Positions 1 through 64,000 of a DNA stretch of 64,000 nt are shown in pieces. How positions within the stretch are numbered: the stretch's first letter is position 1; each line of letters opens with the position of its first letter. This DNA is from Gemmiger formicilis (lineage in GTDB: Bacteria > Bacillota_I > Bacilli_A > RFN20 > CAG-826). The notes under the pieces were generated by a model, which made no database searches, had not been told where the DNA came from, and worked only from the letters and a program-made list of their open reading frames with translations. Made by a program: the position numbers and the translations under genes. The DNA lies in the NCBI GenBank assembly GCA_963612735.1, contig CAVDWX010000092.1, forward strand, positions 3,439 through 67,438. Reading direction: 5' to 3'.

Positions 1-54
1 CGATTTGATGGATTTAATGTTGTTTCATATAATTCATCTGGTGACATCTCTCCT
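1..54 (-). CDS. DNA topoisomerase II large subunit (GyrB / T4 gp39-60-like), exon 4 (partial, continues beyond window start)
   Basis: Minus-strand translation gives GEMSPDELYETTLNPSN, which aligns to GyrB ...[23 protein letters not shown] and continues the frame of exon 3 after intron removal. Confidence 0.55.
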
Positions 55-336
55 CGATTTTAATTCTGACTATTTATTCACTGATATAATACACTTTATA
101 TCAGGTTTGCTCTTTCCTATTACTTTGCCTTCGTTTCCTAAAAGCAATCTACGTACCAATAGTAGAAGTACTCCCTGCCTGTGGTCGGGGATAGTCGATA
201 CAGGGGATTATAAATTATTAATATTTATAACCTTCCCACGAGACTCGATATTTATATCTTACCCTCGTTAGCAAATCAAATTTTGATTTACCCCGCTGGT
301 TAGCGGAAAAGCAAATTATGGGCCAAAAGAGTGCTC
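55..336 (-). mobile_element. group I intron 3 in the topoisomerase gene (no ORF)
   Basis: It interrupts GyrB-like coding between RYKGL and GEM. The upstream exon ends in U and the intron ends in G. Its 5' part (cataatttgcttttccgctaaccagcggggtaaatcaaaatttgatttgctaacgagggtaag) and core (cctgtatcgactatccccgaccacaggcagg) are near-identical to the other two introns, and it shows R/S-like GACTA/TAGTC pairing elements. Confidence 0.55.
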
Positions 337-691
337 AGCCCCTTATATCTAGTTAACTTCACATTTTTATGATTTCGCATATACTTTTTAAATTCACTAC
401 TATCTTCATACCAATATTTCGCTTCTTTACCATTTATTGTTCTATATAAAGGTGAAACTGCGGCATAAACTTTACCTTGTTTAATTAATTCAGGCAGATG
501 ATGTAAGAATAATGTTAGTAATAATATTTCGATATGACGACCATCCGCGTCTGCATCAGTTAAAATTATGATACGATTATAACGTAAGTTATTAATATTG
601 AAATGGTCTCCGATACCGCAACCTAAACAAGTAAGAATATCTTTAATAATATCACTTTTGATTGCGTCTGATAGTTCAAGACTCGTGCAAT
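337..691 (-). CDS. DNA topoisomerase II large subunit, exon 3 (TOPRIM C-terminal part)
   Basis: Translation NCTSLELSDAIKSDIIKDILTCLGCGIGDHFNINNLRYNRIIILTDADADGRHIEILLLTLFLHHLPELIKQGKVYAAVSPLY...TRYKGL matches GyrB TALGCGIG...IIIMTDADVDGSHI...PLYK...IQRYKGL. Confidence 0.7.
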
Positions 692-2044
692 TTTTGATTT
701 TCTTTATTTTTTAATAAATCGACTATTTATTCACCGATATAAATCGGGTCTACTCTTTCGCATTGCTTAGTCTTCGTTTCCTAAAAACTAACCACGTATC
801 AATAGTGGCGCTACTCCCTGCCTGTGGTCGGGGATAGTCTGTACAGGTTTACATATGATTGTTGTAAAATTGTCTTAAATAACTATAACTTTTATTGTTG
901 GCTATATCACGTATAGATTGCTCACTTAAATTAAATTTTTTAGCAATTAAGAATATTGGAGTTTGTAATGCTAACTCATCGTATATTTGAAATACTTGCG
1001 GAATTGTTAATTTTCCTGTAATAATACGAAAAGTTCGAATTGGATATTGTTCATTTTCTTGTTTTCAATTTTCCCCAATATTAATGCGATAAACTATTTT
1101 ATAAGTATATAATGGATTTAGCGCACAAATATCTTTAATAGTTATTGGTTCCTTAAGTTTTTTAATAATAAATTTTGCATCTTCCAAAGTTATTTTATGA
1201 TTTCCAAAATCTGGACGGCAAGGAATATTACGTACGATATGTTTTCAACTTTTAAATCTATTAATGTCTTTAACTACGTCTATTGTAGTATTATATTTTT
1301 TTGCGATATCTACTATAGAAGTTTGAAGATTAAAAGTTAAATCATTAATAATATCATAAACTTGTTCGGTAGTTATAGTTGCTCGATAACTATTTTCACC
1401 TGATAGTTTTTGAGAAACTATTTTCTTTTGGATATTTTTACTTTGCATTTCTAGACGAATCGGATATTGAATTCCATCTTGAGCATATTCTTCTCCATAA
1501 TTAATATGTTTAATCATAGCAGAAGAAACGCCATAAATTTGACCTATATCTACATAACTTAATTCAGTGTCTTTTAATAAATCATAAATAACGATAATAT
1601 CTGATTCAGTAAAATGAAAATATGGTTGATTTTTTCTGTTTTGTCCTCCAGTTTGCATATTGTATCCATTTGGCATTAATGAATTAAATGTTTTAATATA
1701 AAAAATTTCTCGTAGATTTAATTCTTCAATTTTACATTCTTCTAAAACAGTAAAGGTAAAATTTTCTATTCCATATTTTCTAATAGCCGCATGTAATAAT
1801 GTCGTAGCTCCGTTTTTAGCATCATATAAATGTCTTCGATAGCGACACTCAATATTTTTTGATTGTCCGATATAAATTTTATTACTAATTATGTTTTTAA
1901 ATTGATAAATACCTATCATATGTTTTCCCACGAGACTCAGTATAATTAACTAAGTTATCCTTTCTACGTCTATTATACTTTACCCTCGTTAGCAAATCAA
2001 ATTTTGATTTACCCCGTTGATTAACGGAAAAGTAGATTATGAGG
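692..2044 (-). mobile_element. group I intron 2 in the topoisomerase gene, carrying a GIY-YIG homing endonuclease ORF
   Basis: It lies between mini-exon 2 and exon 3. Its 5' end (cataatctacttttccgttaatcaacggggtaaatcaaaatttgatttgctaacgagggtaaag) and 3' core (cctgtacagactatccccgaccacaggcaggg at 720-860) are paralogous to introns 1 and 3. The ORF at 849..1931 is embedded in a loop. Confidence 0.6.
849..1931 (-). CDS. intron-encoded GIY-YIG homing endonuclease (about 360 aa, TGA=Trp read-through)
   Basis: N-terminus MIGIYQFKNIISNKIYIGQSKNIECRYRRHLYD... is a GIY-YIG motif. The frame runs through TGA at 1245 to ...QFYNNHM, giving a long C-terminal DNA-binding extension like I-TevI family members. 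Confidence 0.8.
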
Positions 2045-2119
2045 CAAAATCTCACCTCTTAAAGGTAAAACTGCTTGACCAGCACCTTTTGTCTCTTTGC
2101 AACCTCCTGCAGCTGAATC
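2045..2119 (-). CDS. DNA topoisomerase II large subunit, mini-exon 2 (25 aa)
   Basis: Translation DSAAGGCKETKGAGQAVLPLRGEIL aligns with the GyrB TOPRIM segment [26 protein letters not shown]. It is flanked by intron-like sequence on both sides. Confidence 0.55.
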
Positions 2120-2385
2120 CGAGTACTGCAGCCTACTCGCTGACTATTTCTTCAGAAGGACTTTCCCTCTGTCTACTGTTTCGGTCTCTCAGACACTTCG
2201 TTTCCTAAAATGTCGACACGTATCAATAGTGTCCCTACTCCCCAACAACGGGGATAGTCGATACAGGTATGATGGCTTAACCACCTTCCCACGAGACTGG
2301 GCATATTTCTATGCTTTACCCTCGTTAGCCACTAATTAAGTGACCCCTTACGATAATAAGGTAAAATAGATAAGGGCAATTCGTT
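2120..2385 (-). mobile_element. group I intron 1 in the topoisomerase gene (no ORF)
   Basis: It separates ...ELFLTEG from DSAAGG. The exon ends in U and the intron ends in G. It contains gctaacgagggtaaagc, gagtctcgtggg and cctgtatcgactatcccc elements shared with introns 2 and 3. The in-frame stop immediately after the splice site is typical. Confidence 0.6.
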
Positions 2386-3673
2386 CACCCTCAGTCAAAA
2401 ATAATTCGGCATCAGAAAAGTCTGTGGCATCCGCAAGTTTAACCGGTAAGTCTTTTAAACTATTCATATTTTTCCCACCACGAGCAATTTTTTCTTGGGC
2501 TTCACGTTTACGTTGCGCGGCTTCTTCGGCTTTTTGTTCAATCATAATTTTATCAAGCACTTGTTTGGCTGCCTTCTTATCTAACACCATCTGACCAACG
2601 GCTTTACTACAAAAAGTTCGAGCAGATGGAGAGTTAAGAGTTAATTTTGTTTGTTCGCCAAATAGCGGACGTTCACTCATATGAATTGATAAAACTAAAA
2701 CTAAACCTTTACGAATAATATCTCCGCTTAGATTTTTATCTTTAATTAATTCCATTTCTTTTGCTAACTTATTTATATTGCTAGTAAAAGCAGTTTTCCA
2801 ACCAGTAACGTGTGTTCCATTATTTGGAGTATAACCTCCATTAACGAAACTATAAATTGTTTCATATGTGCGGTCGCAATAGCAAAATGCATATTCAACT
2901 TCACAAGTTTCACCGGCATCATTCTCTACTGTAGTATTAAAATAAAATGGGTCAGTTAATACTTTTAAATCGGCGGTTTTAATTTTTAACATATCTTTAA
3001 TACCATTAGTATAATAATAAGAAGCAGTTTCAATAACTTTCTTGTCGTCCATTACTGTTAAATTAAAACGGATACCATTATTAAGCAATGCGTGTAATTG
3101 TAATTCCTCCTTGATAGTTGGAATATCCCATTTTAAATTACCAAATACAGATGCATCTGGAATAAATGAGACAGTGCTCCCAGTCACATTAGTTTTAATA
3201 GGTTTAATAATTGGGTTAGTAAATACACCATTATTGACGGTAAAGATACATTGTTCTCCTTCTCGTGTTGATACTATTTCAAAGAATGTTGATAATGCAT
3301 TTGTAACAGTTGCACCTACACCATTTAATCCTAATGAGCTTTTATAATTACCTTGACCGGTAAATTTGCCTCCACTATGAAGATTAGTACACATCTCAAC
3401 AATTGCCCATTTACCTTCTTTATTGCGCTTAAAAGGTATACCACGACCATTATCTATTACAGATGCCATATTAGTAGTAGTGTTAATAGTGATAGTAATT
3501 TCTTTACCATAACCAGCCGCCGCTTCATCCATTGCATTGGCAATAATTTCAGTTAATAAGTGGTGCATGCCCTTAATATCGTTAGTGGCAATATACATTC
3601 CTATAGATTCTTTAACAGCATCTCGGTAATTTAAAGTTCTAATACTGTTTTCATCATATTTGACGTTATTCAT
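2386..3673 (-). CDS. DNA topoisomerase II large subunit, exon 1 (GHKL ATPase + transducer + start of TOPRIM)
   Basis: Carries the HATPase_c signature HHLLTEIIANAMDEA...IDNGRGIP and LHSGGKF, and ends ...KLADATDFSDAELFLTEG (GyrB LADC...ELYLVEG). Confidence 0.8.
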
Positions 3674-4442
3674 ATTTTTTTAATATTTCTCCTTTCATTT
3701 TAATAAAAAATTCTATTTGCTCATTATTTCAAGTATTTGGAAAAGTCCATCTACGTTCTCTTTTATGATAGATTGGCAAATGTTTCCAGTTTTGACCAGA
3801 TATAATGGAGACAATAGTTCTTTCTTTATAAGAAGAAAAATGCTCTATAATTTTTTTTCGTGGTCAAATTGTATATAATATTCTAATTTCAATTACATCT
3901 TGTTCATTAATAATATTTTGAGGATTTTTTTCTCCTAATTGACGAGTTTTTTCCTGTAAATGAACATATTGTTTTTCGTAAACTTCAGGCATAATATCTA
4001 AACGTACTTGTCCATTATAGACTTCAGCAATTAAATGTCTATCTAAATTAGGGAAAAATTGACGTTGAACTTCTGCTCCACTAGAATATTGTTGACTAGC
4101 ATAACATTCTCGAATTTTAATAATATCTTCATCTGTCAATAGTGACAAACTGTCTTTACTAGGACAAGAATAATATGACCCTCCAGGAGTTTGATTATAA
4201 CCATTTAAATAACTATTATAATATTGAATTCAATAAATCTCTCTTTCATTCAATTGTTCGCGAGGACATTCTTCAATAATTTCAAAAACAAAATTATTTA
4301 CACCTTCTTTTTTTATAGCATTATCAATGACACTATCTTGTCATCCTTTTAAATGAGAAGTTAAACGACGTTCTAATTCAATTGATTGCCCGATATATAT
4401 TTTATTATTAATTTTATTAGTAATTTTATAAATTCCAATCAT
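3666..4442 (-). CDS. free-standing GIY-YIG homing endonuclease (TGA read-through)
   Basis: Start MIGIYKITNKINNKIYIGQS is GIY-YIG. The frame runs through TGAs and ends 5 nt into the topoisomerase start codon region. The coding sequence includes the topoisomerase RBS. Confidence 0.7.
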
Positions 4443-4504
4443 ATGTATCTCCTTATACATTATAATATACACGCCATTAGATAAAATATCAAATTTTCCT
4501 TGTC

Positions 4505-4747
4505 TTACTTTCTCCTTTCATTTATACAATCTGCTATATCCTCTAAATCATTTTGATAATCATTATATGTTCCACAACACCATTGTGATATCATATGTGT
4601 AGCCGGATCTTCCCAAACTAAAGTATAACATTGCCCATAATCATCATAGTACAGCTCGAAACAAATGCCCTTACAAACTATTTCTTTCTCATAAGTAAAG
4701 ACACTATTGCATTGGTCTGCTAATAGTGGTAATTTATTTTTATCCAT
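4505..4747 (-). CDS. hypothetical small protein (80 aa, Cys-rich)
   Basis: Intact ORF in the early-region orientation. Confidence 0.4.
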   Translation of the reverse strand: MDKNKLPLLADQCNSVFTYEKEIVCKGICFELYYDDYGQCYTLVWEDPATHMISQWCCGTYNDYQNDLEDIADCINERRK

Positions 4748-4853
4748 ATCTTTATCCTTTCTTTAAAATAAAAGTTTTATATAACATATTGTTTAAAAAA
4801 TTAATGATTAATTGGTTTCAACACCCTTTCTTCATTTTTTCTTCTTACAATAT

Positions 4854-4882
4854 ATTATACAAAACTTTTTTCGATTTGTCAA
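4854..4882 (-). promoter_or_regulatory. sigma70 consensus promoter (TTGACA-17-TATAAT)
   Basis: Minus strand reads tttgacaaatcgaaaaaagttttgtataatat. Confidence 0.7.
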
Positions 4883-4982
4883 ATTTTTTTCTAAAGTTTT
4901 ACTCAGCACTGATAAAATGAAATAAAATTAGTTCAAATTTAATACTATTTTTCTTTCTCATCAAGCGCTTGGTGTTTTTGGT

Positions 4983-5500
4983 TTAAAAATTTAACAGCAT
5001 ATTCTCCACATTGAGTGGCGGCATCTTCGAATCAAGCGCCGTCATATGGTGCTCATTCCTTATTAGGGAACCAAGTGCGCAACCAATAACGAGTAGCACT
5101 AGGAATCGCAACGATAAGCGGGAATAACGGGCCGAATAAACAATTTTGAAAAGTATGGCCAAATTCGTGCCAATCAATTCCTTCAACAGTTGACTCTTGA
5201 TCTCGCAAGAACATTAATCCCATTTCACATCCACCTCACCAATCAGGACCTACGTTAATGCCGTAAATCCAATAGAATGGTTTAAAAGTAATTTTGTCAG
5301 GAATAAAAATTTTAACAATGGCAAGAATGACTGTAATAATGATGCCTAAAATCGTCATAATAATTCCCCACGTACAAGCAGTTAAATAATACAACCATCT
5401 GTGTTTTAAAACGAATTTAGTTCATTTTGCACACAAATTAAACATAAAATTGCCAATTTTTGAATGTTCATATAAAGGTTTAATTTCCATAATTTCTAAC
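4983..5500 (-). CDS. hypothetical membrane protein (TGA read-through, Trp-rich)
   Basis: Frame continues upstream of ORF 4983..5186 through several TGA codons. It encodes hydrophobic segments. The boundaries are approximate. Confidence 0.4.
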
Positions 5501-5506
5501 CTCCGC

Positions 5507-6166
5507 CTAATTTTTTTCATCTAAATAAATGTAACGATGTCCGTGGAATTTGTAGCCACGTCGTATCGCTCTGGAAATGTGAGTAGAAGGAGCATGATAT
5601 TGATCTGCAACACTTTTTACTGATGGGTAAATACGAATAATATCTCCAGTTTCGGATACTTCAGCTACTTGTCTATATTTTTTATTAAGAGGAACAGCAA
5701 TTTTTTCTTCTTTATTGAAACTCCAGAAAAACCCTCCTGTTTGACTAAAAATTCCTTTGCAAGTTTTTAAAATATTTTGATGTAAACAACCTGTTACACG
5801 TTCAGCTTCATTAGCGCTAACAAACTCATTAATGAAATTGCCTTGTAAATCGTATTGATAAACAGGTGTCTCTAAAAAATTTCCGCAGTCTCCTCCTTTA
5901 GTGCTATTATAACCATTGGTATAAGAATCATAATATTGAATGTAATAAATTTCTTTTTCATTTAATTTATCTTGAGGAATATTTTCTTCTATAGGTTCTA
6001 TTGAAAACTTGTCTATTCCATATGCACGCATTGCTCGATACAAATGAACATCTGAAAATTTACTATAACAACAATGCTGATCTCATCTTCTTTTTAATCG
6101 TTGAATGGTTTGCCCTATATACACTTTATCATTTACAGTGTTGGTAATTTTATAAATCATTCCCAT
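5507..6166 (-). CDS. free-standing GIY-YIG homing endonuclease
   Basis: N-terminus MGMIYKITNTVNDKVYIGQTIQRLKRRWDQHCC has W encoded by TGA in the conserved RW-x-x-H position. It overlaps the end of the permease gene by 17 nt. Confidence 0.75.
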
Positions 6167-7508
6167 TCTCATTCTTTTTGTCCTTTAAAATTAAATTCAA
6201 AAAGATACCAATAATCATAGCTAAAGCTACGCCAGTAAAAGTAAAATTACCAATTGGAACAAACAACCCTCCAACTCCCGAAATTAAAATAATAGAAACA
6301 ATTAAAGTATTTTTTGTATTTTCTAAATCAATCTTTCTCAATTCTTTCAATCCGCTAATGGCGATAAAACCATATAAAATTAATGCGCATCCGCCAAACA
6401 CACAATAAGGAATTGTTTGAACCCATCACATTAAAGGAGCAAATAGTCCTAAAATTATAGCTAAAATTGCGGCTCCAATAACCGGATATATACTTCCAAC
6501 CTTAGTAATTCCGATAACTGCGATATTTTCTCCGTAAGTAGTATTGCCCATACCACCAATAAAACCTCCTACAGCGGTGGCAATGCCATCACCCAAAGCT
6601 GTTTTGTCTAAACCGGGTTCTTCTAATAGATCTTTTTGAATAATATTAGATAAATTTAAATGATCTCCTATATGTTCGCAAAAAGCCACACAACTAACTG
6701 GAATTGCTATCAATAATATTTGAGGAATTTGACTTCAAGTAAAGTGATTATATTTAAAACCTTTAAAAGCCTCAATAAAAGAAAATTTAGGCAATCATTT
6801 CAATTTTGCACCAAAAGAAATCAATTGCATTGATTCATTTCCACAACTCTTTCCAATCAAGGTTAAAATTAAAGCCAATATGTATCCTCCTATAATAGCA
6901 ATTAAAAACGGCAATGTTTTGAGCAATCCTTTACCATAATAAGATAATAATGCAACAATTAACATTGTAAAGATAGCTACTAATAAAGATCAACCATTAA
7001 AATCGATTAATCCGTTTTGCATGCTCCAAGAAGTTGCAAATCCAGCGAGGCCTAAACCAATTAAAGTTACTACAGGACCTACAATAACGGGAGGTAAAAT
7101 TTTATGTAATATATTTGCACCAAATTTTTTAACTATTAAACTTAATAGCATATAAACTAAAGCTACAACAGTTAACCCTAAAATTAAAGCAATGTAATTA
7201 CCACCTGGTTCTTCAGAAGCTCCAAATCCCATAAATAAACAAGCCGACATAATGGGCATAAGGGCCGCGCTTGAACCTAAAAAAACAGGGCTTTTGAATT
7301 TAGTAATAAAAGCATAAATAATTGTTCCAATACCTGCGCTAATAATAGCAGCAGGAACCATTTCAAAACTTTGATAAGTTAAAATAGAAATTAAAGATGT
7401 AGCAACGAACATTGCCAAGCAGTGCTGAATACTATACAATATGATTTCTTTTTTAGAAGGTTTATCTTGAATATCATAAAGTAAATTCTTATTTTTATTC
7501 ATTTCCAT
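6150..7508 (-). CDS. uracil/xanthine permease (NCS2 family, UraA/PyrP-like)
   Basis: Three ORF fragments join in frame through two TGA codons. Contains EHIGDHLNL...ALGDGIATAVGGFIGGMGNTTYGENIAVIGITKV, a close match to the UraA core. Confidence 0.75.
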
Positions 7509-8031
7509 AATCCTCCTTTAGTACCTTAACTAATTCATCACTTGAACAAACTAATTTACCATGAGTTTTTATGGCACCTGTTAAAAATATATTAACATAA
7601 CTCATCTGAGCTTCGCCCGGTTCTTTTTGCATGGCCGCCAATTTTTGTTGGCCAACTTCTCCTTGGCAAGTTAAGAAACCTTCTCGGCAATCATCGTAAA
7701 GAGCATATAAATTCTTTTTTGGGTCGGCGTCAATCATTTGAGTATAAATGCCTATTTCACAAGTGGTTCCTATTGGAGGAGTATCGTTACTGATTACTGC
7801 AATTAATAAATCTGTTTCTTTTAATCGATTATAATCCCCTCAATAAATATCATATGAGGTAGCACATTTTGTTTTATCATTTATATTTTTATTACGATGA
7901 GGAACATAAATTTGTGCATTTGGGAAAATAGGTACTAAACGTTCGTATAATCAATCAAGATACATTCGGTCTTTTTCAGTAAAAATTGGACCGGCTAAAT
8001 AAATTCTATTTGCAACCTTCTTACTATTCAT
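7384..8031 (-). CDS. nucleoside 2-deoxyribosyltransferase-like protein (NDT/Rcl family)
   Basis: N-terminus MNSKKVANRIYLAGPIFTEKDRMYLDW... carries the YLAGPxF motif of PF05014. Two internal TGAs are read as Trp. The 3' end is uncertain because TGA at 7495 is read through in code 4. Confidence 0.55.
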
Positions 8032-8368
8032 CGGCCGCCTCCTCTGCCCTACTTAAACGGTCTAATTCAATTAGAAACATTACGGCGTAGCAGGCCAAAT
8101 CTTTTACGGTGTCTTCAACGCTTTCGAAGTCATTATGTCCACCCTTAATTAAATTTGTAATACGATCCAATTTATTATGCAAAGGAACCAAACCGGCGAT
8201 AGGACCTAAATCATCAATTAGGCGGCCAAAACTGTCTCCGTAGTTTGAATTTTTCTTCTCATATAAATCAGCCATACGATTTACAATAAGTCTAAATTTT
8301 TCAACTTTTTCTTTGTTTGTCATTTTCGTCTCCTTTAAGTTAAATTTATTTCTACTTATATTATACAA
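8024..8368 (-). CDS. MazG-like nucleotide pyrophosphohydrolase
   Basis: Small all-alpha protein with EKFRLIVNRMADLYEKKNSNYGDSF...DLACYAVMFLIELDR, similar to house-cleaning NTP-PPases. Confidence 0.5.
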   Translation of the reverse strand: MYNISRNKFNLKETKMTNKEKVEKFRLIVNRMADLYEKKNSNYGDSFGRLIDDLGPIAGLVPLHNKLDRITNLIKGGHNDFESVEDTVKDLACYAVMFLIELDRLSRAEEAADE

Positions 8369-8374
8369 TGTAAC

Positions 8375-8415
8375 TAGACTAAAGTCAAAAAAGGCGCAGG
8401 AAAATTTCCTTCCCG
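8375..8415 (-). terminator. rho-independent terminator candidate
   Basis: Hairpin aggaaattttcct inside a GC clamp, followed on the minus strand by CTTTTTTGAC. Confidence 0.4.
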
Positions 8416-8419
8416 GCGC

Positions 8420-8623
8420 TTAATTTTCTTCTTCTTCTCTGCGGCGACCATTCCAATACTCAAGCACTGGATCGGCAGTTGGCAAGTAGTGAACTATCTT
8501 AGGTTGCCAAGCAGTGATTTTTTCGCCGCTATTGATCTTGTGATTCTTAGAACAACATGAGAAACTGGTTGTTCCAATCAAAAGAATTAGTAAACCTATT
8601 AATGTTCTTTTTAATCTAAACAT
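8420..8623 (-). CDS. small secreted protein / putative lipoprotein
   Basis: Signal-peptide-like N-terminus MFRLKRTLIGLLILLIGTTSFSCCS. Confidence 0.45.
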   Translation of the reverse strand: MFRLKRTLIGLLILLIGTTSFSCCSKNHKINSGEKITAWQPKIVHYLPTADPVLEYWNGRRREEEEN

Positions 8624-8625
8624 AA

Positions 8626-9042
8626 TTATGATAATTGCTCCTCAATTTTTAATTTTGTATCATTCATTTTTGCGACACCTGTTAAATTATCAGCCCGAGT
8701 AATTGTTACAGAGTCATCTTTAAAGATAGGTTGTGTAATACTTGGTTGATATATAGCTGGTTTGCTGGTGCCACCTATACCACTAGCCCAATTATCATTG
8801 ATAGTAATAGTATTGGCACGTCAAGTTTCTATAAATTTATTGCATTTTAACTGTATTTTAAAATTTTCTAAATCAGATAAGGTTGTTTCTTTCTCGTTCA
8901 TATCTTTGATAAAGGCTTGAAATTTTGATTGATATTTACATACTTCATAATGTACGCATAATGTACATTTTACTGGTTCAATAATAGCCGATAATTGTTG
9001 AACATCGCTATTGTTGTTGTTATTATTTTTCTTCGTTGCCAT
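8626..9042 (-). CDS. hypothetical protein (TGA read-through)
   Basis: ORF 8821..9042 continues through TGA to the TAA at 8626. Confidence 0.4.
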
Positions 9043-10126
9043 GATTTGTTATCGCTCCTTCTATCCCATCTTCAGCTAATCTTAATTTTACAAGGTAAGG
9101 ATGACGCAAGCGTCCTCGATCGTTGTAACTCATTGCTTTTACTACAGCAAAAAGGTTTCCTTTTTTAATATCTTCAGTTGCAGAAACTAACCATTCTCTG
9201 TCTTCATCGGTTAGACCACTTGTTACTGAAGTTGTGTTTCCATCTGGCAGCTGAACCACAATGCCATTTGCCCAGCCATAATAATAAGGCTTAGTAACAG
9301 GTTCCCAGTCTGTCCATGGGTCATTTAACTCCACTGCAGATGGAGTTCTGATTACTAATTTTTTTTCTCCGCTATCAAGATAAGAGACTTCCCAATAAGA
9401 CCAATTAGAAGGATTTTGACCTTCGTATTCTCTCTTTGGTACTAAGACTCCAATTACTGGTAGCTCCATTTCTTCTAAACTTTGTTTTAATTTCAAAGTT
9501 TTCCATGCGGTACGAGTTCCTGGTAAGTAGGGGTTATCCTTACGTTGAATTACTACTCCTTCTCCACCTGCCGAAATAATTTGGTCTGCATGTTCAGCAA
9601 AGTCATTGGTAAAAATGGCAGTTGGTTTAAAGTAGTGATTAGATAGTTGTGAAAGAGCTCCTAAACGTTGCTCATATGGTGTGTTAGTTAAATCTTGATT
9701 ATTATACATTAAGACATCAAACATTAAACCATATAGCTTGTTCTCTTTTTGTCTTTCAACTGCCTTTGGTGGTAAACAACGTAAGATGGTTCCAACTGTA
9801 TTAGCATTAGTGCCGTATTCGTTCCAACAAATCTCTGCTAAGACAACAGTATTGTCTGGCCAAGTGTCCATTTCTTCAGTCAGATGAGGAAGTTTAGCAG
9901 TGTAATCTCCATATGCACCTGTGACTTTGCTGATGCTTCTACTGTGGATTAAATTATTGCCTTTAGAAAAATGAGCAAAAAGTCCAAAATCTCCATCATG
10001 CTTTTCTGTGGCTATATAAAGATTATCTTTGTTGTCAATCATAGCTTGACGTTTAAGGTTAGAATCATCTTCATTATTATAATATTTCATAATTGGCATT
10101 TCGTAGGCTATATAATGAATGTCCAT
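9023..10126 (-). CDS. ATP-dependent polynucleotide ligase (DNA or RNA ligase, nucleotidyltransferase superfamily)
   Basis: Motif I ATEKHDG (KxDG), motif IV GGEGVVIQ, motif V AWKTLKLK. Arg is absent after KxDG, so an RNA-ligase-like identity cannot be excluded. Confidence 0.6.
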   Translation of the reverse strand: MDIHYIAYEMPIMKYYNNEDDSNLKRQAMIDNKDNLYIATEKHDGDFGLFAHFSKGNNLIHSRSISKVTGAYGDYTAKLPHLTEEMDTWPDNTVVLAEICWNEYGTNANTVGTILRCLPPKAVERQKENKLYGLMFDVLMYNNQDLTNTPYEQRLGALSQLSNHYFKPTAIFTNDFAEHADQIISAGGEGVVIQRKDNPYLPGTRTAWKTLKLKQSLEEMELPVIGVLVPKREYEGQNPSNWSYWEVSYLDSGEKKLVIRTPSAVELNDPWTDWEPVTKPYYYGWANGIVVQLPDGNTTSVTSGLTDEDREWLVSATEDIKKGNLFAVVKAMSYNDRGRLRHPYLVKLRLAEDGIEGAITNHGNEEK

Positions 10127-10173
10127 AAGTGTCTCCTTTCTAAAAAAGATAAAAGATTAATTATTTATAATAT

Positions 10174-10202
10174 ATTATACTAAAAATTTTTCGATTTGTC
10201 AA
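10174..10202 (-). promoter_or_regulatory. sigma70 consensus promoter
   Basis: cttgacaaatcgaaaaatttttagtataatata on the minus strand, a perfect -35/-10 with 17-nt spacer. Confidence 0.7.
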
Positions 10203-10209
10203 GAGAATT

Positions 10210-12333
10210 TTAAAATTTTGGTTTATATCTTACTAAACGCATATTTAGACTGTCAATATCGAAAATAGTCCTGCTGTATGTAAAAACTCATAATGAGTTA
10301 TCAAAAGTTTTTGATAGTGGTATTCAACTGATAGGATTTGAAAATCCGCTATATTCTGCAATTACTACATCTTTTTGGTCATCATAATCGTCTGGTATAT
10401 CGAACTTAAAGATACATTCGGTAAGTTGATCTCCTTCTTTTTTTTCAATTCTGTCTGTTGTTCATATGTCAATATCTCAATCTTTTTGAAAATTTTTACA
10501 TATAACAGGTTTTAAATATTGTTGATCTGATTCATATTCAAGATTATGTAAGGCCGCATAAAAGAAATTCTGTGAAACATAGGATCATAGACCTATGAAA
10601 GTCTGTCCTTTTTTTTGAAAAAGAGCATTATATGGTTCTCCACCTGAAGAAACATTTGTTTCCATTTGTCCTAAATTTTCATTTCATTTAAACTTACCTG
10701 TTTGGAGTGAATCATAGGTTCAATAATTGCCTACAAAATCATTAATTGTAAAACTCTGTTTCAAACCTTTATTTAAGGTTTGCATTAGTGGACAATAATA
10801 AGGAAAGTAACCAGGTTTTAAAGGACGAATACCTGAATAAAATTTTAAATATGATTGGTATCAACCTTTGTTAGCAGGCAATCATGCATAAGCAAAGCAA
10901 TAGCTCTCTCCGTTTTTACGATATTCATCAGAATTAATATCATCTACTTGTGGTTCAAAATCTTTTTCTTGAATTTGAGTTATTTTAATAATCGGTTCTT
11001 TGACAATCGTACAAAGTAAAGTGAATTTTAAAGAATCAGTACCGTTAGATGGATTTAAAGCACCATTGCCCACTACTACATATTTTGGTGTTGGCTCTTG
11101 AGTATTTTTGTATGTAGCATAACATTTATTATCAAAATTAATAGTTAAGATACGACTTTGAGATTCTAAAATTAGTTTTGATAATAAATAGTCTCGAAGA
11201 CTTTCTTCGCCTTGTATAATATGTTGATTAAGGTTATCTCGACCATGAATAAAATTTTCAAAATTTTCTCTTGGAGAGAGTAATAAAAACTTTCAATTTA
11301 CATCACTAAAGTCTAGTTGAACTTCTAATTTATCCTGAATACCTAAATAATGTCCAAGCTGAATTTGCATAGGAGTACTCCTTTCAGTTGAAATTGTTAC
11401 TCCTGCATTATTAGAAGCACTAAATTTACCTGAGGAATTGAAAGGATCAAATCCTCTAATACATTTTCACGTTCCCGGATCATGAGAACATAACAATAAA
11501 ACATCTTGTTCAACATTAAAATCACTAGAGGTCTGAAAAATATCGGTTGTATAAGAAAATTGATCAGTAGCTTTTAATTTTAACTTATCATCTTCAATAT
11601 TTGCAGTAAAACCTTTTCAATTATCTGCATTTGGGATATCAATAGCTATTCAAACTGGAGAACTTAAATGTCAATCAGTATAATAAAGATTTTGACCTTT
11701 TGAATCTTTATCTCGAATATCACTATAAGTATTTATTTTTTGATCTTCTTTTTCTGTTTTAGTCCAATTAATTAAATTAATTGCTTTTCCTCGTATTTGC
11801 ATAGTACCTCAATTTGATCGTTCGTACAAATTAGGATACAGAATATTAGGTATATTTGTATTTTTATGATATACAGTTCGATTAGCATCGGGAGTAACGT
11901 AATTTCTAGAATATGCATTTTGTAATAAGCTTCTATTCTGCCAACGATAAGTATCTAATCATAAAGTTTTGCTAGCAAATCCTACATCATCAAAGTAATA
12001 AGTGGTACGAATGCTTCCTGATGATGAACCAACAGGCTTTAAAATAAAAACACCATCTTCTTTATACACTATTTGAACAGAACTTCCATTGGCATTTTTA
12101 AATTTTAATAATTCACAAAAGGGATCTTTTGCAGTAATTTCTATTTGGCTTCCTTGACCACTTACAACTGTGATGCTGTTATTTTTTATATCGCTATTAT
12201 CAAAATATCCTTTAAATTCAACTTTTTGAAAAGAGAATGTTTTTTGAATTAAATCAGGCAATTCTTCTTTAGTTTTATTTTCAAACAAATTAGTTGTCTG
12301 TTGATTGTCATAATAAATATACTCATCAGCCAT
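10210..12333 (-). CDS. large hypothetical protein (about 707 aa, many TGA=Trp codons)
   Basis: Single continuous frame from MADEYIYYDNQ... to ...NMRLVRYKPKF when TGA is read through. No recognisable domain. Confidence 0.5.
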
Positions 12334-12345
12334 ATAACTTACCTC

Positions 12346-13692
12346 CTAAATCCCATAAGGATTTATTTGATAGCGACGCAATAAGTCTTCCAACACTGGC
12401 CATGATATCACTAATAACCCATCACGAGCACGAGTCATCGCAACATAAGCCACATTTAAATCTTCGCTATCTTTAATTGCTGTATCAACAACTACTACAT
12501 TATCATATTCCAAACCTTTTGCTTGGTGAATAGTTGTTGTATTAATCCAACCTAATTCTTGTATACCCTTAACTTGTTTATTGGTTCTACATAAAATCAT
12601 TGGATTGGTTTGTTTTAAAAAATCGTATACTGCTTGAATTGGTTGTTGTAACATTACCACTTGGTTACCATTCACTATCTCCCAACCATTTCTAAAAGGG
12701 TCTATTACTATTACTCGACCGCCTTCTCCGCGATAACAATGAACAGATGAGTAATTACAAAAATCATGTTGTGCGATATAACAATCCCCCCATAGATTAT
12801 TATTTAATTCCTCATAAACGGTAGTAGCATAGTTAATAATTTCTTGATAGCTACGATAATTATATTTTAACTTATAAATGTCAAAGCCTTCTCCAAGTTT
12901 ATTAAATACTTCACCATCAGCCCCGCGGAATTCGTAGATAGATTGCCAACTATCTCCAATAAAGAACTTTTTCTTCGCAAGCACTTTTTCAAATATCTTG
13001 AACTGCACAGAGTCAACATCTTGAAATTCGTCAACAAAAAGAGCGTCAATAGTTGTAATATCTTCCTTGTAAGCCTCTAACATATTATATAAATATAAAG
13101 GATAATCAGTAAAATCATATAAACCATTATTTCTTTTATACATAATATAACGTTCTTCTAATGCATTTAATGTGCGGCGAAAATTATCGGTAATATCCAT
13201 TTTCTTACTACCAGTAATATAAGTATACAATATACCAATATTAACTGATTTCACACGAGCAGTACGTAAATAATTTTCTACTATAAATTCTAGTATACTT
13301 TTAATTTGATTTTCTTGAAGCACTTCTACGGCAAAATGATATTTTCTACCTAAAGCTTCAAGTAAGTTCCGACTCCAAACGTGAATAGTAGTAACCTCTA
13401 CATCAAACACGCCCATTTCTTGAAGTCGTTGTTCCATTTCAGCGCGAGCCGCACGTGTAAAAGTAATAGCACAAATGCGGTCTGCCAAGTTTTCATATCT
13501 ATAATTTGCAACGGCGGAAATTAACGACCGTGTTTTCCCCGACCCCGCGGGCGCTTTAATTAATATATTTGCTCCATCACTTTGAACTGCGGCACTTTGA
13601 CTATCATCTAACTTAGCCAAATTTTCTTGCAGATGCTGTTCAAAGTTGATGTCATTATTTCTTTTTAATGTTAGTTCTTTGTTCATCTGCAT
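12346..13692 (-). CDS. UvrD/Rep/PcrA-family DNA helicase
   Basis: Motif I APAGSGKT and motif Ia ITFTRAARAEM. Confidence 0.75.
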   Translation of the reverse strand: MQMNKELTLKRNNDINFEQHLQENLAKLDDSQSAAVQSDGANILIKAPAGSGKTRSLISAVANYRYENLADRICAITFTRAARAEMEQRLQEMGVFDVEVTTIHVWSRNLLEALGRKYHFAVEVLQENQIKSILEFIVENYLRTARVKSVNIGILYTYITGSKKMDITDNFRRTLNALEERYIMYKRNNGLYDFTDYPLYLYNMLEAYKEDITTIDALFVDEFQDVDSVQFKIFEKVLAKKKFFIGDSWQSIYEFRGADGEVFNKLGEGFDIYKLKYNYRSYQEIINYATTVYEELNNNLWGDCYIAQHDFCNYSSVHCYRGEGGRVIVIDPFRNGWEIVNGNQVVMLQQPIQAVYDFLKQTNPMILCRTNKQVKGIQELGWINTTTIHQAKGLEYDNVVVVDTAIKDSEDLNVAYVAMTRARDGLLVISWPVLEDLLRRYQINPYGI

Positions 13693-13704
13693 CCTTCCAT
13701 TTCT

Positions 13705-14247
13705 TTACCTTCTTCTTATTTCTTTAATTTTTTCTTCATACTCTCTTTTTATTTTATCCAACTTTGGATCGGTTTGCAAATACGCCGCCAAAAAATCTGC
13801 CGCCGCAGTACAGTCAATTAAATCCGTTTGGCTGTCTTCTTCGCTATAAAATGGTTTAGTAAAATACTTGTCTAATATTGGGTCACTTACTTCAGTAGCC
13901 ACTTCGTCAATTTTATCAAGCCATAAGTCTTTATAAGGCAAAGCCTCGATGTTATCTTGAAAAGTGAAAACAGCATCAAATTTATATTTCTTCGGCAAAT
14001 TACCAAAAATAATTAAATCTTCATCTGCGCCGCAACTTTCGTAAACTTTTTCTGTTACCATTAAAGTTTCAAAATAAGCTTCAAATGGAGTAAGATTAGT
14101 TTTAATGGCTTTTAAATATGAACTATACATATTCATACCAAACACTTTTTCTTTTACTTCATGCGGCAACTTACTATAAATTGCATAAGTTATATCTTCA
14201 TGTGTGTCATAGACTGGCATTAACACTAATATCTTCATTTTAATCAA
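13705..14247 (-). CDS. hypothetical protein
   Basis: Intact 180-aa ORF packed between helicase and RNase H. Confidence 0.45.
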   Translation of the reverse strand: MIKMKILVLMPVYDTHEDITYAIYSKLPHEVKEKVFGMNMYSSYLKAIKTNLTPFEAYFETLMVTEKVYESCGADEDLIIFGNLPKKYKFDAVFTFQDNIEALPYKDLWLDKIDEVATEVSDPILDKYFTKPFYSEEDSQTDLIDCTAAADFLAAYLQTDPKLDKIKREYEEKIKEIRRR

Positions 14248-14734
14248 GCACCTCTAATCTTTTTCTATTTTTTTGGGCAAGCAAATCTGCATAATTATTC
14301 CATTTTTCATCGTCTGTTAAATTGGTTTTACCATGTGCCTTAACTTTACTAATTTCAAAGCGGAAAAATTTGCCCTTCAACTTAATATAAAGTGCAATAA
14401 TGCGACGCCATAAATCTTGATTCTTGACTTCTTGGCGATCCGCAGTGCGCCAACCGTTTTGCATCCAACGTTGATACCAACCTTCGGCAAAGCAGTTGGA
14501 GATATAAGCACTATCAACATAAATAGTAATATCCACATGATGAGAAACGATGGTGTCGATATTTTCCAAAGCGCTTAAAAATGCCATTAATTCCATTCGA
14601 TTGTTAGTTGAGTATGGCTCATATCCTTGTTGAGTATCAATAATTTCGCCATCTTCGACACAAATCGCGGCCCAACCACCCATCATGGTTTTAGAACTAA
14701 ACGCTCCATCTGTATAAAATTTTAATGTTCGCAT
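14240..14734 (-). CDS. rnhA: ribonuclease HI
   Basis: YTDGAFSS...TNNRMELMA...VDSAYISNC...DLW match RNase H1 catalytic motifs. Confidence 0.8.
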   Translation of the reverse strand: MRTLKFYTDGAFSSKTMMGGWAAICVEDGEIIDTQQGYEPYSTNNRMELMAFLSALENIDTIVSHHVDITIYVDSAYISNCFAEGWYQRWMQNGWRTADRQEVKNQDLWRRIIALYIKLKGKFFRFEISKVKAHGKTNLTDDEKWNNYADLLAQKNRKRLEVLD

Positions 14735-15252
14735 ACTTCAATTCCTTCCACAGAATTGTTAGGGTCTTCATGAACTAAACCAAACTTTAAATAAGTTTCA
14801 TTTTGGAAATAGCCTCGCACTATAATATTAAATTTATTAATCTTAGTTTGATAGTTAATTGCATTTTTAAGCCAATTTAATGGCATATATACCTGTTCTT
14901 TTAATGAAATTGGCACATCTAAACGAGATTCACGGTCACGTTTGTTTTCAGCATCAATTAAATGATTAAAAATGATAGAAATAATTTGTTGCCCAAAACT
15001 AACAAAATCATCTACTAAAATTTCACCATCATCATAAGATATATCTTCACAATTTAATTTAATATTAAAGATAGTCGGTACATCATCTTCTAAATTTGCA
15101 AAAAGAGGTTGTAATCCATCTGTTAATTTCGCACGAAATTGACTTAGCGGCATATCTAAATCGGCATTAGAAATATTGATTACACAGTTAGGCACATGTA
15201 CAAAATCCGCCGTTTGTTCCACTTTTAGTTTATCTAAATCTAAATATTCCAT
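14722..15252 (-). CDS. hypothetical protein
   Basis: Intact 176-aa ORF. Confidence 0.4.
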   Translation of the reverse strand: MEYLDLDKLKVEQTADFVHVPNCVINISNADLDMPLSQFRAKLTDGLQPLFANLEDDVPTIFNIKLNCEDISYDDGEILVDDFVSFGQQIISIIFNHLIDAENKRDRESRLDVPISLKEQVYMPLNWLKNAINYQTKINKFNIIVRGYFQNETYLKFGLVHEDPNNSVEGIEVCEH

Positions 15253-15255
15253 ATA

Positions 15256-15891
15256 TTAATCCTCCTCTCCTTTCTCTTGTTCTTCTAATTTACGAAGCAC
15301 AGTAAAAATACTGACTTCATTCCATACATCGTTGTATGCATTATGAGCATTATGCAAGTAATAACCAAATTGACTCGCCAAGTCATTAGCGCTCACATGG
15401 TCATTGCGGTTCAAAATGCGCTTAGCATTATTAAAAGTGCAATAACCATCAATGGGCTTCCACGCACCATTTTCATCGGCATATTGAGACAAGTTGATCC
15501 CATTACGATTTAAAACCAAGCGGTCATTTCTTAACCCATGACTAATAATCATAATATCTTTCATAGGAATATCGCCTAGTACATCTTCAAAAACTAAAGT
15601 CTTTAACGACGAAAGCGGAATCCCATTTTCATTTAAAAAGGAATTACTAATTCCAGTATATTCGGTAAAAGGATATCCCACTTTAGCGCATACATATTGG
15701 TTAATTGAAGTTTGTAATTGATAACTCCCATCTGTATCAATGCGTTTAAATAGTAAACCTGCAAACTGAATAAGATGATTATTGTCAAATTCAATATCAA
15801 TAAAAAGTAAGTATGGATGATTTTCATTGTAACACTTAATAATCATAATCAAAATCTTCCTTTCTAATTTTATTCTATTATAGTATAACAA
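15256..15891 (-). CDS. DEDD-family 3'-5' exonuclease
   Basis: FIDIEFDN (Exo I-like) and HNAHNAYNDV (Exo III HxAxxD). Confidence 0.55.
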   Translation of the reverse strand: MLYYNRIKLERKILIMIIKCYNENHPYLLFIDIEFDNNHLIQFAGLLFKRIDTDGSYQLQTSINQYVCAKVGYPFTEYTGISNSFLNENGIPLSSLKTLVFEDVLGDIPMKDIMIISHGLRNDRLVLNRNGINLSQYADENGAWKPIDGYCTFNNAKRILNRNDHVSANDLASQFGYYLHNAHNAYNDVWNEVSIFTVLRKLEEQEKGEED

Positions 15892-15910
15892 ATAATTTTC
15901 ATTTTGTCAA
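15882..15910 (-). promoter_or_regulatory. sigma70 promoter (TTGACA-17-TATACT)
   Basis: cttgacaaaatgaaaattatttgttatact on the minus strand. Confidence 0.6.
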
Positions 15911-15980
15911 TAAGAGAAATTGAAATTTTGAAAATTTTAAAGTAAATTATTATATATAGTGAAGTTTAAGCTTGTTAAAA

Positions 15981-16009
15981 TTGACAGCGGAAAAATTATT
16001 TATTATACT
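15981..16009 (+). promoter_or_regulatory. sigma70 promoter for the plus-strand tail-fibre block
   Basis: TTGACAgcggaaaaattatttatTATACT, followed by RBS aggaggaagg and the ATG at 16062. Confidence 0.6.
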
Positions 16010-16061
16010 ATTATGAACAATAGAAGGAAAAAGAAAAATTTTCTTCTTAGGAGGAAGGCAA

Positions 16062-18845
16062 ATGATTACAATGATTAAGCAAACAAGCAATACTAAAAAG
16101 CTTTCCAATTTTCGTATTTCAACTTATGATGCGAAAATCACCACACCTGATAAAAAAACTGTAGAAATCATATATAATTCCTACGGTGTGCCAAATTTAT
16201 CTGCGGTTGACTTAGGTCTTTACGGAGACCGCAACGTTACGATATTAAAACTTAATTTCAAAGATTTATTATGGAATACGGCAGATGCAACAAATTATCA
16301 GATTAGTTTATTTGTGGATGGAAATAAAGTAGACACTTTTTTTGAAATGGATAATACATATCCTATCGTAACTTATCCTATTGATACAACTTCTCTGACT
16401 GTTGGAACTCATGAATTTGCAGTTTCAATTATGGAAAAGAGTAAAACGAGCGGTTCAAATATTGATATTAATCAAGAAGTATACTTATGCCGTTCTTTTA
16501 ATGGTACGGTTAATGCTAGTGATTTTTATGAAGCAGCCAATACTTTTGATTTTGTTGGCATTTCAAATAAAGGTTTACGTAGACATCAAATAGAAGTAAT
16601 GCTTGCAGATGATGGACAATTTGCATTAAAACAAGCAATAACAAGTGATGAGCAATTTAGCACTGATTTGGGTATGCAATATGACCGTTTTGTTAGTTAC
16701 ATCTGTTTTAATGAATCAAGTGATATCACTGGAAAGGTAACAAATTTAGATAAGTATATTGTTTTTCAAAATTTAGCTTTAAGCACCAATTACTATGTTA
16801 AACTTAATACAACTAGCGGCCATCAACATGAAACAGAAGATACTTTAACAGCATGAGTACCCGCAGAAGTTACGGAAGTTGCCGGAGCTTGAACTATTTA
16901 TTTTGTAGGAGTAAATGAAGACGAGTCAATTAGATTTGTAAGCCGCAGCATCTCATTAACAGTGTTGCCAACAACAATTCCATATGCCGAAGTAAATCCA
17001 GAGCGCGGCATCAATATTCCTGTTACGTTTGAATTATCGTTTTATTACGTATCAACTTCAACAAAAGTCGTCGAAGCTTGTGCCATTTTAAAAGATGAGT
17101 CTTTAAGCGCACTAGCAGAGATTACTAACACAGAGAAAGAAGTTTACTTACGACAAGGTGAAACATATATTCTTGAATTATATCCAGAAGGTGAATGAAG
17201 CTATCAAGGAGGTAAAGTAATCCGAGAATCTAGAATTATTTATACTGTGCCTAAAGACGCAACTGCAGATACTTTTACTGGAACATATGAAATAACCGCT
17301 GAACCACCAATTCAAGAACTAATGATTACACCTACTGAAGAAGACCAAGTTTTTAACAAAGAAGGAATTGATGGTTATAAACCAGTAAATGTTTCAGCAA
17401 TTCAAACAGAAACTCCAAGTGTTGATTTATCTCTTGCAAGTGGAAATCAAACAGTGAATGCTACTAGTGGAAAATATATAAAATCTCTTACTATTAACAA
17501 ACCTAGTACTTTAATTGCAGCAAATATTAAGAAAAGCGTGGTTATTGCAGGAATAACGGGTACTTATGAGTTTAAAACACAAAATAAAACTTTTACACCA
17601 ACTCAAACAGGAGGTTCAGTCAGTGCTGATAGTGGTTATGACGGTTTAGGTGTAGTCGCTGTTAACCCCGTACCACTTAGTAATAAAACAGATGTTTCTT
17701 TAAACTTCTATAATCAAAGTGCTGGAACAATTGCAGATAGTCAAAATATCTATTCTGACGCAAATAAATTCATGACTTGGGCAAGTGTTATTCGTCCTGA
17801 AACTTTGATTGCTGAAAATATTAAAAAAGATATTATAATAGCAGGAATTACAGGAACATTAGTAGGAGAAGATTTACCAGTTTATACAGGATTATTAAGA
17901 TTTAGTACAGCACCTACAATTAGTTTAAGTGGATCAACATTAAGTTGGGAAGCGATAGAGGGAGCAACAAGCTATGATATTTACAAAGACAATGCTCTAT
18001 TAAGCAATGTAACTACAACAAGTGTAGATTTAAGTACGCTAATTACAACAGCTGGCACTTATGCAATTACAGTTAAAGCCAAAGCAAGTAACTATGCTGA
18101 TAGTGAAGCAAGTAATAGTGTTAACTATGTGGTTCCATCAGCGTATAACGTAGTATTACCAAAAGCATATACCAATACTAATGTTTATTGTGCCTATTCA
18201 ATAGATGATGGTGTAACTTGGGTTGAAATGAAAACTGCTACTACAATACAAACTACACAAATTAAATTTAAAAATGTAGGGAACTCGAGCTATCACTATT
18301 CTTTATATTCAACATTGTTAGGAATGACATTATATTATGGCAAAACTTCTCAAAATTACATATTAACTCAAGATATTACAGATATTCAAGTTGATTACTA
18401 CGTTACTTGTTTAACAGGAGATACTCTAATTACAATGGCAGATAATTCACAAAAACAAATTAAAAACGTACAAATTGGCGATTGTGTACTTTCTTTAAAT
18501 GAAAACGGGGAAAAGGTAAGTAGTAAAGTTTATTATTCTGATGCAAATGAATATAAGACAGCATCTTATTATGACTTATTTATATTCTCTGATGGTACGG
18601 AAATCAAAGTAGTTAGAAGGCATAGATTTTATAACAATAGAACGCAAAGTTTTATTCACTTAGATGAATTTGAAGTTGGCGATAAAACTTATAAAGAAGA
18701 TGGAACTTGGGTTGCACTAATAGATAAAAAATACAAAGCAGAAGCAGGAGTTATTCGACATTTTACTATCTTCTGTGAACATAATACATACTTTGCAAAT
18801 GGTTTACTTGCAGGCAATAAATATAGTGATAAATTAATTTTATAA
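16062..18845 (+). CDS. tail fibre-like protein (about 927 aa) with C-terminal intein/Hint module
   Basis: Four ORF pieces share one frame across TGAs. Residues about 785-910, CLTGDTLITMADN...IFCEHN, form a mini-intein-like Hint module ending HN followed by T. Confidence 0.6.
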
Positions 18846-18860
18846 AGAGGTTTAAAGAAT

Positions 18861-19232
18861 ATGAAAATTAAAAAAGGTACAAACAGATTAGTTTTTATTT
18901 TCAAGAATTATGTAATAAAAATTGGTTTAACTAAAAGAGGCTATTTAGCAAATTATGTTGAATGGGTAAATTACTTAAACAACAAAGAAATAGTAGCCGA
19001 AACTAAATTCTTTAAATTCTTTGGTATTTTAAAGCAAGAAAAACTAACTAATATAAAATGTTTTTCACACAAAGCAACTATTGAAGAAATTCCCCAAGAA
19101 GTAAAACACTTGTATAAATATTGTCTTCATAGTCGTATGCAAGTAGGTCAAGATAAAAATGGTAAATGGAAGTATTATGATTATGAGGATATTAAATACT
19201 ATTTTAGAAAAGAATATGAAGAAGAAAATTAA
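18861..19232 (+). CDS. hypothetical protein (possible tail fibre assembly/chaperone)
   Basis: Intact ORF with RBS, sitting between two fibre genes. Confidence 0.4.
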   Translation: MKIKKGTNRLVFIFKNYVIKIGLTKRGYLANYVEWVNYLNNKEIVAETKFFKFFGILKQEKLTNIKCFSHKATIEEIPQEVKHLYKYCLHSRMQVGQDKNGKWKYYDYEDIKYYFRKEYEEEN

Positions 19233-19261
19233 GGAAAATAAAAAGAAAGGAGAAGTAATTT

Positions 19262-19735
19262 ATGGCAAATTATAGTTCAAATATAAATTTTGATAGTCAT
19301 ATAACAAAAATGACATATACGCTAGATGGTGAAACTACAAGTGTAACTACTTCACCATTTGAAATATTTAATGCGTTAGATATTCAAACTGCGAATGTAA
19401 TAGTTGAATTAGAAGATGGATATATTTTAAACACTGTCACTAATGGGATAAAGACTAGCAATACCAGTTTTACTGCTAATTTAGCTCTAGACAGCACAAG
19501 TGGTGGAAGGGGGCCGAACACTATCACTGTTACTTCAAAGCAAATAACGGAAAATTTAGAAATAAATATAACTGAAAATGGAACAACTACTCTTGCAACA
19601 AAAGGAACGAAAAACGTTGTAGATATAGACATTAATGTAAATATACCAACATATATTACCGTAGCAAGCGAAGATGACCTCCCAACCACAGCGGCGGAAG
19701 GTATGATTGCAATAGTAATTGAAGAAGGAGTGTAA
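19262..19735 (+). CDS. hypothetical structural protein
   Basis: Intact ORF with RBS aaggagaag. Confidence 0.4.
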   Translation: MANYSSNINFDSHITKMTYTLDGETTSVTTSPFEIFNALDIQTANVIVELEDGYILNTVTNGIKTSNTSFTANLALDSTSGGRGPNTITVTSKQITENLEINITENGTTTLATKGTKNVVDIDINVNIPTYITVASEDDLPTTAAEGMIAIVIEEGV

Positions 19736-19738
19736 TTT

Positions 19739-20944
19739 ATGAGTATTACATCTGTTTATAAATACACGAACGATAGTTGAGTAAAACTAAAAGCCTTTCA
19801 AGCAACTAGTGATGGAAATTGAAATCAAGTTAGTTCTACTACTACTCCTATAACTAGTACCGTTGATGCCTTTTTAGTAGATAGCGCTACAAATTATGCC
19901 TACTTTACCACTATGCTTGGAGGCGGCAATGGCACTTATACTGCAACCACAACTCTTGGTTCCGTAAGCATTGAAGGCAATGTCTTAGAATTATATGTTT
20001 ACTCTGCCGGAAGTGGTACTTGTACAATTACTTCAGGTGAAGCAACATTAGAAATTCCAATATATGTCGGATATATTGAATGCTTAGTAAAAGATACTCT
20101 AATTACTATGTGAGATCGCACGCAAAAGCCAATTCAAGATATTCGAAATGGCGATTATGTGCTTTCATTAAATGAAAAAGGTGAGGAAGTACCTGGATAC
20201 GTCTATTACGCAGATGGCGATCAATGCAAGACAGGTCAACATTATGACCAATTTACCTTCTCGGATGGCACTGTTGTGAAAGTTGTTCATCGTCATAGGT
20301 TTTACAACAATTTTGATAGAACATTTACTCATCTGGATAATTTTTATATCGGAGATAAATGTTATAAACAAGACGGGACTTGGGTTACTTTGGTAGGAAA
20401 AATTGATCGTGCCGAAGAAGGTATTATTCCTCATTATACAATTTTCTGTAATAATAATACATATTTTGCTAATGGGCTACTTTGCGGTAATCGTTTTAGT
20501 AAAAAGGTAAAATTGATTGATCCAACCATTCCGGCTGAACCTACTTATAGTTGACAACCAGTGGCACGAAAATTTCCAGATGACTTTAAAGTATCAAAAA
20601 TTTGAGTAGACAGTAAAGATAAAGATATTTATATTGAAAAGAACGGTCAAGCGATTAATTATATTCAAACTGACAACAATGAAGCCAAAATGTTTTTATA
20701 TCAATATAATGGTGAAAAAGATTATCATAATATTACTTTAGAAGAATTAGATACAAACGCTGAATTGGTATTAGAAATTACTGAATATGACACGCAATAT
20801 GATATAACCAATTTAATTTATAATTATATTTTATATTATGAATACAAAATAGACCGCATTTCTCCAATAGCAACAATAAGTATTGAGAATGCGGGGGGGG
20901 TGTCAACATTGAGATGAGGAGGCAGCAGTCCTTTAGGAAAATAA
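19739..20944 (+). CDS. tail fibre-like protein with internal intein/Hint module (about 401 aa)
   Basis: Single frame through TGAs. Hint module CLVKDTLITMWDRTQ...IFCNNN, then conserved TYFANGLLCGNRFSKK (paralogous to the C-terminus of 16062..18845), then a further 120-aa C-terminal region. Confidence 0.55.
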
Positions 20945-21015
20945 GTTCAAGGACAATAGAAATAATGTCTCACTTTATATATTATGCAAATTAATTAATT
21001 GGAGGTAATTGACAA

Positions 21016-22185
21016 ATGGCAATTATTGTAAGAAAAAACAAAGCGACGGTACAAGCCGTTAAACCAATTGCCTTATCAAGTGTAATGACTTTTAGCAATA
21101 CTTTTGACCCTACAGATTCAATTAAACCAGCAATTGAAATCAAAATTGGGGTCGATGGACATGCTACTAACAAAGATGGCTCTGCTTTAGGTACACTTGA
21201 TTTAGGCGTTCAAGGAGAACATCACGTTAAGTGAATGAAGATTGATTTAACCAGTCTTCGTTGAGGTTCAAACTCAAATCCTAATTACATATATAAATTA
21301 ATCTTTGAAAGCACAACTGAACCTGCAATTCATTTTGAATACCCGTTCGAATGTGACCAAACAGGTGGCACTTTCAAAATTCCTTCAACCATTACTAAAT
21401 ATGCTCATATATATCGTATTGCATTGGTAATTGTAGAAGAAGCAAAAACTACTGGTAACGTATCATCTCATACTGAAATATTTAGTAGTTATTCGTGAGA
21501 AGGAGCGGTTAAAAGTTCATTCTATGACTTAAATGCAATCAAACGTGCCTTATCATTAGACACCGACCAACTTCAAGGTTTAACTAAATCAGTTATCGAA
21601 GTTGCACTTGGAGATAATGAGAAAACAGAAGTCATAAGAGATATTAGCGGCAACAATTTTGCTTACTTGATAGGCGGAGAGTTATCTCTAACTCCACGTT
21701 CAATTGGTGTCCGCAACGACCATTTTATCCGCTACTTCAAATTAAATTCTGCATACCTAAGCAACAAGCTCACCGAGTTCGATTTATACTTATGCTTTGA
21801 AAAAGACGGATATGTTTATGCCACTCAATTCCAAGAAGTGCCACATAGTGATGATGGCAAGGATGACTATGACGCAGAAGCACCTTGAATTGCATGGGTT
21901 CATCCTGCAGTTTATCGTTCTGCCGGGGATTGGAATATGTGCGTAGTTGCAACGACTGAAGATTTAACTACTGAAAATGATTATGCTACCGGAGACTTCT
22001 ACCGCTTCATATCATCAACTTTAGTCGGCATTATTGATAATAGTGGTCTTCGCTATCGTGGACAAGATACAGATTCAGCAACTGATGATACATATTTAAT
22101 GTCTAATGACGAAAAAGCTCTTCAAAGTAATGATGGGTATGTTATAGATGCGGCAAAAATTGGCAGCACGGAGGAAGATTGGTAA
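21016..22185 (+). CDS. hypothetical tail/baseplate protein (about 389 aa)
   Basis: Three ORF pieces in one frame through TGA codons. Confidence 0.45.
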
Positions 22186-23000
22186 TGGCAAAATACGTAA
22201 TTAAAGATTTATCGGCAAAGCAAATTGAGCAAGTGTTAGTAACATCTTATCATGCATTAAGCAAGCCACTTCTTATTTATCCATCTGTTGATGCGCTTAA
22301 AGAGCATGTCGAATTAGAATTGAATACTAGCACTAATATTCACAAACTTAAACAAATTTCATCTGCGGACGGCAACGTCGTAATTCCATATGAAGAATGT
22401 CATGTGGGCGATTCACTTTTCGTTTTAAGTGGTATTCAATTAGACGAATATAAATTAGCAAGAAAAAACCCACCTGTTGACTTACCAATTATAGGCACAG
22501 ATGAAACAGATGGTTTCTTATATCTAATATGTAGCACTTCATTAAGCATCGCCGCAGGAATTGCACTTAATGATAACACATTTGAATTTCCGGAAGAATT
22601 AAAAAAGACTGCGAGTATTCTTAAATATTCAGAAACTTCAGGATTCTTCAAGTTCTTAGGTAAGCTACATGATTTAATTCTAGATGGCACAATGCTTCGT
22701 AATACTACTTATTATGGGGCAATAGATTGAGAAGAAGAATATATGCCGACAATTTATCCATATATTTATAGAGATGTGGAAAACACTGAAGCAGTGCATT
22801 TGGGAAATGCCGAATTAGCTGTCCACGTTCTATATAATTGAGGAATAGTAATGGAAATGACTTCATTCTGCGCACCTACTAAGGCGGCACGTACTTGGAT
22901 GATGACTTTACCATTCGGTTTAATGACTGAAAACCCAGACACTATGGAACCTTATCATTGGACAGGAACTGCCGAAGTTGGCAGATTAGTTTGTAATTAA
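22179..23000 (+). CDS. hypothetical structural protein (about 273 aa)
   Basis: ORF 22179..22730 continues through TGA to the TAA at 23000. Confidence 0.45.
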
Positions 23001-23007
23001 AGAAAAA

Positions 23008-23034
23008 AGAGGCCATTAAGGTCTCTTTTAATTT
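23008..23034 (+). terminator. rho-independent terminator
   Basis: agaggccattaaggtctc hairpin followed by TTTTAATTT, directly after the last plus-strand fibre-block gene. Confidence 0.6.
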
Positions 23035-23127
23035 GGCAGGGGATCCAGGAGTCGAACCCGGTTCGGAGGTTTGGACGCTCCTACGATGATTTTGAAGATC
23101 ACTGGCCAGAACCGTTAGCCCAATCCC
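23034..23127 (-). tRNA. tRNA with anticodon UCA (reads UGA) and long variable arm
   Basis: Minus strand GGGGATTGG-GCTA-ACGGTTC-TGGC-CA-GTGAT-CTTCAAA-ATCAT-[GTAGGAGCGTCCAAACCTCCGAA]-CCGGG-TTCGACT-CCTGG-ATCCCT-G-CCA. The T-loop is TTCGACT, the discriminator is G, CCA is encoded, the anticodon loop is 7 nt with U33 and A37, and the variable arm is about 23 nt. Confidence 0.6.
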
Positions 23128-23162
23128 CTGTAAGGGATGAGTACCTATCGTCGCAAATTAGT

Positions 23163-23459
23163 CTTACGTTTGTAAGGTGCTCAAGTTTGATTGTACCCTT
23201 TTGGCGTCATTGTTTGAAGTTTCTCTATTCAATACTTTTCACGCCGATTAAGGTCTTTGATAGAACACATCTCCAATACATCTCAACGAAAGAAAGTTTT
23301 GTTTCTCTTAAAATCTCTTTGCATCTGTTTGTTTGGATGTGTTCCCTTTTGTAGGGAATGAAGATGTTGGTCTCTGCGACGGGGAAGATCGTCAGTTTGA
23401 CCAACATACTGTTTTCCGCTTTTCATATTGGTGATTACATAGATACCGCTAACGGCCAT
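23163..23459 (-). CDS. minimal GIY-YIG domain protein (98 aa)
   Basis: MAVSGIYVITNMKSGKQYVGQTDDLPRRRDQHL... It has two TGA=Trp codons, its GC content and codon usage differ from neighbours, and it sits directly beside the tRNA. Confidence 0.6.
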
Positions 23460-23482
23460 GTCTTCTCACCTCACCTCGCTTA

Positions 23483-23773
23483 TTAAAAGTTTAATTTAGC
23501 CACAACAATATAAGTATCAGGTTTAGTAACTTCGCCGGCTTTATTAGTTTTGCCTTGTTTAAACTTTTTGTCTACACCAGCAAAATTAGGGTTTTGACGA
23601 ACTTCATCAACTTTACGATCAGCTGCATCTTCGCCATAGAAAGTATAAGTTTCTTTAGTTTTAACTACATCGAAACCACTAATAGTTTCGTTATGTTCAA
23701 GGGCGAATTCAATTTTAGTTAAACCTTCTTTTTCGTGTACTTCTACGTATCTTTCAATATCACTTAAAATCAT
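23483..23773 (-). CDS. hypothetical protein (96 aa)
   Basis: Intact ORF downstream of the promoter at 23809..23837. Confidence 0.45.
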   Translation of the reverse strand: MILSDIERYVEVHEKEGLTKIEFALEHNETISGFDVVKTKETYTFYGEDAADRKVDEVRQNPNFAGVDKKFKQGKTNKAGEVTKPDTYIVVAKLNF

Positions 23774-23808
23774 TTCGCATTACCTTTCCTTTCTTAACTT
23801 TATAATAT

Positions 23809-23837
23809 ATTATACTACAATTTTTCAATTCTGTCAA
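23809..23837 (-). promoter_or_regulatory. sigma70 consensus promoter
   Basis: cttgacagaattgaaaaattgtagtataatat on the minus strand. Confidence 0.65.
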
Positions 23838-23947
23838 GAATTTTTTCCGCATCTGGAGAATTTGATTATAATACCACCTTGTTATATAATATATTAACAG
23901 ATGAGAGAAAGCAATTATTCACTCTCCGCCATCTGTAGGAGGTATTT

Positions 23948-24607
23948 ATGGCATATTTTGGCATTAGCCTAAAAAACAACGAAGAACAACAAGAGTTCGC
24001 GCGATTAATTTCGAGTTCTGAGAAGCAAATTATCTTCTGCACCGGAAAGGCCGGAACCGGTAAAACCTTTGCCGCACTAGCCACGGCGCTTCAACTTAAA
24101 GCGCTTGAAAAGCGTTATGACCATATCGTGTATTCGCGCAACCCGGTCCAGCTAGGTGAATCAATGGGTTATCTGAAAGGAGATATTGATGATAAATTCA
24201 CTCCCTTTATGGGCGGTTTAATCGACAATCTCAAAAGCATTTCACGTGCCAGCACTCTAAAACCTAATGTTAACGACCTTAAAGCCAAAGTAGAAATTGT
24301 ACCAATCGCATTTTTACGAGGACGTTCATTTTCAAATACCATACTAATAATTGACGAGGCGCAAAATTTGGACTTAACAACCCTAAAGGCTGTGCTAACC
24401 CGCTTCGATGATTATTCAAAAATCATTTTAATGGGCAGTATGAACCAAATTGACGACCCTAAACAAGCTCGCAAAGATAGATGCGACTTCCTTAAAGTTA
24501 TCGAAGCCTTGGCAGATGAGCCTTATGTAGGAATAGTCGAATTAGTGCAATCTATGAGATCGGCGCATTGTGTCCGCATCGATGAATTGTTAGGGCAAAT
24601 CAAGTAG
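23948..24607 (+). CDS. phoH: PhoH-like ATPase
   Basis: Walker A GKAGTGKTF, Walker B IIDEAQN, and the PhoH signature MGSMNQID. Confidence 0.8.
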   Translation: MAYFGISLKNNEEQQEFARLISSSEKQIIFCTGKAGTGKTFAALATALQLKALEKRYDHIVYSRNPVQLGESMGYLKGDIDDKFTPFMGGLIDNLKSISRASTLKPNVNDLKAKVEIVPIAFLRGRSFSNTILIIDEAQNLDLTTLKAVLTRFDDYSKIILMGSMNQIDDPKQARKDRCDFLKVIEALADEPYVGIVELVQSMRSAHCVRIDELLGQIK

Positions 24608-24635
24608 CGGATGCCGAGAAACTGCTTGGCCTGTC

Positions 24636-24690
24636 CGTCAACGGCGCATAGAGGGGACCCTTTAGGGTCGCCGCTCTTTTGATTCCTATA
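24636..24690. terminator. bidirectional terminator between convergent phoH and dut
   Basis: GC hairpin gaggggaccctttagggtcgcc followed by CTCTTTTGATT. Confidence 0.45.
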
Positions 24691-24723
24691 CCGCTTTGAT
24701 TCTTATGACGCTTTGATTAAATA

Positions 24724-25215
24724 CTACTTACCACTTGAACCTAATTTGCCTTCACCACGTTCACTACGAGTGAGTGCAGATTGATATTCTTCGTCGGAAG
24801 CAATAGTAGTAATCACATCAATACGATATTCAGGTATTAATTGAGCAATACCTTTACTAATTGGATAATAACCCTTACCTTCTTTAACTGTCCATTTGTC
24901 TACTCCATCAGTAATAATAACATCATAATCATTAGTATTGCATAAGGCAATAAAAATCTCGCCCATATATTGCTCGTCAATAATACCACAATGAATGTGA
25001 AGACCTTTTGAACCAGTACTGCCTCTATCAGCTGCTCTCAACCAGATATGGTCAGGAAGAATAACTTTTAATCCAGTTGAAATCATTACTGTTGTATGAG
25101 CAGGAAGAATAGTAGGCTCAATTGCATAAACATCAAAACCTGAATCACTATCTCTCTTAGTGGGAATAATTGCTTTTTCATTACAAGGATACCATTTAAT
25201 AATTTTTTCTTGCAT
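24724..25215 (-). CDS. dut: dUTP diphosphatase
   Basis: dUTPase motifs SGFDV, RGSTG, GIIDEQYMGEI and C-terminal RGEGKLGSSGK. Confidence 0.8.
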   Translation of the reverse strand: MQEKIIKWYPCNEKAIIPTKRDSDSGFDVYAIEPTILPAHTTVMISTGLKVILPDHIWLRAADRGSTGSKGLHIHCGIIDEQYMGEIFIALCNTNDYDVIITDGVDKWTVKEGKGYYPISKGIAQLIPEYRIDVITTIASDEEYQSALTRSERGEGKLGSSGK

Positions 25216-25245
25216 ATAAATTGTCCTTTCTTAATATTATAATAT

Positions 25246-25274
25246 AGTATACTAAAAAATCCTCGTTTTGTCAA
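25246..25274 (-). promoter_or_regulatory. sigma70 promoter (TTGACA-17-TATACT)
   Basis: cttgacaaaacgaggattttttagtatact on the minus strand. Confidence 0.6.
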
Positions 25275-25289
25275 GAGGATTTTTCATTT

Positions 25290-26891
25290 TTAAAAATATA
25301 TTCAATTTTCCGGAGTAGCGAAGCCTTTAACACCCTTTTGATAGTAATGAACAATTTCATTTCATACCGCAGGTGCAAATCAATAAGCTCTTAATTCGTC
25401 ATCTGACATAGCCAATACAGAGTCTTCTGTAGAACTATATTTGAACAAAGGAACACCGGCTTCCATCATAATAGTAGAAATTAATAAACGTCCTGCAATA
25501 GGTCATTCAGAAGTTACCGGCAATCCTAAAAAATTGTTCCAATTACTTTTAACTTTCTCAAGTAACGTTTTGTCTTTAGGCATTTGAATAACCTGATAAT
25601 GATTATCATCTTTTACAGTTCTGCCATATATACTATCTCCTGTTAAAGTTGAACCTTCAATTGGTTCCATAGAAGTAAATACTACTTCTTTAAAATGTTT
25701 ATAAGCAGTCTTTAGTACCTCTACCTTTATTTCATCTGTAGTTTCATCAACACCAATTCAATTATTACTACTTATATTGGTTATACCCATCTTATATCAT
25801 TTAGGCATTGGTAGTTGTCCTGTTGGAATACGGTATAAACCTTTAGAAGGTCTAATTGTAAAAGTCTTTTCAGCTACTTTTAATGTCTCGCCTGAAAAAT
25901 TAACACGACCAATACCTTCACGATATTGTCTAGCCATGTTTTGTAGTGTCGTAATACCACGTGCAATAATTTTATTAACACGGTCAACTACGTCTGCTAC
26001 AATTGGTTTTAATGTTTCAAAAATAGTTATATCTAGTTCGCTGCTTAAATAAAAGGTGCTATCAATTTTCTGAGCTTCAGTTGCGATTTGATTATATATG
26101 CTTTTAGTTATTTCTTGTATAGAGTGCGCCAAGTCGGATTGCATTGGATCGTTTTTTGTTAATGCACAACCAATCCCCTTCATAATTAAATATTTTAATG
26201 TAGGCAAATCAGTACTAAGAAATTGAGTTAATGTTTGGCAGATGTATCGAGTAACACCATATTGATAAGGATGCAACAACTTAGTGCGAGCATCTTCAAT
26301 GTTTTGCCAATGTACTTCCAACTTAAAATCTTCTTGTGGATTTAAGTCGAAACGACGACCTCACTGAATAGAACGCCCTTTTAGAGACATTTGAGCTTTT
26401 CCCTTTTGAGCAGTTGTACCATTCATAGAAAAAGAAGGTACTTGTATTTTTAAATTTTTAACATTACGTAAGAATTCTTTAAACTTTTTATCTTTATTTA
26501 AATCATAAACTCAAGGAGATTGGCCACGAGAAGCAGTACCACCGATAATAGTATTTAATGATGCATAAGAACTATCATATGCTAATGTATACATCATTTC
26601 AGCAAAGTTTAATTTTGCTCCAGTATCATCGGTTTTAGTCGTCCATCCAGTATCAATAAATTCTTGATAAGCATCATTACCAATCCCAAAGCAACTTCCT
26701 TCATCATCATTAGTGCGTCAAAAATTGCCTGAATAACCCCATTTATTAATTGTATATGCAGCACCATCTGAACTATTTTTAACAAAGGCTTTGTTTACGT
26801 GGTCTAAAATACGATTTAAACTATTCAAATCGCGTGAATCTTTACCAATATAACCAATATTATCGTGCCTAATACAATAAATATATGCCAT
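25290..26891 (-). CDS. large hypothetical protein (about 533 aa, TGA read-through)
   Basis: ORFs 26718..26927, 25797..26321 and flanking segments share one frame across multiple TGAs. Start MAYIYCIRHDNIGYIGKDS is preceded by RBS aggagagg. Confidence 0.5.
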
Positions 26892-26924
26892 ACTTCTTAC
26901 CTCTCCTAATAAAAAAGTGACCCG

Positions 26925-27060
26925 CAACGGCTTGCACGTCTACCATATCTCTCCGCCGTTCTCCGACTTTGCTGGTAGTCTCTAACGTTTCGAAGGTCCC
27001 ATTTACTCCGTCGAGACTTGCGGGCTTCACCACTCATGCTACCACACATCGCGGACTACC
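26925..27060 (-). promoter_or_regulatory. GC-rich structured 5' leader with terminator-like stem plus U-run immediately before the RBS (attenuator/riboswitch-like)
   Basis: Transcript from the promoter at about 27070-27100 (TTGATA-17-TATAAT). Contains ggtagtc...gactacc pairing and a long-range cccgcaa...ttgcggg stem ending in tcacTTTTTT, followed by the RBS. Confidence 0.4.
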
Positions 27061-27094
27061 CTTAAGGTCATTATATTATATGAAAAAATCGTAT

Positions 27095-27135
27095 TCTTAT
27101 CAAAAATAAGAGCAGTCAAATTTGACTGCCCCGCT
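27095..27135 (-). terminator. rho-independent terminator
   Basis: Perfect palindrome gcagtcaaatttgactgc followed by TCTTATTTTTG on the minus strand. Confidence 0.65.
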
Positions 27136-27393
27136 TTATTGATTTTGAACTCTTTTTAACATAGCCGCATAGCATTTTTCGCTTTCTTCCTTGAATGCTT
27201 TTTCAAAAGGTGTTTCGGCAGATGCGAAAATAATGTCATGCAAAGACTTATAATGACCCATTTCTTCAGTAGCGATATGGTGAAAAGTTGCTCTTTTAGC
27301 CTTATCGTCACATTCTTCTTCTAATTCTAGGTAGCTATAAAAGTCCGCCTTTTCTTCATGTAATTTTTCAATAAGTTCGCTAATAATCTTCAT
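27136..27393 (-). CDS. hypothetical protein (possible ferritin-like/HxxxE helical protein)
   Basis: ORF 27136..27477. The internal Met at 27393 avoids a 98-nt out-of-frame overlap with 27380..27583. Confidence 0.35.
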   Translation of the reverse strand: MKIISELIEKLHEEKADFYSYLELEEECDDKAKRATFHHIATEEMGHYKSLHDIIFASAETPFEKAFKEESEKCYAAMLKRVQNQ

Positions 27394-27583
27394 TGAAACG
27401 TTCTCCCAGCCATGCTTGAACGCATGCGTTAAAACCAGACTTAACTTCAAATACGAATACAGTTTCTCTTTCTGCACCTCTTTTTGGTTTTAAATCAACG
27501 ATAATATAACCGTTTTGTAATAACCATTGCGCTAATTGCGGACTAAAAATTAATTTTGTTTTATTCATTTGTAAAATTCCCAT
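27380..27583 (-). CDS. hypothetical small protein
   Basis: Intact 67-aa ORF MGILQMNKTKLIFSPQLAQWLLQNGYIIVD... Confidence 0.35.
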   Translation of the reverse strand: MGILQMNKTKLIFSPQLAQWLLQNGYIIVDLKPKRGAERETVFVFEVKSGFNACVQAWLGERFNEDY

Positions 27584-27902
27584 TCCTTTCTTTATTAAAC
27601 CTTTCTTTAAATAATTTAATTTTATCTTCTACCTCTTGTGCGGCAAAAGCTCCTAATTGTTCAGTATTAAGAGATTGACCTTCTTGCTCCATAAAAGCAC
27701 TAACATAAGGGTCTATTAATTTGATAATATAATTACCAATGACTCCTCCAAACATACCCAGCATCGGCACTCCTGATACTAAGTTTTGAATTTCCCGATT
27801 TAACATACTATATAATATTTCTTTATCTGATGGACCATTACTTGCGGCGGCCGTTGCCATCGTTTGTGTTGGTACTTTGCGTTGAGACGTTTGTCGTTCC
27901 AT
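27561..27902 (-). CDS. hypothetical protein
   Basis: Intact 113-aa ORF. Confidence 0.35.
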   Translation of the reverse strand: MERQTSQRKVPTQTMATAAASNGPSDKEILYSMLNREIQNLVSGVPMLGMFGGVIGNYIIKLIDPYVSAFMEQEGQSLNTEQLGAFAAQEVEDKIKLFKERFNKERNGNFTNE

Positions 27903-28326
27903 TGATTAATTCCTCCAATTCTTTAATTTGTTTTTGTAGTGCAAGATTTTCGGTTTTAATCTTGCTAACATCTTCAATAGTTGATGTTCTAAATTTACCA
28001 CGTGCATTTTTCAATGCTATTAGCACCTTTTCTGCGCTTGCACCATATTTTGAATTAATAAACTGCAAGCCAAATTGGTCTAATAAAAATGAGTTAAATT
28101 GTTGTGCATAATCAATGTTTGCTCTCATATAATCTGCATCTTGTTCAATAAATTGTCTTTCATCTTCAGAACAGGAATTCCATTCATCTGCAATATCATT
28201 AAATACAGTTCTATATTGATTATAAGGTGTAGGTTGTTGGGCGGCTTTTAAACGTAATAATTCTTCATACGTGTTAGACGCCCCGCCTTGAGAAAACTGA
28301 GGTCTCCCTGGCATATAACTATTCAT
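27838..28326 (-). CDS. hypothetical protein with C-terminal coiled coil
   Basis: Intact 162-aa ORF. Confidence 0.35.
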   Translation of the reverse strand: MNSYMPGRPQFSQGGASNTYEELLRLKAAQQPTPYNQYRTVFNDIADEWNSCSEDERQFIEQDADYMRANIDYAQQFNSFLLDQFGLQFINSKYGASAEKVLIALKNARGKFRTSTIEDVSKIKTENLALQKQIKELEELINGTTNVSTQSTNTNDGNGRRK

Positions 28327-28392
28327 GCTTCTTGCATCCTTTCATGAATCGGGTAAGCAGGTGGTGGTAAACCCCACCACCCAAAAAGTAAA

Positions 28393-28842
28393 CTAAGCGG
28401 CCGTTACAGTAGTAATAATTACTCCGATCAAAGTGCCGGCTGCATTATAAATTCTAACTGTTGTTACGCCAGCAGCCACGCCTGTAACAGTGATAATATT
28501 GTTAGCCACGGTCGCAGTTGCAGTAGCAACAGTTTCAGGTGTAGCAGTAGCTGCTCCATCAAGACCAACTGATGCAGTCTTGCCAACTTCAATAGATACT
28601 TGATATGTTGCAGGAAATTTCCCTTTAACAGTAACGGTTTGAAGTGTACGATTAGCTCCAGATGGAGTAACCGTTTGGATGACGTTAGTTGGTGTTACAA
28701 TTGGTGATTCAGGCAGTTTGCCTGCTAACAACCAACGATAAACAGGAGAGCTGTTTAATGTGCATGACTCATGTCCATAAGTGATGGCACTTAGACAGTA
28801 ACCATAAGGATGAACTTGAGAATATTCTAATACATTAAACAT
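28393..28842 (-). CDS. hypothetical protein with T/V/A-rich repeats and hydrophobic C-terminus
   Basis: Intact 149-aa ORF. Confidence 0.35.
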   Translation of the reverse strand: MFNVLEYSQVHPYGYCLSAITYGHESCTLNSSPVYRWLLAGKLPESPIVTPTNVIQTVTPSGANRTLQTVTVKGKFPATYQVSIEVGKTASVGLDGAATATPETVATATATVANNIITVTGVAAGVTTVRIYNAAGTLIGVIITTVTAA

Positions 28843-28853
28843 ACATCCACCTC

Positions 28854-29486
28854 CTAGTTTCCACTTGTAGTAGTACTAGTTAATGGTTGTGGACAAATAG
28901 AAGTGATAGGTAAACGTAATTGACCTGGTAAGAATGTGCTGTTAACATAACTTAAAATACTTGCATCTGCTAATTCAGCTAATTGACGATTATAGTCGAT
29001 AGCCGCATTAACCCTTTCGCCGCAACAATCAATCTTGTTGTTAGTGATAATGCCTTCGTAATAAGCACTTTGTTTGTTAAGAGCAACTTCTTTACTTAAT
29101 TCAACAACATAAGACATAACTTCTTTCATGTTTGCAGAGATTTTTGCATCTGCAGCATTACTTTGTGCGATAATGTTTTTGTAAAGGTCGATACCTACTT
29201 GGTCAGTATAACGCATTGCACGTAATTCTGCAACTTGAGATTCAAGTTCGTCTACAGTGTTGCCGTTTCCACCAAAGATGTTTAGGCCGCCTCGGCCATT
29301 GTTGGCTCCATTAGCCCAAAGTAATCCGGCTAAAGAGGTTCCGATGATACCTAATGCTAAACCAGCATTAGCTTTTCCATTGCTTGCATATTCCATTTTG
29401 TGTTCCTCACAAGGAATCCTTTCAGATACATTTTCTTTGCTTGATTTCCAAATTTTGTCACTCGAGTGTAGAAAAAACGACTCCAA
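28854..29486 (-). CDS. hypothetical membrane protein (one TM segment, coiled coil)
   Basis: TM segment AGLALGIIGTSLAGLLWA. The true start is probably the internal MEYASNGK. Confidence 0.35.
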   Translation of the reverse strand: MESFFLHSSDKIWKSSKENVSERIPCEEHKMEYASNGKANAGLALGIIGTSLAGLLWANGANNGRGGLNIFGGNGNTVDELESQVAELRAMRYTDQVGIDLYKNIIAQSNAADAKISANMKEVMSYVVELSKEVALNKQSAYYEGIITNNKIDCCGERVNAAIDYNRQLAELADASILSYVNSTFLPGQLRLPITSICPQPLTSTTTSGN

Positions 29487-29632
29487 GTTTTCGGCTCAGA
29501 ATCGTTTTCATGTTTAGGAAGGTAATTTACAAAGAGTAAAATAATTCATTTCTTATTTTACATTATAATTATATTGTATTTTCCTTTCTTTTTCAAATTT
29601 AGGGTGAAGATAATTAGTGCTATAAAATGATA

Positions 29633-29977
29633 TTATTGAATAAGATTAATTATGCTGTCTACGAGTTCTGAGAGTGATGTTGGCATATCTGCCTTGGCAT
29701 CTGCATCTTTAGAATTTCGGTGATAAGTCATATGGAATGAACCATAATCTTTTAAGAACGCTTCTTTGAGCGTCATAAAATGTTCGTAAGCATCTGTTAC
29801 TTCTTTTGCACGAGTTGCGCGCATTTCTTTTAACTTAGAAGCCTTTTCTTGTGCGGCTTTAGCTGCATCTTCAGCTTCTTTAACTAATTCAGGTGTATCA
29901 TAAAGTTTCTTGGTGATTTCGCTATAAAATTTCATAAATATCCCTCCTCTGCTTTGGATTTGAAATTCTATCTTCAC
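29633..29977 (-). CDS. hypothetical protein
   Basis: Intact ORF. Start likely at MKFYSEITKK. Confidence 0.35.
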   Translation of the reverse strand: MKIEFQIQSRGGIFMKFYSEITKKLYDTPELVKEAEDAAKAAQEKASKLKEMRATRAKEVTDAYEHFMTLKEAFLKDYGSFHMTYHRNSKDADAKADMPTSLSELVDSIINLIQ

Positions 29978-29984
29978 CCTTGGT

Positions 29985-30058
29985 GTCCCCGATGAGAGTC
30001 GAACTCATACTAAGCAGGTTTTGAATCTGCTGCCTCTGCCAATTGGGCTACGAGGACA
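29985..30058 (-). tRNA. class I tRNA with unusual anticodon loop (anticodon CAA, or UCA if the loop is 9 nt)
   Basis: Minus strand GTCCTCG-TA-GCC-CAATTGGCAGA-GGC-A-GCAGA-TTCAAAA-CCTGC-TTAGT-ATGAG-TTCGACT-CTCAT-CGGGGAC-A-CCA. Acceptor and T-arm are canonical. Anticodon stem has an A31-C39 mismatch. Confidence 0.55.
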
Positions 30059-30067
30059 TTGGAGAGC

Positions 30068-31021
30068 TTACTCTTCCGTAAGCGTTTCTTCTTTGGCTAT
30101 AATTAGTACATCCCCATAAGGAAAATTTAACCAAAAGCCACGTTTTTCATAACGTTCATAATGCGTCTTGATACGAGAGTACAATTGACCAAGAGCGTCT
30201 TCTTTATTCCATAAGTCGTACCAACCATTTTCCGTGAAACCCTCATTTGGAGTGGTAATTAATTGGAAGAAATAACGAGGATATATTCCTCCTCCATAAT
30301 CTTCTACTGTTATATTGTTTGTATACTTTAGAAGTTTTGATGCTACCTTTGCAAATTTACGAAGGTCTTTATGCATGCTTTTCTCTAGTCGTTTTTCTTT
30401 ACGTAACCAACATTGACGTTTTTGATATCTAAACCATGCCTTAACGCCAGATATTCCATCATCAAAGTTTACATGTCCGTTCCAAGCACGATATGGATGG
30501 TCGCGGATAAAATTGATGATAGACACAGTTTCGCCCTCTTCTAGACAAATGCTTCCGTCTGCTGCCATCAAAGTTGCCATATCACAACCATAATGAGAAG
30601 CAGATGGTTTAAACTTATCTATTTCATTTTCATACTGCGCGAAAAACTCTCCAACTATATTAACATCACCTTTATCGTTAACTCTGATACACCACCATAT
30701 ACCATATAGCCATCCCGGTGTTCCCTTCAATCTGAAATGTACCACAGTATTTGGACCATAGTCAAACAAGAAGTAACCATCTCCATATTCTTCAGTCGCG
30801 ATGGTATAGTTTTGACTTTTCAAATGCTCAAACAATTGATTTGTTAGCGCCAAAAGTTTTTCGCTTATGACATCATCTGTACTATAAACAGAAATTTCAG
30901 CATCAGGATAATATTTTAAGTGATTAGTAATTTCTTTGTCTAAATCATCAGATGACCAATAAATACTATCTGAATAACCTTCTTTATGATATTTAATATA
31001 ATAATACATGGTGATTACCAA
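30068..31021 (-). CDS. hypothetical protein (317 aa)
   Basis: Intact ORF. Confidence 0.4.
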   Translation of the reverse strand: MVITMYYYIKYHKEGYSDSIYWSSDDLDKEITNHLKYYPDAEISVYSTDDVISEKLLALTNQLFEHLKSQNYTIATEEYGDGYFLFDYGPNTVVHFRLKGTPGWLYGIWWCIRVNDKGDVNIVGEFFAQYENEIDKFKPSASHYGCDMATLMAADGSICLEEGETVSIINFIRDHPYRAWNGHVNFDDGISGVKAWFRYQKRQCWLRKEKRLEKSMHKDLRKFAKVASKLLKYTNNITVEDYGGGIYPRYFFQLITTPNEGFTENGWYDLWNKEDALGQLYSRIKTHYERYEKRGFWLNFPYGDVLIIAKEETLTEE

Positions 31022-31206
31022 TTCCTTTCTTTAATAATTAAATTTGCCATTTCTTCGTCAATGGCATAAGCCGCAAAATAGCGAGCTTGTTCTCCAGCTT
31101 GCCGACGTACATTATTAACGGCCTCATCTTCACTTTGAGCCAGAGTGGTAATAATTGCATCATTAAAAGCGCAATTGCCTCTTAAATAAATATAATACAA
31201 TACCAT
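31015..31206 (-). CDS. hypothetical small protein
   Basis: Intact 63-aa ORF overlapping the downstream gene start by 7 nt. Confidence 0.3.
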   Translation of the reverse strand: MVLYYIYLRGNCAFNDAIITTLAQSEDEAVNNVRRQAGEQARYFAAYAIDEEMANLIIKERNW

Positions 31207-31218
31207 AATAATTCCTCC

Positions 31219-31581
31219 TTATCTATAATTACCTAGTTCATCGTAAGCATCAATTAAATAGAACGGTAAGTCCCATTTAAACCAACTTTTTAAGTTGCTC
31301 CATTTCTCTTTACTCATATTTATTGTCATAAGCCAAATATCTTGTTCATTTTCAAAGCATATAAAGTATTCAGGATACTTTATTTCTAAAAGATGTTTCC
31401 AATCTTCTTCTGGTAATACAATTAAGTTAATTTCATTTGCCTTTTGTGTATAATTCATTAATCTATACATAAAAGCTCGCACTTCTTTCATTGGTACCAT
31501 AGGATTTAATTCACCATTATCCCATTTATTAATAAGACAACTAATAGCAACATTACTAATACCTATAAATCTATTTACCAT
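31219..31581 (-). CDS. hypothetical protein
   Basis: Intact 120-aa ORF. Confidence 0.35.
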   Translation of the reverse strand: MVNRFIGISNVAISCLINKWDNGELNPMVPMKEVRAFMYRLMNYTQKANEINLIVLPEEDWKHLLEIKYPEYFICFENEQDIWLMTINMSKEKWSNLKSWFKWDLPFYLIDAYDELGNYR

Positions 31582-31612
31582 ATAATTTCCCTTTATTTAT
31601 AATTAATCAGTT

Positions 31613-32218
31613 TTAAATTTTTGAAGTCAATTTACTTTGTTTTTTACGAGATTTTGCCTTCTCGATAGCTTCACGATGAATGTTTCTTGTATTTTTTAAT
31701 AAACCCGATTTAACTATATGACTTAAACAAATAGGAGTTAAATCAAGATGCTCCGCACAACAATTGATATGCAATCCGTCATCGTAACCAAAACAAGAGT
31801 GGTCATGGCCATGAATGTTTACTGCATAAGGAAAATCGATTGGTTCATGACTTAAGATTAATCTTTCAGCAATTATTACTGGACCAGCATAAACTTCATC
31901 AAATACGTTGGCATAGTATGAAGCACCTTGGTCATGATTACCTAAGATAAGAATCTTTTTCTTTGCCTTTAATTTTTTAACATATTCAATATTACCAACA
32001 TCACCTAAAATGACTAAAGTATCATTTTTGCCGCAAGTCTTATTAATACGCATTATTTGCAAAGCATCAAACTCCTCTAAGGTATTAGTATATTGTTTAA
32101 CCATACTTTTTCTAAGCAACCAATTTTCTTTATCGTCGAAATGTGGGTCGCTGTAAAACCATACATTACCAGATGCCGAAAACCAGTGTTTAAAAGCGGG
32201 ATATAATTCATATGCCAC
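31613..32218 (-). CDS. calcineurin-like metallophosphoesterase
   Basis: GDVGN...GNHD...GHDH metallophosphatase motifs. Confidence 0.65.
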   Translation of the reverse strand: MAYELYPAFKHWFSASGNVWFYSDPHFDDKENWLLRKSMVKQYTNTLEEFDALQIMRINKTCGKNDTLVILGDVGNIEYVKKLKAKKKILILGNHDQGASYYANVFDEVYAGPVIIAERLILSHEPIDFPYAVNIHGHDHSCFGYDDGLHINCCAEHLDLTPICLSHIVKSGLLKNTRNIHREAIEKAKSRKKQSKLTSKI

Positions 32219-32269
32219 AGTGTCACCACTCCTTTCTTTTTATCTTTTCTTCTTTTATTTTACAATTAT

Positions 32270-32298
32270 ATTATACTAAATTTTTTGCTTCTTGTCAA
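32270..32298 (-). promoter_or_regulatory. sigma70 consensus promoter
   Basis: cttgacaagaagcaaaaaatttagtataat on the minus strand. Confidence 0.65.
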
Positions 32299-32334
32299 GC
32301 AATTTTTTCATATCTTAAAATAAAATGAAGAGCG

Positions 32335-33255
32335 CTAACTCTCCATATTTAAATAGTTAATTGCTTTACGGGCAGCAATGGCTCCATCCGCGCAAGCGGT
32401 AATAACTTGTTTTATCGGCTTATCAAGGCAATCGCCAGCTCCAAATAAGCCCATTTCTTCCGCCCCGCTATGTTTAATTTGGTCAATAGTAAAAGGAACA
32501 CTGTCGGGCAATATTTTTATCGGCACCTTATTAATTTTTTGTCCAATGGCAACGAAGATACTGTTAACCACCAAACTATCATTAATTTTTACTGCATCTG
32601 CATTTTTCATTTCTTCAACTTGGTTGACAGTAAAATTTGGTATCCAGATGCAACGAGGATTATTAAGCAATTTATCTATAACGATTTGTTCGCCGTAAAA
32701 TTTATCTCCTTTAGTAAGTAAGTAGATATTGCCTTCCTTATTAAGGTTTAATAACTCAGTTGCATAAGCTAAAGCACTATTGCCATCTCCCACAACTGCA
32801 ATGGCAGGGTCAGATGCATGTAAAGCACCATCACAAGAAGTACAATAAGAAACAAAACCTTTTTCCGTTAATTGGTACTCATTAGGTAAATCTAAATGTA
32901 CTGGATCGGCACCGGTTGCAATGATAATTACATCAAATAAGTTGTTCTCTACTTCTTCTACCATCTGCAATTGCCAACATTTTCTGTTGGTATTAAATTT
33001 TATATTTAATACGGTATCAAAAGTTAAATTAAGTTCACCTTGTTCTTCAATTTGGTCTATAATGCTCCAACAGTAATCTAAACCAGAAATTGACTTGACA
33101 CCTGGGATATTTTCAATTAAAGGCGCACGACTAGCTTGACCGCCTACGGCATCTTTTTCAATGAGGGTCGTTTTATACCCTGCACGTGTTAAAAATAAAG
33201 CCGCCGTTAAACCTGCAGGTCCGGCTCCAATAATTGCTATTCGTTTATTATTCAT
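32335..33255 (-). CDS. trxB: thioredoxin reductase-like FAD/NAD(P) oxidoreductase
   Basis: N-terminal IAIIGAGPAGLTAA FAD fold, redox-active CTSCDGA (CxxC of TrxB), C-terminal GAGD. Confidence 0.7.
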   Translation of the reverse strand: MNNKRIAIIGAGPAGLTAALFLTRAGYKTTLIEKDAVGGQASRAPLIENIPGVKSISGLDYCWSIIDQIEEQGELNLTFDTVLNIKFNTNRKCWQLQMVEEVENNLFDVIIIATGADPVHLDLPNEYQLTEKGFVSYCTSCDGALHASDPAIAVVGDGNSALAYATELLNLNKEGNIYLLTKGDKFYGEQIVIDKLLNNPRCIWIPNFTVNQVEEMKNADAVKINDSLVVNSIFVAIGQKINKVPIKILPDSVPFTIDQIKHSGAEEMGLFGAGDCLDKPIKQVITACADGAIAARKAINYLNMES

Positions 33256-33278
33256 AAAATTATCTCCTTACTATAATT

Positions 33279-33353
33279 GTGGCACGGGTTAAAAGACTTG
33301 GACTCTTACTGGCGGTTTTGGAGGCCGACGTGCTACCATTACACTAAACCCGC
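33279..33353 (-). tRNA. degenerate tRNA-like element with anticodon-loop CCA (tRNA-Trp-like)
   Basis: Minus strand GCGGGTT-TA-GTGT-AATGGTA-GCAC-G-TCGGC-CTCCAAA-ACCGC-CAGT-AAGAG-TCCAAGT-CTTTT-AACCCGT-G-CCA. Acceptor has 7 bp with G1-U72, G73 and CCA. Anticodon stem is weak and the T-loop is atypical (TCCAAGT). Confidence 0.4.
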
Positions 33354-33356
33354 ATA

Positions 33357-33466
33357 TGGGGAGATATACCGGATTTGAACCGATGCCGAAAGAGCCACAA
33401 TCTTTTGTGCTGCCCCGGCTCCCGCAGCTTGGAAGGCTGCCATACAAAGCTGTTATACGAATACCC
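33357..33466 (-). ncRNA. tRNA-like structured RNA (T-arm GGTTCAAATCC, ends CCCA); candidate Y-RNA-like or pseudo-tRNA
   Basis: Minus strand ...GGCATCGGTTCAAATCCGGTATATCTCCCCA sits 3 nt upstream of the previous element. The 5' GGGGTAT can pair with 3' ATATCTC, enclosing about 110 nt, too long for a canonical tRNA. It lies in the GC-rich leader between the promoter at 33518..33545 and trxB. Confidence 0.3.
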
Positions 33467-33517
33467 CATTGGGTAACCCAAAGCATTTAAACTTTGAACT
33501 ACCTATACGATTAATAT

Positions 33518-33545
33518 ATTATATTCAATTTTCTCGTTTTGTCAA
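33518..33545 (-). promoter_or_regulatory. sigma70 promoter (TTGACA-16-TATAAT)
   Basis: cttgacaaaacgagaaaattgaatataatat on the minus strand. Confidence 0.6.
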
Positions 33546-33555
33546 GAAAACTTTT

Positions 33556-34026
33556 CTAATCTTCTATATCACTGCCATCAGGTGCAAAACACTCAATACC
33601 GGCATAAATGCAATCTTTATTTTCATAATCGATATCTAAAAGGAAGTTATAAAATCGTATCGCTCCTCGGTATTCATCAAGGTCGTCATTAACTATTCTT
33701 AAATCATGGTTTAAATCTGCTAAAATTTCAAGTTTATCTTGTAGAGAATTATTTGTATTATAGACATCTTCTTTTTGTTGTTGGACTGCACGCATATCTT
33801 CTATACAACTATCGACTTTATCGTTTAACCAAGTTTTGATTAAACTAATAGTATCTTTAGATATTGGTTTTGCTACACGATAATCTTCCTCTTTGTATAC
33901 AAAATGCGCAATATGATTACCAATCATTGCACTAAAGCTATCTCGAATATAACCACCATATGAAAATAGCGGTGTATATGTATTTGTTTTTTTATTTTTA
34001 AGATAAAAGCTTACATATTCACTCAT
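33556..34026 (-). CDS. hypothetical protein (156 aa)
   Basis: Intact ORF. Confidence 0.4.
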   Translation of the reverse strand: MSEYVSFYLKNKKTNTYTPLFSYGGYIRDSFSAMIGNHIAHFVYKEEDYRVAKPISKDTISLIKTWLNDKVDSCIEDMRAVQQQKEDVYNTNNSLQDKLEILADLNHDLRIVNDDLDEYRGAIRFYNFLLDIDYENKDCIYAGIECFAPDGSDIED

Positions 34027-34113
34027 AATAATTTTTCCTTTCTTTAAATTTATTTTATGATTACCTAGTTTCTATCAAAAATGATTTGCTTATGTGTAGG
34101 CTGTCTTAAATTT

Positions 34114-35655
34114 TTAATTTAATCTAATACTGGTGTATCTAGGCTTATTTAATACCTCAACCATATAATCATATGGTGTATGAACTTTACCTTGAAGTAA
34201 ATCGGCGAATACAGTTGAGGCTTTACCGCATACCATTTGAACGTAAGGCATACTTGCAATTGTATGGAAGGTGTCTTGTCTTGCATCTACATTCCAAAAT
34301 ACAATATTTGGCAATTGATAGCCCATTACTTCAAATTTATTTCTCATCATATTATAGAATGTATCGAACGTACCGTTATAGTCGGTAGTTTCATCGAATT
34401 CCATATCTGTGATAAGGATTAAATTTTTTGGCATCTCTTCTTGAGATAGATGATTTGTTACAGCAGTTTGTAAGATTAAATCGAACACTGCTTCCATATT
34501 TGTATTGGCAACTTTGCATGGAATAACATTTAACTTTTCAGCTAAACTTGCATTTTCCGGCAAAGTAACCCATTTAGCTTCGCGGCTAAAAACCATCATT
34601 TTATTATGATATGCTCCTGTGTTTCTCTCAGCAAAGTAAACTGCTAAGCTTAAAGCTACATTTAATGGTTGGGTTTCCATAGAACCAGATGTATCGGCAA
34701 CAACAATTGTATTGCTATTTGCATTTTGTGGAATGTAGTTATTTAAACTTTTCCACATAGCTTCTACTTCAGGTATCGGTTGTAATTGATGGTTATACCA
34801 TGCATACCAATTTTTCATGTACTTTTGCACTATTTTATAAGGGAATAAGTGTCCAACATTCATTTTTGCTGCTACTTCTTTCCCATTAACAGTAATAGTT
34901 TTACCTTCTTGTACAGCTTCGACATACTCTTGGAAACGAGCCTTATCGTGACGATTGAACGCCTTAATATATTTAGCCATTGCATTGCCCGGAACCTCAT
35001 TATAATTCACATCAGACCATCTGTTGTCTGAAATGATAGGTTCTAATACCTTACCATATTTTCGTAAAGTACTAAGCATTTTACGATATGCAGGCACTGT
35101 TAAGCCGAATGCTTTTGCAGTTTTTAAGCCTAATCGTCTAGATTCATCAGATGATGTATTTGTAGATTTTAACCATTTAGCTAATATACTAATTGGTTGA
35201 TGATTTCTAAAATTTTGACAATCGTGTCGAAAAATAAATTTAAGATAGTCAAACATTTCTTCTTCACAAGGAGTGCCTTCTAAAGCGTAATAATCGTCAG
35301 CACGACCAAAAAAGCCAATATTATCAAAATTCTTAATTAATATTTCTGGATGGCACGATGCTAACCAACGAAGACAAGTGCGGAAAGTTTGTCTTTCTCC
35401 TAAGCCTTCTTTAATATCTCGTGCATAAAAAATTGTCTTTAGAGTTAACTCAGGGTTTTCATCCCAAGCCATTGTAAGATGTTTATAAATGTCTGTATCG
35501 TCACGGTCACGAATTGACCCTATAATAGCGAACAAATCTAAACATTTAGACATTGTAGTGTTTAAAGCAGGTTGACCATTTTCGGTTACCTTTTGTGCAG
35601 ACATATTGTCCATTGCATTAACAAAATTGATACTCATAAATTTTTTCCTTTCCAA
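34114..35655 (-). CDS. Ro60/Rsr-like protein: TROVE-related DUF2828 N-domain + C-terminal von Willebrand A domain
   Basis: N-terminal TENGQPALNTTMSKCLDLFAIIGSIR...ENPELTLKTIFYARDIKEGLGERQTFR matches the DUF2828/TROVE-like pattern (TENGA..TTGS.LLD.F...R....DP.L...LFY.RD.R.G.GER..FR). C-terminal IVVADTSGSM is a MIDAS motif of a vWA domain. Confidence 0.6.
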   Translation of the reverse strand: MERKKFMSINFVNAMDNMSAQKVTENGQPALNTTMSKCLDLFAIIGSIRDRDDTDIYKHLTMAWDENPELTLKTIFYARDIKEGLGERQTFRTCLRWLASCHPEILIKNFDNIGFFGRADDYYALEGTPCEEEMFDYLKFIFRHDCQNFRNHQPISILAKWLKSTNTSSDESRRLGLKTAKAFGLTVPAYRKMLSTLRKYGKVLEPIISDNRWSDVNYNEVPGNAMAKYIKAFNRHDKARFQEYVEAVQEGKTITVNGKEVAAKMNVGHLFPYKIVQKYMKNWYAWYNHQLQPIPEVEAMWKSLNNYIPQNANSNTIVVADTSGSMETQPLNVALSLAVYFAERNTGAYHNKMMVFSREAKWVTLPENASLAEKLNVIPCKVANTNMEAVFDLILQTAVTNHLSQEEMPKNLILITDMEFDETTDYNGTFDTFYNMMRNKFEVMGYQLPNIVFWNVDARQDTFHTIASMPYVQMVCGKASTVFADLLQGKVHTPYDYMVEVLNKPRYTSIRLN

Positions 35656-35837
35656 GACGCTAAAAGATTTATTTGATAGAATAAGTAACTAATTGTAATT
35701 CTTTTTATATTGCTGAAAGCGTCTTTATACTAGACCCGTTGACAATCGGTTTAAATGACGATAATATTGTGAAAATATGTTGTTTTACGAATTAGCTGTT
35801 AGGGTCTATTTTCTTTCTTTCTTATCTTTACATAAAT

Positions 35838-35866
35838 ATTATACTAAAAATTTTTTGATTTGTCAA
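35838..35866 (-). promoter_or_regulatory. sigma70 consensus promoter overlapping the 3' end of the upstream gene
   Basis: cttgacaaatcaaaaaatttttagtataatat on the minus strand. The TTGACA lies in the last codons of 35844..36479. Confidence 0.65.
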
Positions 35867-36479
35867 GAGAATTTTTTAACATTTCGTCTAAAATTTCCGC
35901 AGTTCTATAATGAGTAGATAAAGCGTTGAAATTCTCCCAAAAACCTTCACAATCAACAATAATTTGTTCAATACTAACTACTTGATTATGATGACAATCA
36001 AGTCCAACGTTATACATCCACGGCACATATTTAATAGCATCATAATAAAATGGACAAAGACTTTGATGAGTATGCCCATACAAATTAATAAGACACTTAT
36101 GTAAACTTGCTTTATCATCTGATGTAATAGTTGGATAATGACTAAGCCAAAAATGATATTTACCATATTTAAGCGGTTTTGCGTATGTAACTTCTACTAC
36201 ATTTGGAAAAGTGCGGTATAATTCAATGCGGCGCTCCGTGTCGTGATTACCGCAAATGATATGTAATCGACCTTTTAAACTTTTAATTTGATTATGAACG
36301 GCAGGAGAATCCGTAAGCATTAAATCTCCCAAAATATAAACATCGTCTTCATCTTTGACAGTAGTGTTCCATTTGAAGATAACATCTTTAGTCATCTCAT
36401 CAAGGCTATTATAGCCTCGTGGTTTATATAGAAACTCTTTATTATGTCCAAAATGTAAATCAGATGTAAAATATATCAT
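35844..36479 (-). CDS. calcineurin-like metallophosphoesterase
   Basis: DLHFGH...GDL...GNHD...GHTH motifs. Confidence 0.65.
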   Translation of the reverse strand: MIYFTSDLHFGHNKEFLYKPRGYNSLDEMTKDVIFKWNTTVKDEDDVYILGDLMLTDSPAVHNQIKSLKGRLHIICGNHDTERRIELYRTFPNVVEVTYAKPLKYGKYHFWLSHYPTITSDDKASLHKCLINLYGHTHQSLCPFYYDAIKYVPWMYNVGLDCHHNQVVSIEQIIVDCEGFWENFNALSTHYRTAEILDEMLKNSLDKSKNF

Positions 36480-36493
36480 AATCTTCTCCTTTC

Positions 36494-36589
36494 GTTTAAA
36501 GGAATATACTAATTCGGAGTCTTTATTTGCCTATACGACAGAATTAGTATATTCCTTTAAACGGCGAGTTTTCATTAGAGACTCGCCGG
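36494..36589 (-). promoter_or_regulatory. two large hairpins immediately upstream of the phosphoesterase RBS
   Basis: 18-bp perfect inverted repeat aaaggaatatactaattc/gaattagtatattccttt and hairpin cggcgagt...actcgccg, sitting between the tRNA-Ala-like element and the RBS aaaggagaag. Confidence 0.4.
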
Positions 36590-36608
36590 CTCCCCGTTAA
36601 TCAAATAT

Positions 36609-36690
36609 GGTGGATTTTATGGGATTTGAACCCATCTGAAAATTTCCTGCTTGCAAGGCAAGCGACCACCCCTAGCAGTCCCAAAACCCA
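36609..36690 (-). tRNA. tRNA-Ala(UGC)-like with 10-nt variable loop
   Basis: Minus strand GGGTTTT-GG-GACT-GCTAGGGGT-GGTC-G-CTTGC-CTTGCAA-GCAGG-AAATTTTCAG-ATGGG-TTCAAAT-CCCAT-AAAATCC-A-CCA. Has G3-U70 and A73 (Ala identity elements) and anticodon UGC. The anticodon arm is nearly identical to E. coli tRNA-Ala. Confidence 0.5.
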
Positions 36691-36699
36691 TTTCTAGGA

Positions 36700-37660
36700 T
36701 GATTTAGGCTCATCACTCCCACACCGATTTATTTTTAAGAGTAAAATAGTGTGCTTATTTTGTCTCTCTAAACGGGCGTCCCCGGTCTTGCCGGCCCCAG
36801 CCCCAACCATAATACGGAAGAGTTCGCGATGGGTCGTCGCGCTCTTGCTTCGGGTGTTCGTTATGGACAGGTGGTAATCATTCGGATTCATATTTGATTA
36901 CTCTCATTCTGCGTCCACCTTGTATCGTCCGCCAACGTATTACTGTAATGCAACTTATTGAGATATCTTTCGATTAGGTAGTTGCTAAACCTACCAACTA
37001 ATGTATGGGCACAGCCAGTTGTTTTTTATACGAGTTTCTAGGTGAGGCGTACCATTCTACTGTCTCTCGGGCTATTTTGGTTTAACTTTGATAGATACCA
37101 ACCTACCAATGGGTCTTGCAGTTATCGAGCGTCAGTCCCAACTGGACACGGCGCACTTAGTTAATGATGAGACCCCTGTCTCATTGTTATCATTAACAAA
37201 TGCAGCAATCAATTATAAGCCTATAATGTTCTGTAGTTTAAATATCATTGCGATAAGGCACTACATAGCCCCCAACTTGTAATTTTTACGTGTTTGAGGT
37301 ATTGGATACCCTACTGACTTCACGGTGATTATCGGCACCACAAGCGCTTTTTCGCATTACAACTTTTTTCGACTTCGACGGGAAAATAAGTAACGATACA
37401 AGTCTATCCGTATAAGCCACGGAGGCTATATTTGCACAAAACCTTCAATTATTTAAAGTCGTTTTATGTCCAAGACCGAAGTTGTGCGCTGGCGTTTCGA
37501 CTTTTATGCAGAGTTCCGTTTTGACGGACTTTCTTGTTCCTTAGCATTAGAACGGAGACCACGATTAGAATTGCACTAATCACTATCCATTAGGGCGGCC
37601 ATCGGTAGGCGGGATGATGAACATCCCTTTAAAGGTTTTTTATTTTTCTTTTCTTATCAA
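36700..37660 (-). ncRNA. roughly 1-kb GC-elevated structured noncoding RNA upstream of, and co-transcribed with, the tRNA-Ala-like element
   Basis: No ORF longer than 65 codons on either strand. GC content far above the flanks. Many long-range complementary segments. Transcribed from the promoter at 37671..37699. Confidence 0.45.
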
Positions 37661-37670
37661 TTACATAAAT

Positions 37671-37699
37671 ATTATACTAAATTTTTTACTACTTGTCAA
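37671..37699 (-). promoter_or_regulatory. sigma70 consensus promoter
   Basis: cttgacaagtagtaaaaaatttagtataatat on the minus strand. Confidence 0.65.
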
Positions 37700-37732
37700 G
37701 AAATTTATTCAACTTTTTGAAAAATTTTATTG

Positions 37733-38095
37733 CTAAGGAAGTGGAACCCAATGGCTAGTATCATTATTCCAATATAAGTCCACACCGGTTACATCGTAAG
37801 GATTACCCCAACAATCATAAATTAACCCTTGTTTAATTTGACAAAGCATTCCTAGTCGTTCAGATGAACGCTTTACAGAAAGTAAATCTGTATCAAGAGA
37901 ACGAGCTAGTTGAACTATTTTTTGATACACACCGATACCTTTTGCACGATAAAGATGCGGAGAAACGGCACGATTAACTTCAACTAAACTACGACGTTCC
38001 ATCGCATTGAGTGTTGCCGCCGATAAATTTAGTACCTTAGCAGTATACCAACCATCAGATGGAAAATTTGATAACTCATTAACATAATCTGCCAT
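37733..38095 (-). CDS. hypothetical protein (120 aa)
   Basis: Intact ORF downstream of the promoter at 38148..38176. Confidence 0.45.
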   Translation of the reverse strand: MADYVNELSNFPSDGWYTAKVLNLSAATLNAMERRSLVEVNRAVSPHLYRAKGIGVYQKIVQLARSLDTDLLSVKRSSERLGMLCQIKQGLIYDCWGNPYDVTGVDLYWNNDTSHWVPLP

Positions 38096-38147
38096 AACGA
38101 TTTTCTCCTTTATTTTTAATTTTATCTTTTATTTTATTTACATTATT

Positions 38148-38176
38148 ATTATACTAGATTTTTAACATCTTGTCAA
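38148..38176 (-). promoter_or_regulatory. sigma70 consensus promoter
   Basis: cttgacaagatgttaaaaatctagtataat on the minus strand. Confidence 0.6.
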
Positions 38177-38187
38177 GCAATTTGATT

Positions 38188-38225
38188 ATTTTTTCGTTAA
38201 AAAAGAGCAAGGGACTTAACTCCAC
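38188..38225 (-). terminator. rho-independent terminator
   Basis: gagcaagtggagttaagtcccttgctc hairpin followed by TTTTTT on the minus strand. Confidence 0.6.
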
Positions 38226-38261
38226 TTGCTCGTAAAACGGGAATGATGACCGTGCGACTTA

Positions 38262-38372
38262 ATTAACTAAGTCTTCGGTGCTATACGAGCAAGGTATGAC
38301 TAAAGAGCAACAAGGTTCGCTTACTGTAAAATCATTATTTTGTAATGGTGTAACAAATGTAATGTTTGTCAT
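38262..38372 (-). CDS. Cys-rich micropeptide (37 aa) with dedicated promoter and terminator
   Basis: MTNITFVTPLQNNDFTVSEPCCSLVIPCSYSTEDLVN. RBS aaaggagac. Promoter at 38423..38451 upstream and terminator at 38188..38225 downstream. Confidence 0.4.
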
Positions 38373-38422
38373 AATCTTTAGTCTCCTTTATAAAATTTCT
38401 TTTTATTTTTATTTACAATTAT

Positions 38423-38451
38423 ATTATAGCAAATTTTTCACGTTTTGTCAA
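38423..38451 (-). promoter_or_regulatory. sigma70 consensus promoter
   Basis: cttgacaaaacgtgaaaaatttgctataatat on the minus strand. Confidence 0.6.
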
Positions 38452-38484
38452 GAAAATTTTGCGTTCTTTTGAAAAATTTTTCCG

Positions 38485-38694
38485 CTACTCATCAAATGAG
38501 TTAAGTTTACGATGTTTAGGATGCCGAGAAAATTTCGTCTTATCACGAAAGGTAATCGCCCTAAACTTTTGTTGTGCTGCTAAATGGCCCTTTGCAGGCA
38601 CTTCTTTTTCAAGCACCTGCACTTTACCATTAAAGGTTTTAATTTTAATTTTTATTGCCATGGCTCTTCCTCTTCTTCCATTCCAAACTCCCAA
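38485..38694 (-). CDS. small basic protein (likely starting MAIKIKIK at 38661)
   Basis: Lys/Arg-rich 57-69 aa ORF. It overlaps the 3' end of 38652..39098 in another frame. Confidence 0.3.
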   Translation of the reverse strand: MGVWNGRRGRAMAIKIKIKTFNGKVQVLEKEVPAKGHLAAQQKFRAITFRDKTKFSRHPKHRKLNSFDE

Positions 38695-39098
38695 TCTAGT
38701 ACTTCGCCATCTATTTCTTCCCTAAAAGCACACCAAACATCTTCTTCTAAAAAATCACGAATTGCAGGGATTAAGTTAAAAGTAGGTCTTGTCGCTGTAA
38801 AGCGAATATCTTCTACTTGTACATCTACTAATGGTGCTATACCTCGATTTACTCTGATTTCATTAATATCATTAAGACGACCATTATTTTCCCAAATATT
38901 TACTAAATCTTCTTCAGTAAAGAAAGGAATCGATGCACCTTCTTCTACTGGGCGAAAAGTTTTTTGTAAAAATTCATTAAATTTTTCAATATACTCAGCA
39001 TTAAGCTCCATAACATTAATATACTCTACACGTTCAACAGAACGAATTACTAATTGTCTACTCACAATTAATTTCCTCCTTATTTCTTCCAAGGCCAT
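38652..39098 (-). CDS. hypothetical acidic protein immediately downstream of the sigma factor gene
   Basis: 148-aa ORF ending EEEEEPWQ. Its start overlaps the sigma gene stop. Confidence 0.45.
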   Translation of the reverse strand: MALEEIRRKLIVSRQLVIRSVERVEYINVMELNAEYIEKFNEFLQKTFRPVEEGASIPFFTEEDLVNIWENNGRLNDINEIRVNRGIAPLVDVQVEDIRFTATRPTFNLIPAIRDFLEEDVWCAFREEIDGEVLDWEFGMEEEEEPWQ

Positions 39099-39919
39099 GC
39101 TGCCTTTAATTTTTGTAAACTTGCTTTTTCGATTTGTCTAACTCTTTCACGAGTTAAGTTTAATTCAGCTCCAACTTCATCTAAAGTATGAGTTTTTGTC
39201 CAATTAATTGGGTCACCATTTTCAACCTTACCTAAACCCATACGCATTTTAATTACTATTTGTTCACGTGGTTTTAAAACGGTCTTAATTAAATCTTGAA
39301 TTACTTCTTCTTTTTCCTTACGAACTGCAAAATGTTCAGGTGTTTCGCTTCTTGTGTCTGCTTGTAAGTCACTTAAAGTGTCACCATCATCTCCTAATGG
39401 TGTTTCAAGACTTACAGTGTCATAGCGCCAACCTTCCAAGTCAGCAACCTTTTCTACATCGATGCCCATAACTTCTGCGATACGAGCAGGTGTGGCTTTT
39501 CCACCCTTACTTTCTAATTCAGCAATAGTTGCTCTATACTTGTTCAACATTTGATAAATATGAGCGGGAATACGGATAGTTTTTCCGCAATCAGTGATTG
39601 CTTTAGTAATGGCTTGACGAATCCAAGGAGTCGCACAAGTTGAGAAACGATAACCTAAGTCTGGATTGTATTTTTCAACCGCAGTGATTAAACCTAAATT
39701 TCCTTCAGCGATTAAGTCTAACTTTTCCATATGACTGTTTTGATAATTATTTGCAATTGATACAACCAATCTTAAGTTACTATTGATTAATTGTTCTTTC
39801 GCAGCGTGAGCAACTTCAGGGTCTTCGCTTCTCATTTTGTATGCTAATTCTCTTTCTTCATCTGCACTTAATAATTGATATTCACCAATTTCTTTCATAT
39901 ATTTATTTAATGCTGTCAT
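39080..39919 (-). CDS. phage-encoded sigma-70 family RNA polymerase sigma factor
   Basis: Region 2 (LRLVVSIANNYQN...DLIAEGNLGLITAVEKY), region 3 and region 4 (TLDEVGAELNLTRERVRQIEKASLQKLK). Confidence 0.8.
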   Translation of the reverse strand: MTALNKYMKEIGEYQLLSADEERELAYKMRSEDPEVAHAAKEQLINSNLRLVVSIANNYQNSHMEKLDLIAEGNLGLITAVEKYNPDLGYRFSTCATPWIRQAITKAITDCGKTIRIPAHIYQMLNKYRATIAELESKGGKATPARIAEVMGIDVEKVADLEGWRYDTVSLETPLGDDGDTLSDLQADTRSETPEHFAVRKEKEEVIQDLIKTVLKPREQIVIKMRMGLGKVENGDPINWTKTHTLDEVGAELNLTRERVRQIEKASLQKLKAAWPWKK

Positions 39920-39973
39920 ATACTTAAAACCTACCTTTTCTTTTTATTTTTCTTTTATTTTATTTATATTATA

Positions 39974-40002
39974 ATTATACGCCTTTTTGAATGATATGTC
40001 AA
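39974..40002 (-). promoter_or_regulatory. sigma70 consensus promoter for the sigma factor gene
   Basis: cttgacatatcattcaaaaaggcgtataat on the minus strand. Confidence 0.65.
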
Positions 40003-40018
40003 GAAAAATGCTCTATTT

Positions 40019-40324
40019 TTATTCATTTTCTTGGAAATCTTCTACAAACTCTATTATCGTATATAAAGCCTCACTAACTTGTTTAATATTTTTCAATCCC
40101 GGACGTAAGGTATATTTTGCTTTATGAGAATCCTTAGCATCCCCAATACCCCATTGTATTGAAATGGTAATTAAACAATCTTCAAGAGAACATTTTTCGC
40201 CAATTCGACAGATGCTAATATCTGAAATCGCAAACCATGATTCACCATGATAGTATTTTTTCATCTTTTTTTCAACAATATTTTCTATTTTTTGATAATC
40301 TTGCATTCCTAACATATTATTCAT
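40019..40324 (-). CDS. hypothetical protein
   Basis: Intact 101-aa ORF. Confidence 0.4.
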   Translation of the reverse strand: MNNMLGMQDYQKIENIVEKKMKKYYHGESWFAISDISICRIGEKCSLEDCLITISIQWGIGDAKDSHKAKYTLRPGLKNIKQVSEALYTIIEFVEDFQENE

Positions 40325-40565
40325 TTCCTTTCATTCTATTTTTTAATACTTCCACCCCCTCTAAAGCGCTTGCAATAACATAAAACACTCTAGGTCCGGC
40401 ATCGATATATAAGCGATTATCCATATACCAACAACGAGATATACCACAATTACGAACAGATGCCACTTCCCAAGCAGGTTTCATTACTTCATTTAAATTC
40501 TCTCCTTCACTAATAACTTCACCTGTAAAACTTTCTATTAAATAAAATCTATTTACATTTTCCAT
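40317..40565 (-). CDS. hypothetical protein
   Basis: Intact 82-aa ORF overlapping the next gene by 8 nt. Confidence 0.4.
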   Translation of the reverse strand: MENVNRFYLIESFTGEVISEGENLNEVMKPAWEVASVRNCGISRCWYMDNRLYIDAGPRVFYVIASALEGVEVLKNRMKGNE

Positions 40566-40623
40566 AATTCATACCTTACCTTTCTTAAGAAATAATATTT
40601 TACTTTTTATTTCTTATACTAAT

Positions 40624-40652
40624 ATTATACTCCTTTTTGAACGATATGTCAA
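40624..40652 (-). promoter_or_regulatory. sigma70 consensus promoter
   Basis: cttgacatatcgttcaaaaaggagtataat on the minus strand. Confidence 0.65.
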
Positions 40653-40680
40653 GAAAAATGCATATAAAAAAGGAAGATTT

Positions 40681-41589
40681 TTACTCTTCCTCTGTTCCTT
40701 CATTCTCTTCAAACGACTCCTCCGCCGTTTGGTCGGCTCCGTCGTCTTCTTTCATATCTTCAATTTTATCTAAAATTTCTTCGATTTGAATTTGGTCAAA
40801 GTTGAATTTTTGAAGCCAATTTACTCCATATTTCGCAGCAAAACGTATCATTAGAATACCAAAACGTTCCCAAAATGATTCAATATTCATACATTTAGAG
40901 TCTTTCGCCAAATTAATTATATCATCAGTTACTATCTCAAACCATTCTTCATCATCTTCCGGTATCTCAATTCCTTCGACAGGTGGACAATCTAAGAAGT
41001 GATTAATCAACCATTCAAAGTAATCTCTGTTATCATTCTCGGTCATAAGTTTCTCGAATAATAAATCACTAAAAAATGACATATAGGCATCCTCAAAGTC
41101 TTTTAAGAATGTATCAATTTTAACATAAGGTACATCAAAACTATGCCATTTAAAACTTTTTTTAGTTAATAATTTTACTTTCATGCGGTCTTCGTTAACT
41201 GTATCAACTGAATAGCCTGTTAAAAGTACTTTATGTTGATTCCAATATACGGTAATACAGAATTGCACATCATTGCCCATAACTCTTACTAAAGAGATAC
41301 CATCTTTCGGCTTAAAGCAAGAAATTGTCGGTTTTTCAGACATATATTTGCAACCAAAAATAAGATAATTCATAAATATAGTTAACCAATCCGCACGATA
41401 CTTTATATCTTCGGGAATCGGTACGGTCTTTGGTTCGCTATCTTCGCCATCTTCATCTTCTTCAACGTATTCTACAGTTGCACCATTTCGTAAAATGGAA
41501 TACACAAAGAACGTAAGTATTAAAAACACAAATATTAATATAATTGGAAACGCATATTCGTTCATAAATGTTAAATAGTAATAATTCAT
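40681..41589 (-). CDS. membrane-anchored protein with acidic C-terminal tail
   Basis: N-terminal TM segment FPIILIFVFLILTFFVYSIL. Ends DDGADQTAEESFEENEGTEEE. Confidence 0.45.
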   Translation of the reverse strand: MNYYYLTFMNEYAFPIILIFVFLILTFFVYSILRNGATVEYVEEDEDGEDSEPKTVPIPEDIKYRADWLTIFMNYLIFGCKYMSEKPTISCFKPKDGISLVRVMGNDVQFCITVYWNQHKVLLTGYSVDTVNEDRMKVKLLTKKSFKWHSFDVPYVKIDTFLKDFEDAYMSFFSDLLFEKLMTENDNRDYFEWLINHFLDCPPVEGIEIPEDDEEWFEIVTDDIINLAKDSKCMNIESFWERFGILMIRFAAKYGVNWLQKFNFDQIQIEEILDKIEDMKEDDGADQTAEESFEENEGTEEE

Positions 41590-41616
41590 TCCTTTTCCTC
41601 CTTCATTACATACTAT

Positions 41617-41645
41617 ATTATACTAAACTTTTTACTCTTTGTCAA
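41617..41645 (-). promoter_or_regulatory. sigma70 consensus promoter
   Basis: cttgacaaagagtaaaaagtttagtataatat on the minus strand. Confidence 0.65.
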
Positions 41646-42264
41646 GTAAATTGTTCACTTTTTCCGGCATCAAGTACTGCGGAGAAATTTTCCATTGGTA
41701 GCAAAATGCATCTGCGCCGGCTGTGAAGTGATACTTGCCATTGCGGGCTAAAAGCCCGTGTTCAAGCATCCAATTACTCATTCGGCTTACATCGCCTTGT
41801 TCACTACCAATAATAGTATGTAGACGTTCAATTCCACCTGCCCATCCGCTATTAAAAATAGTGTCATAGTAAAAGTAGGCGGCAAAAAGTTTAAAATATG
41901 AACCAGCCGTTTGTCTATTGAAGTGAGTTAGCAATAAATCCACCACGCGGTCAAAAGTTTCCATCGGCATTAGAACGATTGATGTATCCACTTGCCAAAT
42001 TATCGGCTCTTTTAAACGTGCGCGCCAACGGCTTAATGATGAGTTAGTTAATTGCATATTAGCGTAACACAGTCTCTTACTGTCGGGCACTATGCGGAAA
42101 CGGCAATCCTTCGGTGCGAAACTACTTTCATATTCAATTGCGGATGCTCGCAAGGCCATCATAAATGTTAAATAATCACGTTTGTATAAAGTCCAGTCGG
42201 TGTCTACGATAGGAAGGTATGGAAGATTGGTTTTGTATTTATAAAAAGTGTTATTAGTGTTCAT
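41632..42264 (-). CDS. hypothetical protein (210 aa)
   Basis: Intact ORF with no strong own promoter. Likely co-transcribed with the upstream structured RNA. Confidence 0.4.
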   Translation of the reverse strand: MNTNNTFYKYKTNLPYLPIVDTDWTLYKRDYLTFMMALRASAIEYESSFAPKDCRFRIVPDSKRLCYANMQLTNSSLSRWRARLKEPIIWQVDTSIVLMPMETFDRVVDLLLTHFNRQTAGSYFKLFAAYFYYDTIFNSGWAGGIERLHTIIGSEQGDVSRMSNWMLEHGLLARNGKYHFTAGADAFCYQWKISPQYLMPEKVNNLLDKE

Positions 42265-42469
42265 AGAAAATCTCCTGTGTTATATTATGTAAACCACAAA
42301 TTGTATTATATAAGATAACAAGGTCATGGACTGCTAGACACATTTTGAAGTTTATTTAATTGTGTTTTCGTGTTATCTTATCTTATTCTTAGTGATATAC
42401 ATTTTCATTTTAATCCGTTTTTGATAAAAAGTCCATTTTGAGTTAAGTAGTTGTTCTGCGTAGCGCGGA

Positions 42470-42720
42470 ACCCCTAGGTGGAGCGCGAGCTACGCATGTA
42501 AGTGATGTTAGCACGGTGCGAGCGCAGCTCAGCAACGACCGCAACGCGGGCGTAGTTCCTTCCTGCGGAGCAAGGAAGGTCGGATGGATACGAAGAGTGC
42601 GGCGGCAGGCGCACTCGTAGTAAAGTGAAGCGAGCCAAGTGTATCGTTCTAATCGTTCGCTCCAATGCTTAGAAGAACGTCAAGGAAGGAAAGACCATAA
42701 ATGGCCTTCCCCCTTAACTA
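42470..42720 (-). ncRNA. GC-rich structured noncoding RNA candidate with two upstream 16-bp direct repeats
   Basis: Multiple strong hairpins: gcgtagc...gctacgc, ccttcctgcggagcaaggaagg, gagtgcggcggcaggcgcactc, ggaaggaaagaccataaatggccttcc. Upstream on the minus strand: tagaatttcacagcgc x2 and a TTGACA -35-like element. The only ORF, 42474..42665, is an artefact. Confidence 0.4.
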
Positions 42721-42785
42721 TCTAAGCAATTCTATCATGTCAAGCGCTGTGAAATTCTAACCATCACATCGGGCGCTGTGAAATT

Positions 42786-43235
42786 CTAGCCATTGGCGCC
42801 GCTGGCTTCCTTCGTCTTCAAACGGCTTATCACCTTTGCGCGCTTTTCTGCCATCAATGCGGCCTTAGCAGCCGCCTCAGCCTCACGAGCCTTTGCCTTT
42901 GCAGCCTTACTTGCTACTTCATCATCGTAAGCATTTGCCGCCTCAAATGGGTCGTAATCAAGTGCCTTGATAGTATTTTTTAGTTCTCAGCTAATTGTAT
43001 AACCGGTAGCTTCATTTTCAATAACGAAAACAATACCTTCCTTCGTCACTAAAATATCTACTTCATCACCATACATCTGCTTGAGGTCATCTACCAAGGC
43101 AGCGACTCCTTCGGCGCGTCATTGATTACGGGCTGTTTGTTGAATGGTTTCGGTGCCATTAGCAGTGATATTGGTTGGTAGGGCACCTAACGAAGCTATT
43201 TGGCGGCAAAAAGACGTAAACTTTAATTCATTCAT
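42786..43235 (-). CDS. hypothetical protein (149 aa, Ala/Lys-rich C-terminus)
   Basis: Hand-translated single frame MNELKFTSFCRQIASLGALPTNITANGTETIQQTARNQWRAEGVAALVDDLKQMYGDEVDILVTKEGIVFVIENEATGYTISWELKNTIKALDYDPFEAANAYDDEVASKAAKAKAREAEAAAKAALMAEKRAKVISRLKTKEASGANG with two TGA=Trp codons. RBS aggagaa. Confidence 0.5.
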
Positions 43236-43315
43236 TAACTTGGTTCTCCTTTCTTATCTTAAAAAAGGAAGGCAGGAATTAAATCCTCCTCCCAATTAGT
43301 GTTTTAGGTTCAATT

Positions 43316-43585
43316 CTATAGATAAAATTTCTTACCGCTATGTTTAGCTCCGCAAGTAGGACAAACATCTTCGTATTCCTCAACATTTACGTTAATTACT
43401 TCGATGTCACCTGCTTCAAGAATACCATCTGCTACCTTTTTAGCTTTAGTACGGATGCTAGTCATTGTACCAGCTGCGATACCAAGTTCCTTTAAAGTTA
43501 AATGTTCTCCTCTGTTAGCTTTTAAAGCTTCGATTGCTGCAAGTTCTTTTTCAGTGTAACTTAAAACTGTTTGTTTGTTTGCCAT
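43316..43585 (-). CDS. small winged-helix-like DNA-binding protein with C-terminal zinc ribbon (paralog family member)
   Basis: LTLKELGIAAGTMTSIRTKAKKVADGILEAGDI resembles the recognition region of the other three paralogs. Ends CPTCGAKHSGK. Confidence 0.45.
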   Translation of the reverse strand: MANKQTVLSYTEKELAAIEALKANRGEHLTLKELGIAAGTMTSIRTKAKKVADGILEAGDIEVINVNVEEYEDVCPTCGAKHSGKKFYL

Positions 43586-43587
43586 AG

Positions 43588-43899
43588 TTATTTGTCTTCC
43601 TTTCTATTAATCATTTGATAATCCGTATTTGGCGTCACGGATGGGCTTATCTGAATTAGCCATTCCCCTGACTCATTCAAACTCGCTGTTATAGAAGGAG
43701 CAGTAAGGCCATCAGGAGAAACCACCACTACGGATGCCGATGGTTTGAATCGTTTAAGAATTTGAATAAGTTGTTTGTTTGTCATAGTACTAACTAACAT
43801 ACTATCATATTGTCTCCCTCCTATAACGTTTTGAGGATATTTAGTTCGCTCCTCATAGCTAAGTCGAGGATAAGGTAGGGACCTCGGCTTACTTATCAA
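43588..43899 (-). CDS. hypothetical protein (start ambiguous; the shorter form MLVSTMTNK from about 43800 has RBS GGAGGGAG)
   Basis: ORF in GC-rich leader context. Confidence 0.35.
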   Translation of the reverse strand: MISKPRSLPYPRLSYEERTKYPQNVIGGRQYDSMLVSTMTNKQLIQILKRFKPSASVVVVSPDGLTAPSITASLNESGEWLIQISPSVTPNTDYQMINRKEDK

Positions 43900-44225
43900 G
43901 AGGCAAGGATTTACGTGGACTAATCACGACCTTGCTAGTGTAGACTTGCTATCTCGAAGTGCTTCACTACTACTCCGGTGGTAACCCCACAATTGCTCCA
44001 CTGGTTTGTCGACGTGGGGTAAGGCGGTATGGTCGTAAGTGACCTAACTCGTCAATTGAAATCAATGCAATAACTCCGAAGATGTTTATCGCTCGAAATT
44101 AACTTCCAATTGCTCGCTTCTAGTAAGAGCTAACTGCGCGTTCTCGCCGCTGACTCACGAATGGTATCTTATCGGTCATACCATTAGACCGTGACGATAA
44201 GACTTGAAGATTATCTTAACTTATC
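43810..44225 (-). promoter_or_regulatory. roughly 400-nt GC-elevated structured 5' leader / candidate ncRNA
   Basis: Lies between the promoter at 44243..44271 and the gene at 43588.. Inverted repeat aatggtatgaccgataagataccatt and long-range ccccac...gtgggg pairing. Confidence 0.35.
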
Positions 44226-44242
44226 TTATCATTTACATAAAT

Positions 44243-44271
44243 AGTATACTAAAAGTTTGGCGTTTTGTCAA
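44243..44271 (-). promoter_or_regulatory. sigma70 promoter (TTGACA-17-TATACT)
   Basis: cttgacaaaacgccaaacttttagtatact on the minus strand. Confidence 0.6.
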
Positions 44272-44293
44272 GAAATTTTTTCTAATTCTCGCC

Positions 44294-44785
44294 TTATTCA
44301 GCATCACGTGCGGCTAAGGCATAAGTACCAACCTTTTTCTTAACTGTACAAGGCACTTCAACTTCACCAGCCACGGTTACATTTCCTTTTGTAACTAAGC
44401 CATTGACGTTTCCGCTGATAAGTGGCTTGCCAACTAATTCACTAAGTTGAGCTAGTGTAAGCGGCTCTGCGGCGTCCTTTAATGCAACTAGAATGCTTTT
44501 TTCGGCATCTGTGTAATTGCATACTTTGCCAGTTGCAGGATTAGTTTGAACGGCATCAGTGACTAGTTGATACACTTTATTTGAACGCTTAGAAGCGACT
44601 TCCGCTGCCACTTGTCCGGCGTTGTAAATAAGTCCACGCTTAATTAAACCAGAGATGTGACCGGGAGTGATAGCTACGCCGGCACGTTCGTTTAATTCAG
44701 CAATAGTAAGCGGTCTATCAGATGCGGCCAAAACTTCTAATACGGCCTTTGCAGATTCAGTTAATGGTGTTAAATTTTTACTCAT
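44294..44785 (-). CDS. tandem double winged-helix DNA-binding protein (paralog family member)
   Basis: Two repeats: PLTIAELNERAGVAITPGHISGLIKRGLIYN and PLTLAQLSELVGKPLISGNVNGLVTKGNVTV. Confidence 0.5.
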   Translation of the reverse strand: MSKNLTPLTESAKAVLEVLAASDRPLTIAELNERAGVAITPGHISGLIKRGLIYNAGQVAAEVASKRSNKVYQLVTDAVQTNPATGKVCNYTDAEKSILVALKDAAEPLTLAQLSELVGKPLISGNVNGLVTKGNVTVAGEVEVPCTVKKKVGTYALAARDAE

Positions 44786-44862
44786 AATAATTTTTCTCCT
44801 TCTGGCGACTCTTGGCTCGCCTGACCAAATTTAATTTTTTTCTTATCTTTAATTACAATAAT

Positions 44863-44891
44863 ATTATACTAAATGATTAGCAATTTGTCAA
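44863..44891 (-). promoter_or_regulatory. sigma70 consensus promoter
   Basis: cttgacaaattgctaatcatttagtataatat on the minus strand. Confidence 0.65.
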
Positions 44892-44924
44892 GAAAATCGC
44901 TCCATTAATTGTTAAATTTTTCGG

Positions 44925-45020
44925 ACGGCAAGTAGAATATGAATTAAGGAGGTAACATATGAAGCGCCGTCCGCAGTAAGAAGATTTTCTTTTAAGGTTC
45001 TTTTATCATCTTTCTTACAA
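44925..45020 (-). ncRNA. short promoter-proximal RNA candidate with two stem-loops (contains a 6-codon plus-strand mini-ORF with strong RBS)
   Basis: Downstream of the promoter at 45025..45053 and upstream of the next promoter. Stems gtaagaaag/cttcttac and gcggacggc/gccgtccg. The plus strand has aaggaggtaacatATGAAGCGCCGTCCGCAGTAA. Confidence 0.25.
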
Positions 45021-45024
45021 TAAT

Positions 45025-45053
45025 ATTATACTAAATGATTGACGTTTTGTCAA
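45025..45053 (-). promoter_or_regulatory. sigma70 consensus promoter
   Basis: cttgacaaaacgtcaatcatttagtataatat on the minus strand. Confidence 0.65.
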
Positions 45054-45212
45054 GAAATTTGTTCGGCAAATGAAAAATTTTTGCGCGACGAACTAAAACC
45101 AAAGACGTCATAGGCTCACTTCAATAGCCGCGCAGATAAAATTGCTGCCGGGAAATGCGCAGATTACTGCCAAACGCTCCAAGAAGGTGCCGGCAAACCG
45201 CGCCCAATCATG

Positions 45213-45290
45213 TGAATCCTATGACAACATAAATTTTAAATCAACATAAATTTTAAATCAACATAAATTTTAAATCAACATAAATTTTAA
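45213..45290. repeat. 17-bp tandem direct repeat x4.5 (aacataaattttaaatc)
   Basis: catgtgaatcctatgacAACATAAATTTTAAATCAACATAAATTTTAAATCAACATAAATTTTAAATCAACATAAATTTTAAATCCacg. Confidence 0.85.
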
Positions 45291-45685
45291 ATCCACGTAG
45301 GCCTATAACTTTGTTGCTGCTGCTCAACTTTATGAAAACGTTTTCATTGCCCTATGCTGAATGTAGATAGCATAAGTACTATTAACTAGCCCGAGTACCA
45401 TTGCCAAGCAACCTTTGGAATGTTACTTCTACATCTGCAAAAAGTGAGCAAATGGCTTGACAAGATGTGGAAAATGTGCTATAATATTATTATAGCTGCT
45501 GCTGCTAATAAGTATCACACTGACCTAGGCACCACAAGTTTGCGGCGCCCCGCCCTCTCCGGCGTCCGGGCATATTTTGTAAACGCTTTCATTTTAATGT
45601 AAACGCTTTCATCGTATGCTTTAATTATGAAAACGTTTTCATAACCATCCTTCCGTCTGCCTCTTACATATGTGCAAAAAGAGAC

Positions 45686-45976
45686 TTATTCAGTCTCTTT
45701 CACTAATGTATATGCCTTAACAGTATTAGTCTTTTCGCCGATTTTGACACCTTTAAAATATACATCGCATACTATTTTGGTGTCTTCAGATATTACTAAA
45801 CCACGCTTTACTAAGGCAGTTACCACGCCACTAGCATATCTAATGCCAGTATCTACTTCAATTTCCATTAAAGTAACAGGATAATTATATCCCTCTAAGA
45901 CAGTTAAGAACGCTTTTTGATTGTCATTTGGTTTCCATACTTTTTCATTTTTGTTTACATTTATTGTTTTCATCAT
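45686..45976 (-). CDS. small winged-helix DNA-binding protein (paralog family member; candidate regulator flanked by palindromic sites)
   Basis: NQKAFLTVLEGYNYPVTLMEIEVDTGIRYASGVVTALVKRGLVI closely parallels 48292..48594. Confidence 0.55.
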   Translation of the reverse strand: MMKTINVNKNEKVWKPNDNQKAFLTVLEGYNYPVTLMEIEVDTGIRYASGVVTALVKRGLVISEDTKIVCDVYFKGVKIGEKTNTVKAYTLVKETE

Positions 45977-46016
45977 TTTAAATTACCTTTTACCTTTCTT
46001 TTTTATTTACACTAAT

Positions 46017-46045
46017 ATTATATCATAGTTTGGTGGCAAAGTCAA
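46017..46045 (-). promoter_or_regulatory. sigma70 promoter (TTGACT-17-TATAAT), class B (-10 context tgaTATAATatta)
   Basis: cttgactttgccaccaaactatgatataatatt on the minus strand. Confidence 0.6.
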
Positions 46046-46552
46046 GAAAAATGTTCTAAAATTTTTATTTTCTTTTTTTCATAAAATTCCTTTTCCTATC
46101 ACCTAACTACAATAATATTATACCACAAAAAGCTCAACTTGTCAACCCATAAACTTATGAAAACGTTTTCCTATCTTTAAGACTTGCTATTCTTGCTGCT
46201 GTAAAAAAATGAAAGCGCTTTCATCTTGCTGCTGCTGCTTTTTCATAAAATGAAAACGTTTTCACGCCGTCGCCACGCGGGCGCGGCATATATATCAAAA
46301 ATTTATGGCTTTATGGTTATATGTATATACATATTTATGTATTGGACATCCGATTTTTGCGTCGAAAAAGGCAGACGGAAGTGAAAAAATCTCCTAAAAC
46401 ATATTAAATTTTAGGAGAAAACGTGAAAAAAGTAAGCGAAAACGTGCAGTTTTAAGTAAAAATGTTGCTGCTGCTGCTTCAAAAATGTTAAAAAGGTGGG
46501 AGAAAGGGGAGGGATAGGAGGGGAAAGGCAGACGGAAGTGGCGAGCAAATTG

Positions 46553-46581
46553 GTTGACAAAGGGAAAGAAAGGGTGTATAA
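46553..46581 (+). promoter_or_regulatory. plus-strand sigma70 consensus promoter inside the control region (antisense to early genes)
   Basis: TTGACAaagggaaagaaagggtgTATAAT with GGCAGACGGAAGTGG 13 nt upstream. A second TTGACA follows at 46601. Confidence 0.5.
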
Positions 46582-46639
46582 TGGCAGACGGAAATGGCAC
46601 TTGACAAAACGGAAATTTCCGTCTACGCAGACGGAAAGG

Positions 46640-46668
46640 GTAAAATAAAAAAGGTCCACTAGGGACCT
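46640..46668 (-). terminator. rho-independent terminator
   Basis: Minus strand ggtccctagtggacc followed by TTTTTTATTTTACC. Confidence 0.6.
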
Positions 46669-46858
46669 GAACCTGTCACGTAGGTATCTTACGACCCGTT
46701 CTTAAGGCAAATGTAGTTTTAGCCAATTATCTTTATTAAGGCAAACAATTAAACCCGATTTATTTTGGTGAAATCTTCCCCTATTTTTGAACGATGAATA
46801 GTAACGTTTGTCCTTTTGTTGAGGATTGGACGTAGCCCCAACCTTTAATTATATTAAT

Positions 46859-46887
46859 ATTATATCATATTTATTTAACTTTGTCAA
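46859..46887 (-). promoter_or_regulatory. class B sigma70 promoter with upstream CAGACGGAAG element; no ORF before the terminator at 46640 (about 200-nt noncoding transcript)
   Basis: cttgacaaagttaaataaatatgatataatatt on the minus strand, with aatcagacggaagtaaac 16 nt upstream of the -35. Confidence 0.55.
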
Positions 46888-46914
46888 GAGAAAGATTGTT
46901 TACTTCCGTCTGAT

Positions 46915-47382
46915 TTATTTTTCTATCATACCAAAATATTTTTCTTGAGTCCAACCATTCCAACCGAATGTCAACAAATATTTTCGATAATGTCTATAAT
47001 TACTATATTCATAACTTTCAGTTTGATAAGAAGAGCCATTACGTATTAAACCATTACATTTCCAACCTAATTCTTTTAGAGTATTTTCAATTTGATTTGG
47101 GGAATATTTGTTATCAAGCTCTATGAAGCCATCAAGTTTTTCTTTGGCTTGATTAATTTTTGTTTGAATATATTCTTTTAAATCTTCTTCCATTATTTCT
47201 TTTTCACATTCAGCAAGTAAAATTAAAGCTCTGTTTTTGGCAATTTCCATTCCTATTAATTCATTAAACTTATCTTGTGGACTACATACAGCAATACCCT
47301 TTAATTCGCATTTGCCTACTTTAATAGTAGCAACAACCTTTCTTTCTTCTTTTAAAATTTGATAACTAATTTGTTTTTCCAT
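46915..47382 (-). CDS. hypothetical protein (155 aa)
   Basis: Intact ORF. Confidence 0.45.
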   Translation of the reverse strand: MEKQISYQILKEERKVVATIKVGKCELKGIAVCSPQDKFNELIGMEIAKNRALILLAECEKEIMEEDLKEYIQTKINQAKEKLDGFIELDNKYSPNQIENTLKELGWKCNGLIRNGSSYQTESYEYSNYRHYRKYLLTFGWNGWTQEKYFGMIEK

Positions 47383-47419
47383 TTTTCTAACCTACCTTTT
47401 CTTTTTTATTTACATTAAT

Positions 47420-47448
47420 ATTATATCATATTTTAATATTCTTGTCAA
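47420..47448 (-). promoter_or_regulatory. class B sigma70 promoter with upstream CAGACGGACAAGG element
   Basis: cttgacaagaatattaaaatatgatataatattaa on the minus strand. Confidence 0.6.
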
Positions 47449-47480
47449 GTATTTTAACTACCTTGTCCGTCTGAGACCGC

Positions 47481-48251
47481 TTACCCTTTATAGGTAATAC
47501 GGTCACCACGAACGAATGATTTCTTATAATCAAACTCTACAACATTTCCGTCTGGCAATACTATCACTTGGTGGAACACTTTTTCAGATGCAACTCTTTT
47601 TGCCTTCGGTAATGCTCTAGTTATGTCGGCGTTTCTTCTAATGCATTCTAATAATATTTCCGTCTCCCATTGCACATCACTTAATGCGGTGTGGTCTTCT
47701 TCAAACTCTTTATTATTAAATAAGTATCTTACTACGCTCTCAACTGTGCTACTAATATAAAAGCCCGTTGCGGTGAACTCTTCCGTCTGAGTCGCCCACT
47801 CTTTATATTCCTTTGTATTAATAATAAATTCATATGCATACGCCCAAATATCAAATATTGGTAGTCCTTCTAAAGGGTTTGCAATCCCTAATCCGTCTGC
47901 TGTGCGTTTGAATTTGTCAACATCAAAGTCACAGTTATATGCATAGCCAAATAATACATTATATTTTTTAATATCGTTTGTCATAGTAGTAAATACTTGC
48001 TTGATATTTCTTAATGTTATCATTCCGTCTGCCACCAACTTATCATACTTGGTTAGTTTGTTTGCACCTACAAAATCATCATTAAGCATATAAATACGAT
48101 TATTATATAAATCTCTTACCAAATAATCTCTAGCCACTAGTACTTTTCCGTCTGCATGTTGAATATTTATATCAACGATTTTATAACCCACATTTAATAA
48201 GTCTTGACTAACTTTTCCAACTGTTTCAGTATCAAATATTATTACGTTCAT
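47481..48251 (-). CDS. DnaQ-like DEDDh 3'-5' exonuclease
   Basis: Exo I VIIFDTETVGK and Exo III HTALSDVQ. Contains seven co-oriented GCAGACGG-type motif copies at about 100-130 bp spacing, mostly as Ala-Asp-Gly codons. Confidence 0.7.
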   Translation of the reverse strand: MNVIIFDTETVGKVSQDLLNVGYKIVDINIQHADGKVLVARDYLVRDLYNNRIYMLNDDFVGANKLTKYDKLVADGMITLRNIKQVFTTMTNDIKKYNVLFGYAYNCDFDVDKFKRTADGLGIANPLEGLPIFDIWAYAYEFIINTKEYKEWATQTEEFTATGFYISSTVESVVRYLFNNKEFEEDHTALSDVQWETEILLECIRRNADITRALPKAKRVASEKVFHQVIVLPDGNVVEFDYKKSFVRGDRITYKG

Positions 48252-48291
48252 AGTCTTCTCTCCGTCTGCCCGCTTGGGGTTGGGTGCCGAT

Positions 48292-48594
48292 TTACTCGGC
48301 TACCCTTTCAAGATTTGCTAAACTATATTTTTTTACGTGGTCGGTTTTGTGTCCGATAATTGTATCACGATAAACGATATTACTAATTCGGTCAACTTCC
48401 GTTGCTACAATAAGACCACGACCCATTAAAGCGGTCATTACACCAGTTGCAACTTTTACGCCAGTATCAATTTCGATATCTATTAGCATTGCTCCGTCTG
48501 GGTAATTCTTTAGAATTTCTAAAACTTTTGCTTGATTTTCGTTTGGGGCCCATTCCTTTTTAGTTGTTGTTGTTTTTTTGATTTCTTTTGCCAT
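48292..48594 (-). CDS. small winged-helix DNA-binding protein (paralog family member)
   Basis: NQAKVLEILKNYPDGAMLIDIEIDTGVKVATGVMTALMGRGLIV. Confidence 0.55.
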   Translation of the reverse strand: MAKEIKKTTTTKKEWAPNENQAKVLEILKNYPDGAMLIDIEIDTGVKVATGVMTALMGRGLIVATEVDRISNIVYRDTIIGHKTDHVKKYSLANLERVAE

Positions 48595-48599
48595 AATTT

Positions 48600-49215
48600 T
48601 TTACCTACCTTTACTTAAATTTTTTAATGGCTTGGCTACCATTTACATAAATATTATATCATATTTACGTTTATATGTCAAGGGCTTTTGCTTATCTTTT
48701 CCGTCTGCCAATTTTCTTACTTGGCATACCATTGATTAAGTTTATTACCACTTTACACCTAATATTATACATCTTTTAAAGCCATTTGTCAAGGCTTTTA
48801 CTTCCCTTTTCCGTCTGCCGGTCAAGGTTGGTATAGGTGGTTTTTGTTTCGGGATGACCACCAACCCCATATTTATTTTACACTAATATTATATCACATT
48901 TATTTATTTTTGTCAAGCGTTTTATTTTTGCTTTCCGTCTGCCGCCTTTGTGGCTGCTAAACCTTTCTTTTATATAAATATTATATCATAAATAAATTAA
49001 TATGTCAAGCACTTAACTTATCGGCGTCCGTCTGCCTTTGGGTTTAGGCCATTGTGATGTCTATTTAACTCTTGCACTAATATTATACACCTTTTGCATT
49101 TGAAAGTCAAGCAATAAAACTTGCCATTTCCGTCTGCTTCTCTTCTCTTCCGTCTGCGGTAGACGGATAACAAGGCCAACATTTTTTCTTTCCGTCTACC
49201 CTTTTCGGGCGAAGG
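48600..49215 (-). repeat. tandem array of five roughly 105-bp promoter units, each [GCAGACGGAA element]-N13-16-[TTGACA]-N17-[tgaTATAATatta]
   Basis: -10/-35 pairs at 48652..48680, 48764..48792, 48888..48916, 48980..49008 and 49082..49110, each preceded by ggcagacgga(a/c). No ORF separates the units. Three more motif copies in both orientations at 49128-49200. Confidence 0.7.
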
Positions 49216-49218
49216 GGT

Positions 49219-49491
49219 TTATTCCCCTTCTTCATCGTCTTCTAAGCATTCGTCCCAAAAGTCATCTTCGTCATCGTCGTCATCTTCATACCAAGCGTGG
49301 CTTCCGTCTGCTTCGATGTCTTCTGCTTCGGCAATACTTAGAAAACCTTCATAATCGTCTTCAAAACTTGATAATGCTCTCGTTTCAATTTCTTCAACAC
49401 TCATACTTTCTAGTCTTTCGCCGTCTTCTAATTCAATGACAACACTTCCGTCTAATGTAATTTTTAATGGAACTCTTACTAATTTACTCAT
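49219..49491 (-). CDS. hyper-acidic small protein (candidate DNA mimic)
   Basis: 90 aa, ends YEDDDDDEDDFWDECLEDDEEGE. About 40 percent D/E overall. Confidence 0.45.
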   Translation of the reverse strand: MSKLVRVPLKITLDGSVVIELEDGERLESMSVEEIETRALSSFEDDYEGFLSIAEAEDIEADGSHAWYEDDDDDEDDFWDECLEDDEEGE

Positions 49492-49530
49492 AATTTTTTA
49501 CCTACCTTTTCTTTTTTTATTTACACTAAT

Positions 49531-49560
49531 ATTATATCATACTTACATATCACTTGTCAA
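49531..49560 (-). promoter_or_regulatory. class B sigma70 promoter with upstream GGCAGACGGGAAA element
   Basis: cttgacaagtgatatgtaagtatgatataatatta on the minus strand. Confidence 0.6.
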
Positions 49561-49588
49561 GCCTTACGCTTTGTTTTTTCCCGTCTGC

Positions 49589-49804
49589 CTAGTTTTGCCA
49601 TTCACCTTCTAAATCAAAGTATAAACTGCCCAACCATTCACCATTAAGACTATATATTCTTAATTCTTGACCTATTGAAAATCTTTTTACATCATATTCA
49701 ACATCAAGTCTTTTTAATTGTTCTTGAATTTTTTCTAAATCAGTCATTCTCTTTTTCTCCTTTCCGTCTGCTAAGCAAACCATAATATAAACACGTTTAA
49801 GCAT
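49589..49804 (-). CDS. hypothetical small protein
   Basis: Intact 71-aa ORF. Confidence 0.35.
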   Translation of the reverse strand: MLKRVYIMVCLADGKEKKRMTDLEKIQEQLKRLDVEYDVKRFSIGQELRIYSLNGEWLGSLYFDLEGEWQN

Positions 49805-50025
49805 ATTCCCGCTAAATGCATAGCAATTCCATTTATATGCCTATCAGTTGCAAAGTCTTTAATTAACCCTAAACTTGCAATAACTAAACCAAACACCGCA
49901 CCAACATTAAACCCCACAAACACAATCAAACCTACATTAATTAGTTGTAAAATGGCTCTAATATCGTTCATTTCAAACTTGTATCTTTGTTCTATCTTAA
50001 AAAATCTTTTTACCAACTCTTTCAT
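49771..50025 (-). CDS. small two-TM membrane protein
   Basis: LIVFVGFNVGAVFGLVIASLGLI and LAGICLNVFILWFA hydrophobic segments. Confidence 0.4.
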   Translation of the reverse strand: MKELVKRFFKIEQRYKFEMNDIRAILQLINVGLIVFVGFNVGAVFGLVIASLGLIKDFATDRHINGIAMHLAGICLNVFILWFA

Positions 50026-50069
50026 AATTTAGTCCTTTCCGTCTGCCGGTGGTAGTGATAGGTCAGTGC

Positions 50070-50585
50070 CTACCACTCAAACCATCCGTCTGGGTATATT
50101 TCCCCTATATGTTCTATAAGTGGCTTTACTATTTTTATGCTTTTACCTTTGCCACTTGCTATCCATTCCCTACAATTTTTGCCGTAATCATCTAATAATA
50201 TGCCTCCTTTAGTTTTTGCATAATCGGCTTTATTTTTACCAACTCTCATTATTATGATATGGCTTTTTTTAATTTGTGGATAGTGATATTTTAGCCATTC
50301 CCTTTTATCCCTATCCGCTTGTTTATTGGGGCTTGCGGATAGAATATATAAATTTATATATGGGCTTTTTAATAGACTTTCAAAGCCTTCTTGATTAATT
50401 GGTTTAAGTTTTTTAAAGAAGCCTTTTTCAGTTTTAAAGCGTTCAAGTGCATTAATTTGTCCACCAAAGTCAGCAATAACGCCATCCATATCGCAATATA
50501 CATTTATTTTTAAACCCTTATAAAGGCTTTTTAAGTTTCTTTCTTTAACTAGTTTCTTATATTGTTTAGTCAATTTTTTATTCAT
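50070..50585 (-). CDS. 5'(3')-deoxyribonucleotidase (NT5C-like HAD phosphatase)
   Basis: HAD motif I CDMDGVIADF identical in pattern to the NT5C family DMDGVLADF. Confidence 0.65.
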   Translation of the reverse strand: MNKKLTKQYKKLVKERNLKSLYKGLKINVYCDMDGVIADFGGQINALERFKTEKGFFKKLKPINQEGFESLLKSPYINLYILSASPNKQADRDKREWLKYHYPQIKKSHIIIMRVGKNKADYAKTKGGILLDDYGKNCREWIASGKGKSIKIVKPLIEHIGEIYPDGWFEW

Positions 50586-50662
50586 TTTATCTTTTACCTA
50601 CCTTATTATTTTATTTTATTGTGGGCTTGTTTTAGGTGTAAGCCCTAACCACCTTTAAACTC

Positions 50663-51217
50663 TTAGAAACCTAACAACTCATTTAATTCTTGTATTGGTG
50701 TTCCGTTATTTGTTGGTTTAATGTGTCCGTAATTATCATAAACCAATGTTTTAGGTGTATTTAAGAATATGCCCTTATTGGTTATTAAGATAATTTTTTG
50801 AGTATTTTTTCTTAATTCGCTACCATATGCAAAACCCGTAGTAAACTTTATTTCGTAATTGGTTGTATTTATTAACCCTAAATCACTTAATAAATCACTA
50901 TCTAATTTATAAGTGTTTAAATCATTAAAACCATTTTTTGCCCTAGTGCTTACGCCCTTGATAGTGTCGCCCTTAACATAAGATTTTATTATTATTTTAA
51001 ATAGTATTTCAGCAAGTGAGCCACGATTTACCATAACTAAGCCTTTTGATTTAGTGCATTCTACTTGCACCATTTCAAAGTCGCAATACTCACAATTTAA
51101 TAATTTAAGTAATGTATCATTACTAGTTTTTGCTTTTGCTTGTGCTAGAGTGTTTAATTCTAACATCGCTTTTAATTCTTTTTTGTTTAATGTTAAGATT
51201 TGTTTGTTTGTTGTCAT
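50663..51217 (-). CDS. hypothetical protein (184 aa)
   Basis: Intact ORF. Confidence 0.4.
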   Translation of the reverse strand: MTTNKQILTLNKKELKAMLELNTLAQAKAKTSNDTLLKLLNCEYCDFEMVQVECTKSKGLVMVNRGSLAEILFKIIIKSYVKGDTIKGVSTRAKNGFNDLNTYKLDSDLLSDLGLINTTNYEIKFTTGFAYGSELRKNTQKIILITNKGIFLNTPKTLVYDNYGHIKPTNNGTPIQELNELLGF

Positions 51218-51245
51218 AATTTTATACCTACCTTTATTTATATTT

Positions 51246-51412
51246 TTGTAAGTGTGTTAAGTCCGTCTATCTCAACCACCTTACATACAATATTATACCA
51301 TATCTTAAAACTTTATGCAAATAATATGCATTATTAAATTAAAATATTTTTTAAATATTATATGTAAGTGTTTTTTGTTTCCGTCTATCTCAACCACCTT
51401 ACACATAATATT
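51246..51412. repeat. two 40-bp direct repeats containing CCGTCTA and a TATAAT-like element
   Basis: gtccgtctatctcaaccaccttacatacaatattatacca at 51248 and tttccgtctatctcaaccaccttacacataatattatacca at 51373. Confidence 0.7.
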
Positions 51413-51479
51413 ATACCACAAATAAAATAATAAGTCAATAGAAAAACAAAAAATCTTTTATGAAAACGTTTTCATTTTA

Positions 51480-51650
51480 CATTTTACACATCAAAAACAA
51501 AAATAAAATCAAAATATATAAATAAAGATATGATTTTTAAATTAAATCATATCAAAAATAAAAATATAAAATATATAAAATAAATAATTAAAATAATTTT
51601 AAAATATAAACAAGATAAAAACTAAATCAATTAATTTTAATATATTCTTA
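51480..51650. other. extreme AT-rich tract (over 85 percent A+T) flanked by repeats and a G-rich/C-rich tract; candidate DNA unwinding element
   Basis: A-tracts and AAAAT repeats with no ORF, followed by gggcggtggtgtgttagtggtgttggtgtgtagtgtaaaggtgggcgggggtag and ccccacaccccctctgg. Confidence 0.4.
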
Positions 51651-51834
51651 TCATGGGCGGTGGTGTGTTAGTGGTGTTGGTGTGTAGTGTAAAGGTGGGC
51701 GGGGGTAGAATAAATTTTTTTGAAATTTTTTCTTTTTCCCCACACCCCCTCTGGCCAATCCGGCATACGACAATTTTTAGATATGACAAATTTTTGACTT
51801 CGATGATTTTTTGATTTCTACTTTTTATTCCACC

Positions 51835-52885
51835 CAATCTCTCTCGCTCCCATCGTTTCAATCCATCATTCTTCTCTTTCATTTAACCATTTACTGCGAT
51901 CTCCACCCTTACCATCTCAAACTTCTACTACCTCTCAAGTCACCTCATCCGGCCTACTGACCATCGCATACAATCTCTCGTTACCTTTCGCTTCTACTCC
52001 AATCATTTTCTTAATATGAGTATATCAACGTTCACTTATCTTGACAGCCTGTCCAATATAACAAACCTTTTCATCGTTCACTCAACTTAGTCTATAAATG
52101 CCACTAACAGCACCATCAACACTTAATGCCTTAACCATACGTTGAATTTCAGGCAACCACACCTTCTTCCAAGCAACGGTCATAAGTGCTTCCCTTAACT
52201 CAGGATATAACTCCACGACCTCATCCAACAATCCTAACATCCTCTCTTGACTTCTCGTCAGATGAAAAGTTTCAATGTGACGAACGCCTTCTTCTCCTTC
52301 GCCACCTATCAAACCAAGGGCCTGACGAAAACTTTCTTGCAGATGCGAAAGCTCATTTTCTACGTCCTTCATTTTTTGTCCTAGTTCCTCTAACCTGTGA
52401 TGACTTTGACTCTCTTCATTTTTCATTGCGGTTAAAAGTTCCTTCTTGGCAGCCTCATCAGCTTCAAGTTCCCGCATTCTTTCTTGTAACAACTGGCAAC
52501 GCCCTGATAAACCTTCGTACTGTAATGCCTCTTTTTGCGCTTCTTCCAGTTCTACTTTTACAGTCCTGTAATGTTTAAAAGTATCGGCCAACCTTACTTT
52601 CACTTCATCTATAGTGCGGCATAACTCTTCCTTCTCGGCACTCCGCGAAGCTAGTTGAATCTGCGCCTCTTTCAATTTAGGTTCAAGTTCATCGTGAAGA
52701 CTAGTTTGCAGTATTTCTTGTTTATCTTTTAATTCTTGCAGATGTCTATTATGAATATCAAACAGCTCATCTAATTCTTTAATTTGTTTTAATTTATTGC
52801 GAATTTGACTATTTAAAGCTACTATGAACCCTAATTCTACAAATAGACCTAAAACTATTAGTATTATTCCTATTATCTTTATCAT
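51835..52885 (-). CDS. membrane-anchored coiled-coil protein with Trp-rich C-terminal extension (TGA read-through)
   Basis: N-terminal TM IIGIILIVLGLFVELGFIVAL, then a long heptad-rich region. In code 4 the frame continues past TGA at 52082 for about 80 more codons. Higher GC than its surroundings. Confidence 0.45.
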
Positions 52886-52920
52886 TAATTATCTTCTTCC
52901 TTTCTTCGTTCCTCTCTATT

Positions 52921-52949
52921 ATATTATACTAATTTTTTGACCACTTGTC
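52921..52949 (-). promoter_or_regulatory. sigma70 consensus promoter (first early promoter adjacent to the divergent late region)
   Basis: cttgacaagtggtcaaaaaattagtataatataat on the minus strand. Confidence 0.65.
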
Positions 52950-53040
52950 AAGAAAAATTTTCGAACTCTTGAGACTTATTGACATTTTTCTTATCAAGCG
53001 CCTAAAAATTTTTCGATTTTTCAAAATTACCCCAATTAAA

Positions 53041-53070
53041 TTGGCGCGAATCTCAAAAATATTATATAAT
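53041..53070 (+). promoter_or_regulatory. plus-strand promoter for the late/packaging block
   Basis: TTGGCG-N18-TATAAT (extended tatataat) followed by RBS aaggaggtg and the ATG at 53100. Confidence 0.45.
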
Positions 53071-53099
53071 ATACTGTAATAAGGAGGTGTATATCACCT

Positions 53100-54194
53100 A
53101 TGCAAGACAACAATCATAATCACTTTCAATTTCCTATAGGTAAATGTCCTCATTGCGGAAAAACCAACCAAGTGCTTATGTTTTCAAACAACCCCTTATC
53201 AGGAGAAACCATCTGTTTTGATTGTATTAATAAGGCATTAAATTATCAAAATCTTTCTCATGCCGACTTCTTCTGCAGAACCTACAACCTTCCATTTCAA
53301 CCTGAAGTTTGGATGAAGTTAGCGGATGAAGAAGGTCAAGACACCTTTAAGGCTTACACCTGTCTTATCTTAACAGATGAAACCTTCCAACCCAATCTAT
53401 ACTACCAAAGCAGCACGGCAGATGTATGATCAAAGGTTAATGCCGAATGGGAGAAAACTAGAACTTTAACCTCCGTTATCAATAAAATTACGCCTATTAA
53501 AGAAGGTTACTTAATGCGCGGACGCTTAAAATGGGGCGATCAATATACTTTTGAAGAACTGATTCAATTAGACCAACTATATACTCGAACCATTAAAGCA
53601 AATAACATTATCAGTCCGATGCAAAAAGTGGCTGTTAAAACGTTATGTCAATTGCAAATGAAAGTTAATCAAGCCATTCGACTTGAAGATTCAAAGGCTT
53701 TGAAGGAATATTCATCTGCGTGGTCAACGTTTGCAAAACAAGCTAATCTAGAAGAAATGATTAATGAAGCAAAAACTGAAGATATTACTACTGTTGCTGA
53801 ACTATACAAATACATGGAAGATCAAGGCTTTATTTTTAAATACTTCCAAGGAGATTGTAAAGATGAAATTGATTTCGCTATTAAAGATATTCAAGATACT
53901 AATCGTCGTTTAATTTTGGAAAGTACTGGCTTACAAGCCCAACTTGAAGAAATGATTAGACAACGAACAATTAGTGCAGAAGAAGAATATGCCGCAAAAG
54001 TTATGAATGATGGTGTCACCGCCGAAGGTGGAACAACTGGTCTACAAGAATTATTAGATTTTAAAGCTGAGGATGCTCCAATAGAAACTGAGTCAGATGA
54101 TGAAGTCTTAGGAATTGATTTTAGCTCAGATAAAGAAAATGCAGACACCACAACGACCATAGTCCGCAATTCTACCGCTGCGGCAAAAAATTAG
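53100..54194 (+). CDS. zinc-ribbon protein (about 364 aa); possible terminase small subunit / DNA-binding packaging protein
   Basis: ORFs 53100..53429 and 53514..54194 are in one frame joined through TGA. N-terminal CPHCGK...CFDC zinc ribbon. Position immediately upstream of the terminase large subunit. Confidence 0.4.
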
Positions 54195-54213
54195 TGTCGG
54201 GAGGCTTGCAAAT

Positions 54214-56022
54214 ATGCTAGACGATTTAAACTTTTATGATGAAGATTATATGGAACCTGAAATAGCCGACCTAATAGAATTCTTTGATAATGAAGAGAGA
54301 CAAACTACTAATACCTTAACTAAAAAGCGCATTGATGAACATTTTCAAGAGGTGGGCAGATACTTAAATGAGTTTATGATATATCCTGATTTATTTGTTG
54401 ATTTACTTGTGCCGAAGCGTAGTCACTTCACATTATATCCATTTCAACGTATAATGATGAGATGCATGGCTCGTGGAACTGCAACTTATGAAACTTTATC
54501 ACGTGGTACCTCTAAATCATTTATTGCCGATTTGGAGCGCTACCTCCACTGTATGTTCGTTCCACGTCACAATACAACAATTACCGCCGGAACAATCAAA
54601 CAGGCAGCAGAAATTGCCAAGCAAAAATTCGTTAATGACTTATGGGTAAAATTCCCTCTTCTTGGTAACGAGATGCAACGTCGTGTAGTAGCCGGTAAAA
54701 AGATGGACCCGTTTTCAGTGCAAAAAGATTATGTATCATTTACTTTTAAAAACGGTTCGTCAATTTCATTAGGTAATGTCCGTGGTCTACGTCGTCAATC
54801 ATTAATCTTTGAAGAAGTTATTGAACAAGACGAAACCCTTGTAAATGAAGTTTATATTCCTATGTTAAATGAACCTCGTAAAATGAGTAATGGTTTAATA
54901 AATCCATACGAACCACAATCTCAAGAAATTTATATTACTACTGCGGGATACCAGCAGACGTTTGCATATCAAAAGCTTATTGAAATATTATGTCGTTCAG
55001 TTATGGATCCAAATAACTATTATGTTATCTGTGGAACTTATCGTATTCCATTATACCACGGTTTAACTGCGAAGAAAAAAATTGAGGACGTTATTAATTC
55101 TCCTTCATTTAGTAAATCTTCATTTGAACGTGAATATGAAAGTAGATGGAGTGACGCACCAGCTGGCGCGGCATTTAATGTTAATATGATCAGCGCATTG
55201 CGTCAAGTAAAGTTGACTGAATTAAAGAATAAATTAACTACCACTCAATTAAGTGACGGTTGCTTTTATGTCATCTGCGCCGATATGGCGAAAGATGGTG
55301 CGGCCGAAACGGCAGTCGGGGTAGCAAAAGTAATTCCAAAGGAACACTTTTTTACTTACAAATTTGTTAACCTATTTAGTATTACTTCAACTGACTACAT
55401 GGTTATTGCAAATGAATTTAAGAAAACCGTTCTACTCTATAACGCCAAACTTCTTATATACGATGCCAATGGTATCGGTGCAGCAATGCGAGATTGGTTG
55501 AATAAAGAAACTCGTGATGATAAAGGTATGATTTATGAGGGATTAGGAATTATTAATCCACCAACAGATGCCGAAAAAGATTTAATTGCATATCCTAAAG
55601 AGAAAACCATCTGTTATGAAATTAAGTCAGGTGGAACAATTGGAGAACAAATTCATTACTTCTTCTTCTCACGTATGAGTACCGGGGCTATTACTTACCC
55701 ACTTAAACTTACAGATGCAATTGCATTATATGGACGTAATAAAGGTTTCATGGATATGAGCATGCGCAAACAAAAAGAAGTTTTAGCACCATTCCAAGTA
55801 ATGGATAAAATGGAACAACAACTTAAAAACTTAGATATTCTAAACACATCTGACACAATGACCAACCGTTTAAAAATTGTTCGTCGTAATGCAAAAATTC
55901 AAAAGGACTATTTTTCTATGGCAGAGTATTTAGTATGAGCGGTTAATAAACAATTTGAATTAGAATATTACAAACGTAAACGACAAAAAGGCAAAGGTCG
56001 TAAAATTGCCTTCTTCGACTAA
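54214..56022 (+). CDS. terminase large subunit
   Basis: About 602 aa after TGA read-through. Has an ATPase-like N-domain (YPFQRIMMRCMARGTATYETLSRGTSKSF) and a nuclease-like C-terminal half. Located before the portal. Confidence 0.65.
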
Positions 56023-56040
56023 CGAAGGGAGAAAACAACT

Positions 56041-57597
56041 ATGGCAGATCCAAAATTACAATTTCGAAAAAATCGTATAGAAAAATTAAAAAACATGTAT
56101 GCAGATGACCAATCTTCTCGTCGTCGACAAGATAATAAACCATCTTATTTGTCATCTGATTATGCAAATGCATCAGCAGTTCGTCAAGCATTGTGGGGTT
56201 CCATTAATGATCCGAATACTTTAGCGGAAACATCTCGTAAACTTTATGCAACAAATCCTATTTACGCATCTGTTATTAATTATTTGGCAGATATGTATAC
56301 TTGGAATTACAAAGTTATTCCACACAAGGTTTATGCTAAGACAAAAGCAAAAGCCAAAAAAACTTTAAAACCAGATGACTTTCAATTAATGTATAATTTA
56401 ATGCTAGAAGTTGCAGATGGTCTTTCTATTGAAACTAAATTTCCGTCTTTATTAACATTATTATTTGTTACAGGTTCTGTTTACTTTACCACTTTTTGTG
56501 ACGAAGAAAATTATGCTATTGATACAATTTTATTGCCTAATAAATATTGCCGAAAAATCGGTGAAACTCAATTCGGAACAGCAATTATTCAATTAGATAT
56601 GAGCTATATTGATGATTTGGGTGGAAGTACAGATGAACTTAAAAAAGCTTTTTTAGAAGGTTTTCCTGTTGAATTTAAAAAATATTATAATGCCTATAAG
56701 CGTGATAGTCAAAAGCGTTGGGCAACATTAGATCCAAGATTTTCAAGTGCCATTTTACTAAATGACGCTGCAATCCCAACTTTTTTCTATCTTTATGGCG
56801 GAATTCTTGACTATGAAAAATATCAAGACAATGAATTGCAACGTAATGAAAATTTATTAAAGTACATTGTGGTTCAAACAATGCCTCATTATGAAGATAA
56901 ACTTATTTTTGAGGTAGATGAAGTTGAAGCATTGCACAAAAGTTTGCGTCGTATTGTAGAAACGAATGATAAGGCACGTTTAATCACTACTTATGGTGAT
57001 ATTAAAGTAGCTAAAATTGCCGAAAATGATACATCTGAAAATGAAGTATTAAGTAAAGCCTTCAAAGCAATCTTTAATAACGCCGGTTTCAATAGTGCAA
57101 TTTTTACGGCAGAAAGTGTTAATGCATTACAAATGTCTTTAGTACGTGATAAAGGTTTTGTATGGAGACATGTGCAAAAATTAGTTAACTTCTATAATAT
57201 TGCTATTAACAATTGATTTGATTTCAAGACCTACCAAGCGGATATTGAAATTTTACCAATTTCGCCGTATACTATCAATGACGATATAGGAAGATATAAA
57301 GCTAACGCTACACTTGGTGTTGGCAAGTTAGATTATTTTATAGCGTCAGGTATTAAGCAAAAGAATATTCAAGATCAATTAGACCTTGAGGACTTCTTAA
57401 AATTAGATGAGATTAAGCCAATGCAAACATCTTATACTCAAACTGCGGAAGATAGACAAGATGAACAGCAACAAGATGGCGACAGTGATTCATCTAATAA
57501 AAATGCTAAACAAGACAATAGCGCTCAAGAAGATAATACAAAAGATGGGGATACAAAATCAACTCCTGAAAATGAGCCATCAGGTCAAGATAAATAG
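56041..57597 (+). CDS. portal protein
   Basis: About 518 aa through TGA at 57214. Follows the terminase and has an acidic/polar C-terminal tail typical of portals. Confidence 0.55.
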
Positions 57598-57647
57598 AGC
57601 ATCTAACTATTAATTATTAAGCGCAGTCTTAAGAAAGAGGATTAAAG

Positions 57648-59231
57648 ATGAAAAAACCAACTATCAATTTCAGTTGGCCTGTTGTATTATCAGATTTCTC
57701 GAACAATGAAGATAAAAATTATGAAATCTTCTCTCGTTGTAAATTGAAAGTCTTTTACAAAGGAGAAACAGCAGATCATCGTTATTTCAGCGATGAATTC
57801 GCAGATCAATTAATTCGTTCTCTTCCTTACACACCTGTTGTAAGTAGATATGATGACGAAAGTGAAGATTTCGAAGGTCATGCTAGTCGTCAAGAAATCT
57901 TTGGTATCGTTGATCCTTGCGGAGAAATTACTTTTGAAGACGATGAAGAAGATGGAAAGATATGGTGTGTTGCAGATGTAATTTTATACACTGAACGTCC
58001 AGACCAATTGGGCGAACTTGCCAAAAAGATTCCAGGTCATCCTCATTCATTAGAATTAGATCCTAAATCAACTAAATACAAAATTAACTATGATGACAAG
58101 AAACACTTCAAAAACATTGAATTTACCGCAGGAGATTTTGTTGGCGTAAGTGTGCTTGGCATGAATCAAAAACCGGCTTTTACAGGTTCAACCTTCTTTG
58201 AAGAAAATAGTGAATTTACAAAGAAAATGCAATTGTTAAAGAATTATTGTGAAAGACGATTAGAAGAAAACCAACATGGAGGCGAAAAAATGAATTTAAG
58301 TGAATTCATCAAGTTAACATGGGGTGACATTTCTGTTAGAGTGGTAAACGCTATTCAAGAAGAATATCACGAAGAACTATATATTTGTCCAATAGATTTC
58401 TATGATGACAGTGTAGTTTGTCACGTATATTCTTTTATCGATGGAAGTACAACCTATTTTAGATTCTATTATACTATTGACGAAAATGCAGTAGTAACTT
58501 TAGGAGACGTAAAAGAAGTACATGTAGTTTGGGAAGATGTGCCTGAACCTACACCAGAACCTTCTCCTAATGCAAGCTTAGAAGACAATGCCACTGCAGC
58601 AGGAACAGACATGGGACAAGCAGAACCAGAACCTAGTGCAGATCCAGCAGAACCAGAAGTTGGTGAACAAACTGATTTTAATGATCAAACACCTGAAAAC
58701 GCTCCTGAACCTGAAGCTACACCAGATCCGGAACCTGTGAGTGCTGCCTCTACTATTGAGAATGAAGACGGTCACAACAGCGATGACCAACAATCAAATT
58801 TCACCGGTGCAGCAGCATCAGTAACAAATGTCGAAGACGCTCCACTAGTTAACGAAGGACAACAACAACAAGTTAATGAAAGTGAGTGTGGACATGAAAA
58901 CAAACAAAATGAGACTTCAAGTTCTACCTCATTTACTGACAGTGAAAGAGAAGAATATGAAAATCTTAAGAAAGCAAAAAAAGTCCAATTAGTCGATTCT
59001 TATAGGAATGTATTAACTGAAGAAGAGTACAACAACTATATTACTTCAATTGATACTTTTAGTGCTGAAGATCTTGAATTAGATTTATTAAAAATCTATA
59101 AACGTGTCAATGATGAAGCAAATGTTACATCTGTACGCGGTATTGGAAGAGCATTTACTGTGTATGCTCCAGAAACTAAAAACACAGAAAATCCACTAGA
59201 CGCATTTGTTCGTAAGAACCTAAAGCGCTAG
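57648..59231 (+). CDS. prohead protease / scaffold-like protein
   Basis: 527 aa with a central highly acidic Pro/Glu-rich low-complexity region (EPTPEPSPNA...PEPEATPDPEP) and a coiled-coil C-terminus. Sits between portal and capsid genes. Confidence 0.4.
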   Translation: MKKPTINFSWPVVLSDFSNNEDKNYEIFSRCKLKVFYKGETADHRYFSDEFADQLIRSLPYTPVVSRYDDESEDFEGHASRQEIFGIVDPCGEITFEDDEEDGKIWCVADVILYTERPDQLGELAKKIPGHPHSLELDPKSTKYKINYDDKKHFKNIEFTAGDFVGVSVLGMNQKPAFTGSTFFEENSEFTKKMQLLKNYCERRLEENQHGGEKMNLSEFIKLTWGDISVRVVNAIQEEYHEELYICPIDFYDDSVVCHVYSFIDGSTTYFRFYYTIDENAVVTLGDVKEVHVVWEDVPEPTPEPSPNASLEDNATAAGTDMGQAEPEPSADPAEPEVGEQTDFNDQTPENAPEPEATPDPEPVSAASTIENEDGHNSDDQQSNFTGAAASVTNVEDAPLVNEGQQQQVNESECGHENKQNETSSSTSFTDSEREEYENLKKAKKVQLVDSYRNVLTEEEYNNYITSIDTFSAEDLELDLLKIYKRVNDEANVTSVRGIGRAFTVYAPETKNTENPLDAFVRKNLKR

Positions 59232-59249
59232 AAAGAAGAGGTTATAAAA

Positions 59250-59768
59250 ATGATTGTAGATCTATTACCAAAATTTGAACAAATTGAAGTTAATAACCTT
59301 AAAGGCTTACAACCTGGTTTCGTTGTAGCACAAATGCCAGTCAAAGCACAATGTGAATACGTTAGAAAAGAAAATGGCGTTGAATATTTTGAAAATGGTC
59401 ATATTTGCGCTATCAGCGTAGACGGAATCAAAGTTCCTGAAGCAAGTGATAAGGTTTTATTTATTTCTTATAATGATCCTATCAACACTATTTTTAAAGG
59501 GGCTAATCTTTATGCAACTAATCTTGAAGAAGAATATGTTCGTTTAGTTCAATTAATTCCTGGTGATGAATGGATGAGTACAATTGATTACTTTGAAAAA
59601 GAAGGTGAACCTGAAGCACAAACATATAAATATGCTGGTGCCAGCGCCATCGAAGGAAGAGTAGTTAAAATAGAAGGCACAAGTGGTTTAGGCAAATCAG
59701 ATGATTGGTTTGAAGTTGATACAATGCCTGATGGAACAAAGGCTTACCACTATATTTATTTAGGATAG
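59250..59768 (+). CDS. hypothetical head protein (172 aa)
   Basis: Intact ORF with RBS, immediately upstream of the major capsid protein. Confidence 0.4.
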   Translation: MIVDLLPKFEQIEVNNLKGLQPGFVVAQMPVKAQCEYVRKENGVEYFENGHICAISVDGIKVPEASDKVLFISYNDPINTIFKGANLYATNLEEEYVRLVQLIPGDEWMSTIDYFEKEGEPEAQTYKYAGASAIEGRVVKIEGTSGLGKSDDWFEVDTMPDGTKAYHYIYLG

Positions 59769-59775
59769 GAGCGAG

Positions 59776-60834
59776 GTGAACATAATGAATAATGAATTAA
59801 AAACTGGCATTATCGCCGCATTAGAAAATAAACCTTCTGCTAATTTTAGTGCAGAAGATGTCAATAACGCTGCTATCTCTGCAATTTGTAAAGAATTAGG
59901 TTTAGGTGAAAATCCATCTGCTCGTGAAATTCGTGCCGTAGCTCCTCAAGCTTTTGCATTAATTGAAGAAGCAGTAGACGAAATTTTACCTAAAAAATTA
60001 GAACAAGTATTAGGCGAATTCGCAGAAGTTAAATCTTTTGCTCGTGACGCCGAACCTTTGTTTAATATTGATAAAATCGGTAAAAACCGTGCTAAATTAA
60101 CTATTGCTAAAGGCGCTCGTGGTGGTATCTATAGAGCAGCTAGATTAGATAGCAAATATTTTAGCTTAAAAACTCATGTTGAGAGTGTGGCAGTATATGT
60201 AACTTTAGAAGACATTTTACTTGGCACTGCAAGTTTAAGTGAATTATTTAATAACGTTCTTGAAGGAATGGAAGAAATTGTTTATAAACAAGTATTTGAA
60301 GCATTAGCATCAGGTACATCTACTTTAACAGGCAATGCAGTAAAAGATTCAAATGGTCTTTATAATGCTATTAAATATAATGGCGGAACTGCTATTGCAG
60401 CAACTTCAGCAGCATTAGCTCCTGCATTAGACGAAGTATTACCAAAAGTTAAACAATATGGTGTTCCTATGATCTTTGGATCTTATGAAGTTTTAAGTAA
60501 ACTTAATAATGAAGGAATTGAATTCCATCCTGAATTAAAAGATTCTGAAGATAAGAGAAATTATGGCTTTATTCAAATTTATAAAGGTGTTAAAGTTGTA
60601 GAAATTCCTAACTATTTAATTGATAACCGCAATGATAAATGGTTCTATGACAACTCAACAGTATTTGTAATTCCATCTGGTGTTAAACCTGTTAAAGTTG
60701 CTTTACGTGGAGACTTAGAAATTCAACGTAATGAATCAGCAGTTGGTTCAGAAAAATGGGAAGCTCATAAATTAATCGGTGTTGGTGTTGCTATGGCTAA
60801 CAACTATGCTGTTATTAAGGTTACTCTTAACTAA
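59776..60834 (+). CDS. major capsid protein
   Basis: 352 aa, strong RBS aggagcgaggtg, typical position and size for an HK97-fold MCP. Followed by the strong RBS of the next gene. Confidence 0.6.
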   Translation: MNIMNNELKTGIIAALENKPSANFSAEDVNNAAISAICKELGLGENPSAREIRAVAPQAFALIEEAVDEILPKKLEQVLGEFAEVKSFARDAEPLFNIDKIGKNRAKLTIAKGARGGIYRAARLDSKYFSLKTHVESVAVYVTLEDILLGTASLSELFNNVLEGMEEIVYKQVFEALASGTSTLTGNAVKDSNGLYNAIKYNGGTAIAATSAALAPALDEVLPKVKQYGVPMIFGSYEVLSKLNNEGIEFHPELKDSEDKRNYGFIQIYKGVKVVEIPNYLIDNRNDKWFYDNSTVFVIPSGVKPVKVALRGDLEIQRNESAVGSEKWEAHKLIGVGVAMANNYAVIKVTLN

Positions 60835-60897
60835 TAACAATATTTAAGGAGGAGGACTTTCCTCTTCCTTCTTTAAATAAAGAAAGGAGACATTCTA

Positions 60898-61377
60898 ATG
60901 TCTGAAAACAGATTTTTTAAAATTATTAAAACAACACCTGATCAAGTTATGTTTGTATTACACTCTGTTAACAATCCAAGTTTAAATAAACTTGTGAGAT
61001 TAACTGATCGTATTCCAGAACAAACAGTTCCAGTAGATTGGGCTTTAGATTTGTTCTTAAATGAAGAAAATTATCAACTATTTAAAAATGGTTGTATTAC
61101 AGTAAATGATGTTCAAGGACTTACCGAAGCAGCGATTAAAGCTGGAGTTTACTTTGGTGCAGAACTAGATTTTGTGCCTGCAAAAGTTGAAGATTCTAAA
61201 CAAATTTTAGCAATTGTTAAAAGTGGCACTCGTAGTAAAATTTTAGATGCAATCAAAACATATGGAGAAGAAAGGGTTAAAACAGTAGTAGTTAGTAACG
61301 TAAGTGAATTAACATCTGGTGTTATTCAAATGCTTGAAGGTATTTTTAAAATCCAATTAACAATGGATATTGAGTAA
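60898..61377 (+). CDS. hypothetical head-tail protein
   Basis: Intact ORF with RBS aaggaggagg. Confidence 0.4.
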   Translation: MSENRFFKIIKTTPDQVMFVLHSVNNPSLNKLVRLTDRIPEQTVPVDWALDLFLNEENYQLFKNGCITVNDVQGLTEAAIKAGVYFGAELDFVPAKVEDSKQILAIVKSGTRSKILDAIKTYGEERVKTVVVSNVSELTSGVIQMLEGIFKIQLTMDIE

Positions 61378-61416
61378 AATAGTAAAACGATAAATATTAA
61401 CACGGAGGTAGAAAAC

Positions 61417-61950
61417 ATGGCAGACTTACAATATTGAGATAGTATCTTATATCCATCTTTTAGGGCTACAATTCGTGGAGAATATTACGGTATTATTTCA
61501 CAAGATGACTTGGATGAAGAATGTTATAACATTGCATGCCGAGCAATTGCCGCATTTAAATTTCCGAAAATTTCTACCGCATATGAAACTTTTTATGCTA
61601 TTCGCAATGAAGAGACAAATGCTATCGAAGAAGTAAGTGAAGATGATGAAAATTTTGAAGATGCTATTCCGCACGGTCGTTTCTTAAATCCTATGGGTTA
61701 TGAAGAAATCGAAGTAATCTTAGCATGGATGAAAGTTTTCTGGTGCGAACATCTTTTATCAAATAGTGATAACTTTGATGGTATTTATACTGACTCTAAT
61801 ATTAAAACATTCTCACCTGCTAATTTAGTAGATAAAAACACTAACCTACTTAAGGTATATAGAGAAAATGCTAAAGACATTGAGAATCGTTATAGTAGAG
61901 TAAATTCTTTACGTCGTCCTTCTTTAGGAGATGTAAATAGCGATGAGTAA
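61417..61950 (+). CDS. hypothetical head-tail connector protein (TGA read-through)
   Basis: ATG at 61417 with RBS ggaggtag. In frame with ORF 61510..61950 through TGA. Confidence 0.4.
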
Positions 61951-62746
61951 TTCATTCGAACGTTTTCGTCGCACCAATCAACAACGTGTTCAAGCTAATA
62001 AAAAACTAAATAGTCAATTTATTATTAAAGGTTATCCATCTATTGAAATTACAAATGCTAATGCCGAGAAACAATTAGCATGCGTAGTCAATAAACAAGA
62101 AAAAGATTTGGCTTATATTTATACTTTTATCAATGAACCTTTAACTGTCGGCAGCATTTGGAGTGCGAAAGGTCTTAGTTGGCTTATTGCCGAAGAAATT
62201 GTTGTTATTAAAGATGTTGATTGGCATAAATATCAAGCATATCTTTGTAATGTGCAAATTGATGATAGTTGAGGATATTTTGTTGGACCGGAAAAATCTT
62301 ACATTAATGTTTCGTTAAAGCAAGACGTAGTATTGCAATCTCAACAAAAACCTCTATTAGTTTTGCCATCTGTAAAAGCATTGGCAATTAATGATATTGT
62401 TGTTATAAAAGGACGTCCTTGGTTAATTCAAGAGATAGATAATATTAGTACAGATGGCTTAGTATATTATTCATTACGTCCAACAACTGTAGATAAAGAT
62501 ATTTCGGCGGAAGAAAATTATATTTATCGACCAGAGTTAGAAAAGCCGCAATTTGAAAATAGTGAGGGACATGATCAATTGATTACTCAAACTACAGAGC
62601 AAGGCTATTTCTGACGTTCAACTGAAGCCATCGAAATTATTCAATTAAGCCGCAACTCAGTTACTTTTAAAGTGCCTTTTGGTTTAAAGAGCGCTACTTT
62701 TAAAGTTAAACAAGGCGGTCAAATTATTACAAAGCAGGTGCAATAA
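61943..62746 (+). CDS. hypothetical structural protein (about 267 aa, two TGA=Trp)
   Basis: ORFs 61943..62272 and 62333..62614 share a frame and continue to the TAA at 62744. Confidence 0.4.
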
Positions 62747-62747
62747 T

Positions 62748-63260
62748 ATGAAGAGTTTAGAAACAATTAAAAGAACTTTATTTGAAATTGCACAGACTTT
62801 AAGTCAAAATACTTATTTACAACAATTATTAATTGAAGATAATAATGATATTCAAAAAGGCAATCCAACTTTTACTATTCATAGTATTAATGATTTAATG
62901 GATGGACAATATATTTGCTTAGATGCTCACTTGGAGAATGGTATTGTAAATCATGGCCGAAACTCTTTTATCATAATCCATTTAGATAGTATGAGTTTTA
63001 AACAAAGCGGAAATAATATTCCTGTTTATGGTTCTATTTATATAGCAACTGATAAAAATCATGTTATGCTTACTGAAAATCGTCAAAGATTATGAGAAAT
63101 GATAGATGAAATTTATAAAACTATTGATGGAAAGAAATTCTCTGCCGCAGGAGTTCTTGAGATTAAAAATGTTTCATCTGTTGTGTATTCTGAATATAGT
63201 TTTGGATATCGTATAAGTTTTGAATTTAAAGAACAGGAACAAAGAAAGGCGGTGTTATAG
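62748..63260 (+). CDS. hypothetical structural protein (about 170 aa)
   Basis: ORF 62748..63095 continues through TGA to the TAG at 63258. Confidence 0.4.
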
Positions 63261-63995
63261 TTGAATTCTTCTTTTAAAGATGACTTTTCATTAACACGAC
63301 TTTTTATGACAAAGGACATTAACGTACGCACAAGTGATGGTGGAAAATTTGTTTTCCACTGTCCTAGTGTTCGTGATTTATTTTTAAATGAAGATATGAG
63401 CTTAACTATCTTTTGTATTACTACATCTGATGAGAAAGTTCAAAATGTTATGAGTTTAAAGGCAGATAATCGTTTAGACTTCTTTGAAAAATTGTTTTTT
63501 GAATTTGGGGGGTATAAACAAATTAGTCCTCTAGTGCAAAAACTTTCTACAAGTTTAAAGCAATTATTACCAGGTTTTGAATTAAATTTTCAGACTAAGA
63601 CTTTTGAAGTAAATGATCTTACTATTACAAAGGAAATTTGAGATTATATCACATATTTAGTAAAATTATCTTGTGGAGAAAAGGTATCCCAACCTCTAAT
63701 CTTTGATTCACTAGAGGCCGAAGCTTTTTGAAAAAAGCAACAAGAAATGGATGCTAAAATTAAAAAGTTAAAGGCAGATAAAGAAGGAGATCCAGAAGGT
63801 TTAATTAAAAATCTGATGGCAATTACATATAGTTTTCCTTCTTTTACAATTGATTATTTATATAATCAAACCATGGCTCAAATTCACTGACTCCGAGAAC
63901 TAGCCGCGGGAGAAGTGTCTTATCGTTTGCAATCGCAAGCCGCAGCGGCGGGAAATATAAAAAAGGGAAATAAATTAAACTTTTTTATTAAATAA
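63261..63995 (+). CDS. hypothetical structural protein (TGA read-through; start codon uncertain)
   Basis: ORF 63261..63641 continues through several TGA codons to the TAA near 63993. Confidence 0.3.
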
Positions 63996-64000
63996 GAGGT

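Follow-up and report, generated by a model that had tools for sequence, protein, structure and literature searches.

Positions 37662 to 36494 of the window (the whole 64,000-nucleotide stretch of DNA that we analysed) hold a noncoding transcription unit in a gut phage genome which, on balance, is probably transcribed early and yields a mosaic noncoding RNA (ncRNA) together with a tRNA. The RNA is best read as a new relative, in kind, of the GOLLD and ROOL phage RNAs. Terminase, portal and other phage proteins encoded in the window identify the genome as that of a phage. A sequence-only reading had proposed a promoter-driven, ORF-free, structured ncRNA ending in a tRNA-Ala-like module at this place, and the follow-up supports that proposal and shows the locus to be conserved: it is real and all the features listed for it are present, but they lie on the minus strand, so that the RNA reads from ~37662 to 36494. 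Its features, in the direction of transcription, are as follows.

37699..37671, minus strand: sigma-70-type promoter TTGACA-17-TATAAT, a 12/12 consensus match
37662..37628, minus strand: A-rich unstructured 5' leader, unpaired in MFE and alifold structures
37627..37601, minus strand: GGGAUGUUCAUCAUCCCGCCUACCGAU, folding locally as hairpin GGGAUG/CAUCCC or else pairing with 36728..36697 as the 5' side of a terminal helix of ~25 bp
37600..37557, minus strand: tRNA-like minihelix, with covariation across ten sequences
37556..37508, minus strand: hairpins GUUCU/GGAAC and UCCGU-CAAA-ACGGA, with a compensatory C-G to U-A change in L038
37487..37434, minus strand: module closed by GCACAA/UUGUGC, containing the conserved CUUCGGUCUUGGACAUAA
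37433..36999, minus strand: variable middle region of hairpins, the site of large module-sized indels among relatives
36998..36943, minus strand: pre-core segment with hairpin GUUGGUAGG..CUACC, conserved in 5/5 clade sequences
36942..36808, minus strand: three-way-junction core of 135 nt, recognized by covariance model R1
36798..36778, minus strand: GC-rich hairpin GGGGCCGG-CAAGA-CCGGGGAC, changed from CCGG/CCGG to CAGG/CCUG in L177, L119, L161 and L183
36769..36737, minus strand: hairpin AGAG-AC-AAAAUA[AGCACAC]UAUUUU-A-CUCU, predicted by alifold
36728..36697, minus strand: AUCGGUGUGGGAGUGAUGAGCCUAAAUCAUCC, local hairpin GAUGA/UCAUC that is also a candidate for the 3' side of the terminal helix
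36689..36608, minus strand: atypical tRNA-Ala(UGC) with encoded CCA, from ARAGORN and the Rfam tRNA model
36587..36563, minus strand: hairpin GGCGAGU..ACUCGCC with no U-tract, from fold prediction
36562..36494, minus strand: 23-bp perfect hairpin, immediately upstream of the phosphoesterase RBS

The consensus promoter that the earlier reading had placed at the 5' end is unchanged across 7 homologous sequences and belongs to a repeated family with at least 9 copies in the window, confined to the minus strand from 32 to 49 kb. Transcription would start near 37664; with the RNA ends placed tentatively from the sequence, the span from the promoter to the tRNA at 36689 gives an ncRNA of ~970 nt ahead of the tRNA-Ala. 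The promoter is single, no internal terminators were found within the RNA, and no intrinsic terminator was found between the tRNA and the phosphoesterase gene, whose RBS and ATG (36492..36477) follow the hairpins. A DUF2828/vWA protein that carries the PHROGs label 'RNA-binding protein' is encoded ~1 kb downstream. A functional tie between it and the RNA was rejected, as the protein is not co-located with the motif at other loci; in sequence it also matched neither Ro60 nor another named PDB protein.

Both strands are free of credible ORFs, as had been claimed, also when TGA is read as Trp, which this phage appears to do. Each of the six frames of 36690-37662 contains at least 6 TAA stops in addition to TAG and TGA. 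The longest ORF is 65 aa (code 11); with TGA as sense it reaches 94 aa, antisense to the RNA and in the indel-rich part, and with TAG as sense 117 aa, again antisense. With so many TAA and TAG stops in all frames, no reassignment of a stop codon restores an ORF, and a gene hidden by an alternative genetic code was rejected. GC content is 0.420 vs 0.338 for the window (+2.3 SD, within the top 2% of 973-nt windows), which is elevated, though 'far above' background had overstated it. A search for direct or tandem repeats at the locus, CRISPR arrays included, returned 0 direct-repeat families.

Four related gut-metagenome phages (L028, L030, L037 and L038) carry the RNA in aligned blocks of 88-91% nucleotide identity. 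For the adjacent coding gene, identity falls to 73-78% in three of the four (L030, L037 and L038), a difference that suggests purifying selection on the RNA; the identity of flanking proteins across matches is 48-92%. Differences within this clade are indels of whole modules: the middle region lacks ~330 nt in L038 and contains other inserts in L028, L030 and L037. Beyond the clade, modules are inserted, deleted and re-used, recurring in large noncoding regions of 0.9-2.5 kb in other phages, the larger relatives including L040 (~1.65 kb from promoter to terminator) and L173 (~2.5 kb). INPHARED phages gave no DNA match, and the phosphoesterase relatives found in IMG/VR do not carry the RNA.

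Among these modules, the core, which is deeply conserved, is a three-way junction closed by its own helix P1. In order, it consists of the P1 5' strand (UAAUACG/CGUAUUA), GUUGGC, P2 (GGAC/GUCC and AGGUGG/CCACCU, plus a hairpin), AUAACGAACA, CCCGAAGCAAGAG, the hairpin CGCGA/UCGCG, AACUCUUCC and the P1 3' strand. The core family (GUUGG / GAAGCAAGAG, model R1) was defined in the present analysis, membership requiring a P1 closing helix, GUUGG after the P1 5' strand, and CCCGAAGCAAGAG, a hairpin and AACUCUUCC directly before the P1 3' strand. All of these are found in the window, and the family is backed by independent sequences. Model R1 scores 125 bits at 36942..36808, a sequence that was itself in the seed. 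Its matches score at least 52.9 bits, compared with at most 33 bits for pattern-only false positives, and 60 further metagenome matches bring the family to 69 distinct sequences. Covariation is pronounced: 89.6% are paired in the seed vs 40-48% when slid, and 91.5% vs 39-48% in 56 independent metagenome sequences, with 4 to 5 pair types per position of P1. Core forms span 65 to 200 nt (65 nt in L049, 147 nt in a bacterial form) with ~27 near-invariant nucleotides, the invariance of the junction being partly forced by the search pattern that gathered the homologues. Copies come from phage tRNA islands, from metagenomes of the rumen and gut, many phage contigs included, and from uncultured gut Bacilli, where they are chromosomal; ORF-free stretches of 800 nt or more surround 30 of the 69 sequences, and for 19 a tRNA on the same strand is no more than 500 nt away. 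The bacterial copies sit among housekeeping genes, not prophages, and stand alone, without a downstream gene on the same strand. The core motif is widespread, absent from Rfam 15 and present also in gut bacterial chromosomes; its motif string was not found in the 200 of 408 supplement files of a human-microbiome structured-RNA catalogue that were covered. A likeness to the 23S GTPase centre (GUUGGC...GAAGCA) was set aside as possible mimicry, the pairing pattern being different.

In the minihelix, GGCCGC/GUGGUC forms an acceptor-like stem and CC/GG a mini-hairpin, and a T-loop-like hairpin of 6 bp, with UGCAAUU as its 7-nt loop, lies directly 5' of the 3' strand of the acceptor-like stem. Across ten sequences, namely the clade together with the unrelated phage contigs L103, L170, L165 and L141, 100% of cells are paired vs 36-49% when slid, and 4 pairs are changed on both sides. 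Comparison with homologous phages, which the sequence-only reading had named as a check, thus supports both the core and the minihelix; these are the only elements with tested covariation support, the clade providing only 5 full-length sequences in which most other helices do not covary. With the two hairpins that follow it, the minihelix forms a 93-nt block that recurs with 96.8% identity in an otherwise unrelated ORF-free region of L103, and the minihelix and the 3' hairpin module occupy other positions or transcripts in L170, L165 and L141. The module closed by GCACAA/UUGUGC has undergone what reads, from the sequences, as a whole-helix replacement: in L124, L173 and L177 the inner sequence around CUUCGGUCUUGGACAUAA is closed instead by UCUCGGA/UCCGAGA.

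On the 3' side of the core, the hairpin GGGGCCGG-CAAGA-CCGGGGAC is common to the L040 RNA, and the hairpin at 36769..36737 is found also in L170, at the start of another transcript. The 'tRNA-Ala-like module' described earlier, with its G3-U70 pair, A73 and UGC, is indeed present and turns out to be a near-complete, though atypical, tRNA. It scores 36.1 bits with the tRNA model (RF00005, threshold 29), is called tRNA-Ala(tgc) by ARAGORN, and possesses the alanine identity elements G3:U70, A73 and 3' CCA (GGGUUUU...AAAAUCC-A-CCA, read from sequence). Canonical elongator tRNAs have U8, A14 and G18G19 in the D loop, and a variable loop of 4-5 nt; here position 8 is G, the variable loop has 10 nt, and the D arm is able to fold into a hairpin of 7 bp around a 3-nt loop. 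The same atypical variant is carried by L028, L037 and L038 (39.4 bits), and L030 has a canonical tRNA-Ala at this site (67.5 bits). Both of the large hairpins previously noted before the RBS of the next gene were recovered, at 36587..36563 and 36562..36494, and the post-tRNA hairpin region has a fold z of -6.8. The first is what remains of the post-tRNA element of the relatives. The second, with its perfect 23-bp stem, is a candidate RNase III site or translational element and is kept upstream of the same phosphoesterase gene in L028 and L038.

Whether these modules act separately or as parts of one architecture bears on how the RNA is to be understood. The alternative to a mosaic is one large 'ornate' RNA like GOLLD and ROOL. 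Its ~970 nt would share a single global fold, with 37627..37601 and 36728..36697 pairing as the terminal helix that closes it, and the tRNA would be covalently attached as in some GOLLD RNAs, in which tRNAs are at times embedded or linked (PMC12286853); such an RNA would act as a scaffold made of RNA only, or as a multimeric assembly. We regard this as possible yet doubtful. The ~25-bp complementarity of the two ends (z = -5.9 vs shuffles), the single promoter without internal terminators and the conserved linkers would fit one global fold as well. Alifold pairs alignment columns 37-63 (GGGAUGUUCAUCAUCCCGCCUACCGAU) with 1053-1085 (the 36728..36697 segment), and only the sense strand has a low MFE (z = -2.6 for the minus strand vs -0.9 for the plus strand). 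Module order is identical in L173, L177 and L124, and the variable 5' part, conserved core towards the 3' end and adjacent tRNA parallel the layout of GOLLD (PMC12286853). Against this, GGGAUGUUCAUCAUCCCGCCUACCGAU is invariant in the clade, so that covariation cannot speak for the terminal helix or for the local hairpin; L170 keeps the 3' strand at the start of a transcript that lacks the 5' partner, and there the local hairpin of AUCGGUGUGGGAGUGAUGAGCCUAAAUCAUCC covaries (GAUGG/CCAUC). Terminal 5'-3' pairing is not significant in L040, L103 or L173. A second long-range helix predicted by alifold, CUUCGGUCUUG / CAAGACCGGGG, was rejected in favour of a local hairpin, because the CCGG..CCGG to CAGG..CCUG change in L177, L119, L161 and L183 keeps that hairpin and breaks the long-range pairing. 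A 12-nt perfect complement between 36900..36889 and 36609..36598 is not conserved in relatives and is therefore probably a by-product of a deletion junction. Of the many long-range complementary segments noted earlier, two pairings are better explained as local hairpins when homologues are compared. Modules also occur alone or in other orders, and the GOLLD and ROOL models do not match. One ornate global fold held together by many long-range helices, as first envisaged, is not what the homologues display, and we lean towards a mosaic of autonomous folded modules within an early ncRNA and tRNA transcription unit.

The absence of an intrinsic terminator after the tRNA means that the unit could also be a long structured 5' leader of the phosphoesterase mRNA, a cis-regulatory UTR in which the tRNA serves as a processing signal and which has no function in trans. 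The 23-bp hairpin abuts the phosphoesterase RBS, and the gene follows the island in L028 and L038 as well. We nevertheless consider such a leader unlikely: the core and other modules are found at many loci without the phosphoesterase gene, the bacterial copies have no same-strand gene downstream, in relatives the RNA is separated from the phosphoesterase gene by insertions that comprise more than 1 kb of extra ncRNA, tRNA-Ile, tRNA-Glu and an ORF, and in three of the four relatives the RNA is better conserved than the coding gene beside it. Decayed sequence, whether a degenerate tRNA array, mobile-element remnants or a disrupted or recoded gene, was already disfavoured and is very improbable. 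Its tRNA-like features (the minihelix and the atypical tRNA), the GIY-YIG genes and many tRNAs near the RNA in relatives, and the apparent recoding of TGA would suit such an origin; the stops in all frames, the strong conservation with compensatory changes in helices, and the lack of repeats and of any intron or transposon model match argue against it.

If the RNA is a mosaic, its life cycle may be sketched as follows. Host RNA polymerase would start at the perfect sigma-70 promoter and transcribe ~970 nt of RNA followed by the atypical tRNA-Ala; with no terminator, transcription probably continues into the phosphoesterase gene. RNase P would cleave the precursor at the tRNA, perhaps also at the modules that resemble tRNA, with the long perfect hairpin as a possible site for RNase III; one or several stable structured RNAs could result. 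The core may then engage whatever cellular partner or ligand the host's copy acts on, in which case the phage would be mimicking or hijacking a host small RNA as it takes over the cell.

To our knowledge, few classes of large structured RNA are known from phage tRNA islands (GOLLD and ROOL), and the present locus adds a further type that is non-homologous to both and visibly modular. We tentatively propose one or both of two things: that the core, copied by phages into giant mosaic RNAs, constitutes a new class of functional RNA, be it a ribozyme, a sensor of a ligand or the site bound by a conserved cellular machine, and that these RNAs of 1 to 2.5 kb form a third class beside GOLLD and ROOL. 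The core is small and strongly covarying and, at 65-150 nt, standing alone in bacteria and available in dozens of natural variants, is tractable for biochemistry; catalytic or ligand-binding activity, if true, would make it a new RNA class. It also ties host chromosomal small RNAs to phage-borne giant RNAs, which suggests host-RNA mimicry as a takeover strategy. The minihelix and the conserved atypical tRNA-Ala offer handles on precursor processing.

The RNA was compared with known families by the Infernal-type Rfam scan suggested earlier. At the gathering score, Rfam 15 returned only tRNA in the whole window, with no GOLLD, ROOL or other family for the RNA. At E<=10 on 36300-37900, no covariance model for GOLLD, ROOL, group I/II, RNase P, tmRNA, OLE, HEARO or raiA matched, so that homology to the families first put forward as candidates found no backing, and the absence of RNase P, tmRNA and group I/II, originally judged by eye, was confirmed. 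Over both cutoffs, the window, L040 and a bacterial copy gave only tRNAs and chance microRNA-like matches on the big hairpin. As positive controls, the same tool detected ROOL at 258-297 bits in L046, L047, L057 and L071, and a group I intron in L071. These four loci carry a true ROOL and the core motif on the same contig, the motif starting ~50 nt after ROOL in L057. A resemblance to RNase P seen by eye (AGAAAGUCCG, ACCCGAAGCAAG) was rejected because GUCCGUCAAAACGGAAC folds locally into a hairpin that shows a compensatory change in L038, and because RNase P models gave no match.

In genomic setting, the kinship with GOLLD and ROOL that had been suspected is borne out, the core lying in or near tRNA arrays in related phage loci. 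Like GOLLD (RF01998), the present RNA is phage-encoded, longer than 800 nt (~970 nt), in or next to a tRNA island, with tRNA-Ala directly after it, and joins a conserved 3'-proximal region to a variable 5' region. It differs in matching no GOLLD covariance model even at E<=10, in showing no resemblance to the env-38 sequence when compared by eye without alignment, and in a conserved core of only 65 to 200 nt that is also a stand-alone bacterial small RNA. With ROOL (RF03087) it shares rumen and gut phages, the tRNA-island setting and an ornate ncRNA, but ROOL sequences lack the GUUGG / GAAGCAAGAG / AACUCUUCC junction (MAFFT alignments, read by eye). Theta (HDV-like) ribozymes are reported to adjoin the tRNAs of gut phages that use alternative genetic codes (PMC10879173). 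They resemble the core as small conserved structured RNAs adjoining tRNAs in such phages; the core, however, matches no HDV-like model, has the architecture of a three-way junction instead of a double pseudoknot, and does not always adjoin a tRNA. Domains resembling tRNA are known in tmRNA and in the bacterial Y RNA YrlA. The minihelix at 37600..37557 is like them in pairing an acceptor-like stem with a hairpin bearing a 7-nt U..A loop, as in acceptor and T arms, and unlike them in having no CCA end and no tmRNA or Y RNA model match. Finally, the 'species 1 and 2' RNAs of phage T4 are stable ncRNAs that are co-transcribed with phage tRNAs and released by tRNA-processing enzymes; the present unit greatly exceeds them in size and has a core that host chromosomes also carry.

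On its minus strand, the window carries a GC-rich locus free of open reading frames (ORFs), in which a promoter precedes a large RNA followed by a tRNA-Ala; scans for promoters, ORFs, GC content and tRNAs bear out the sequence-only reading to this extent.

37699..37671, minus strand: perfect sigma-70 promoter, TTGACA-17-TATAAT (motif scan)
37662..36690, minus strand: noncoding RNA of ~970 nt, no coding potential
36689..36608, minus strand: tRNA-Ala(UGC) (ARAGORN and Rfam)
36479..35844, minus strand: metallophosphoesterase gene, with RBS and start codon directly after two hairpins

Every frame of the RNA region, on both strands, contains at least six TAA stops as well as TAG and TGA; no ORF exceeds 65 aa, and the region is also ORF-free when TGA is taken as sense. 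Its GC content (0.420 vs 0.338 for the window) lies above background, in the top 2% of same-size windows, but 'far above' had somewhat overstated the difference. Compared with shuffled sequences, the sense strand folds with z = -2.6, whereas the antisense strand does no better than shuffles (z = -0.9). No direct repeats were found in the RNA region. The two large hairpins previously noted between the tRNA and the RBS of the next gene are present, the second being a 23-bp perfect stem.

The window is phage DNA, with genes for a large terminase, portal, helicase, topoisomerase II, ligase and the phage's own sigma factor. In this phage TGA seems to be a sense codon, probably for Trp (code 4-like): counting it as sense lifts ORF coverage from 0.71 to 0.88, in-frame TGA occurs in 23 ORFs that are 150 aa or longer (maximum 16 per ORF; an example region is 10210-12333, minus strand), and a gene at ~43235..42790 (minus strand) combines an RBS with two in-frame TGA codons. 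A tRNA that reads UGA lies at 23034..23129 (minus strand; labelled 'tRNA-SeC(tca)' by ARAGORN), and ARAGORN also finds a tRNA-Trp(cca) at 33280..33353. With TGA read as Trp, two ORFs resemble by eye GIY-YIG homing endonucleases and two structural-looking ORFs have Hint/intein-like segments (CL..DTLITM ... HNTYFANGLL.GN); these four are listed together.

849-1931, minus strand
3666-4529, minus strand
15972-18845, plus strand
19739-20944, plus strand

The promoter of the RNA belongs to a family of at least nine near-identical, perfect TTGACA-17-TATAAT copies, all on the minus strand between 32260 and 48940, which share a conserved ~70-nt context; this stretch of the minus strand looks like an early-gene region. 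Examples of other copies are as follows.

38176..38148, minus strand
38451..38423, minus strand
35866..35838, minus strand
44282..44218, minus strand
45066..44989, minus strand

Two minus-strand genes flank a second ORF-free, GC-rich stretch (~0.5 by eye) of ~350 nt at 42440..42790 (minus strand), which may be another structured RNA and has no Rfam match at the gathering score. About 1 kb downstream of the large RNA, a gene at 34114..35655 (minus strand) encodes a DUF2828 + DUF7788/vWA protein (PHROG 850, labelled 'RNA-binding protein'), which has no named PDB relative by sequence; the gene shows no linkage to the core motif in other loci.

That core motif, a 135-nt junction segment of the RNA (36942..36808, minus strand), recurs far outside the clade formed by the window and its close relatives. 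A search pattern drawn from it, GAAGCRAGAG-N10-30-AACTCTTCC, matched IMG/VR phage contigs, 12 bacterial MAG contigs and metagenomes. Of the 26 pairs that RNAalifold predicted from 10 sequences, 16 show compensatory changes. On 21 sequences, an explicit core structure left 89.6% of cells paired and had a covariation score of 0.45, vs 40-48% and 0.04-0.12 for slid controls. With R1, a covariance model of the core, true hits scored 52.9 bits or more and sequences matching only the pattern no more than 33 bits; the model recovered 60 further copies from metagenome loci, and independent metagenome copies were 91.5% paired, vs 39-48% when slid. Altogether there are 69 distinct core sequences, 30 of them in stretches of 800 nt or more that lack ORFs and 19 no more than 500 nt from a same-strand tRNA. 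The architecture runs from P1 through GUUGG, an optional elaborated P2, a purine-rich joiner, CCCGAAGCAAGAG and a covarying hairpin to AACUCUUCC, which joins the 3' strand of P1 without a gap; the invariance of two junction strings is partly forced by the search pattern. The minimal form, 65 nt long, lies 11 nt upstream of a tRNA-Arg (L049). In the window, a core-motif loop (36900..36889) is perfectly complementary over 12 nt to the tRNA 3' end and trailer (36609..36598, minus strand), a match not kept in relatives.

Close relatives were fetched as gut-metagenome contigs through a 120-aa protein encoded upstream of the RNA. Four (L028, L030, L037 and L038) contain the complete RNA, with 88-91% identity over aligned blocks; in the last three, the neighbouring gene is less conserved (73-78% nucleotide identity). 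The promoter hexamers are unchanged across homologues, several helices show compensatory changes, and the differences are mainly gains or losses of entire hairpin modules. The tRNA-Ala features reported earlier (G3:U70, A73, UGC) are indeed present, together with an encoded CCA and a good T arm. It is nonetheless odd, with G8, a D arm able to form a 7-bp hairpin and a 10-nt variable loop; L028, L037 and L038 have the same variant, and L030 has a canonical tRNA-Ala at the site. In the relatives, a conserved ~125-nt element and a tRNA-Ile(GAU) follow, and in L028 ~1.1 kb of further ORF-free sequence and a tRNA-Glu; the stretch before tRNA-Glu holds a GIY-YIG gene in L030. By comparison, the window has a deletion of this part of the island.

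L028, 1920-3311: island part after tRNA-Ala
L030, 3994-5847: island part after tRNA-Ala
L037, 4482-5658: island part after tRNA-Ala

At 6796-7030 of L030, a second promoter and the first ~240 nt of the RNA (88% identical) open another unit at the contig end; some phages therefore have paralogous copies.

Other parts of the RNA also travel. The segment 37600..37557 (minus strand) folds as a tRNA-like minihelix, in which a hairpin with the loop UGCAAUU immediately precedes the 3' strand of an acceptor-like stem; over 10 sequences, including the unrelated L103, L170, L165 and L141, all cells (100%) are paired and four pairs are doubly changed. A 93-nt block including it recurs at 96.8% identity in L103, within another ORF-free, promoter-driven region of ~900 nt. 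The closing helix of a module at 37487..37434 (minus strand) is GCACAA/UUGUGC in the window and UCUCGGA/UCCGAGA in L124, L173 and L177. Larger noncoding regions in L040 (~9310..7690, minus strand; ~1.65 kb promoter to terminator, no tRNA inside) and L173 (~6775-9328, plus strand; ~2.5 kb promoter to terminator) have the core and a few further modules in common with the window RNA.

Whether the whole RNA forms a single large fold has to be weighed seriously, for alifold pairs 37627..37601 with 36728..36697 in a ~25-bp helix, and the first 200 nt complement the last 200 nt far better than shuffles do (z = -5.9). Both strands of this terminal helix, however, are invariant in the clade, and L170 keeps the 3' segment at a transcript start with the partner strand absent; there, a local hairpin covaries (GAUGA/UCAUC to GAUGG/CCAUC). 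Covariation contradicts a second predicted long-range helix and supports a local hairpin in its place. In addition, the core is closed by its own P1 helix and modules are found alone. We therefore favour reading the RNA as a mosaic of independent modules that may be processed.

The motif also stands by itself, as an element of ~147 nt amid housekeeping genes, in MAGs from uncultured gut Bacilli, 'Mollicutes' and other Bacillota.

Host context 1: ProRS, tRNA-Ser, motif, DUF4886, ZnuABC, PlsX
Host context 2: iron ABC transporter, motif, NERD protein

These copies do not look like prophages, since a scan of 10 neighbouring proteins turned up no phage-typical family; an Rfam search of a host copy at E<=10 gave no match. 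We propose that host RNA polymerase would transcribe the window RNA early, citing the family of at least nine same-strand promoters. RNase P would cut at the tRNA, and perhaps at tRNA-like modules, and RNase III may cut at the 23-bp perfect hairpin, leaving one or more stable structured RNAs whose core could bind the same putative partner as the host's own copy.

Membership in the GOLLD/ROOL class, suggested from sequence, did not hold: with Rfam 15, only the tRNA matched, whether the whole window was scanned at gathering thresholds or 36300-37900 at E<=10; raiA, OLE, HEARO, group I and II introns, RNase P and tmRNA were likewise absent. The negative is meaningful because the same tool detects ROOL (258-297 bits) and one group I intron in related phage loci. 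The INPHARED phage collection holds no similar DNA, and we found no published description of the core motif, which large unnamed candidate-RNA catalogues, partly checked, could contain. Four core-carrying loci (L046, L047, L057 and L071) also have ROOL; in L057 the core (4100-4234) begins ~50 nt past the ROOL 3' end (ROOL 3442-4049). The window RNA stands outside both families but resembles them in kind, being phage-borne, large and set in a tRNA island (comparison features from PMC12286853).

Follow-up and report, generated by a model that had tools for sequence, protein, structure and literature searches.

Analysis of the 64,000-nucleotide stretch of DNA under study (the window) revealed four related open reading frames (ORFs), A to D, in the early control region of a phage. 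All four were confirmed on the minus strand at the predicted positions, and a small ORF was recognized ahead of A.

43316..43585, minus strand: paralogue A, 89 amino acids (aa), divergent; the helix-turn-helix (HTH) core (H1 to H3) is kept and the C-terminal half differs
About 43588..43800, minus strand: small ORF of about 70 aa, ending 2 nt before the start codon of A
44294..44785, minus strand: paralogue B, 163 aa, tandem winged-helix domains (residues about 1 to 82 and 83 to 163)
45686..45976, minus strand: paralogue C, 96 aa, single winged-helix domain
48292..48594, minus strand: paralogue D, 100 aa, single winged-helix domain with a long beta-hairpin wing

The original prediction had grouped the four products as one family of paralogues, and this grouping was upheld by BLASTP, profile-profile and hidden Markov model (HMM) comparisons, although pairwise BLASTP detected no significant similarity between A and C or between A and D. 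BLASTP aligned C with D at an E value of 1e-23 (39.5% identity over 81 aa), B with C at 5e-8, B with D at 4e-5, and A with the C-terminal half of B at 5e-5 (30% over 63 aa). The two halves of B matched each other (E value of 1e-12, 32% over 66 aa), an internal repeat that corroborates the tandem duplication proposed for this protein. In profile-profile comparison, the C/D family scored 98% against the halves of the tandem family, and the N half of the tandem family scored 99.8% against its C half. The A family scored 96.6% and 96.3% against the tandem halves, in a match limited to about 45 columns (H1 to H3) and with a score that depends on alignment depth, shallow alignments having given 80% or lower. 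A shallow profile comparison of A with the C/D family failed (2 to 3%), and homology was seen only with the deep tandem alignment. When 670 ORFs of the window were ranked with an HMM built without A, A was the top non-member (E value of 0.005); an HMM of the A family matched exclusively B-type proteins in the related loci. The four genes encode small winged-helix proteins of one lineage-specific family. The core sequence that they had been said to share holds as overall homology of the four, and A lacks its "ALVKRGL" part; A also has a 6-residue deletion ahead of H3, and its tail carries a CPTC motif. Translation of the window with genetic code 11 or 4 gave no fifth paralogue. A 210-aa ORF (41632-42264), whose C terminus resembled H3 by eye, was rejected, as no paralogy was detectable.

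TGA is a sense codon in this phage, probably for Trp, and the early genes, including the four paralogues, avoid it. The paralogue genes contain zero in-frame TGA codons and stop with TAA or TAG. Orthologues of all four, in conserved order, were present in every related locus, down to 28 to 54% identity. A is the best conserved of the four between clades, with 54% identity to its counterpart in the related locus L012.

AF2 models of D and of both B domains revealed the winged-helix topology H1-S1-H2-H3-S2-wing-S3, in agreement with the fold proposed earlier. The models cover D and B, and the fold of C was deduced from its 39.5% identity to D. The B model had a pLDDT of 92.8 and a pTM of 0.67. 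Structural similarity to solved winged-helix domains was significant, and the wing strands are very long in the models (14 to 22 residues). B is a covalent pseudo-dimer, and tandem domains are the prevailing architecture across the wider family. B matched Pfam HTH_IclR with 28.5 bits (cut-off, 22 bits), and the Pfam matches among 61 tandem relatives were HTH_IclR (27), MarR_2 (13), HTH_20 (13), and HTH_24 (9). A Pfam scan of C, D, and A matched no family, PDB sequence searches with the C/D profile, the tandem-family profile, and B alone gave nothing significant, and a BFVD fold search for a tandem analogue gave none. The four-paralogue family corresponds to no named Pfam family, none of its relatives has been studied, and no description of it was found in the literature. 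Across the wide family, the wing tips are conserved and basic (K66 R67 K68; K149 to K151) and Lys pairs end H3. H3 of C and D is poor in basic residues, and the paralogues are near neutral (pI 6.1 to 8.6). The second-domain H3 (SG.IN.LVKKGN) is conserved across the wide family as well, which would fit better with a common partner or DNA feature than with diversified operators.

The suggestion that the proteins are MarR-like was not supported, since the models have no flanking helices and the MarR_2 score of 24.5 bits lies below the 27-bit cut-off. Proteins of the MarR family proper comprise about 140 to 150 aa with dimerising N- and C-terminal helices. Unlike regulators of the MarR, IclR, ArsR, and Fur types, the paralogues carry neither flanking dimerisation helices nor a ligand/effector domain, and they occur as single domains of 89 to 100 aa or as a head-to-tail fusion of bare domains. 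An alternative is that the paralogues are directed at the host for its take-over, with host DNA, the RNA polymerase sigma (in a MotA-like manner), or a kleisin (B as an ScpB-like mimic) as the target; this was judged improbable. The T4 MotA N-terminal domain, which binds sigma and not DNA, was the best PDB match of the tandem profile, yet a non-significant one (E value of 0.06). In the comparison with ScpB/KITE proteins, one domain aligned, the SMC_ScpB Pfam score was below threshold, and the PDB profile match had an E value of 1.1; membership of the MotA and ScpB/KITE groups was rejected on these scores. No kleisin or SMC gene was seen near the paralogues. Among 18 early-region ORFs scanned, a recognisable DNA-binding fold was found only in the paralogues and the sigma factor.

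The view of the paralogues as early, strongly promoted genes was borne out by consensus promoters upstream of them.

44243..44271, minus strand: promoter most probably serving the small ORF plus A, TTGACA-N17-TATACT; the nearest to A, about 650 nt upstream
44863..45053, minus strand: two duplicated promoters of B, of the "aaatttcTTGACAaa" class, without the GACGGAA element
46017..46145, minus strand: two promoters of C, with consensus matches of 12/12 and 11/12
48653..49110, minus strand: five tandem promoters of D, TTGAC(A/T)-N17-TATAAT, consensus sigma-A type

D is the first gene downstream of the five-promoter array, as had been noted. A strong promoter of its own had been claimed for each paralogue; this applies to D (five), C (two), and B (two), and A has none. 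The small ORF before A is kept as a gene of 65 to 67 aa in relatives. Because it abuts A and is conserved, the two genes form one unit in which A comes second.

A further element recurs at the early promoters and along the early genes.

45652..50092, minus strand: about 30 (G)CAGACGGA(A) elements in an array, oriented like the early genes and in many cases located within coding sequences
46373-46635, plus strand: reversed GACGGAA cluster

The window contains 25 copies of CAGACGGA compared to 0.5 expected, and all except one lie within 45652-50092. The GCAGACGGAA element, with the core GACGGAA, is helically phased and located at early promoters. GCAGACGGA(A/C) precedes each of the five promoters of D, 16 to 17 nt ahead of the -35 box. 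In six genomes, the gap between GACGGAA and -35 was restricted to 6 to 7, 16 to 18, or 37 to 39 nt, and at antisense promoters GACGGAA lies 4 to 5 nt past -10. These gap values show helical phasing and thus indicate that the element is a protein site on the DNA. It had been proposed as the operator family of one of the paralogues. This assignment failed, since the relative L010 keeps all four paralogues and has no GACGGAA array; therefore, no paralogue is tied to GCAGACGGAA. Protein-motif covariation between clades was uninformative, because the GACGGAA core barely varies and the paralogues outlast the array. The core is nearly constant between clades in which the paralogues are merely 28 to 54% identical, and a conserved host factor as an alternative reader would also fit.

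Inspection of the regions on both sides of C revealed palindromes that resemble catabolite-responsive (cre) boxes.

45332..45642, no strand: four cre-like palindromes downstream of C (starts 45332, 45577, 45597, 45627)
46157..46265, no strand: three cre-like palindromes upstream of C (starts 46157, 46209, 46250)

The window contains eight palindrome matches against 1.6 expected, and seven of them flank C, as the original prediction had noted for one paralogue. The published cre consensus for CcpA is WTGNNARCGNWWWCAW, with TGAAAGCGCTTTCA as the high-affinity form (PMC3463425). The palindrome ATGAAAACGTTTTCAT and its variants fit WTGNNARCGNWWWCAW at all specified positions. The boxes vary at the positions that are degenerate in cre as well, and the one at 46209-46224 includes the high-affinity core without mismatch. 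TG...CG...CA is kept in 7/7 boxes around C and in 12/12 boxes of L012. An invariant central CG is a hallmark of the LacI family, in which it is contacted by the hinge helices, and is atypical of winged-helix dimers. The distal promoter of C has a cre-like box 6 nt upstream of its -35 box.

These palindromes had been regarded as operators of the paralogues. The alternative in which C, most plausibly as a homodimer, autoregulates through ATGAAAACGTTTTCAT and another paralogue binds GCAGACGGAA was considered rather unlikely. The C orthologue is flanked by palindromes in every clade examined, including the deep-branching L012, which has nine of them in the first 350 bp after C. Palindromes occur wherever the C/D/B set occurs and are absent from L011, whose sole member is an A-like gene, and a winged-helix dimer would normally recognise an operator of this length (16 bp). 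A scan of the window with approximate query sequences, a weak test, revealed no LacI-type gene. However, the boxes match the cre consensus throughout with invariant TG, CG, and CA, a random palindrome would match cre by chance at about 1e-3 (our own estimate), and L010 has a full set of paralogues without the GACGGAA array, which counts against a paralogue on GCAGACGGAA. The fit to cre together with the invariant central CG makes a host LacI-type protein the likelier binder, and the palindromes are more probably candidate sites read by host CcpA than by the paralogues. Compared to CcpA-cre regulation of Firmicutes, the phage boxes share the consensus and differ in number: arrays of 7 to 12 surround one small gene of the phage, compared with the one or two boxes that are usual for a cellular operon. 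The literature search found no report of cre-site arrays in phage genomes.

The intergenic region between C and B contains a further repeat.

45225..45293, no strand: four perfect 17-bp direct repeats, iteron-like, in the C-B intergenic region (4.1 x 17 bp, 100% identity)

In relatives, repeats of other sequence were found at the same C-B position, with 3.3 x 17 bp in L003 and 2.6 x 16 bp plus 3.3 x 16 bp in L010. Relatives also keep the large non-coding gaps around B. Such an arrangement raises the alternative that B binds the 16- to 17-bp repeats like a Rep protein (WH1-WH2) and marks an origin or partition-like site, with the single-domain paralogues as accessory or architectural factors. 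The repeats are perfect, tandem, and clade specific in sequence, and they covary fast with the neighbouring gene, which is typical of iteron-initiator pairs. The conserved gaps and the prevalence of the tandem architecture in the family also favor this alternative, and B resembles Rep initiators (RepA of pPS10, RepE of F, pi of R6K) in having two winged-helix domains and direct repeats adjoining its gene. However, B (163 aa) is about half the size of these initiators (about 230 to 320 aa), and neither B nor the 61 relatives gave a Rep_3 Pfam match, so that a Rep_3 iteron initiator was rejected. The repeat period of 16 to 17 bp is shorter than the usual 19 to 22 bp, the C-B gap of L012 showed no clear iteron array on inspection, and no replication gene adjoins B in the window. 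An origin role for B is doubtful. A search of Rfam with 42.2-47.0 kb gave no credible family.

The reading that we prefer, at about an even balance of probability, is that the paralogues are early DNA-binding regulators that target the early control region of the phage itself. Host sigma-A RNA polymerase would transcribe their genes from the consensus promoters. As B is a fused domain pair, the functional unit is probably a pair, and D and C would act as dimers. D and C consist of an HTH core with an unusually long beta-hairpin wing, and A retains the HTH core alone. Sequence-specific binding to the early control region by the paralogues, rather than by a host factor, may set the timing of early transcription, either by feedback shut-off of the very strong early promoters or by their activation; control of the iteron-bearing C-B intergenic region is a further possibility. 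Candidate sites are the phased GACGGAA element, upstream of early promoters and after -10 at antisense ones; the clade-specific perfect 16- to 17-bp repeats adjoining B; and a spacer and -35 flank common to the promoters of B and A. Host CcpA on the cre-like palindromes could add an input of host carbon status to the promoters of C. The presence of diverged copies of one DNA-binding-type fold stands as originally predicted, and the distinct operator specificities do not, since sequence alone assigns no protein-site pair. The early phage protein p4 of phi29 acts on strong sigma-A promoters from binding sites upstream of them, as a repressor and as an activator. GACGGAA at a fixed helical phase upstream of strong early promoters resembles this system as a functional analogy only; p4 has another fold and binds inverted repeats, whereas binding by the paralogues is predicted from sequence.

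More speculatively, and with a low probability in our view, the paralogue set, the host CcpA arrays, and a TGA-dependent delay might together form a combinatorial timing switch of the phage. One or more members reading GACGGAA would silence the immediate-early operon and switch on later units, CcpA-site arrays around C would gate the circuit by the host carbon state, and TGA-containing genes would await a phage suppressor tRNA. If true, this would be a three-layer timing device undescribed for any phage. Taken alone, the paralogues are ordinary finds for a phage early region, more winged-helix proteins of uncharacterised role. What makes them valuable is the setting: apart from the phage sigma factor, no other recognisable regulator is present in a control region whose cis-elements are unusually clear and well conserved, comprising cre arrays, clade-specific iterons, phased GACGGAA sites, and two classes of promoter. 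The phage lineage itself is TGA-recoded, of gut type, and without a cultured member. Four small, readily purified proteins and 6 kb of DNA offer a compact system for early gene timing, which could also show whether a lytic phage senses the host catabolite state via CcpA.

Searches for relatives of the phage covered isolate and metagenomic collections. No close DNA relative was found among 50,697 isolate phages, and tblastn searches of isolate phages with B, C, and a distant tandem relative gave nothing significant. The 185,579 species genomes of GTDB contained zero relatives and therefore provided no prophage or host clue. All relatives of the paralogues are unnamed metagenomic proteins. The phage is uncultivated, large, and of virulent type, with SPbeta-type structural genes, and one near-identical contig is present in IMG/VR.

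Within the 64-kb window (GC ~33%), phage DNA encodes a large terminase, portal, helicases, ligase and topoisomerase. The terminase shares 33% identity with the Geobacillus virus E3 terminase and SPbeta-type YonF proteins, and YonB-, YonD-, YonG- and YorF-type genes are present in relatives. No DNA-level match was found among isolate phages. All four predicted ORFs, here A to D, were found in a leftward block between the structural module and a phage sigma factor:

39080-39919: phage sigma-70-family factor
43316-43585, minus strand: A, 89 aa
44294-44785, minus strand: B, 163 aa, tandem two-domain form
45686-45976, minus strand: C, 96 aa
48292-48594, minus strand: D, 100 aa
49219-49491, minus strand: 90-aa early protein with an extremely acidic tail (DDDDDEDDFWDECLEDDEEGE), just upstream of a five-promoter array; it could be a candidate of the DNA-mimic or anti-restriction type
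from ~53.5 kb, plus strand: structural module

The homology of the four proteins was borne out by pairwise BLASTP and profile comparisons, with A as the divergent member. BLASTP aligned C with D at 39.5% identity over 81 aa (E 1e-23) and the two halves of B with each other at 32% over 66 aa (E 1e-12); B also matched C (E 5e-8) and D (E 4e-5). A matched the C-terminal half of B (E 5e-5), and its BLASTP comparisons with C and D had no significance. An HMM generated from the four B/C/D domains, with A left out, placed A top among 670 other window ORFs (E 0.005, residues 6-70). With shallow family alignments, hhalign joined A to the second domain of B only (80%) and gave no link to C or D (2-3%). 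Once the alignment was deepened to 61 diverse tandem relatives, the A family matched both halves of the tandem family (96.6% and 96.3%, ~45 columns covering helices H1-H3), C/D matched it at 98%, and the halves matched each other at 99.8%. The A-family HMM, run over all ORFs of related loci, matched B-type proteins only, and in the deep-branching relative L012 it found both B domains (full E 2.9e-10). These profile and HMM matches indicate that A is, by sequence, a true but divergent family member. The core proposed as common to all four is retained in A as far as its HTH portion, with a 6-residue deletion before H3 and a C-terminal tail carrying CPTC; the 'ALVKRGL' segment is missing. Neither code 11 nor code 4 translation of the window revealed a fifth paralogue. 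The 210-aa ORF at 41632-42264 was rejected as a paralogue, showing no detectable membership.

AlphaFold2 models of D and B supported the proposed winged-helix fold. The D model (24 homologues, pLDDT ~90 across residues 20-90) consists of H1, a short strand S1, H2, H3 and a 14-15-residue beta hairpin, and the B model (61 homologues, pLDDT 92.8) contains two D-like winged-helix domains. Pfam recognised B alone, with HTH_IclR above threshold and MarR_2 and ScpB below. Across the 61 relatives, Pfam matches were a scatter of generic winged-helix models, and 26 matched phrog_1123 (function not annotated). PDB sequence searches and BFVD gave no significant match, and membership in MarR proper, ScpB, Rep_3 or MotA was unsupported. 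The proteins form a deeply conserved, previously unnamed family inside the winged-helix superfamily, ordinary by kind; its interest lies in the control region around it.

HMMER, run exhaustively against 1.84 billion representatives, revealed 264 proteins at E <= 0.001, the majority of them ~165-aa tandem forms. Metagenomes contained ~100 close cluster representatives, none named, and IMG/VR a single contig with a relative; no family relatives were found in isolate phages or GTDB genomes. In every long related contig, D is followed by an exonuclease-like gene of 254-256 aa and then C; beyond a long non-coding stretch comes B, and after another gap the 65-67-aa ORF with A and finally a sigma factor. 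L012 keeps this order at orthologue identities of 28% (D), 37% (C), 29% (B) and 54% (A). Synteny conserved down to L012 indicates that C and D are, as judged from gene order, old, separately conserved orthologous groups and not recent duplicates.

Promoters of the type TTGAC(A/T)-N17-TATAAT were found before D (five), C (two) and B (two), and the five-promoter array expected upstream of one paralogue lies directly before D (48653-49110). The original prediction of an own promoter for each gene is correct for D, C and B. It fails for A, whose start codon lies 2 nt downstream of the conserved small ORF, because promoter 44243-44271 most probably serves both. The promoters of B and the A unit represent a second class, 'aaatttcTTGACAaa', with a common spacer and no GACGGAA.

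Reading TGA as sense increased the ORF length (>150 aa) in the window from 35 kb to 53 kb. The following features bear on this recoding:

3669-4562, minus strand: GIY-YIG homing-endonuclease-like ORF with an I-TevI catalytic domain match (E 4e-10) and in-frame TGA codons
23034-23129, minus strand: tRNA with anticodon UCA and a long variable arm
42786-43235, minus strand: ORF with two in-frame TGA and 0 TGG, the TGA positions being conserved in two relatives

A conserved Trp of I-TevI is aligned to a TGA. TGA serves the phage as a sense codon, probably for Trp. Called leftward genes from ~51.2 to 37.7 kb use TGG and have no in-frame TGA, ORF 42786-43235 being the sole exception. Translation of the four paralogue genes thus need not wait for a suppressor tRNA, in keeping with early expression. 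Translated with TGA as sense, two adjacent large plus-strand ORFs (~18400-18842 and ~20100-20500) have in common a Hint/intein-like segment (C[LV].[GK]DTLITM...HRHRFYNN...HNTYFANGLL.GN); these tail-fibre-like proteins may therefore contain domains that are intein-like or cleave themselves.

The analysis establishes the family and its fold, promoters of the early type, synteny across deep divergence and coding in the standard code. We give an even chance to the four proteins being early phage regulators, which would bind DNA of the phage's own control region and time early transcription via candidate sites in 43.9-49.2 kb. This reading was chosen because Lys/Arg residues are conserved at the wing tips and where H3 ends, and because the 18 early-region ORFs scanned contain no other recognisable DNA-binding protein besides the sigma factor. 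That the proteins are instead directed at the host as take-over proteins is improbable. That B is a fusion and that tandem forms prevail across the wider family suggests, for the regulators, a pair of winged-helix domains as the working unit.

CAGACGGA is enriched in the window (25 copies vs 0.5 expected). The core conserved across clades is GACGGAA, with the flanked form GCAGACGGAA in the window and near relatives:

45652-50092, minus strand: ~30 co-oriented GACGGAA-core elements across immediate-early genes
46373-46635, plus strand: reversed GACGGAA cluster
45457-45485 and 46554-46582, plus strand: two full-consensus promoters opposing early genes, antisense to C and to its upstream region

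L012 has the form C(C/G)GACGGAAA, with variant flank CCGACGGAAA, and the layout of the window: ~30 forward copies, then a reversed cluster (2624-7111 and 7537-7891). In six genomes, the gap from element to following -35 is exclusively 6-7, 16-18 or 37-39 nt, in steps of 10 and ~20 bp with none seen near 27; within reversed clusters, antisense consensus promoters have the element 4-5 nt beyond their -10. This helical phasing marks GACGGAA as a promoter-linked protein-binding site on DNA. Many copies fall inside genes and are read there in two frames (ADG/PDG or QTE/ETE); the DNA element is thus conserved over and above the protein code. Assignment of a paralogue to the GCAGACGGAA family was not supported, since the related locus L010 keeps D, C, B and A with the element essentially absent; its D has a single promoter with a cre-like box before it. 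No paralogue is thus obligatorily tied to the array. As the core is near-constant over deep divergence, a host factor would be as plausible a reader as a phage factor.

The palindromes flank C, as anticipated for one paralogue, at 45332-45642 and 46157-46265; a further box lies at 51460-51475. The palindrome ATGAAAACGTTTTCAT agrees at every specified position with WTGNNARCGNWWWCAW, the consensus of cre, the operator of CcpA, and the box at 46209 contains the high-affinity cre core TGAAAGCGCTTTCA (PMC3463425). Variants in the window and 12 L012 boxes change only where cre is degenerate; TG, the central CG and CA are constant. A CG that never varies at the centre is typical of sites bound by the LacI family. 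Consensus fit and central CG favour, with reasonable confidence, binding by host CcpA or a different LacI-type protein and argue against C itself, the less likely binder. For C speak the boxes flanking its orthologue in every related clade (L012 array 7700-9011, with nine boxes within 350 bp downstream of C) and the finding of no LacI-type gene in the window, a weak test. Arrays of perfect cre consensus boxes round one small gene of a lytic-type phage suggest host carbon-state sensing or CcpA titration. Short (GCA)n/(TGC)n tracts adjoin cre-like boxes in the window (45311-45324, 45490-45503, 46226-46239, 46462-46475) and in L012 (7930-8110, 9100-9140).

Three further elements were found in the non-coding sequence:

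45225-45293, between C and B: four perfect 17-bp direct repeats, iteron-like
46660-46887, minus strand: consensus promoter (46859-46887), then ~200 nt without ORF and two terminator-like hairpins (46652-46668, 46616-46637)
42265-42785, minus strand: GC-richer non-coding stretch of 521 nt

Repeats of 16-17 bp occur at the same C-B place in relatives with clade-specific sequence (L003 10726-10781; L010 13136-13176 and 13401-13453), and the C-B gap of L012 has no clear repeat array. That B binds these repeats, marking an origin or partition-like site, has a low probability. The 46660-46887 element may encode a small RNA; it folds no better than shuffles. The 42265-42785 stretch has no Rfam match; its folding is far above shuffled controls (z -4.8; plus strand -2.0), and it is a candidate structured RNA.

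What the first reader, a model, noticed from the sequence alone, without database searches (positions are those of the whole stretch)
45100..46700. 1.6-kb noncoding control hub with 17-bp tandem repeats, six ATGAAAACGTTTTCAT palindromes, (GCT)n runs, inverted-orientation GCAGACGGAA copies and bidirectional consensus promoters
The region has almost no coding capacity (one 96-aa wHTH gene) yet contains 4.5 copies of aacataaattttaaatc, perfect 16-bp palindromes spaced 50-500 bp apart, (GCT)4-5 runs, a 9-bp stem hairpin, and, uniquely here, GCAGACGGAA motifs and consensus promoters on the plus strand that would fire antisense into the early genes. This density of repeats and operators is characteristic of a replication origin or genetic switch. 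The palindrome is an obvious dimeric-repressor operator.
Basis: seen in the sequence. Interest (0 to 1): 0.7.

Follow-up and report, generated by a model that had tools for sequence, protein, structure and literature searches.

The report
Conserved phage early-region control hub
This mostly untranslated 2-kb stretch is a real, evolutionarily conserved control region at the end of the early genes of an uncultured large phage of gut or rumen Firmicutes. It holds face-to-face promoters, a small non-coding RNA, binding sites that look like those of the host sugar-sensing regulator CcpA, and the inverted tail of an unusual one-directional 9-letter DNA motif array. There is no direct evidence that it is a replication origin.

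Summary
Only 2 of 7 palindromes are perfect 16-mers. The GCT runs are (GCT)3-4. The tandem repeat has 4.1 copies.

The hub really spans 44786-46914 and is conserved in about 10 metagenomic relatives.

- **Palindromes:** they fit the CcpA/LacI-type cre consensus (TGWAANCGNTNWCA; clostridial GAAAANGTTTTC). Across relatives they vary only at the degenerate positions, so a host CcpA-like dimer is a better candidate binder than the phage winged-helix protein.
- **GCAGACGGAA:** the plus-strand copies are the flipped end of a 4.8-kb array (46618-51386). Its 25 copies point the same way as transcription and occur inside genes in all reading frames and 14-18 nt upstream of early -35 boxes. A sister contig uses CCGACGGAA instead.
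- **Promoters:** the two plus-strand consensus promoters each face an incoming minus-strand unit across a terminator.
- **Non-coding RNA:** a ~205-nt RNA (46851 to ~46645, minus strand) is the best-conserved element.
- **17-bp array:** variable in copy number and absent from the closest relative.

Best reading: a transcriptional boundary and switch region that responds to a host factor and a phage factor. An origin, or a T5-like injection-stop or terminus role, cannot be excluded.

The parts
44863..45053 (-). Two tandem consensus sigma-A promoters (44863-44891 and 45025-45053) that drive the 163-aa double winged-helix gene (44294-44785). They are 162 bp apart within a 71-nt duplicated cassette.
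   Evidence: (D1, D5)
45095..45224 (.). GC-richer untranslated block. Its core GAAGGTGCCGGCAAACCGCGC (45183-45203) differs at only one position across six relatives. Function unknown.
45225..45293 (.). 17-bp perfect tandem array, 4.1 copies. A related array (unit AACGTGAAATTAAAATT, ~2-4 copies) sits at the same place in L135-L138. It is absent from L001. Four independent contigs end inside it, probably as assembly breaks.
45333..45346 (.). cre-like palindrome A, TGAAAACGTTTTCA. Its centre is at about -152 relative to the P(+)45457 start.
45457..45485 (+). Perfect consensus promoter on the + strand with an extended -10 (TGc). The promoter segment 45446-45494 is 100% identical in L001 and 85-87% in L135-L137, with both hexamers intact in all six.
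45492..45700 (+). Predicted non-coding + strand transcript. It starts with (GCU)4, contains the conserved TAAGTATCACACYGACCTAGG and a GC-rich hairpin, crosses cre B-D, and runs head-on into the terminator of the winged-helix gene. Fold z = -3.4.
   Evidence: inferred transcript
45578..45641 (.). cre-like palindromes B (45578-45591), C (45598-45611) and D (45628-45641). Centres are at +92, +112 and +142 of P(+)45457, just downstream (minus sense) of the winged-helix gene terminator.
45651..45660 (-). Isolated GCAGACGGAA copy. Its core TCCGTCTGC is invariant in six relatives.
45676..45698 (.). Hairpin AGAGACT/AGTCTCT that overlaps the stop codon of the 96-aa gene. It is followed by a T-run on the minus strand, so it reads as a terminator for that gene. 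It is only a weak terminator on the + strand.
45686..45976 (-). 96-aa winged-helix protein with a long beta-hairpin wing. No Pfam or PHROG family. It is one of four paralogous domains or genes in the window (43316-43585, 44294-44785 with two domains, 48292-48594).
46017..46145 (-). Two promoters for the 96-aa gene: 46017-46045 (TTGACT-17-TATAAT with TG) and 46117-46145 (perfect consensus).
46158..46264 (.). cre-like palindromes E (46158-46171; centre -54.5 of P(-)46145, with the same 12-nt gap to the -35 in L135), F (46210-46223) and G (46251-46264). They are spaced 52 and 41 bp apart and interleaved with (GCT)n.
46266..46345 (.). GC hairpin (46266-46287) followed by an AT-rich stretch. The stretch carries the palindromic TATATGTATATACATAT and the conserved TATTGGACAT.
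46390..46418 (-). Intrinsic-terminator-like hairpin (11 pairs plus TTTTTT) on the minus strand.
46467..46478 (+). (GCT)4 tract. Other tracts lie at 45316-45324, 45495-45506 and 46228-46239. In distant relatives (GCT)3 sits 2-13 nt upstream of the -35 of the reverse-facing promoters.
46528..46637 (+). Reverse-facing promoter module. Order: GCAGACGGAA (46528), 16 nt, TTGACA-N17-TATAAT (46554-46582), GCAGACGGAA across the start site (46584-46593), a second TTGACA (46600), then an inverted motif pair forming a 9-bp hairpin (46616-46637). The module is conserved in all motif-bearing clades examined.
46642..46851 (-). ~205-nt non-coding RNA with its own consensus promoter (46859-46887) and terminator (46652-46668 plus T-run). 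It is 82-83% identical between clades, against 74% for the winged-helix coding sequence and 31-62% for the other untranslated spacer segments. Three hairpins are 100% paired, with 3 compensatory pairs. No Rfam family matches.
46618..51386 (-). Array of 25 AGACGGA cores (consensus GCAGACGGAA) oriented with early transcription. 11 lie inside genes in different reading frames and 14 are intergenic. Eight sit 16-18 nt upstream of a -35 box.

Best explanation
The stretch 44786-46914 is the conserved, almost entirely untranslated control region at the distal end of the phage's immediate-early transcription block. I read it as a transcriptional boundary and switch, not primarily as an origin.

SHOWN BY SEQUENCE AND COMPARISON
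- Minus-strand early units end here at intrinsic terminators (46652-46668, 46390-46418, 45676-45698).
- New minus-strand units start here from consensus promoters.
- Two consensus promoters point the other way (45457, 46554). Each fires head-on into an incoming unit, so each would make antisense RNA. One of these antisense RNAs would be fully complementary to a conserved ~205-nt non-coding RNA.
- Seven palindromes of the CcpA/LacI (cre) type flank the only gene, a small winged-helix protein.
- The region closes a 4.8-kb array of GCAGACGGAA motifs that all point with transcription. The motif flips orientation together with the reverse-facing promoter and lies across that promoter's start site.

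INFERRED
- A host CcpA-like dimer, loaded according to the host's carbon state, binds the palindromes.
- At -54.5 of P(-)46145 it would help transcription of the winged-helix gene.
- At +92 to +142 of P(+)45457 it would act as a roadblock to the antisense transcript.
- A phage-encoded sequence-specific protein binds the asymmetric GCAGACGGAA sites. Candidates are the small winged-helix paralogues encoded inside and next to the array.
- At about -55 of the early promoters and inside early genes this protein would modulate or later shut off early transcription, in a stoperator-like way.
- At +1 of P(+)46554 it would repress the antisense promoter.

The 17-bp array and the (GCT)n tracts are additional protein-binding or slippage-prone elements of unknown partner.
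For: REALITY AND CONSERVATION
- Every element class is far above shuffle expectation.
- The same layout occurs in L001 and L135-L138.
- In distant contigs L123/L133, L124, L130 and L134 the core is a palindrome (centre about -65), a (GCT)3 tract and a reverse-facing TTGACA promoter. Motif copies then lie at or just after the -10, followed by an inverted pair and a bidirectional terminator.
- L144 has the same core without the palindrome.
- The palindrome-plus-GCT pattern is found nowhere else in IMG/VR. In JGI metagenomes it gives 5 true hits (two on contigs already found) and 2 chance hits.

UNTRANSLATED
No ORFs appear under table 11 or with TGA or TAG as sense. Single-base indels lie in the conserved RNA region.

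NON-CODING RNA
Promoter and terminator are conserved. Identity is 82-83% between clades, against 74% for the neighbouring coding sequence. Three helices are 100% paired with compensatory changes. The 5' hairpin is kept in L142 (nhmmer match), where the sequence shows a G.U to U-A change.

cre READING
- Six hub sites match TGWAANCGNTNWCA exactly and one has a single mismatch.
- The 7-9 sites per relative vary only at the consensus W and N positions.
- The consensus strings come from the CcpA literature (PMC10269683, PMC9598941, PMC8091064).
- The dominant form contains the C. difficile CcpA core GAAAANGTTTTC (PMC3510511).
- Relatives are binned with Clostridia, Eubacteriales or Bacilli MAGs.
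- No LacI-family gene is found in the window.
- The palindrome is constant while the winged-helix paralogues diverge to 28-37% identity.

MOTIF AS A TRANSCRIPTION-LINKED PROTEIN SITE
- Co-orientation with transcription holds on both strands in several of the motif-bearing contigs examined.
- The offset to the -35 is fixed at 14-18 nt in five phages despite unrelated spacer sequence.
- The motif lies 1-4 nt after the -10 of the reverse promoter in four of them.
- Inverted pairs bracket the -10 in L130 and L134.
- A sister contig uses the variant CCGACGGAA, which argues for a co-evolving partner.
- Motif positions inside the orthologous exonuclease genes are only partly shared between clades, which argues for continuing selection on density.
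Against: - No binding, transcript or timing data exist. Every functional step is inferred.
- The host is unknown, so the presence of CcpA/HPr is assumed.
- A phage-encoded dimer could also recognise the palindromes, and two operator clusters flanking a small DNA-binding gene look like an autoregulatory switch.
- AGACGGA stays the same in clades whose winged-helix proteins differ a lot, so assigning those proteins to the motif is weak.
- Consensus promoters need no activator, so the role of a site at -55 is unclear.
- The direct-repeat arrays, AT-rich stretch and promoter-driven non-coding transcripts would also fit a transcription-primed origin. In distant relatives the arrays are CTACTAA units with 11/22-bp phasing.
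- The 205-nt RNA folds no better than shuffled sequence overall (z = +0.68).
Confidence: 0.45

Rival explanations
1. Replication origin. Iteron-like direct repeats plus an AT-rich unwinding element are activated or primed by the non-coding transcripts from the hub promoters, as in transcription-dependent phage origins. This could hold in addition to the regulatory role.
For: - 17-bp array at 45225-45293, with related arrays in L135-L138.
- CTACTAA arrays with 11/22-bp spacing in L124, L130, L134 and L144 next to the same promoter module.
- AT-rich palindromic stretch at 46290-46345, partly conserved.
- Strong promoters that make non-coding RNA.
- Winged-helix DNA-binding genes close by.
Against: - The 17-bp array is completely absent from the closest relative, L001, and its copy number varies.
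- A 17-bp spacing is not helically phased.
- DNaA boxes are at chance level.
- There is no skew inflection at the hub; skew follows gene orientation.
- Helicase, ligase and topoisomerase genes lie at 2-14 kb of the window, 30 kb or more away.
- The most AT-rich repeat region of the early block is elsewhere, at 51480-51650.
Confidence: 0.2
2. Phage-autonomous genetic switch. The 96-aa winged-helix protein (or the 163-aa double-domain one) is a dimeric repressor. It binds the two palindrome clusters that flank its own gene. It thereby autoregulates and chooses between the convergent promoters, like an OL/OR or phage-186-type switch.
For: - Two clusters of three palindromes about 580 bp apart bracket the gene.
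- One site sits just upstream of the gene's promoter.
- Promoter pairs are face to face.
- The gene and the palindromes co-occur in window, L001 and L135-L138.
Against: - The palindrome has the central-CG LacI/CcpA signature and fits published cre consensuses exactly.
- The same palindrome core persists in L123, L124, L130, L134 and L142, where the neighbouring winged-helix proteins have a different putative recognition helix (ASGVVT versus TGSINT) and only 28-37% identity.
- One more copy lies 5 kb away at 51461, in another untranslated block.
- No lysogeny functions were seen near the hub, although a full search was not done.
Confidence: 0.15
3. Physical-end or entry function. The hub marks a genome terminus, a terminal-repeat boundary or a T5-like injection-stop region. 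The oriented GCAGACGGAA array would then be a Chi-like or translocation-polar signal that protects or guides the first-entering DNA. The cre-like boxes would play the part that DnaA boxes play in the T5 injection-stop region.
For: - The hub is a large untranslated region full of repeats, inverted repeats and palindromes. It carries multiple sites for a host DNA-binding protein and sits at the inner end of an early block, like the T5 iss region.
- The early block encodes an NT5C-type deoxynucleotidase. T5 has a pre-early dmp gene (from my own knowledge).
- Motif polarity flips exactly at an inverted pair (46617-46636). This is the arrangement expected if both DNA ends were protected by properly oriented Chi-like sites.
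- The motif is purine-rich with a CGG core and varies between sister clades, as Chi varies between hosts.
Against: - The fixed 14-18-nt offset from the -35 boxes, and the placement at +1 of the reverse promoter, point to transcription and not to DNA ends.
- There is no evidence on termini. Contig ends inside the 17-bp array are best explained as k-mer assembly breaks, and long contigs span the hub.
- DnaA boxes are absent.
- The motif is not enriched elsewhere in the window.
Confidence: 0.1

Closest known systems
CcpA catabolite-responsive elements (cre) of Firmicutes, and LacI/GalR-family operators in general
   Same: - A 14-bp palindrome with a central CG.
- Six hub sites match TGWAANCGNTNWCA exactly and one has a single mismatch. 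The dominant form carries the clostridial GAAAANGTTTTC core.
- Variation among relatives is confined to the consensus's degenerate positions.
- One site is centred at -54.5 of a promoter and three lie downstream of another. These are the two classical positions, activation and roadblock; their assignment here rests on my own knowledge of ackA/pta and xyl.
   Different: - They are clustered 7-9 per 1.2 kb in a phage untranslated region, not singly at catabolic operons.
- The host and the binding are unproven.
- I found no described case of a lytic-phage early region carrying a cre cluster.
Mycobacteriophage L5 / Cluster A stoperators (asymmetric repressor sites that stop elongation)
   Same: The GCAGACGGAA sites are asymmetric and present in many copies. 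They are strikingly co-oriented with transcription and found at promoters and between genes (for the definition).
   Different: - The motif is 9-10 nt and is packed every 75-150 bp into one 3-5-kb early block, not spread over the genome.
- About half the copies lie inside coding sequence.
- The phage looks virulent and belongs to the Firmicutes type.
- No homologue of the L5-type repressor was identified, and the binder is unknown.
Phage T5 injection-stop (iss) untranslated region in the left terminal repeat
   Same: A large untranslated region at the end of the first-expressed gene block. It is dense in repeats, inverted repeats and palindromes and carries a conserved set of boxes for a host DNA-binding protein.
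   Different: - The boxes here are cre-like, not DnaA boxes.
- No terminal repeat or two-step entry is known for this phage.
- The two phages are not related in sequence.
Convergent-promoter switches (coliphage 186/P2 pR-pL, pCF10 prgQ/prgX) and cis-antisense RNA pairs
   Same: Strong face-to-face promoters about 300 bp apart (46554 + versus 46887 -). Their transcripts would overlap completely over a conserved small RNA.
   Different: - No lysogeny or conjugation context.
- There are two such pairs.
- There is no evidence yet that either transcript exists.
Transcription-primed phage origins (T4 oriF/oriG, T7 primary origin, lactococcal phage c2 ori)
   Same: A promoter, a non-coding transcript and an AT-rich element lie together in an intergenic region. 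The comparison rests on my own knowledge of these systems.
   Different: No mapped initiation, no adjacent replication genes, and the candidate iteron array is dispensable in the closest relative.

Membership tests
CcpA cre site | Match to the published 14-16-nt consensus (TGWAANCGNTNWCA / WTGNAANCGNWNNCW; clostridial RRGAAAANGTTTTCWW) | tested here: met
   Six exact matches and one 1-mismatch match in the hub, plus one exact match at 51461. Counting each palindrome on both strands gives 18 matches at <=1 mismatch against 5.5 expected. Consensus strings were verified in the literature.
CcpA cre site | Evolutionary variation restricted to the degenerate positions; invariant TG..A..CG..T..CA | tested here: met
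   The 7-9 sites per genome in L135-L138 read TGAAAACGTTTTCA, TGAAAGCGTTTTCA, TGTAAGCGTTTTCA, TGTAAACGCTTTCA or TGTAAGCGCTTTCA.
CcpA cre site | Host is a Firmicute with CcpA and HPr kinase | tested here: inconclusive
   Promoters are of the sigma-A type and the TerL relatives are Firmicutes phages. Relatives are binned with Clostridia, Eubacteriales or Bacilli MAGs. The host itself is not identified.
CcpA cre site | Bound by CcpA-HPr(Ser-P), with a glucose-dependent effect | not testable with these tools
   Needs EMSA or ChIP and a ccpA mutant host.
Replication origin | Iterons conserved among relatives | tested here: inconclusive
   The 17-bp array is present in the window and L135-L138 but absent from L001. 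Different CTACTAA arrays occur in distant clades.
Replication origin | DnaA boxes or other host initiator sites | tested here: not met
   TTATCCACA at <=1 mismatch: 18 found against 21 expected, with one in the hub.
Replication origin | Adjacency to initiator or replisome genes, or a compositional skew switch | tested here: not met
   Helicase, ligase and topoisomerase genes lie at 2-14 kb. Cumulative GC skew shows no inflection at 45-47 kb.
Replication origin | Replication initiates there | not testable with these tools
   Needs marker-frequency analysis or 2D gels.
Stoperator-type silencing sites | Asymmetric multi-copy site co-oriented with transcription | tested here: met
   In the window's dense run 24 copies point forward and 1 is inverted. 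L123 has 50 forward and 1 inverted, and L144 has 56 forward in 4 kb. Inverted copies occur only behind reverse-facing promoters.
Stoperator-type silencing sites | Sites spread across the genome in short intergenic spaces | tested here: not met
   The motif is confined to 46.6-51.4 kb, and 11 of 25 copies lie inside genes.
Stoperator-type silencing sites | Bound by a phage repressor that blocks elongation | not testable with these tools
   There are candidate winged-helix paralogues only.
T5-type injection-stop region | Large untranslated repeat- and palindrome-rich region at the end of the first-expressed genes | tested here: met
   definition
T5-type injection-stop region | Conserved set of DnaA boxes | tested here: not met
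T5-type injection-stop region | Lies in a long terminal repeat; two-step DNA transfer | not testable with these tools
   The termini are unknown. Contig ends in the tandem array look like assembly breaks.
Rfam RNA families (for the 205-nt RNA) | Covariance-model match | tested here: not met
   Nothing reaches gathering score. The best hit is 6A RNA, E = 0.06, on the opposite strand.

The most novel reading that the evidence does not exclude
A clade of uncultured ~105-135-kb Firmicutes phages writes a strand-specific 9-mer every 75-150 bp through its whole immediate-early block. The motif is GCAGACGGAA, or CCGACGGAA in a sister lineage. It runs through coding sequence in all reading frames and flips orientation exactly at this hub. 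On this reading the array plus hub is a previously undescribed cis-acting system. It could be an early-block-wide shut-off or insulation device read by a phage protein. Alternatively it could be a polar DNA-end or entry signal, coupled to host carbon status through a cluster of CcpA boxes.
Probability: 0.3. Interest if true: 0.8.

Novelty: new variant of a known kind. Interest (0 to 1): 0.6.

Why it matters
If the palindromes are genuine CcpA sites, this would be a clear case of a phage wiring the start of its programme to the host's catabolite state. That bears on how gut and rumen phages time infection to nutrient pulses.

The oriented motif array is a compact, testable example of selection on DNA or RNA sequence overriding codon choice across a whole gene block.

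The conserved ~205-nt RNA and its antisense partner are new phage non-coding RNA candidates.

Tried and rejected
- **Near and distant DNA search against 50,697 phage records.** No relatives, only a 45-nt promoter match to Lactococcus 949-group phages.
- **Rfam, at gathering score and at permissive E-value.** No family for any hub RNA.
- **Literature search for the motif strings.** Nothing found.
- **Strict ~115-bp periodicity of the motif.** Suggested by the exonuclease gene, but rejected: median spacing is 123, 124, 92 and 64 bp in four phages.
- **Motif array as a general feature of phages with the same exonuclease.** Rejected. Enterococcus phage EF1 and MAG contigs L143 and L145 have none.
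- **Hidden coding capacity through stop-codon reassignment.** Prompted by a tRNA(tca), but rejected for the hub.
- **Phage-encoded LacI-type regulator.** None found by tblastn, using a CcpA sequence recalled from memory.
- **Targets of the conserved loop CUACGUCCAAU within the window.** At chance level.
- **The 205-nt RNA in distant clades.** Only its 5' hairpin is found, in L142.
- **Contig ends as evidence of genome termini.** Four contigs end in the 17-bp array, but the simplest reading is a k-mer assembly break.
- **Structure search for the 96-aa protein.** Only generic winged-helix matches (AbfR2, ScpB, MarR/PadR; E about 0.05), so no functional assignment.
Full report
CONTEXT

The window is part of a low-GC (34%) phage genome.
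- It has 25 perfect TTGACA-N17-TATAAT promoters against 0.3 expected.
- Its large terminase is 28-33% identical to those of large Firmicutes siphophages such as Geobacillus E3, Bacillus Sophrita/PBC2 and the SPbeta YonF type.
- There is no close DNA relative among 50,697 deposited phages.
- Genes from about 52.9 kb down to about 23 kb lie on the minus strand. Structural genes start at 53.1 kb on the plus strand.

The finding therefore lies inside the leftward early and middle region. On one side is an early block that contains a DEDD-type exonuclease-like gene (47481-48251), an NT5C deoxynucleotidase (50070-50585) and many small ORFs. On the other side is a run of small winged-helix genes followed by a phage sigma factor at 39080-39919.

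CHECK OF THE OBSERVATION

The elements exist and are not chance.
- Tandem repeat: 4.1 perfect copies of a 17-mer at 45225-45293.
- ATGAAAACGTTTTCAT: 8 matches at <=3 mismatches against 1.6 expected, 7 of them inside 45332-46265. Only two are perfect 16-mers.
- (GCT)3-4 tracts: four loci, all on the + strand and all in the hub.
- GCAGACGGAA: 27 copies at <=1 mismatch against 1.4 expected. All + strand copies but one (a 1-mismatch copy at 59418) lie at 46371-46636.
- The only two + strand consensus promoters of the window are 45457-45485 and 46554-46582.
- The 9-pair hairpin is 46616-46637.
- The 96-aa ORF models confidently as a winged helix with a long beta-hairpin wing (pLDDT 85).
- Reading TGA or TAG as sense creates no credible ORF.
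- The untranslated block is wider than reported, 44786-46914.

RELATIVES

I recovered three tiers of related contigs.
- Closest: L001, an IMG/VR contig about 90% identical.
- Intermediate: L135-L138, from contigs of 39-101 kb. Their exonuclease is 94% identical and the orthologous winged-helix protein 68%.
- Distant: L123/L133, L124, L130, L134, L144 and L142.

Some long contigs are binned with Clostridia, Eubacteriales or Bacilli MAGs. This is only weak evidence about the host.

WHAT IS CONSERVED

A six-way alignment (A2) and segment identities rank the elements, window against the L135 clade.
- The region 46641-46852 is 82-83% identical.
- Promoter cores are 85-87% identical.
- The winged-helix coding sequence is 74% identical.
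- The other untranslated spacer segments are 31-62% identical.

The best-conserved segment has a perfect minus-strand promoter (46859-46887) and an intrinsic terminator (46652-46668 plus T-run). It also carries single-base indels, which rule out coding. Three hairpins are paired in all sequences, with three compensatory pairs. The 5' hairpin recurs in L142, where the sequence shows a further compensatory change. I call it a ~205-nt non-coding RNA. It matches no Rfam family, and its overall fold energy is unremarkable.

The 17-bp array is present at the same place in L135-L138, with a related unit and varying copy number. It is wholly absent from L001.

THE PALINDROMES

- Six hub sites match the CcpA cre consensus TGWAANCGNTNWCA exactly and a seventh has one mismatch. 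One more exact copy lies at 51461, in another untranslated block.
- In L135-L138 there are 7-9 sites in matching positions. Their differences fall only on the W and N positions of the consensus.
- The consensus strings are as published. The commonest form contains the C. difficile CcpA core GAAAANGTTTTC.
- Site E is centred 54.5 nt upstream of the start of P(-)46145, with the same 12-nt gap to the -35 in L135.
- Sites B-D lie 92-142 nt downstream of the start of P(+)45457.
- Sites E, F and G are 52 and 41 bp apart.
- The palindrome core also persists in L123, L124, L130, L134 and L142. There it is centred about 65 nt upstream of a reverse-facing promoter or abuts its -35.
- In those contigs the neighbouring winged-helix proteins share only 28-37% identity with the window's and differ in the putative recognition helix.
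- No LacI-type gene is present in the window.

Together this favours a conserved host LacI/CcpA-family dimer over the phage winged-helix protein as the binder. It is not proof.

THE GCAGACGGAA COPIES

- The core AGACGGA occurs 25 times on the minus strand between 46618 and 51386. Eleven copies are inside genes in different reading frames, six of them in the exonuclease gene. Fourteen are intergenic.
- Relatives have 24-56 co-oriented copies in a dense 3-4.7-kb run: 24 copies in the window and 31, 50, 41 and 56 in L001, L123, L124 and L144. Median spacings in the first four are 123, 124, 92 and 64 bp, so there is no strict period.
- A subset sits at a fixed 14-18 nt upstream of a -35 box in five phages, although the intervening sequences are unrelated.
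- At the end of the block the motif flips together with a reverse-facing promoter and lies 1-4 nt after its -10. In the window this is TATAAT-G-GCAGACGGAA at 46577-46593. An inverted pair follows.
- Contig L142, whose exonuclease is 56% identical, has the same layout built from CCGACGGAA.
- More distant phages with the same exonuclease have no array.
- Motif positions inside orthologous exonuclease genes are only partly shared between clades.
- The literature search found nothing for these strings.

The closest described analogue is the mycobacteriophage stoperator: asymmetric, multi-copy and co-oriented with transcription. Density, confinement to one block and intragenic placement all differ.

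HOW I THINK IT WORKS

Steps shown by sequence and comparison:
- The hub is where leftward early units terminate and new ones start.
- Two strong promoters fire back into the incoming units.
- One of them would make an RNA fully antisense to the conserved 205-nt RNA.

Steps inferred:
- A host CcpA-type regulator reads the palindromes and sets the balance between the winged-helix gene and the antisense transcript from P(+)45457.
- A phage protein reads GCAGACGGAA, modulating or shutting off the early block and repressing P(+)46554.
- The (GCT)n tracts lie just upstream of the reverse promoters' -35 in distant clades and vary in length. They are probably another protein site.
- The 17-bp array has no assigned role.

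RIVALS

- Origin. It remains possible because direct-repeat arrays, an AT-rich element and promoter-driven non-coding RNAs sit together. The arrays are 17-mers here and phased CTACTAA units in distant clades. Against it: DnaA boxes are at chance, skew shows nothing, replication genes are far away, and the array is dispensable in L001.
- Phage-autonomous repressor switch. Plausible on topology but disfavoured by the cre-type signature and the cross-clade constancy of the palindrome.
- T5-like injection-stop or terminus function. The overall resemblance to the T5 iss region suggests it, as does the polarity flip of a Chi-like motif. There are no data on termini, and contigs ending in the tandem array are most simply assembly breaks.

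VERDICT

The 'control hub' label is right. 'Origin' is unsupported, and 'operator of the phage winged-helix protein' is probably the wrong partner. The region is a new variant of a known kind of element, a phage early-region regulatory and boundary region. It is attached to a motif array for which I found no described counterpart.

Noticed in passing
window 46618-51386 (minus strand); L123 7575-12261; L124 8419-11437; L144 1044-5038; L142 99-1761: Early-block-wide array of a strand-specific 9-mer (GCAGACGGAA; CCGACGGAA in L142) every 75-150 bp. It lies inside genes in all reading frames and 14-18 nt upstream of early -35 boxes. No counterpart was found in the literature search.
   Followed up: partly
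window 51218-52081: A second ~860-bp untranslated block at the upstream end of the motif array. It holds two promoters with AGACGGA downstream, a perfect cre-like palindrome (51461-51474), about 170 bp of ~90% A+T with tandem repeats (51480-51650), a G-rich tract and then a pyrimidine-rich stretch without ORFs. It is at least as origin-like as the hub.
   Followed up: no
window 23034-23129 and ~42990-43240 (minus strand): ARAGORN calls a tRNA with anticodon tca (opal-reading), which Rfam does not confirm. An ORF downstream of the 89-aa gene is interrupted by an in-frame TGA, whereas a 151-aa gene is intact at that place in L135 and L137. This could be a pseudogene or suppressor-dependent read-through. 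TGA is otherwise used as a stop in 7 of 41 long ORFs.
   Followed up: partly
window 34114-35655 and 36608-36689: A 513-aa protein with DUF2828, DUF7788 and a weak VWA domain (the PHROG label is 'RNA-binding protein'), a Ro-like architecture. It lies near a weakly scoring tRNA-Ala-like gene, so this may be a Ro/Y-RNA-type pair.
   Followed up: no
window 44922-44971 (+ strand): A six-codon mini-ORF (ATG AAG CGC CGT CCG CAG TAA, peptide MKRRPQ) with a perfect AAGGAGG Shine-Dalgarno. It is embedded in a CGGACGGC/GCCGTCCG hairpin between the two tandem promoters of the 163-aa gene. It is identical in L001 but not conserved in L135-L138.
   Followed up: no
L139, L141, L149 (111-kb contig), L153; window equivalent 45225-45293: Four independent assemblies end inside the 17-bp tandem array. 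This is most simply a k-mer assembly break, but it would also be seen if a physical end lay there.
   Followed up: partly
window 50070-50585: An NT5C-family 5'-deoxynucleotidase sits in the immediate-early block. It is conserved in relatives (L135 902-1429). A 156-aa ORF at L123 8612-9082 looks like a HAD-type homologue from its sequence alone and was not scanned. It is reminiscent of the pre-early dmp gene of T5 (from memory).
   Followed up: no
window 48600-49200: Five to six strong promoters in tandem at about 100-120-bp intervals. Each is preceded by the motif, and no convincing ORFs lie between them. This is either a promoter stack or a series of very short transcripts.
   Followed up: no
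window, genome-wide: GCAGATG and its complement CATCTGC occur 17 times each (about 2 expected), scattered on both strands. This is another over-represented word of unknown meaning.
   Followed up: no

What the first reader, a model, noticed from the sequence alone, without database searches (positions are those of the whole stretch)
46300..51420. Co-oriented array of about 30 GCAGACGGAA motifs spanning 5 kb, both upstream of promoters and periodically inside coding sequence
The decamer (g/t)CAGACGGAA(a/g) (plus-strand ttCCGTCTGc) occurs about 30 times between 46.3 and 51.4 kb and essentially nowhere else in the window. At nine promoters it sits 13-16 nt upstream of the -35 hexamer, around -55 to -60, a class I activator or UP-like position. 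Seven more copies lie inside the DEDDh exonuclease gene at roughly 100-130 bp intervals, mostly as Ala-Asp-Gly codons. Others sit in the wHTH and acidic-protein genes, all in the same orientation. Three plus-orientation copies flank the plus-strand promoters at 46.4-46.6 kb. Motif retention inside ORFs at helical-repeat-like spacing suggests a DNA-level function such as iterons, centromere-like or nucleoid-organising sites, or activator sites, rather than coincidence.
Basis: seen in the sequence. Interest (0 to 1): 0.8.

Follow-up and report, generated by a model that had tools for sequence, protein, structure and literature searches.

The report
One-strand DNA word array, phage early operon
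A 9-letter DNA word is repeated about 30 times, always on the same strand, through the first-expressed 5 kb of a large gut phage: part of the copies sit at a fixed spot upstream of promoters and the rest are written into genes at evenly spaced intervals, a conserved arrangement whose reader protein is still unknown.

Summary
The core AGACGG occurs 33 times in 45.6-51.4 kb and 6 times in the other 58 kb. Exact CAGACGGAA occurs 19 times against 0.27 expected.

It is not a dipeptide artefact. Asp-Gly is encoded GACGGA in 10 of 13 cases inside the region and 5 of 70 outside, and other reading frames are also used. Copies are under purifying selection: 22 of 23 are intact in a relative whose flanks are 84% identical, where about 6.6 would be expected.

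At least 12 related phage contigs (TerL 66-77% identical, excluding close relatives of the window) carry 31-75 copies in the same syntenic early region. That region is a terminator-free operon driven by consensus sigma-70-type promoters, next to the terminase module.

About one fifth of copies end 15-18 nt upstream of a -35 hexamer (60 of 88 in-array promoters). The rest are promoter-independent and significantly evenly spaced, with no helical phasing.

Sister lineages show the same site as a promoter-only cassette (L186), a different word in the same architecture (GTCAAAAGAA, L170), or nothing.

Best reading: a docking word for an unidentified sequence-specific DNA-binding regulator of early transcription, amplified from an upstream promoter element into a polar, operon-wide array. 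The wHTH paralogs do not co-vary with the word. RNA-level and nuclease-protection readings remain open.

The parts
46616..51387 (-). Whole minus-strand array. It holds 27 same-strand copies of (g)YAGACGGAA(a) within one terminator-free early transcription unit (plus one weaker AGACGGC at 49421).
49531..49587 (-). Promoter unit: motif copy at 49579-49587 (CAGACGGGA), a 19-nt gap, then TTGACA-18-TATAAT.
49082..49156 (-). Promoter unit with two motif copies (49148-49156 and 49128-49136) at gaps of 38 and 18 nt from TTGACT-17-TATAAT.
48980..49034 (-). Promoter unit: motif copy 49026-49034, gap 18, consensus promoter. No ORF follows.
48888..48941 (-). Promoter unit: motif copy 48933-48941, gap 17, consensus promoter. 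No ORF follows.
48764..48817 (-). Promoter unit: motif copy 48809-48817, gap 17, consensus promoter. No ORF follows.
48653..48707 (-). Promoter unit: motif copy 48699-48707, gap 18, consensus promoter that drives the wHTH gene at 48292-48594.
47420..47473 (-). Promoter unit: motif copy 47465-47473, gap 17, consensus promoter that drives the 155-aa gene at 46915-47382.
46859..46912 (-). Promoter unit: motif copy 46904-46912, gap 17, consensus promoter that drives a roughly 200-nt transcript with no ORF.
46529..46582 (+). Plus-strand promoter unit: motif copy 46529-46537, gap 17, TTGACA-17-TATAAT. It opposes the main array.
47481..48268 (-). Putative exonuclease gene (47481-48251). Six in-ORF copies lie at 48146, 48023, 47891, 47781, 47658 and 47546 (ADG, ADG, ADG, QTE, ETE, PDG). 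One more copy at 48260-48268 lies 9 nt upstream of the ATG (counting to CAGACGGAG's 3' end).
48492..48500 (-). Copy inside the wHTH gene (Pro-Asp-Gly).
49190..49454 (-). Copies at 49446 and 49302 lie inside the acidic-protein gene (49219-49491). One further copy lies just downstream at 49190.
49762..50092 (-). Three copies: 50084 at the end of the NT5C gene (Pro-Asp-Gly), 50037 at 12 nt upstream of the 84-aa gene's ATG (counting to CAGACGGAA's 3' end), and 49762 fused to the Shine-Dalgarno sequence of the next gene.
51261..51387 (-). Two leader copies (51379-51387 and 51261-51269) at about +17 of the first two early promoters (51438 and 51321). These two promoters lack an upstream copy.
46616..46668 (-). 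Distal end of the array with two tandem terminator-like hairpins. The second (46637-46616) is made from an inverted pair of the motif, TTTCCGTCTgcgtAGACGGAAA.
46372..46636 (+). Opposed mini-array of four plus-strand copies (46372, 46529, 46585, 46628). They converge on the main array at the terminators.
49148..49168 (.). Second inverted pair, ATCCGTCTaccgcAGACGGAA. It is conserved in L001 and L036.
45651..45659 (-). Outlying copy downstream of the wHTH paralog at 45686-45976.
50663..51217 (-). p184, the first gene of the unit. It contains no motif copy and has invariant D99...E122-x-K124. It lies just upstream of where the dense array starts in the loci where this was checked (window, L010, phage J).

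Best explanation
The word (g)YAGACGGAA(a) is most likely the docking site of a sequence-specific duplex-DNA-binding protein that controls the phage's early operon. That operon is transcribed by host RNA polymerase. The protein is not yet identified.

Shown:
- The word began, or also exists, as an upstream promoter element that ends 15-18 nt before the -35 hexamer. It covers roughly -52 to -60, directly upstream of an A-rich UP-like stretch.
- In this lineage it has been amplified, always in the same polarity, through gene bodies and non-coding spacers of a terminator-free 4-5 kb operon. Copies lie at even intervals of about 80-120 bp.
- This was done at the cost of codon choice, and the copies are held by purifying selection.

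Inferred:
- One protein occupies the whole unit.
- At the promoters it touches RNA polymerase.
- Every gene-body copy presents the same face to polymerase travelling down the operon.

I favour a timed shut-off of the early operon (about 0.25-0.3). The reasoning is that the promoters are already consensus-strength, that two copies lie at +17 of the first promoters, and that phi29 p4 represses strong promoters from just such an upstream position. Activation or recruitment is less likely (about 0.15).

The candidate reader is not the wHTH family. p184, the motif-free first gene with a restriction-endonuclease-like D...ExK signature, is an untested candidate.
For: - Enrichment and strand purity.
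- Nucleotide-level selection: Asp-Gly is encoded GACGGA in 10/13 cases inside the region and 5/70 outside. In three other arrays the figures are 22/24, 25/25 and 36/39, and all three reading frames are used.
- Purifying selection: motif positions are 96.6% identical against 83.7% for flanks, with 22/23 copies intact in L036. In L001, 24/25 copies are intact.
- Fixed promoter geometry: 60 of 88 in-array promoters have the core ending 13-20 nt upstream of the -35. The peak is at gaps 16 (32 sites) and 15 (13 sites). The window shows 17-19 nt at nine promoters.
- L186 has 14 copies, all exactly 11 nt upstream of a -35, and at most about four extra core matches elsewhere. They lie within a near-palindrome centred near -60.
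- L170 uses another word, C(g/a)GTCAAAAGAAa, in the same architecture. Its promoter gaps are 9-11 and 20-21 nt, one helical turn apart.
- Evenness: CV 0.42-0.56 against about 0.95 in seven arrays.
- There is no terminator inside the array, and three lie at its end.
- Synteny next to the terminase module holds in all relatives.
- RNA accessibility of the word is not above composition-matched controls.
Against: - No reader protein has been identified.
- The wHTH paralogs do not co-vary with the word.
- No MrpR-like protein is detectable.
- About 80% of copies have no promoter downstream. A promoter-centred factor therefore does not by itself explain them.
- Absolute sense-strand polarity and co-extension with the transcription unit, including the +17 leader copies, are equally expected for an RNA-level signal.
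- Inverted pairs have variable spacers of 3-11 nt, like hairpins and unlike rigid operators.
- The sign of regulation is inferred from position and analogy only.
Confidence: 0.45

Rival explanations
1. RNA-level signal. The word works in the early transcripts as GCAGACGGAA. It could be the cleavage or binding site of a sequence-specific RNase or RNA-binding protein, like T4 RegB acting on GGAG for early-mRNA shut-off. It could also make the abundant early RNA a multi-site sponge for a host RNA-binding factor.
For: - All copies are in mRNA sense, and the polarity flips with the opposed transcription unit.
- The array runs from +17 of the first promoter to the terminators.
- Long strongly transcribed stretches without ORFs contain little that is conserved except the word: 49.2-48.65 kb in the window and L010 7600-8450.
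- Inverted pairs form hairpins with variable loops, and one is a terminator.
Against: - The +/-1-2 nt spacing to the -35 in 60 promoters has no RNA rationale.
- The same holds for the helical-turn gap classes in L170 and the promoter-only state in L186.
- The word is no more unpaired than purine-matched controls: 0.54 against 0.60.
- One cut per mRNA would suffice, so an RNase site predicts neither even spacing nor 30-75 copies.
Confidence: 0.2
2. Polar nuclease-control or self-marking signal, similar to Chi. The array would mark the first-expressed, possibly first-entering, phage DNA. Host AddAB, or the phage's own host-DNA-degrading nucleases (p184 plus the exonuclease, with the 5'-deoxyribonucleotidase), would be attenuated on it. 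This would be analogous to the unsolved protection of T5 first-step-transfer DNA.
For: - Strict polarity with two opposed groups converging on one point.
- Even coverage with few gaps above 140 bp.
- All 13 dense-array loci encode p184, the exonuclease and a wHTH together. None of the 10 non-dense loci has all three.
- NT5C, the T5 Dmp-like function, lies in the array.
- How unmodified T5 DNA escapes A1 and RecBCD is an open question (bioRxiv 10.64898/2026.04.02.716235 and 10.1101/866236).
- The core AGACGG resembles the Bacillus Chi sequence AGCGG (own knowledge).
Against: - It does not explain the fixed position relative to -35, or the promoter-only state in L186.
- The exonuclease is unconfirmed.
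- Physical genome ends are unknown, and the one complete relative assembles as a circle.
- The host, and therefore its Chi sequence, is unknown.
- The co-occurrence is not corrected for phylogeny.
Confidence: 0.12
3. Iterons, centromere-like sites or packaging sites. The copies would bind a replication initiator, a partition protein or the small terminase.
For: - The word is a repeated asymmetric 9-mer.
- The array lies 2-3 kb from the terminase genes and next to a very AT-rich stretch at 51.45-51.65 kb.
Against: - There is no helical phasing.
- The spacing of 80-120 bp over 4-5 kb, inside genes, is unlike known iteron, parS/parC or pac clusters.
- No initiator or ParA/ParB-type gene was found in the region.
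- The tie to promoters is unexplained by this reading.
- Sister phages with the same terminase module lack the array altogether.
Confidence: 0.05
4. No function of its own. The copies would be hitch-hikers of duplicated promoter cassettes plus chance Asp-Gly codons.
For: - The tandem promoter units at 49.1-48.65 kb look like diverged duplicates with similar A-rich spacers.
- T4-type phages have mobile promoter plus stem-loop cassettes (own knowledge).
Against: - The codon test.
- The use of three reading frames.
- Purifying selection on copies inside conserved genes.
- The non-random even spacing.
- Independent gain of copies in homologous genes: NT5C has 1 copy in the window and about 7 in L010.
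Confidence: 0.02

Closest known systems
SPBRE elements bound by the master repressor MrpR/YopR of Bacillus phage SPbeta (PMC10516654)
   Same: Both are phage-specific short words repeated at many early promoter regions of a ~130 kb Firmicute phage, and SPBRE is read by one phage protein. The structural genes here hit the SPbeta YonB/YonD families.
   Different: SPBRE is 15 bp, has about 10 copies and is intergenic only. Here the word is a 9-10-mer with 30-75 copies, about 80% of them promoter-independent and many inside ORFs. The copies are strand-pure and evenly spaced. No MrpR homolog is detectable. No prophage copy was found in 185,579 genomes.
phi29 protein p4 sites upstream of promoters A2c/A3, and class I activator sites generally (own knowledge)
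   Same: Both are factor sites just upstream of the alpha-CTD/UP region. From that position p4 activates a weak promoter and represses a strong one by over-stabilising RNA polymerase.
   Different: p4 sites are inverted repeats, few in number, and never reiterated through genes.
PeSL (promoter-early stem-loop) cassettes of T4-type phages (own knowledge; Arbiol et al. 2010)
   Same: Small early genes are each preceded by a conserved cassette of a stem-loop followed by a sigma-70 promoter. The L186 cassette (near-palindrome, A-rich stretch, then promoter) looks like this.
   Different: PeSL has no single-arm word spread through coding sequence, no operon-wide even spacing and no strict strand purity.
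Polar chromosomal words: Chi (RecBCD/AddAB), KOPS/SRS (FtsK/SpoIIIE), Ter sites (Tus/RTP) (own knowledge)
   Same: These are asymmetric 5-23 bp words whose orientation matters, arranged in opposed groups that converge on a point and embedded in genes.
   Different: They act at chromosome scale with kilobase-to-100-kb spacing, and they are not tied to promoters. Here there is one copy per 80-120 bp confined to 5 kb, with a fixed promoter geometry.
Repeat-rich first-step-transfer region of phage T5 (bioRxiv 10.1101/866236)
   Same: Both are early regions that carry a 5'-deoxyribonucleotidase and host-takeover genes together with conserved arrays of a short protein-binding word (DnaA boxes in T5).
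   Different: The T5 repeats lie in one untranslated block and are host DnaA boxes. They are not a strand-pure word spread through the genes.

Membership tests
Upstream promoter element / class-I-type factor site | Fixed distance and orientation relative to the -35 hexamer | tested here: met
   The gap is 17-19 nt at 9 promoters in the window. In eight arrays, 60/88 in-array promoters have a gap of 13-20 nt, peaking at 15-16. In L186, 14/14 copies have a gap of 11.
Upstream promoter element / class-I-type factor site | Alternative positions differ by whole helical turns | tested here: met
   L170 gaps are 9-11 and 20-21 nt. AGACGGA arrays have a minor class at 38 against 16-18.
Upstream promoter element / class-I-type factor site | Every copy is associated with a promoter | tested here: not met
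   541 copies have no promoter within 12-21 nt and no enrichment of weak promoters at the canonical gap.
Upstream promoter element / class-I-type factor site | An identified protein binds the site and changes transcription | not testable with these tools
   This needs EMSA/DAP-seq and promoter assays.
Replication iterons | Tight cluster of direct repeats in helical phase beside an AT-rich unwinding element and an initiator gene | tested here: not met
   There is no 10.5-bp phasing. Spacing is 80-120 bp over 4-5 kb. No initiator gene was found in the region. An AT-rich stretch does exist at 51.45-51.65 kb.
Centromere-like partition sites (parS/parC/tubC) | Repeat cluster next to ParA/ParB-, ParM/ParR- or TubZ/TubR-type genes | tested here: not met
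   No such genes were found by Pfam or PHROGs in 44-53 kb. The wHTH fold matches are generic, with ScpB, RTP and MarR at E about 0.01.
Chi-like recombination/nuclease-attenuation sites | Orientation-dependent word, co-oriented in arrays | tested here: met
   Copies are strand-pure, with an opposed group at 46.37-46.64 kb.
Chi-like recombination/nuclease-attenuation sites | The same word is over-represented and strand-skewed in the host chromosome and recognised by host AddAB/RecBCD | not testable with these tools
   The host is unknown. The genome scan returned only one phage-like contig binned in a Clostridium MAG.
SPBRE/MrpR-type phage repressor regulon | Presence of an MrpR (tyrosine-recombinase-fold) repressor | tested here: not met
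   Two unannotated ~300-aa ORFs (40681-41589, 30068-31021) have no PDB sequence match to MrpR. The first has no Pfam hit either. Only these two window ORFs were tested.
SPBRE/MrpR-type phage repressor regulon | Word repeated in promoter regions of early genes | tested here: met
RNA sponge / RNase target array (CsrB-like, RegB-like) | The word is presented in accessible single-stranded RNA | tested here: not met
   Unpaired probability is 0.54 against 0.60 for purine/GC-matched 8-mers.
RNA sponge / RNase target array (CsrB-like, RegB-like) | The word is always in the transcribed sense | tested here: met

The most novel reading that the evidence does not exclude
The gene-body array is a self-marking system and not a transcription signal. 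On this reading the word is read by the operon's own first product, p184, a restriction-endonuclease-like protein, or by the nuclease machinery it belongs to. The densely and evenly marked, polar early DNA would then be spared, or handled differently, while p184, the exonuclease and the 5'-deoxyribonucleotidase destroy host DNA. This would be a sequence-encoded answer to the long-standing question of how unmodified first-entering phage DNA, as in T5, survives the phage's own host-DNA degradation and host AddAB/RecBCD.
Probability: 0.12. Interest if true: 0.9.

Novelty: new variant of a known kind. Interest (0 to 1): 0.68.

Why it matters
Repeated regulator sites at phage early promoters are known. 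A single 9-letter word written into the coding sequence of an entire early operon is different. Here it is strand-pure, evenly spaced, held by purifying selection and swapped for another word in a sister lineage. I found no such case in the four literature searches run here, nor do I know of one.

It defines a cis-element and an as yet unknown reader that together act on a whole 5 kb takeover module in an uncultured family of about 115-130 kb gut and rumen phages with TGA recoding.

The natural variants are a promoter-only cassette, dense arrays, an alternative word and no array. They also allow a test of whether phages can regulate or protect their first-expressed DNA through operon-wide sequence marking.

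Tried and rejected
- Literature search for the word returned only primers.
- Megablast against phage genomes found no match.
- The nearest named relatives, phAss-1 and Enterococcus phage EF1, have the many-promoter early architecture but no array and no equivalent word at -55.
- Helical phasing was rejected.
- A strict 115-bp period was rejected. Other arrays are denser and aperiodic.
- L016, L197 and most genome-collection hits are unrelated coding or heptamer tandem repeats.
- 23S rRNA mimicry was set aside. AGACGGAAA matches E. coli 23S positions 2052-2060 from my own memory, which I did not verify. The base before the core is A in rRNA but A in only 2% of copies.
- Resemblance to the type III CRISPR tag ACGGAAAC was rejected, because the invariant A of AGACGG does not fit.
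- Resemblance to the Neisseria DNA-uptake sequence (shared CCGTCTG) was rejected on GC content and Firmicute-type signals.
- A Spo0A box was rejected. Two different invariant words cannot both be the conserved 0A box.
- A -35 element for the phage sigma factor was rejected. Nothing resembling a -10 is conserved downstream, and the gaps differ between lineages.
- p184 as a nuclease is only suggestive.
- The terminal-repeat test on the 118 kb contig showed only a 127-nt assembly overlap, so it gives no information on physical ends.
- Cryptic promoters downstream of gene-body copies are absent.

Full report
**The observation**

The nonamer CAGACGGAA occurs 19 times in the 64 kb window, against 0.27 expected. 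Eighteen of these copies lie between 45651 and 50045. Allowing one mismatch gives 40 matches against 7.1 expected, 30 of them between 45.6 and 51.4 kb. The core AGACGG occurs 33 times in that stretch and 6 times in the remaining 58 kb. An unbiased k-mer comparison ranks AGACGG-family words 65-98 times enriched there, with 0-1 antisense copies.

A logo from 266 copies in six arrays gives (g)(g/c)[C 66%, T 20%, G 12%, A 2%]AGACGG-A(96%)-A(80%)-a(57%). Nothing else is conserved except the -35 signal about 23 nt downstream.

**Context**

The window is part of a large tailed phage. Terminase large subunit is at 54214-55938 and portal at 56041-57216. Helicase, ligase and topoisomerase lie elsewhere, and a full sigma-70-family sigma factor is at 39080-39919.

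The array fills the leftward early region, which diverges from the packaging module. This region is studded with perfect TTGACA-17-TATAAT promoters. It encodes:
- small proteins;
- wHTH paralogs;
- a putative exonuclease;
- a 5'(3')-deoxyribonucleotidase (Pfam NT5C, E = 3.5e-11);
- a first gene, p184, with invariant D99...E122-x-K124.

On the minus strand there is no terminator-like site between 51.4 and 46.67 kb. Three then follow in tandem. One of them is an inverted pair of the motif itself. The array is therefore co-extensive with a single read-through unit containing at least ten internal promoters. Four plus-strand copies at 46372-46636 accompany an opposed plus-strand promoter.

**Not codon or dipeptide bias**

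- In region genes, 10 of 13 Asp-Gly dipeptides are encoded GACGGA, against 5 of 70 elsewhere. This is despite a general GAT preference. Two more copies use another frame.
- In three other dense arrays the figures are 22/24, 25/25 and 36/39, and all three frames are used.
- Homologous genes carry different numbers of copies at different places. NT5C has 1 in the window and about 7 in L010. Density is selected, not particular positions.

**Conservation**

There is no near match in phage databases. Pattern and protein searches of IMG/VR, metagenomes and genomes found the same word in dense single-orientation arrays in at least 12 related contigs, with 31-75 copies each. TerL in these is 66-77% identical (close relatives of the window aside). 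Proteins inside the arrays are only 26-60% identical. The array is always in the same syntenic place.

Sources include pig gut, rumen-type and human gut samples. One small contig is binned with a Clostridium MAG.

Against L036, whose flanks are 83.7% identical, motif positions are 96.6% identical. Twenty-two of 23 copies are intact, where 0.837^7 predicts about 6.6. Against L001, 24 of 25 are intact.

**Geometry**

The promoter-linked copies are precisely placed.
- In the window the core ends 17-19 nt upstream of the -35 at nine promoters.
- Across eight arrays, 60 of 88 in-array promoter-like sites have it at 13-20 nt. The peak is at 16 (32 sites) and 15 (13 sites), with a minor class at 38.

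These promoter-linked copies are only about a fifth of all copies. For 541 others there is no real enrichment of weak promoters at the canonical gap: 7.46 against 7.59 mismatches, a difference that follows codon phase.

Copies are spaced more evenly than chance in every array. CV is 0.42-0.52 against about 0.96, with few gaps under 20 or over 140 bp.

**Natural variants**

- L186 (TerL 68%) has the related cassette GGGTGACCgGACGGAAAGTAAA-11 nt-TTGACA. There are 14 copies, every one promoter-linked and essentially none in genes. The left part forms a 9-1-9 near-palindrome centred near -60.
- L170/L201 (TerL 71%, human gut) has almost no AGACGGA. It has 22 sense against 2 antisense copies of a different word, C(g/a)GTCAAAAGAAa. 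These lie in the same region, inside genes and upstream of promoters at gaps of 9-11 and 20-21 nt, one helical turn apart. They are again evenly spaced, with CV 0.56 and p = 0.003.
- L196 has ACCCGACGGAA in intergenic clusters of both orientations.
- L034, L169 and several others have the same backbone and no array.

The architecture is therefore a family trait and the word is lineage-specific.

**Interpretation**

Three facts point to recognition on duplex DNA in contact with RNA polymerase: the exact spacing to the -35, the helical-turn classes, and the promoter-only state. Two more facts say that what is selected in this lineage is operon-wide occupancy in one polarity: amplification into codons, and even spacing over a terminator-free operon.

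I therefore read the word as the docking site of one sequence-specific regulator of the early operon. The promoters are already consensus-strength. In the window's lineage two copies lie at about +17 of the first promoters. The phi29 p4 protein represses strong promoters from an upstream position (own knowledge). For these reasons I lean to timed shut-off over activation. The sign is inference only.

The wHTH model is a generic winged helix. Foldseek returns ScpB, RTP, TFIIE and MarR at E about 0.01. The family also occurs in array-less lineages. Its recognition helix is the same in L170 (KSGSINCLIAKG) as in AGACGGAA lineages.

**Rivals**

- An RNA-level signal fits the strict sense polarity and the extent of the array. 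It does not fit the promoter geometry. The word is also not especially unpaired in predicted RNA: 0.54 against 0.60 for matched controls.
- A Chi-like or self-protection signal fits the polarity, the even coverage and the nuclease/nucleotidase gene content. It echoes the unsolved protection of T5 first-step-transfer DNA. It does not explain the promoter link. The host, its Chi sequence and the genome ends are all unknown. The only complete relative assembles as a circle.
- Iteron, partition and packaging readings lack phasing, clustering and partner genes.
- Hitch-hiking is refuted by the codon, selection and spacing tests.

**Closest precedents**

The closest are SPBRE/MrpR of SPbeta (PMC10516654), phi29 p4 sites, T4 PeSL cassettes, and polar chromosomal words (Chi, KOPS, Ter). 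None of these combines promoter anchoring with a strand-pure, evenly spaced, codon-embedded array across an operon.

**Verdict**

I rate this a new variant of a known kind, with a still unexplained majority of copies that leaves room for a more novel function.

Noticed in passing
window 51830-52885 (-), 23034-23129 (-); L005 and L017 TerL: The ORF ending at 52082 reads on through in-frame TGA codons into a GIY-YIG-like sequence (GIYRLS*VNDEKVCYIGQA...). TerL of two relatives has 1 and 3 in-frame TGA codons, one of them aligned with Trp. The window also encodes a tRNA with anticodon UCA. Together these suggest TGA-to-Trp recoding of non-early genes in this phage group.
   Followed up: partly
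window ~51465, 46255, 46210, 46158, 45640, 45600; L034 11800-12100: Palindromes TGAAAACGTTTTCA and TGAAAGCGCTTTCA fit the cre (CcpA operator) consensus as I recall it. They flank the early promoters that lack the AGACGGAA word. They persist, at about 12 copies, in the array-less relative L034. They may be operators of the dimeric wHTH paralogs or of a host LacI-family protein.
   Followed up: no
L010/L171 4300-9000; L194; L017: A second strand-pure word, GTAGGTTA, occurs 13:0 in L010, 16 times in L171, 24:2 in L194 and 7:2 in L017. It is found in Shine-Dalgarno regions and inside ORFs of one sub-lineage. In the window the related AAAGGTAGGT is the unusual ribosome-binding site of the early genes, with 5 of 6 AGGTAGGT copies in the region.
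   Followed up: partly
window 46650-46887 (-) and 46554-46670 (+): A consensus promoter drives a roughly 200-nt transcript with no ORF that ends at a canonical terminator. It is opposed by a plus-strand consensus promoter whose transcript would be antisense to it. A permissive Rfam scan gives only a sub-threshold 6A RNA hit (E 0.019).
   Followed up: partly
window 51440-51750: About 200 bp of extremely AT-rich DNA is followed by a C-rich tract (minus strand), directly upstream of the first early promoter. This could be an origin, an entry end or a packaging-related region.
   Followed up: no
window 48650-49200: Five consensus promoters stand in tandem at intervals of about 90-125 bp with no credible ORF between them. 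The arrangement is reminiscent of the A1-A3 promoter cluster of T7.
   Followed up: no
window 34114-35655 (-): A 513-aa protein matches PHROG 850 'RNA-binding protein' (376 bits). It lies among tRNA genes and may be a Ro/TROVE-type protein.
   Followed up: no
L170 8911-10001: TerL of this relative is split by an insertion of about 1.1 kb between residues 245 and 247. This may be an intron, an intein or a homing-endonuclease insertion.
   Followed up: no
L196 690-3315: Three intergenic clusters each combine two sense and four antisense copies of ACCCGACGGAA, 30-40 bp apart. This is a further arrangement of the shared GACGGAA core.
   Followed up: partly
L074, L097, L111, L117, L055, L061 (Bacteroidota genomes): Long tandem arrays of the heptamer GAAGACG appear in several Bacteroidales and Flavobacteriia assemblies. 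They were picked up by the AGACGGAA pattern and are unrelated to this phage.
   Followed up: no
window 49219-49491 (-): A 90-aa protein has a strongly acidic C-terminal half (DDDDDEDDFWDECLEDDEEGE). It could be a DNA mimic or an anti-restriction protein in the early operon.
   Followed up: no
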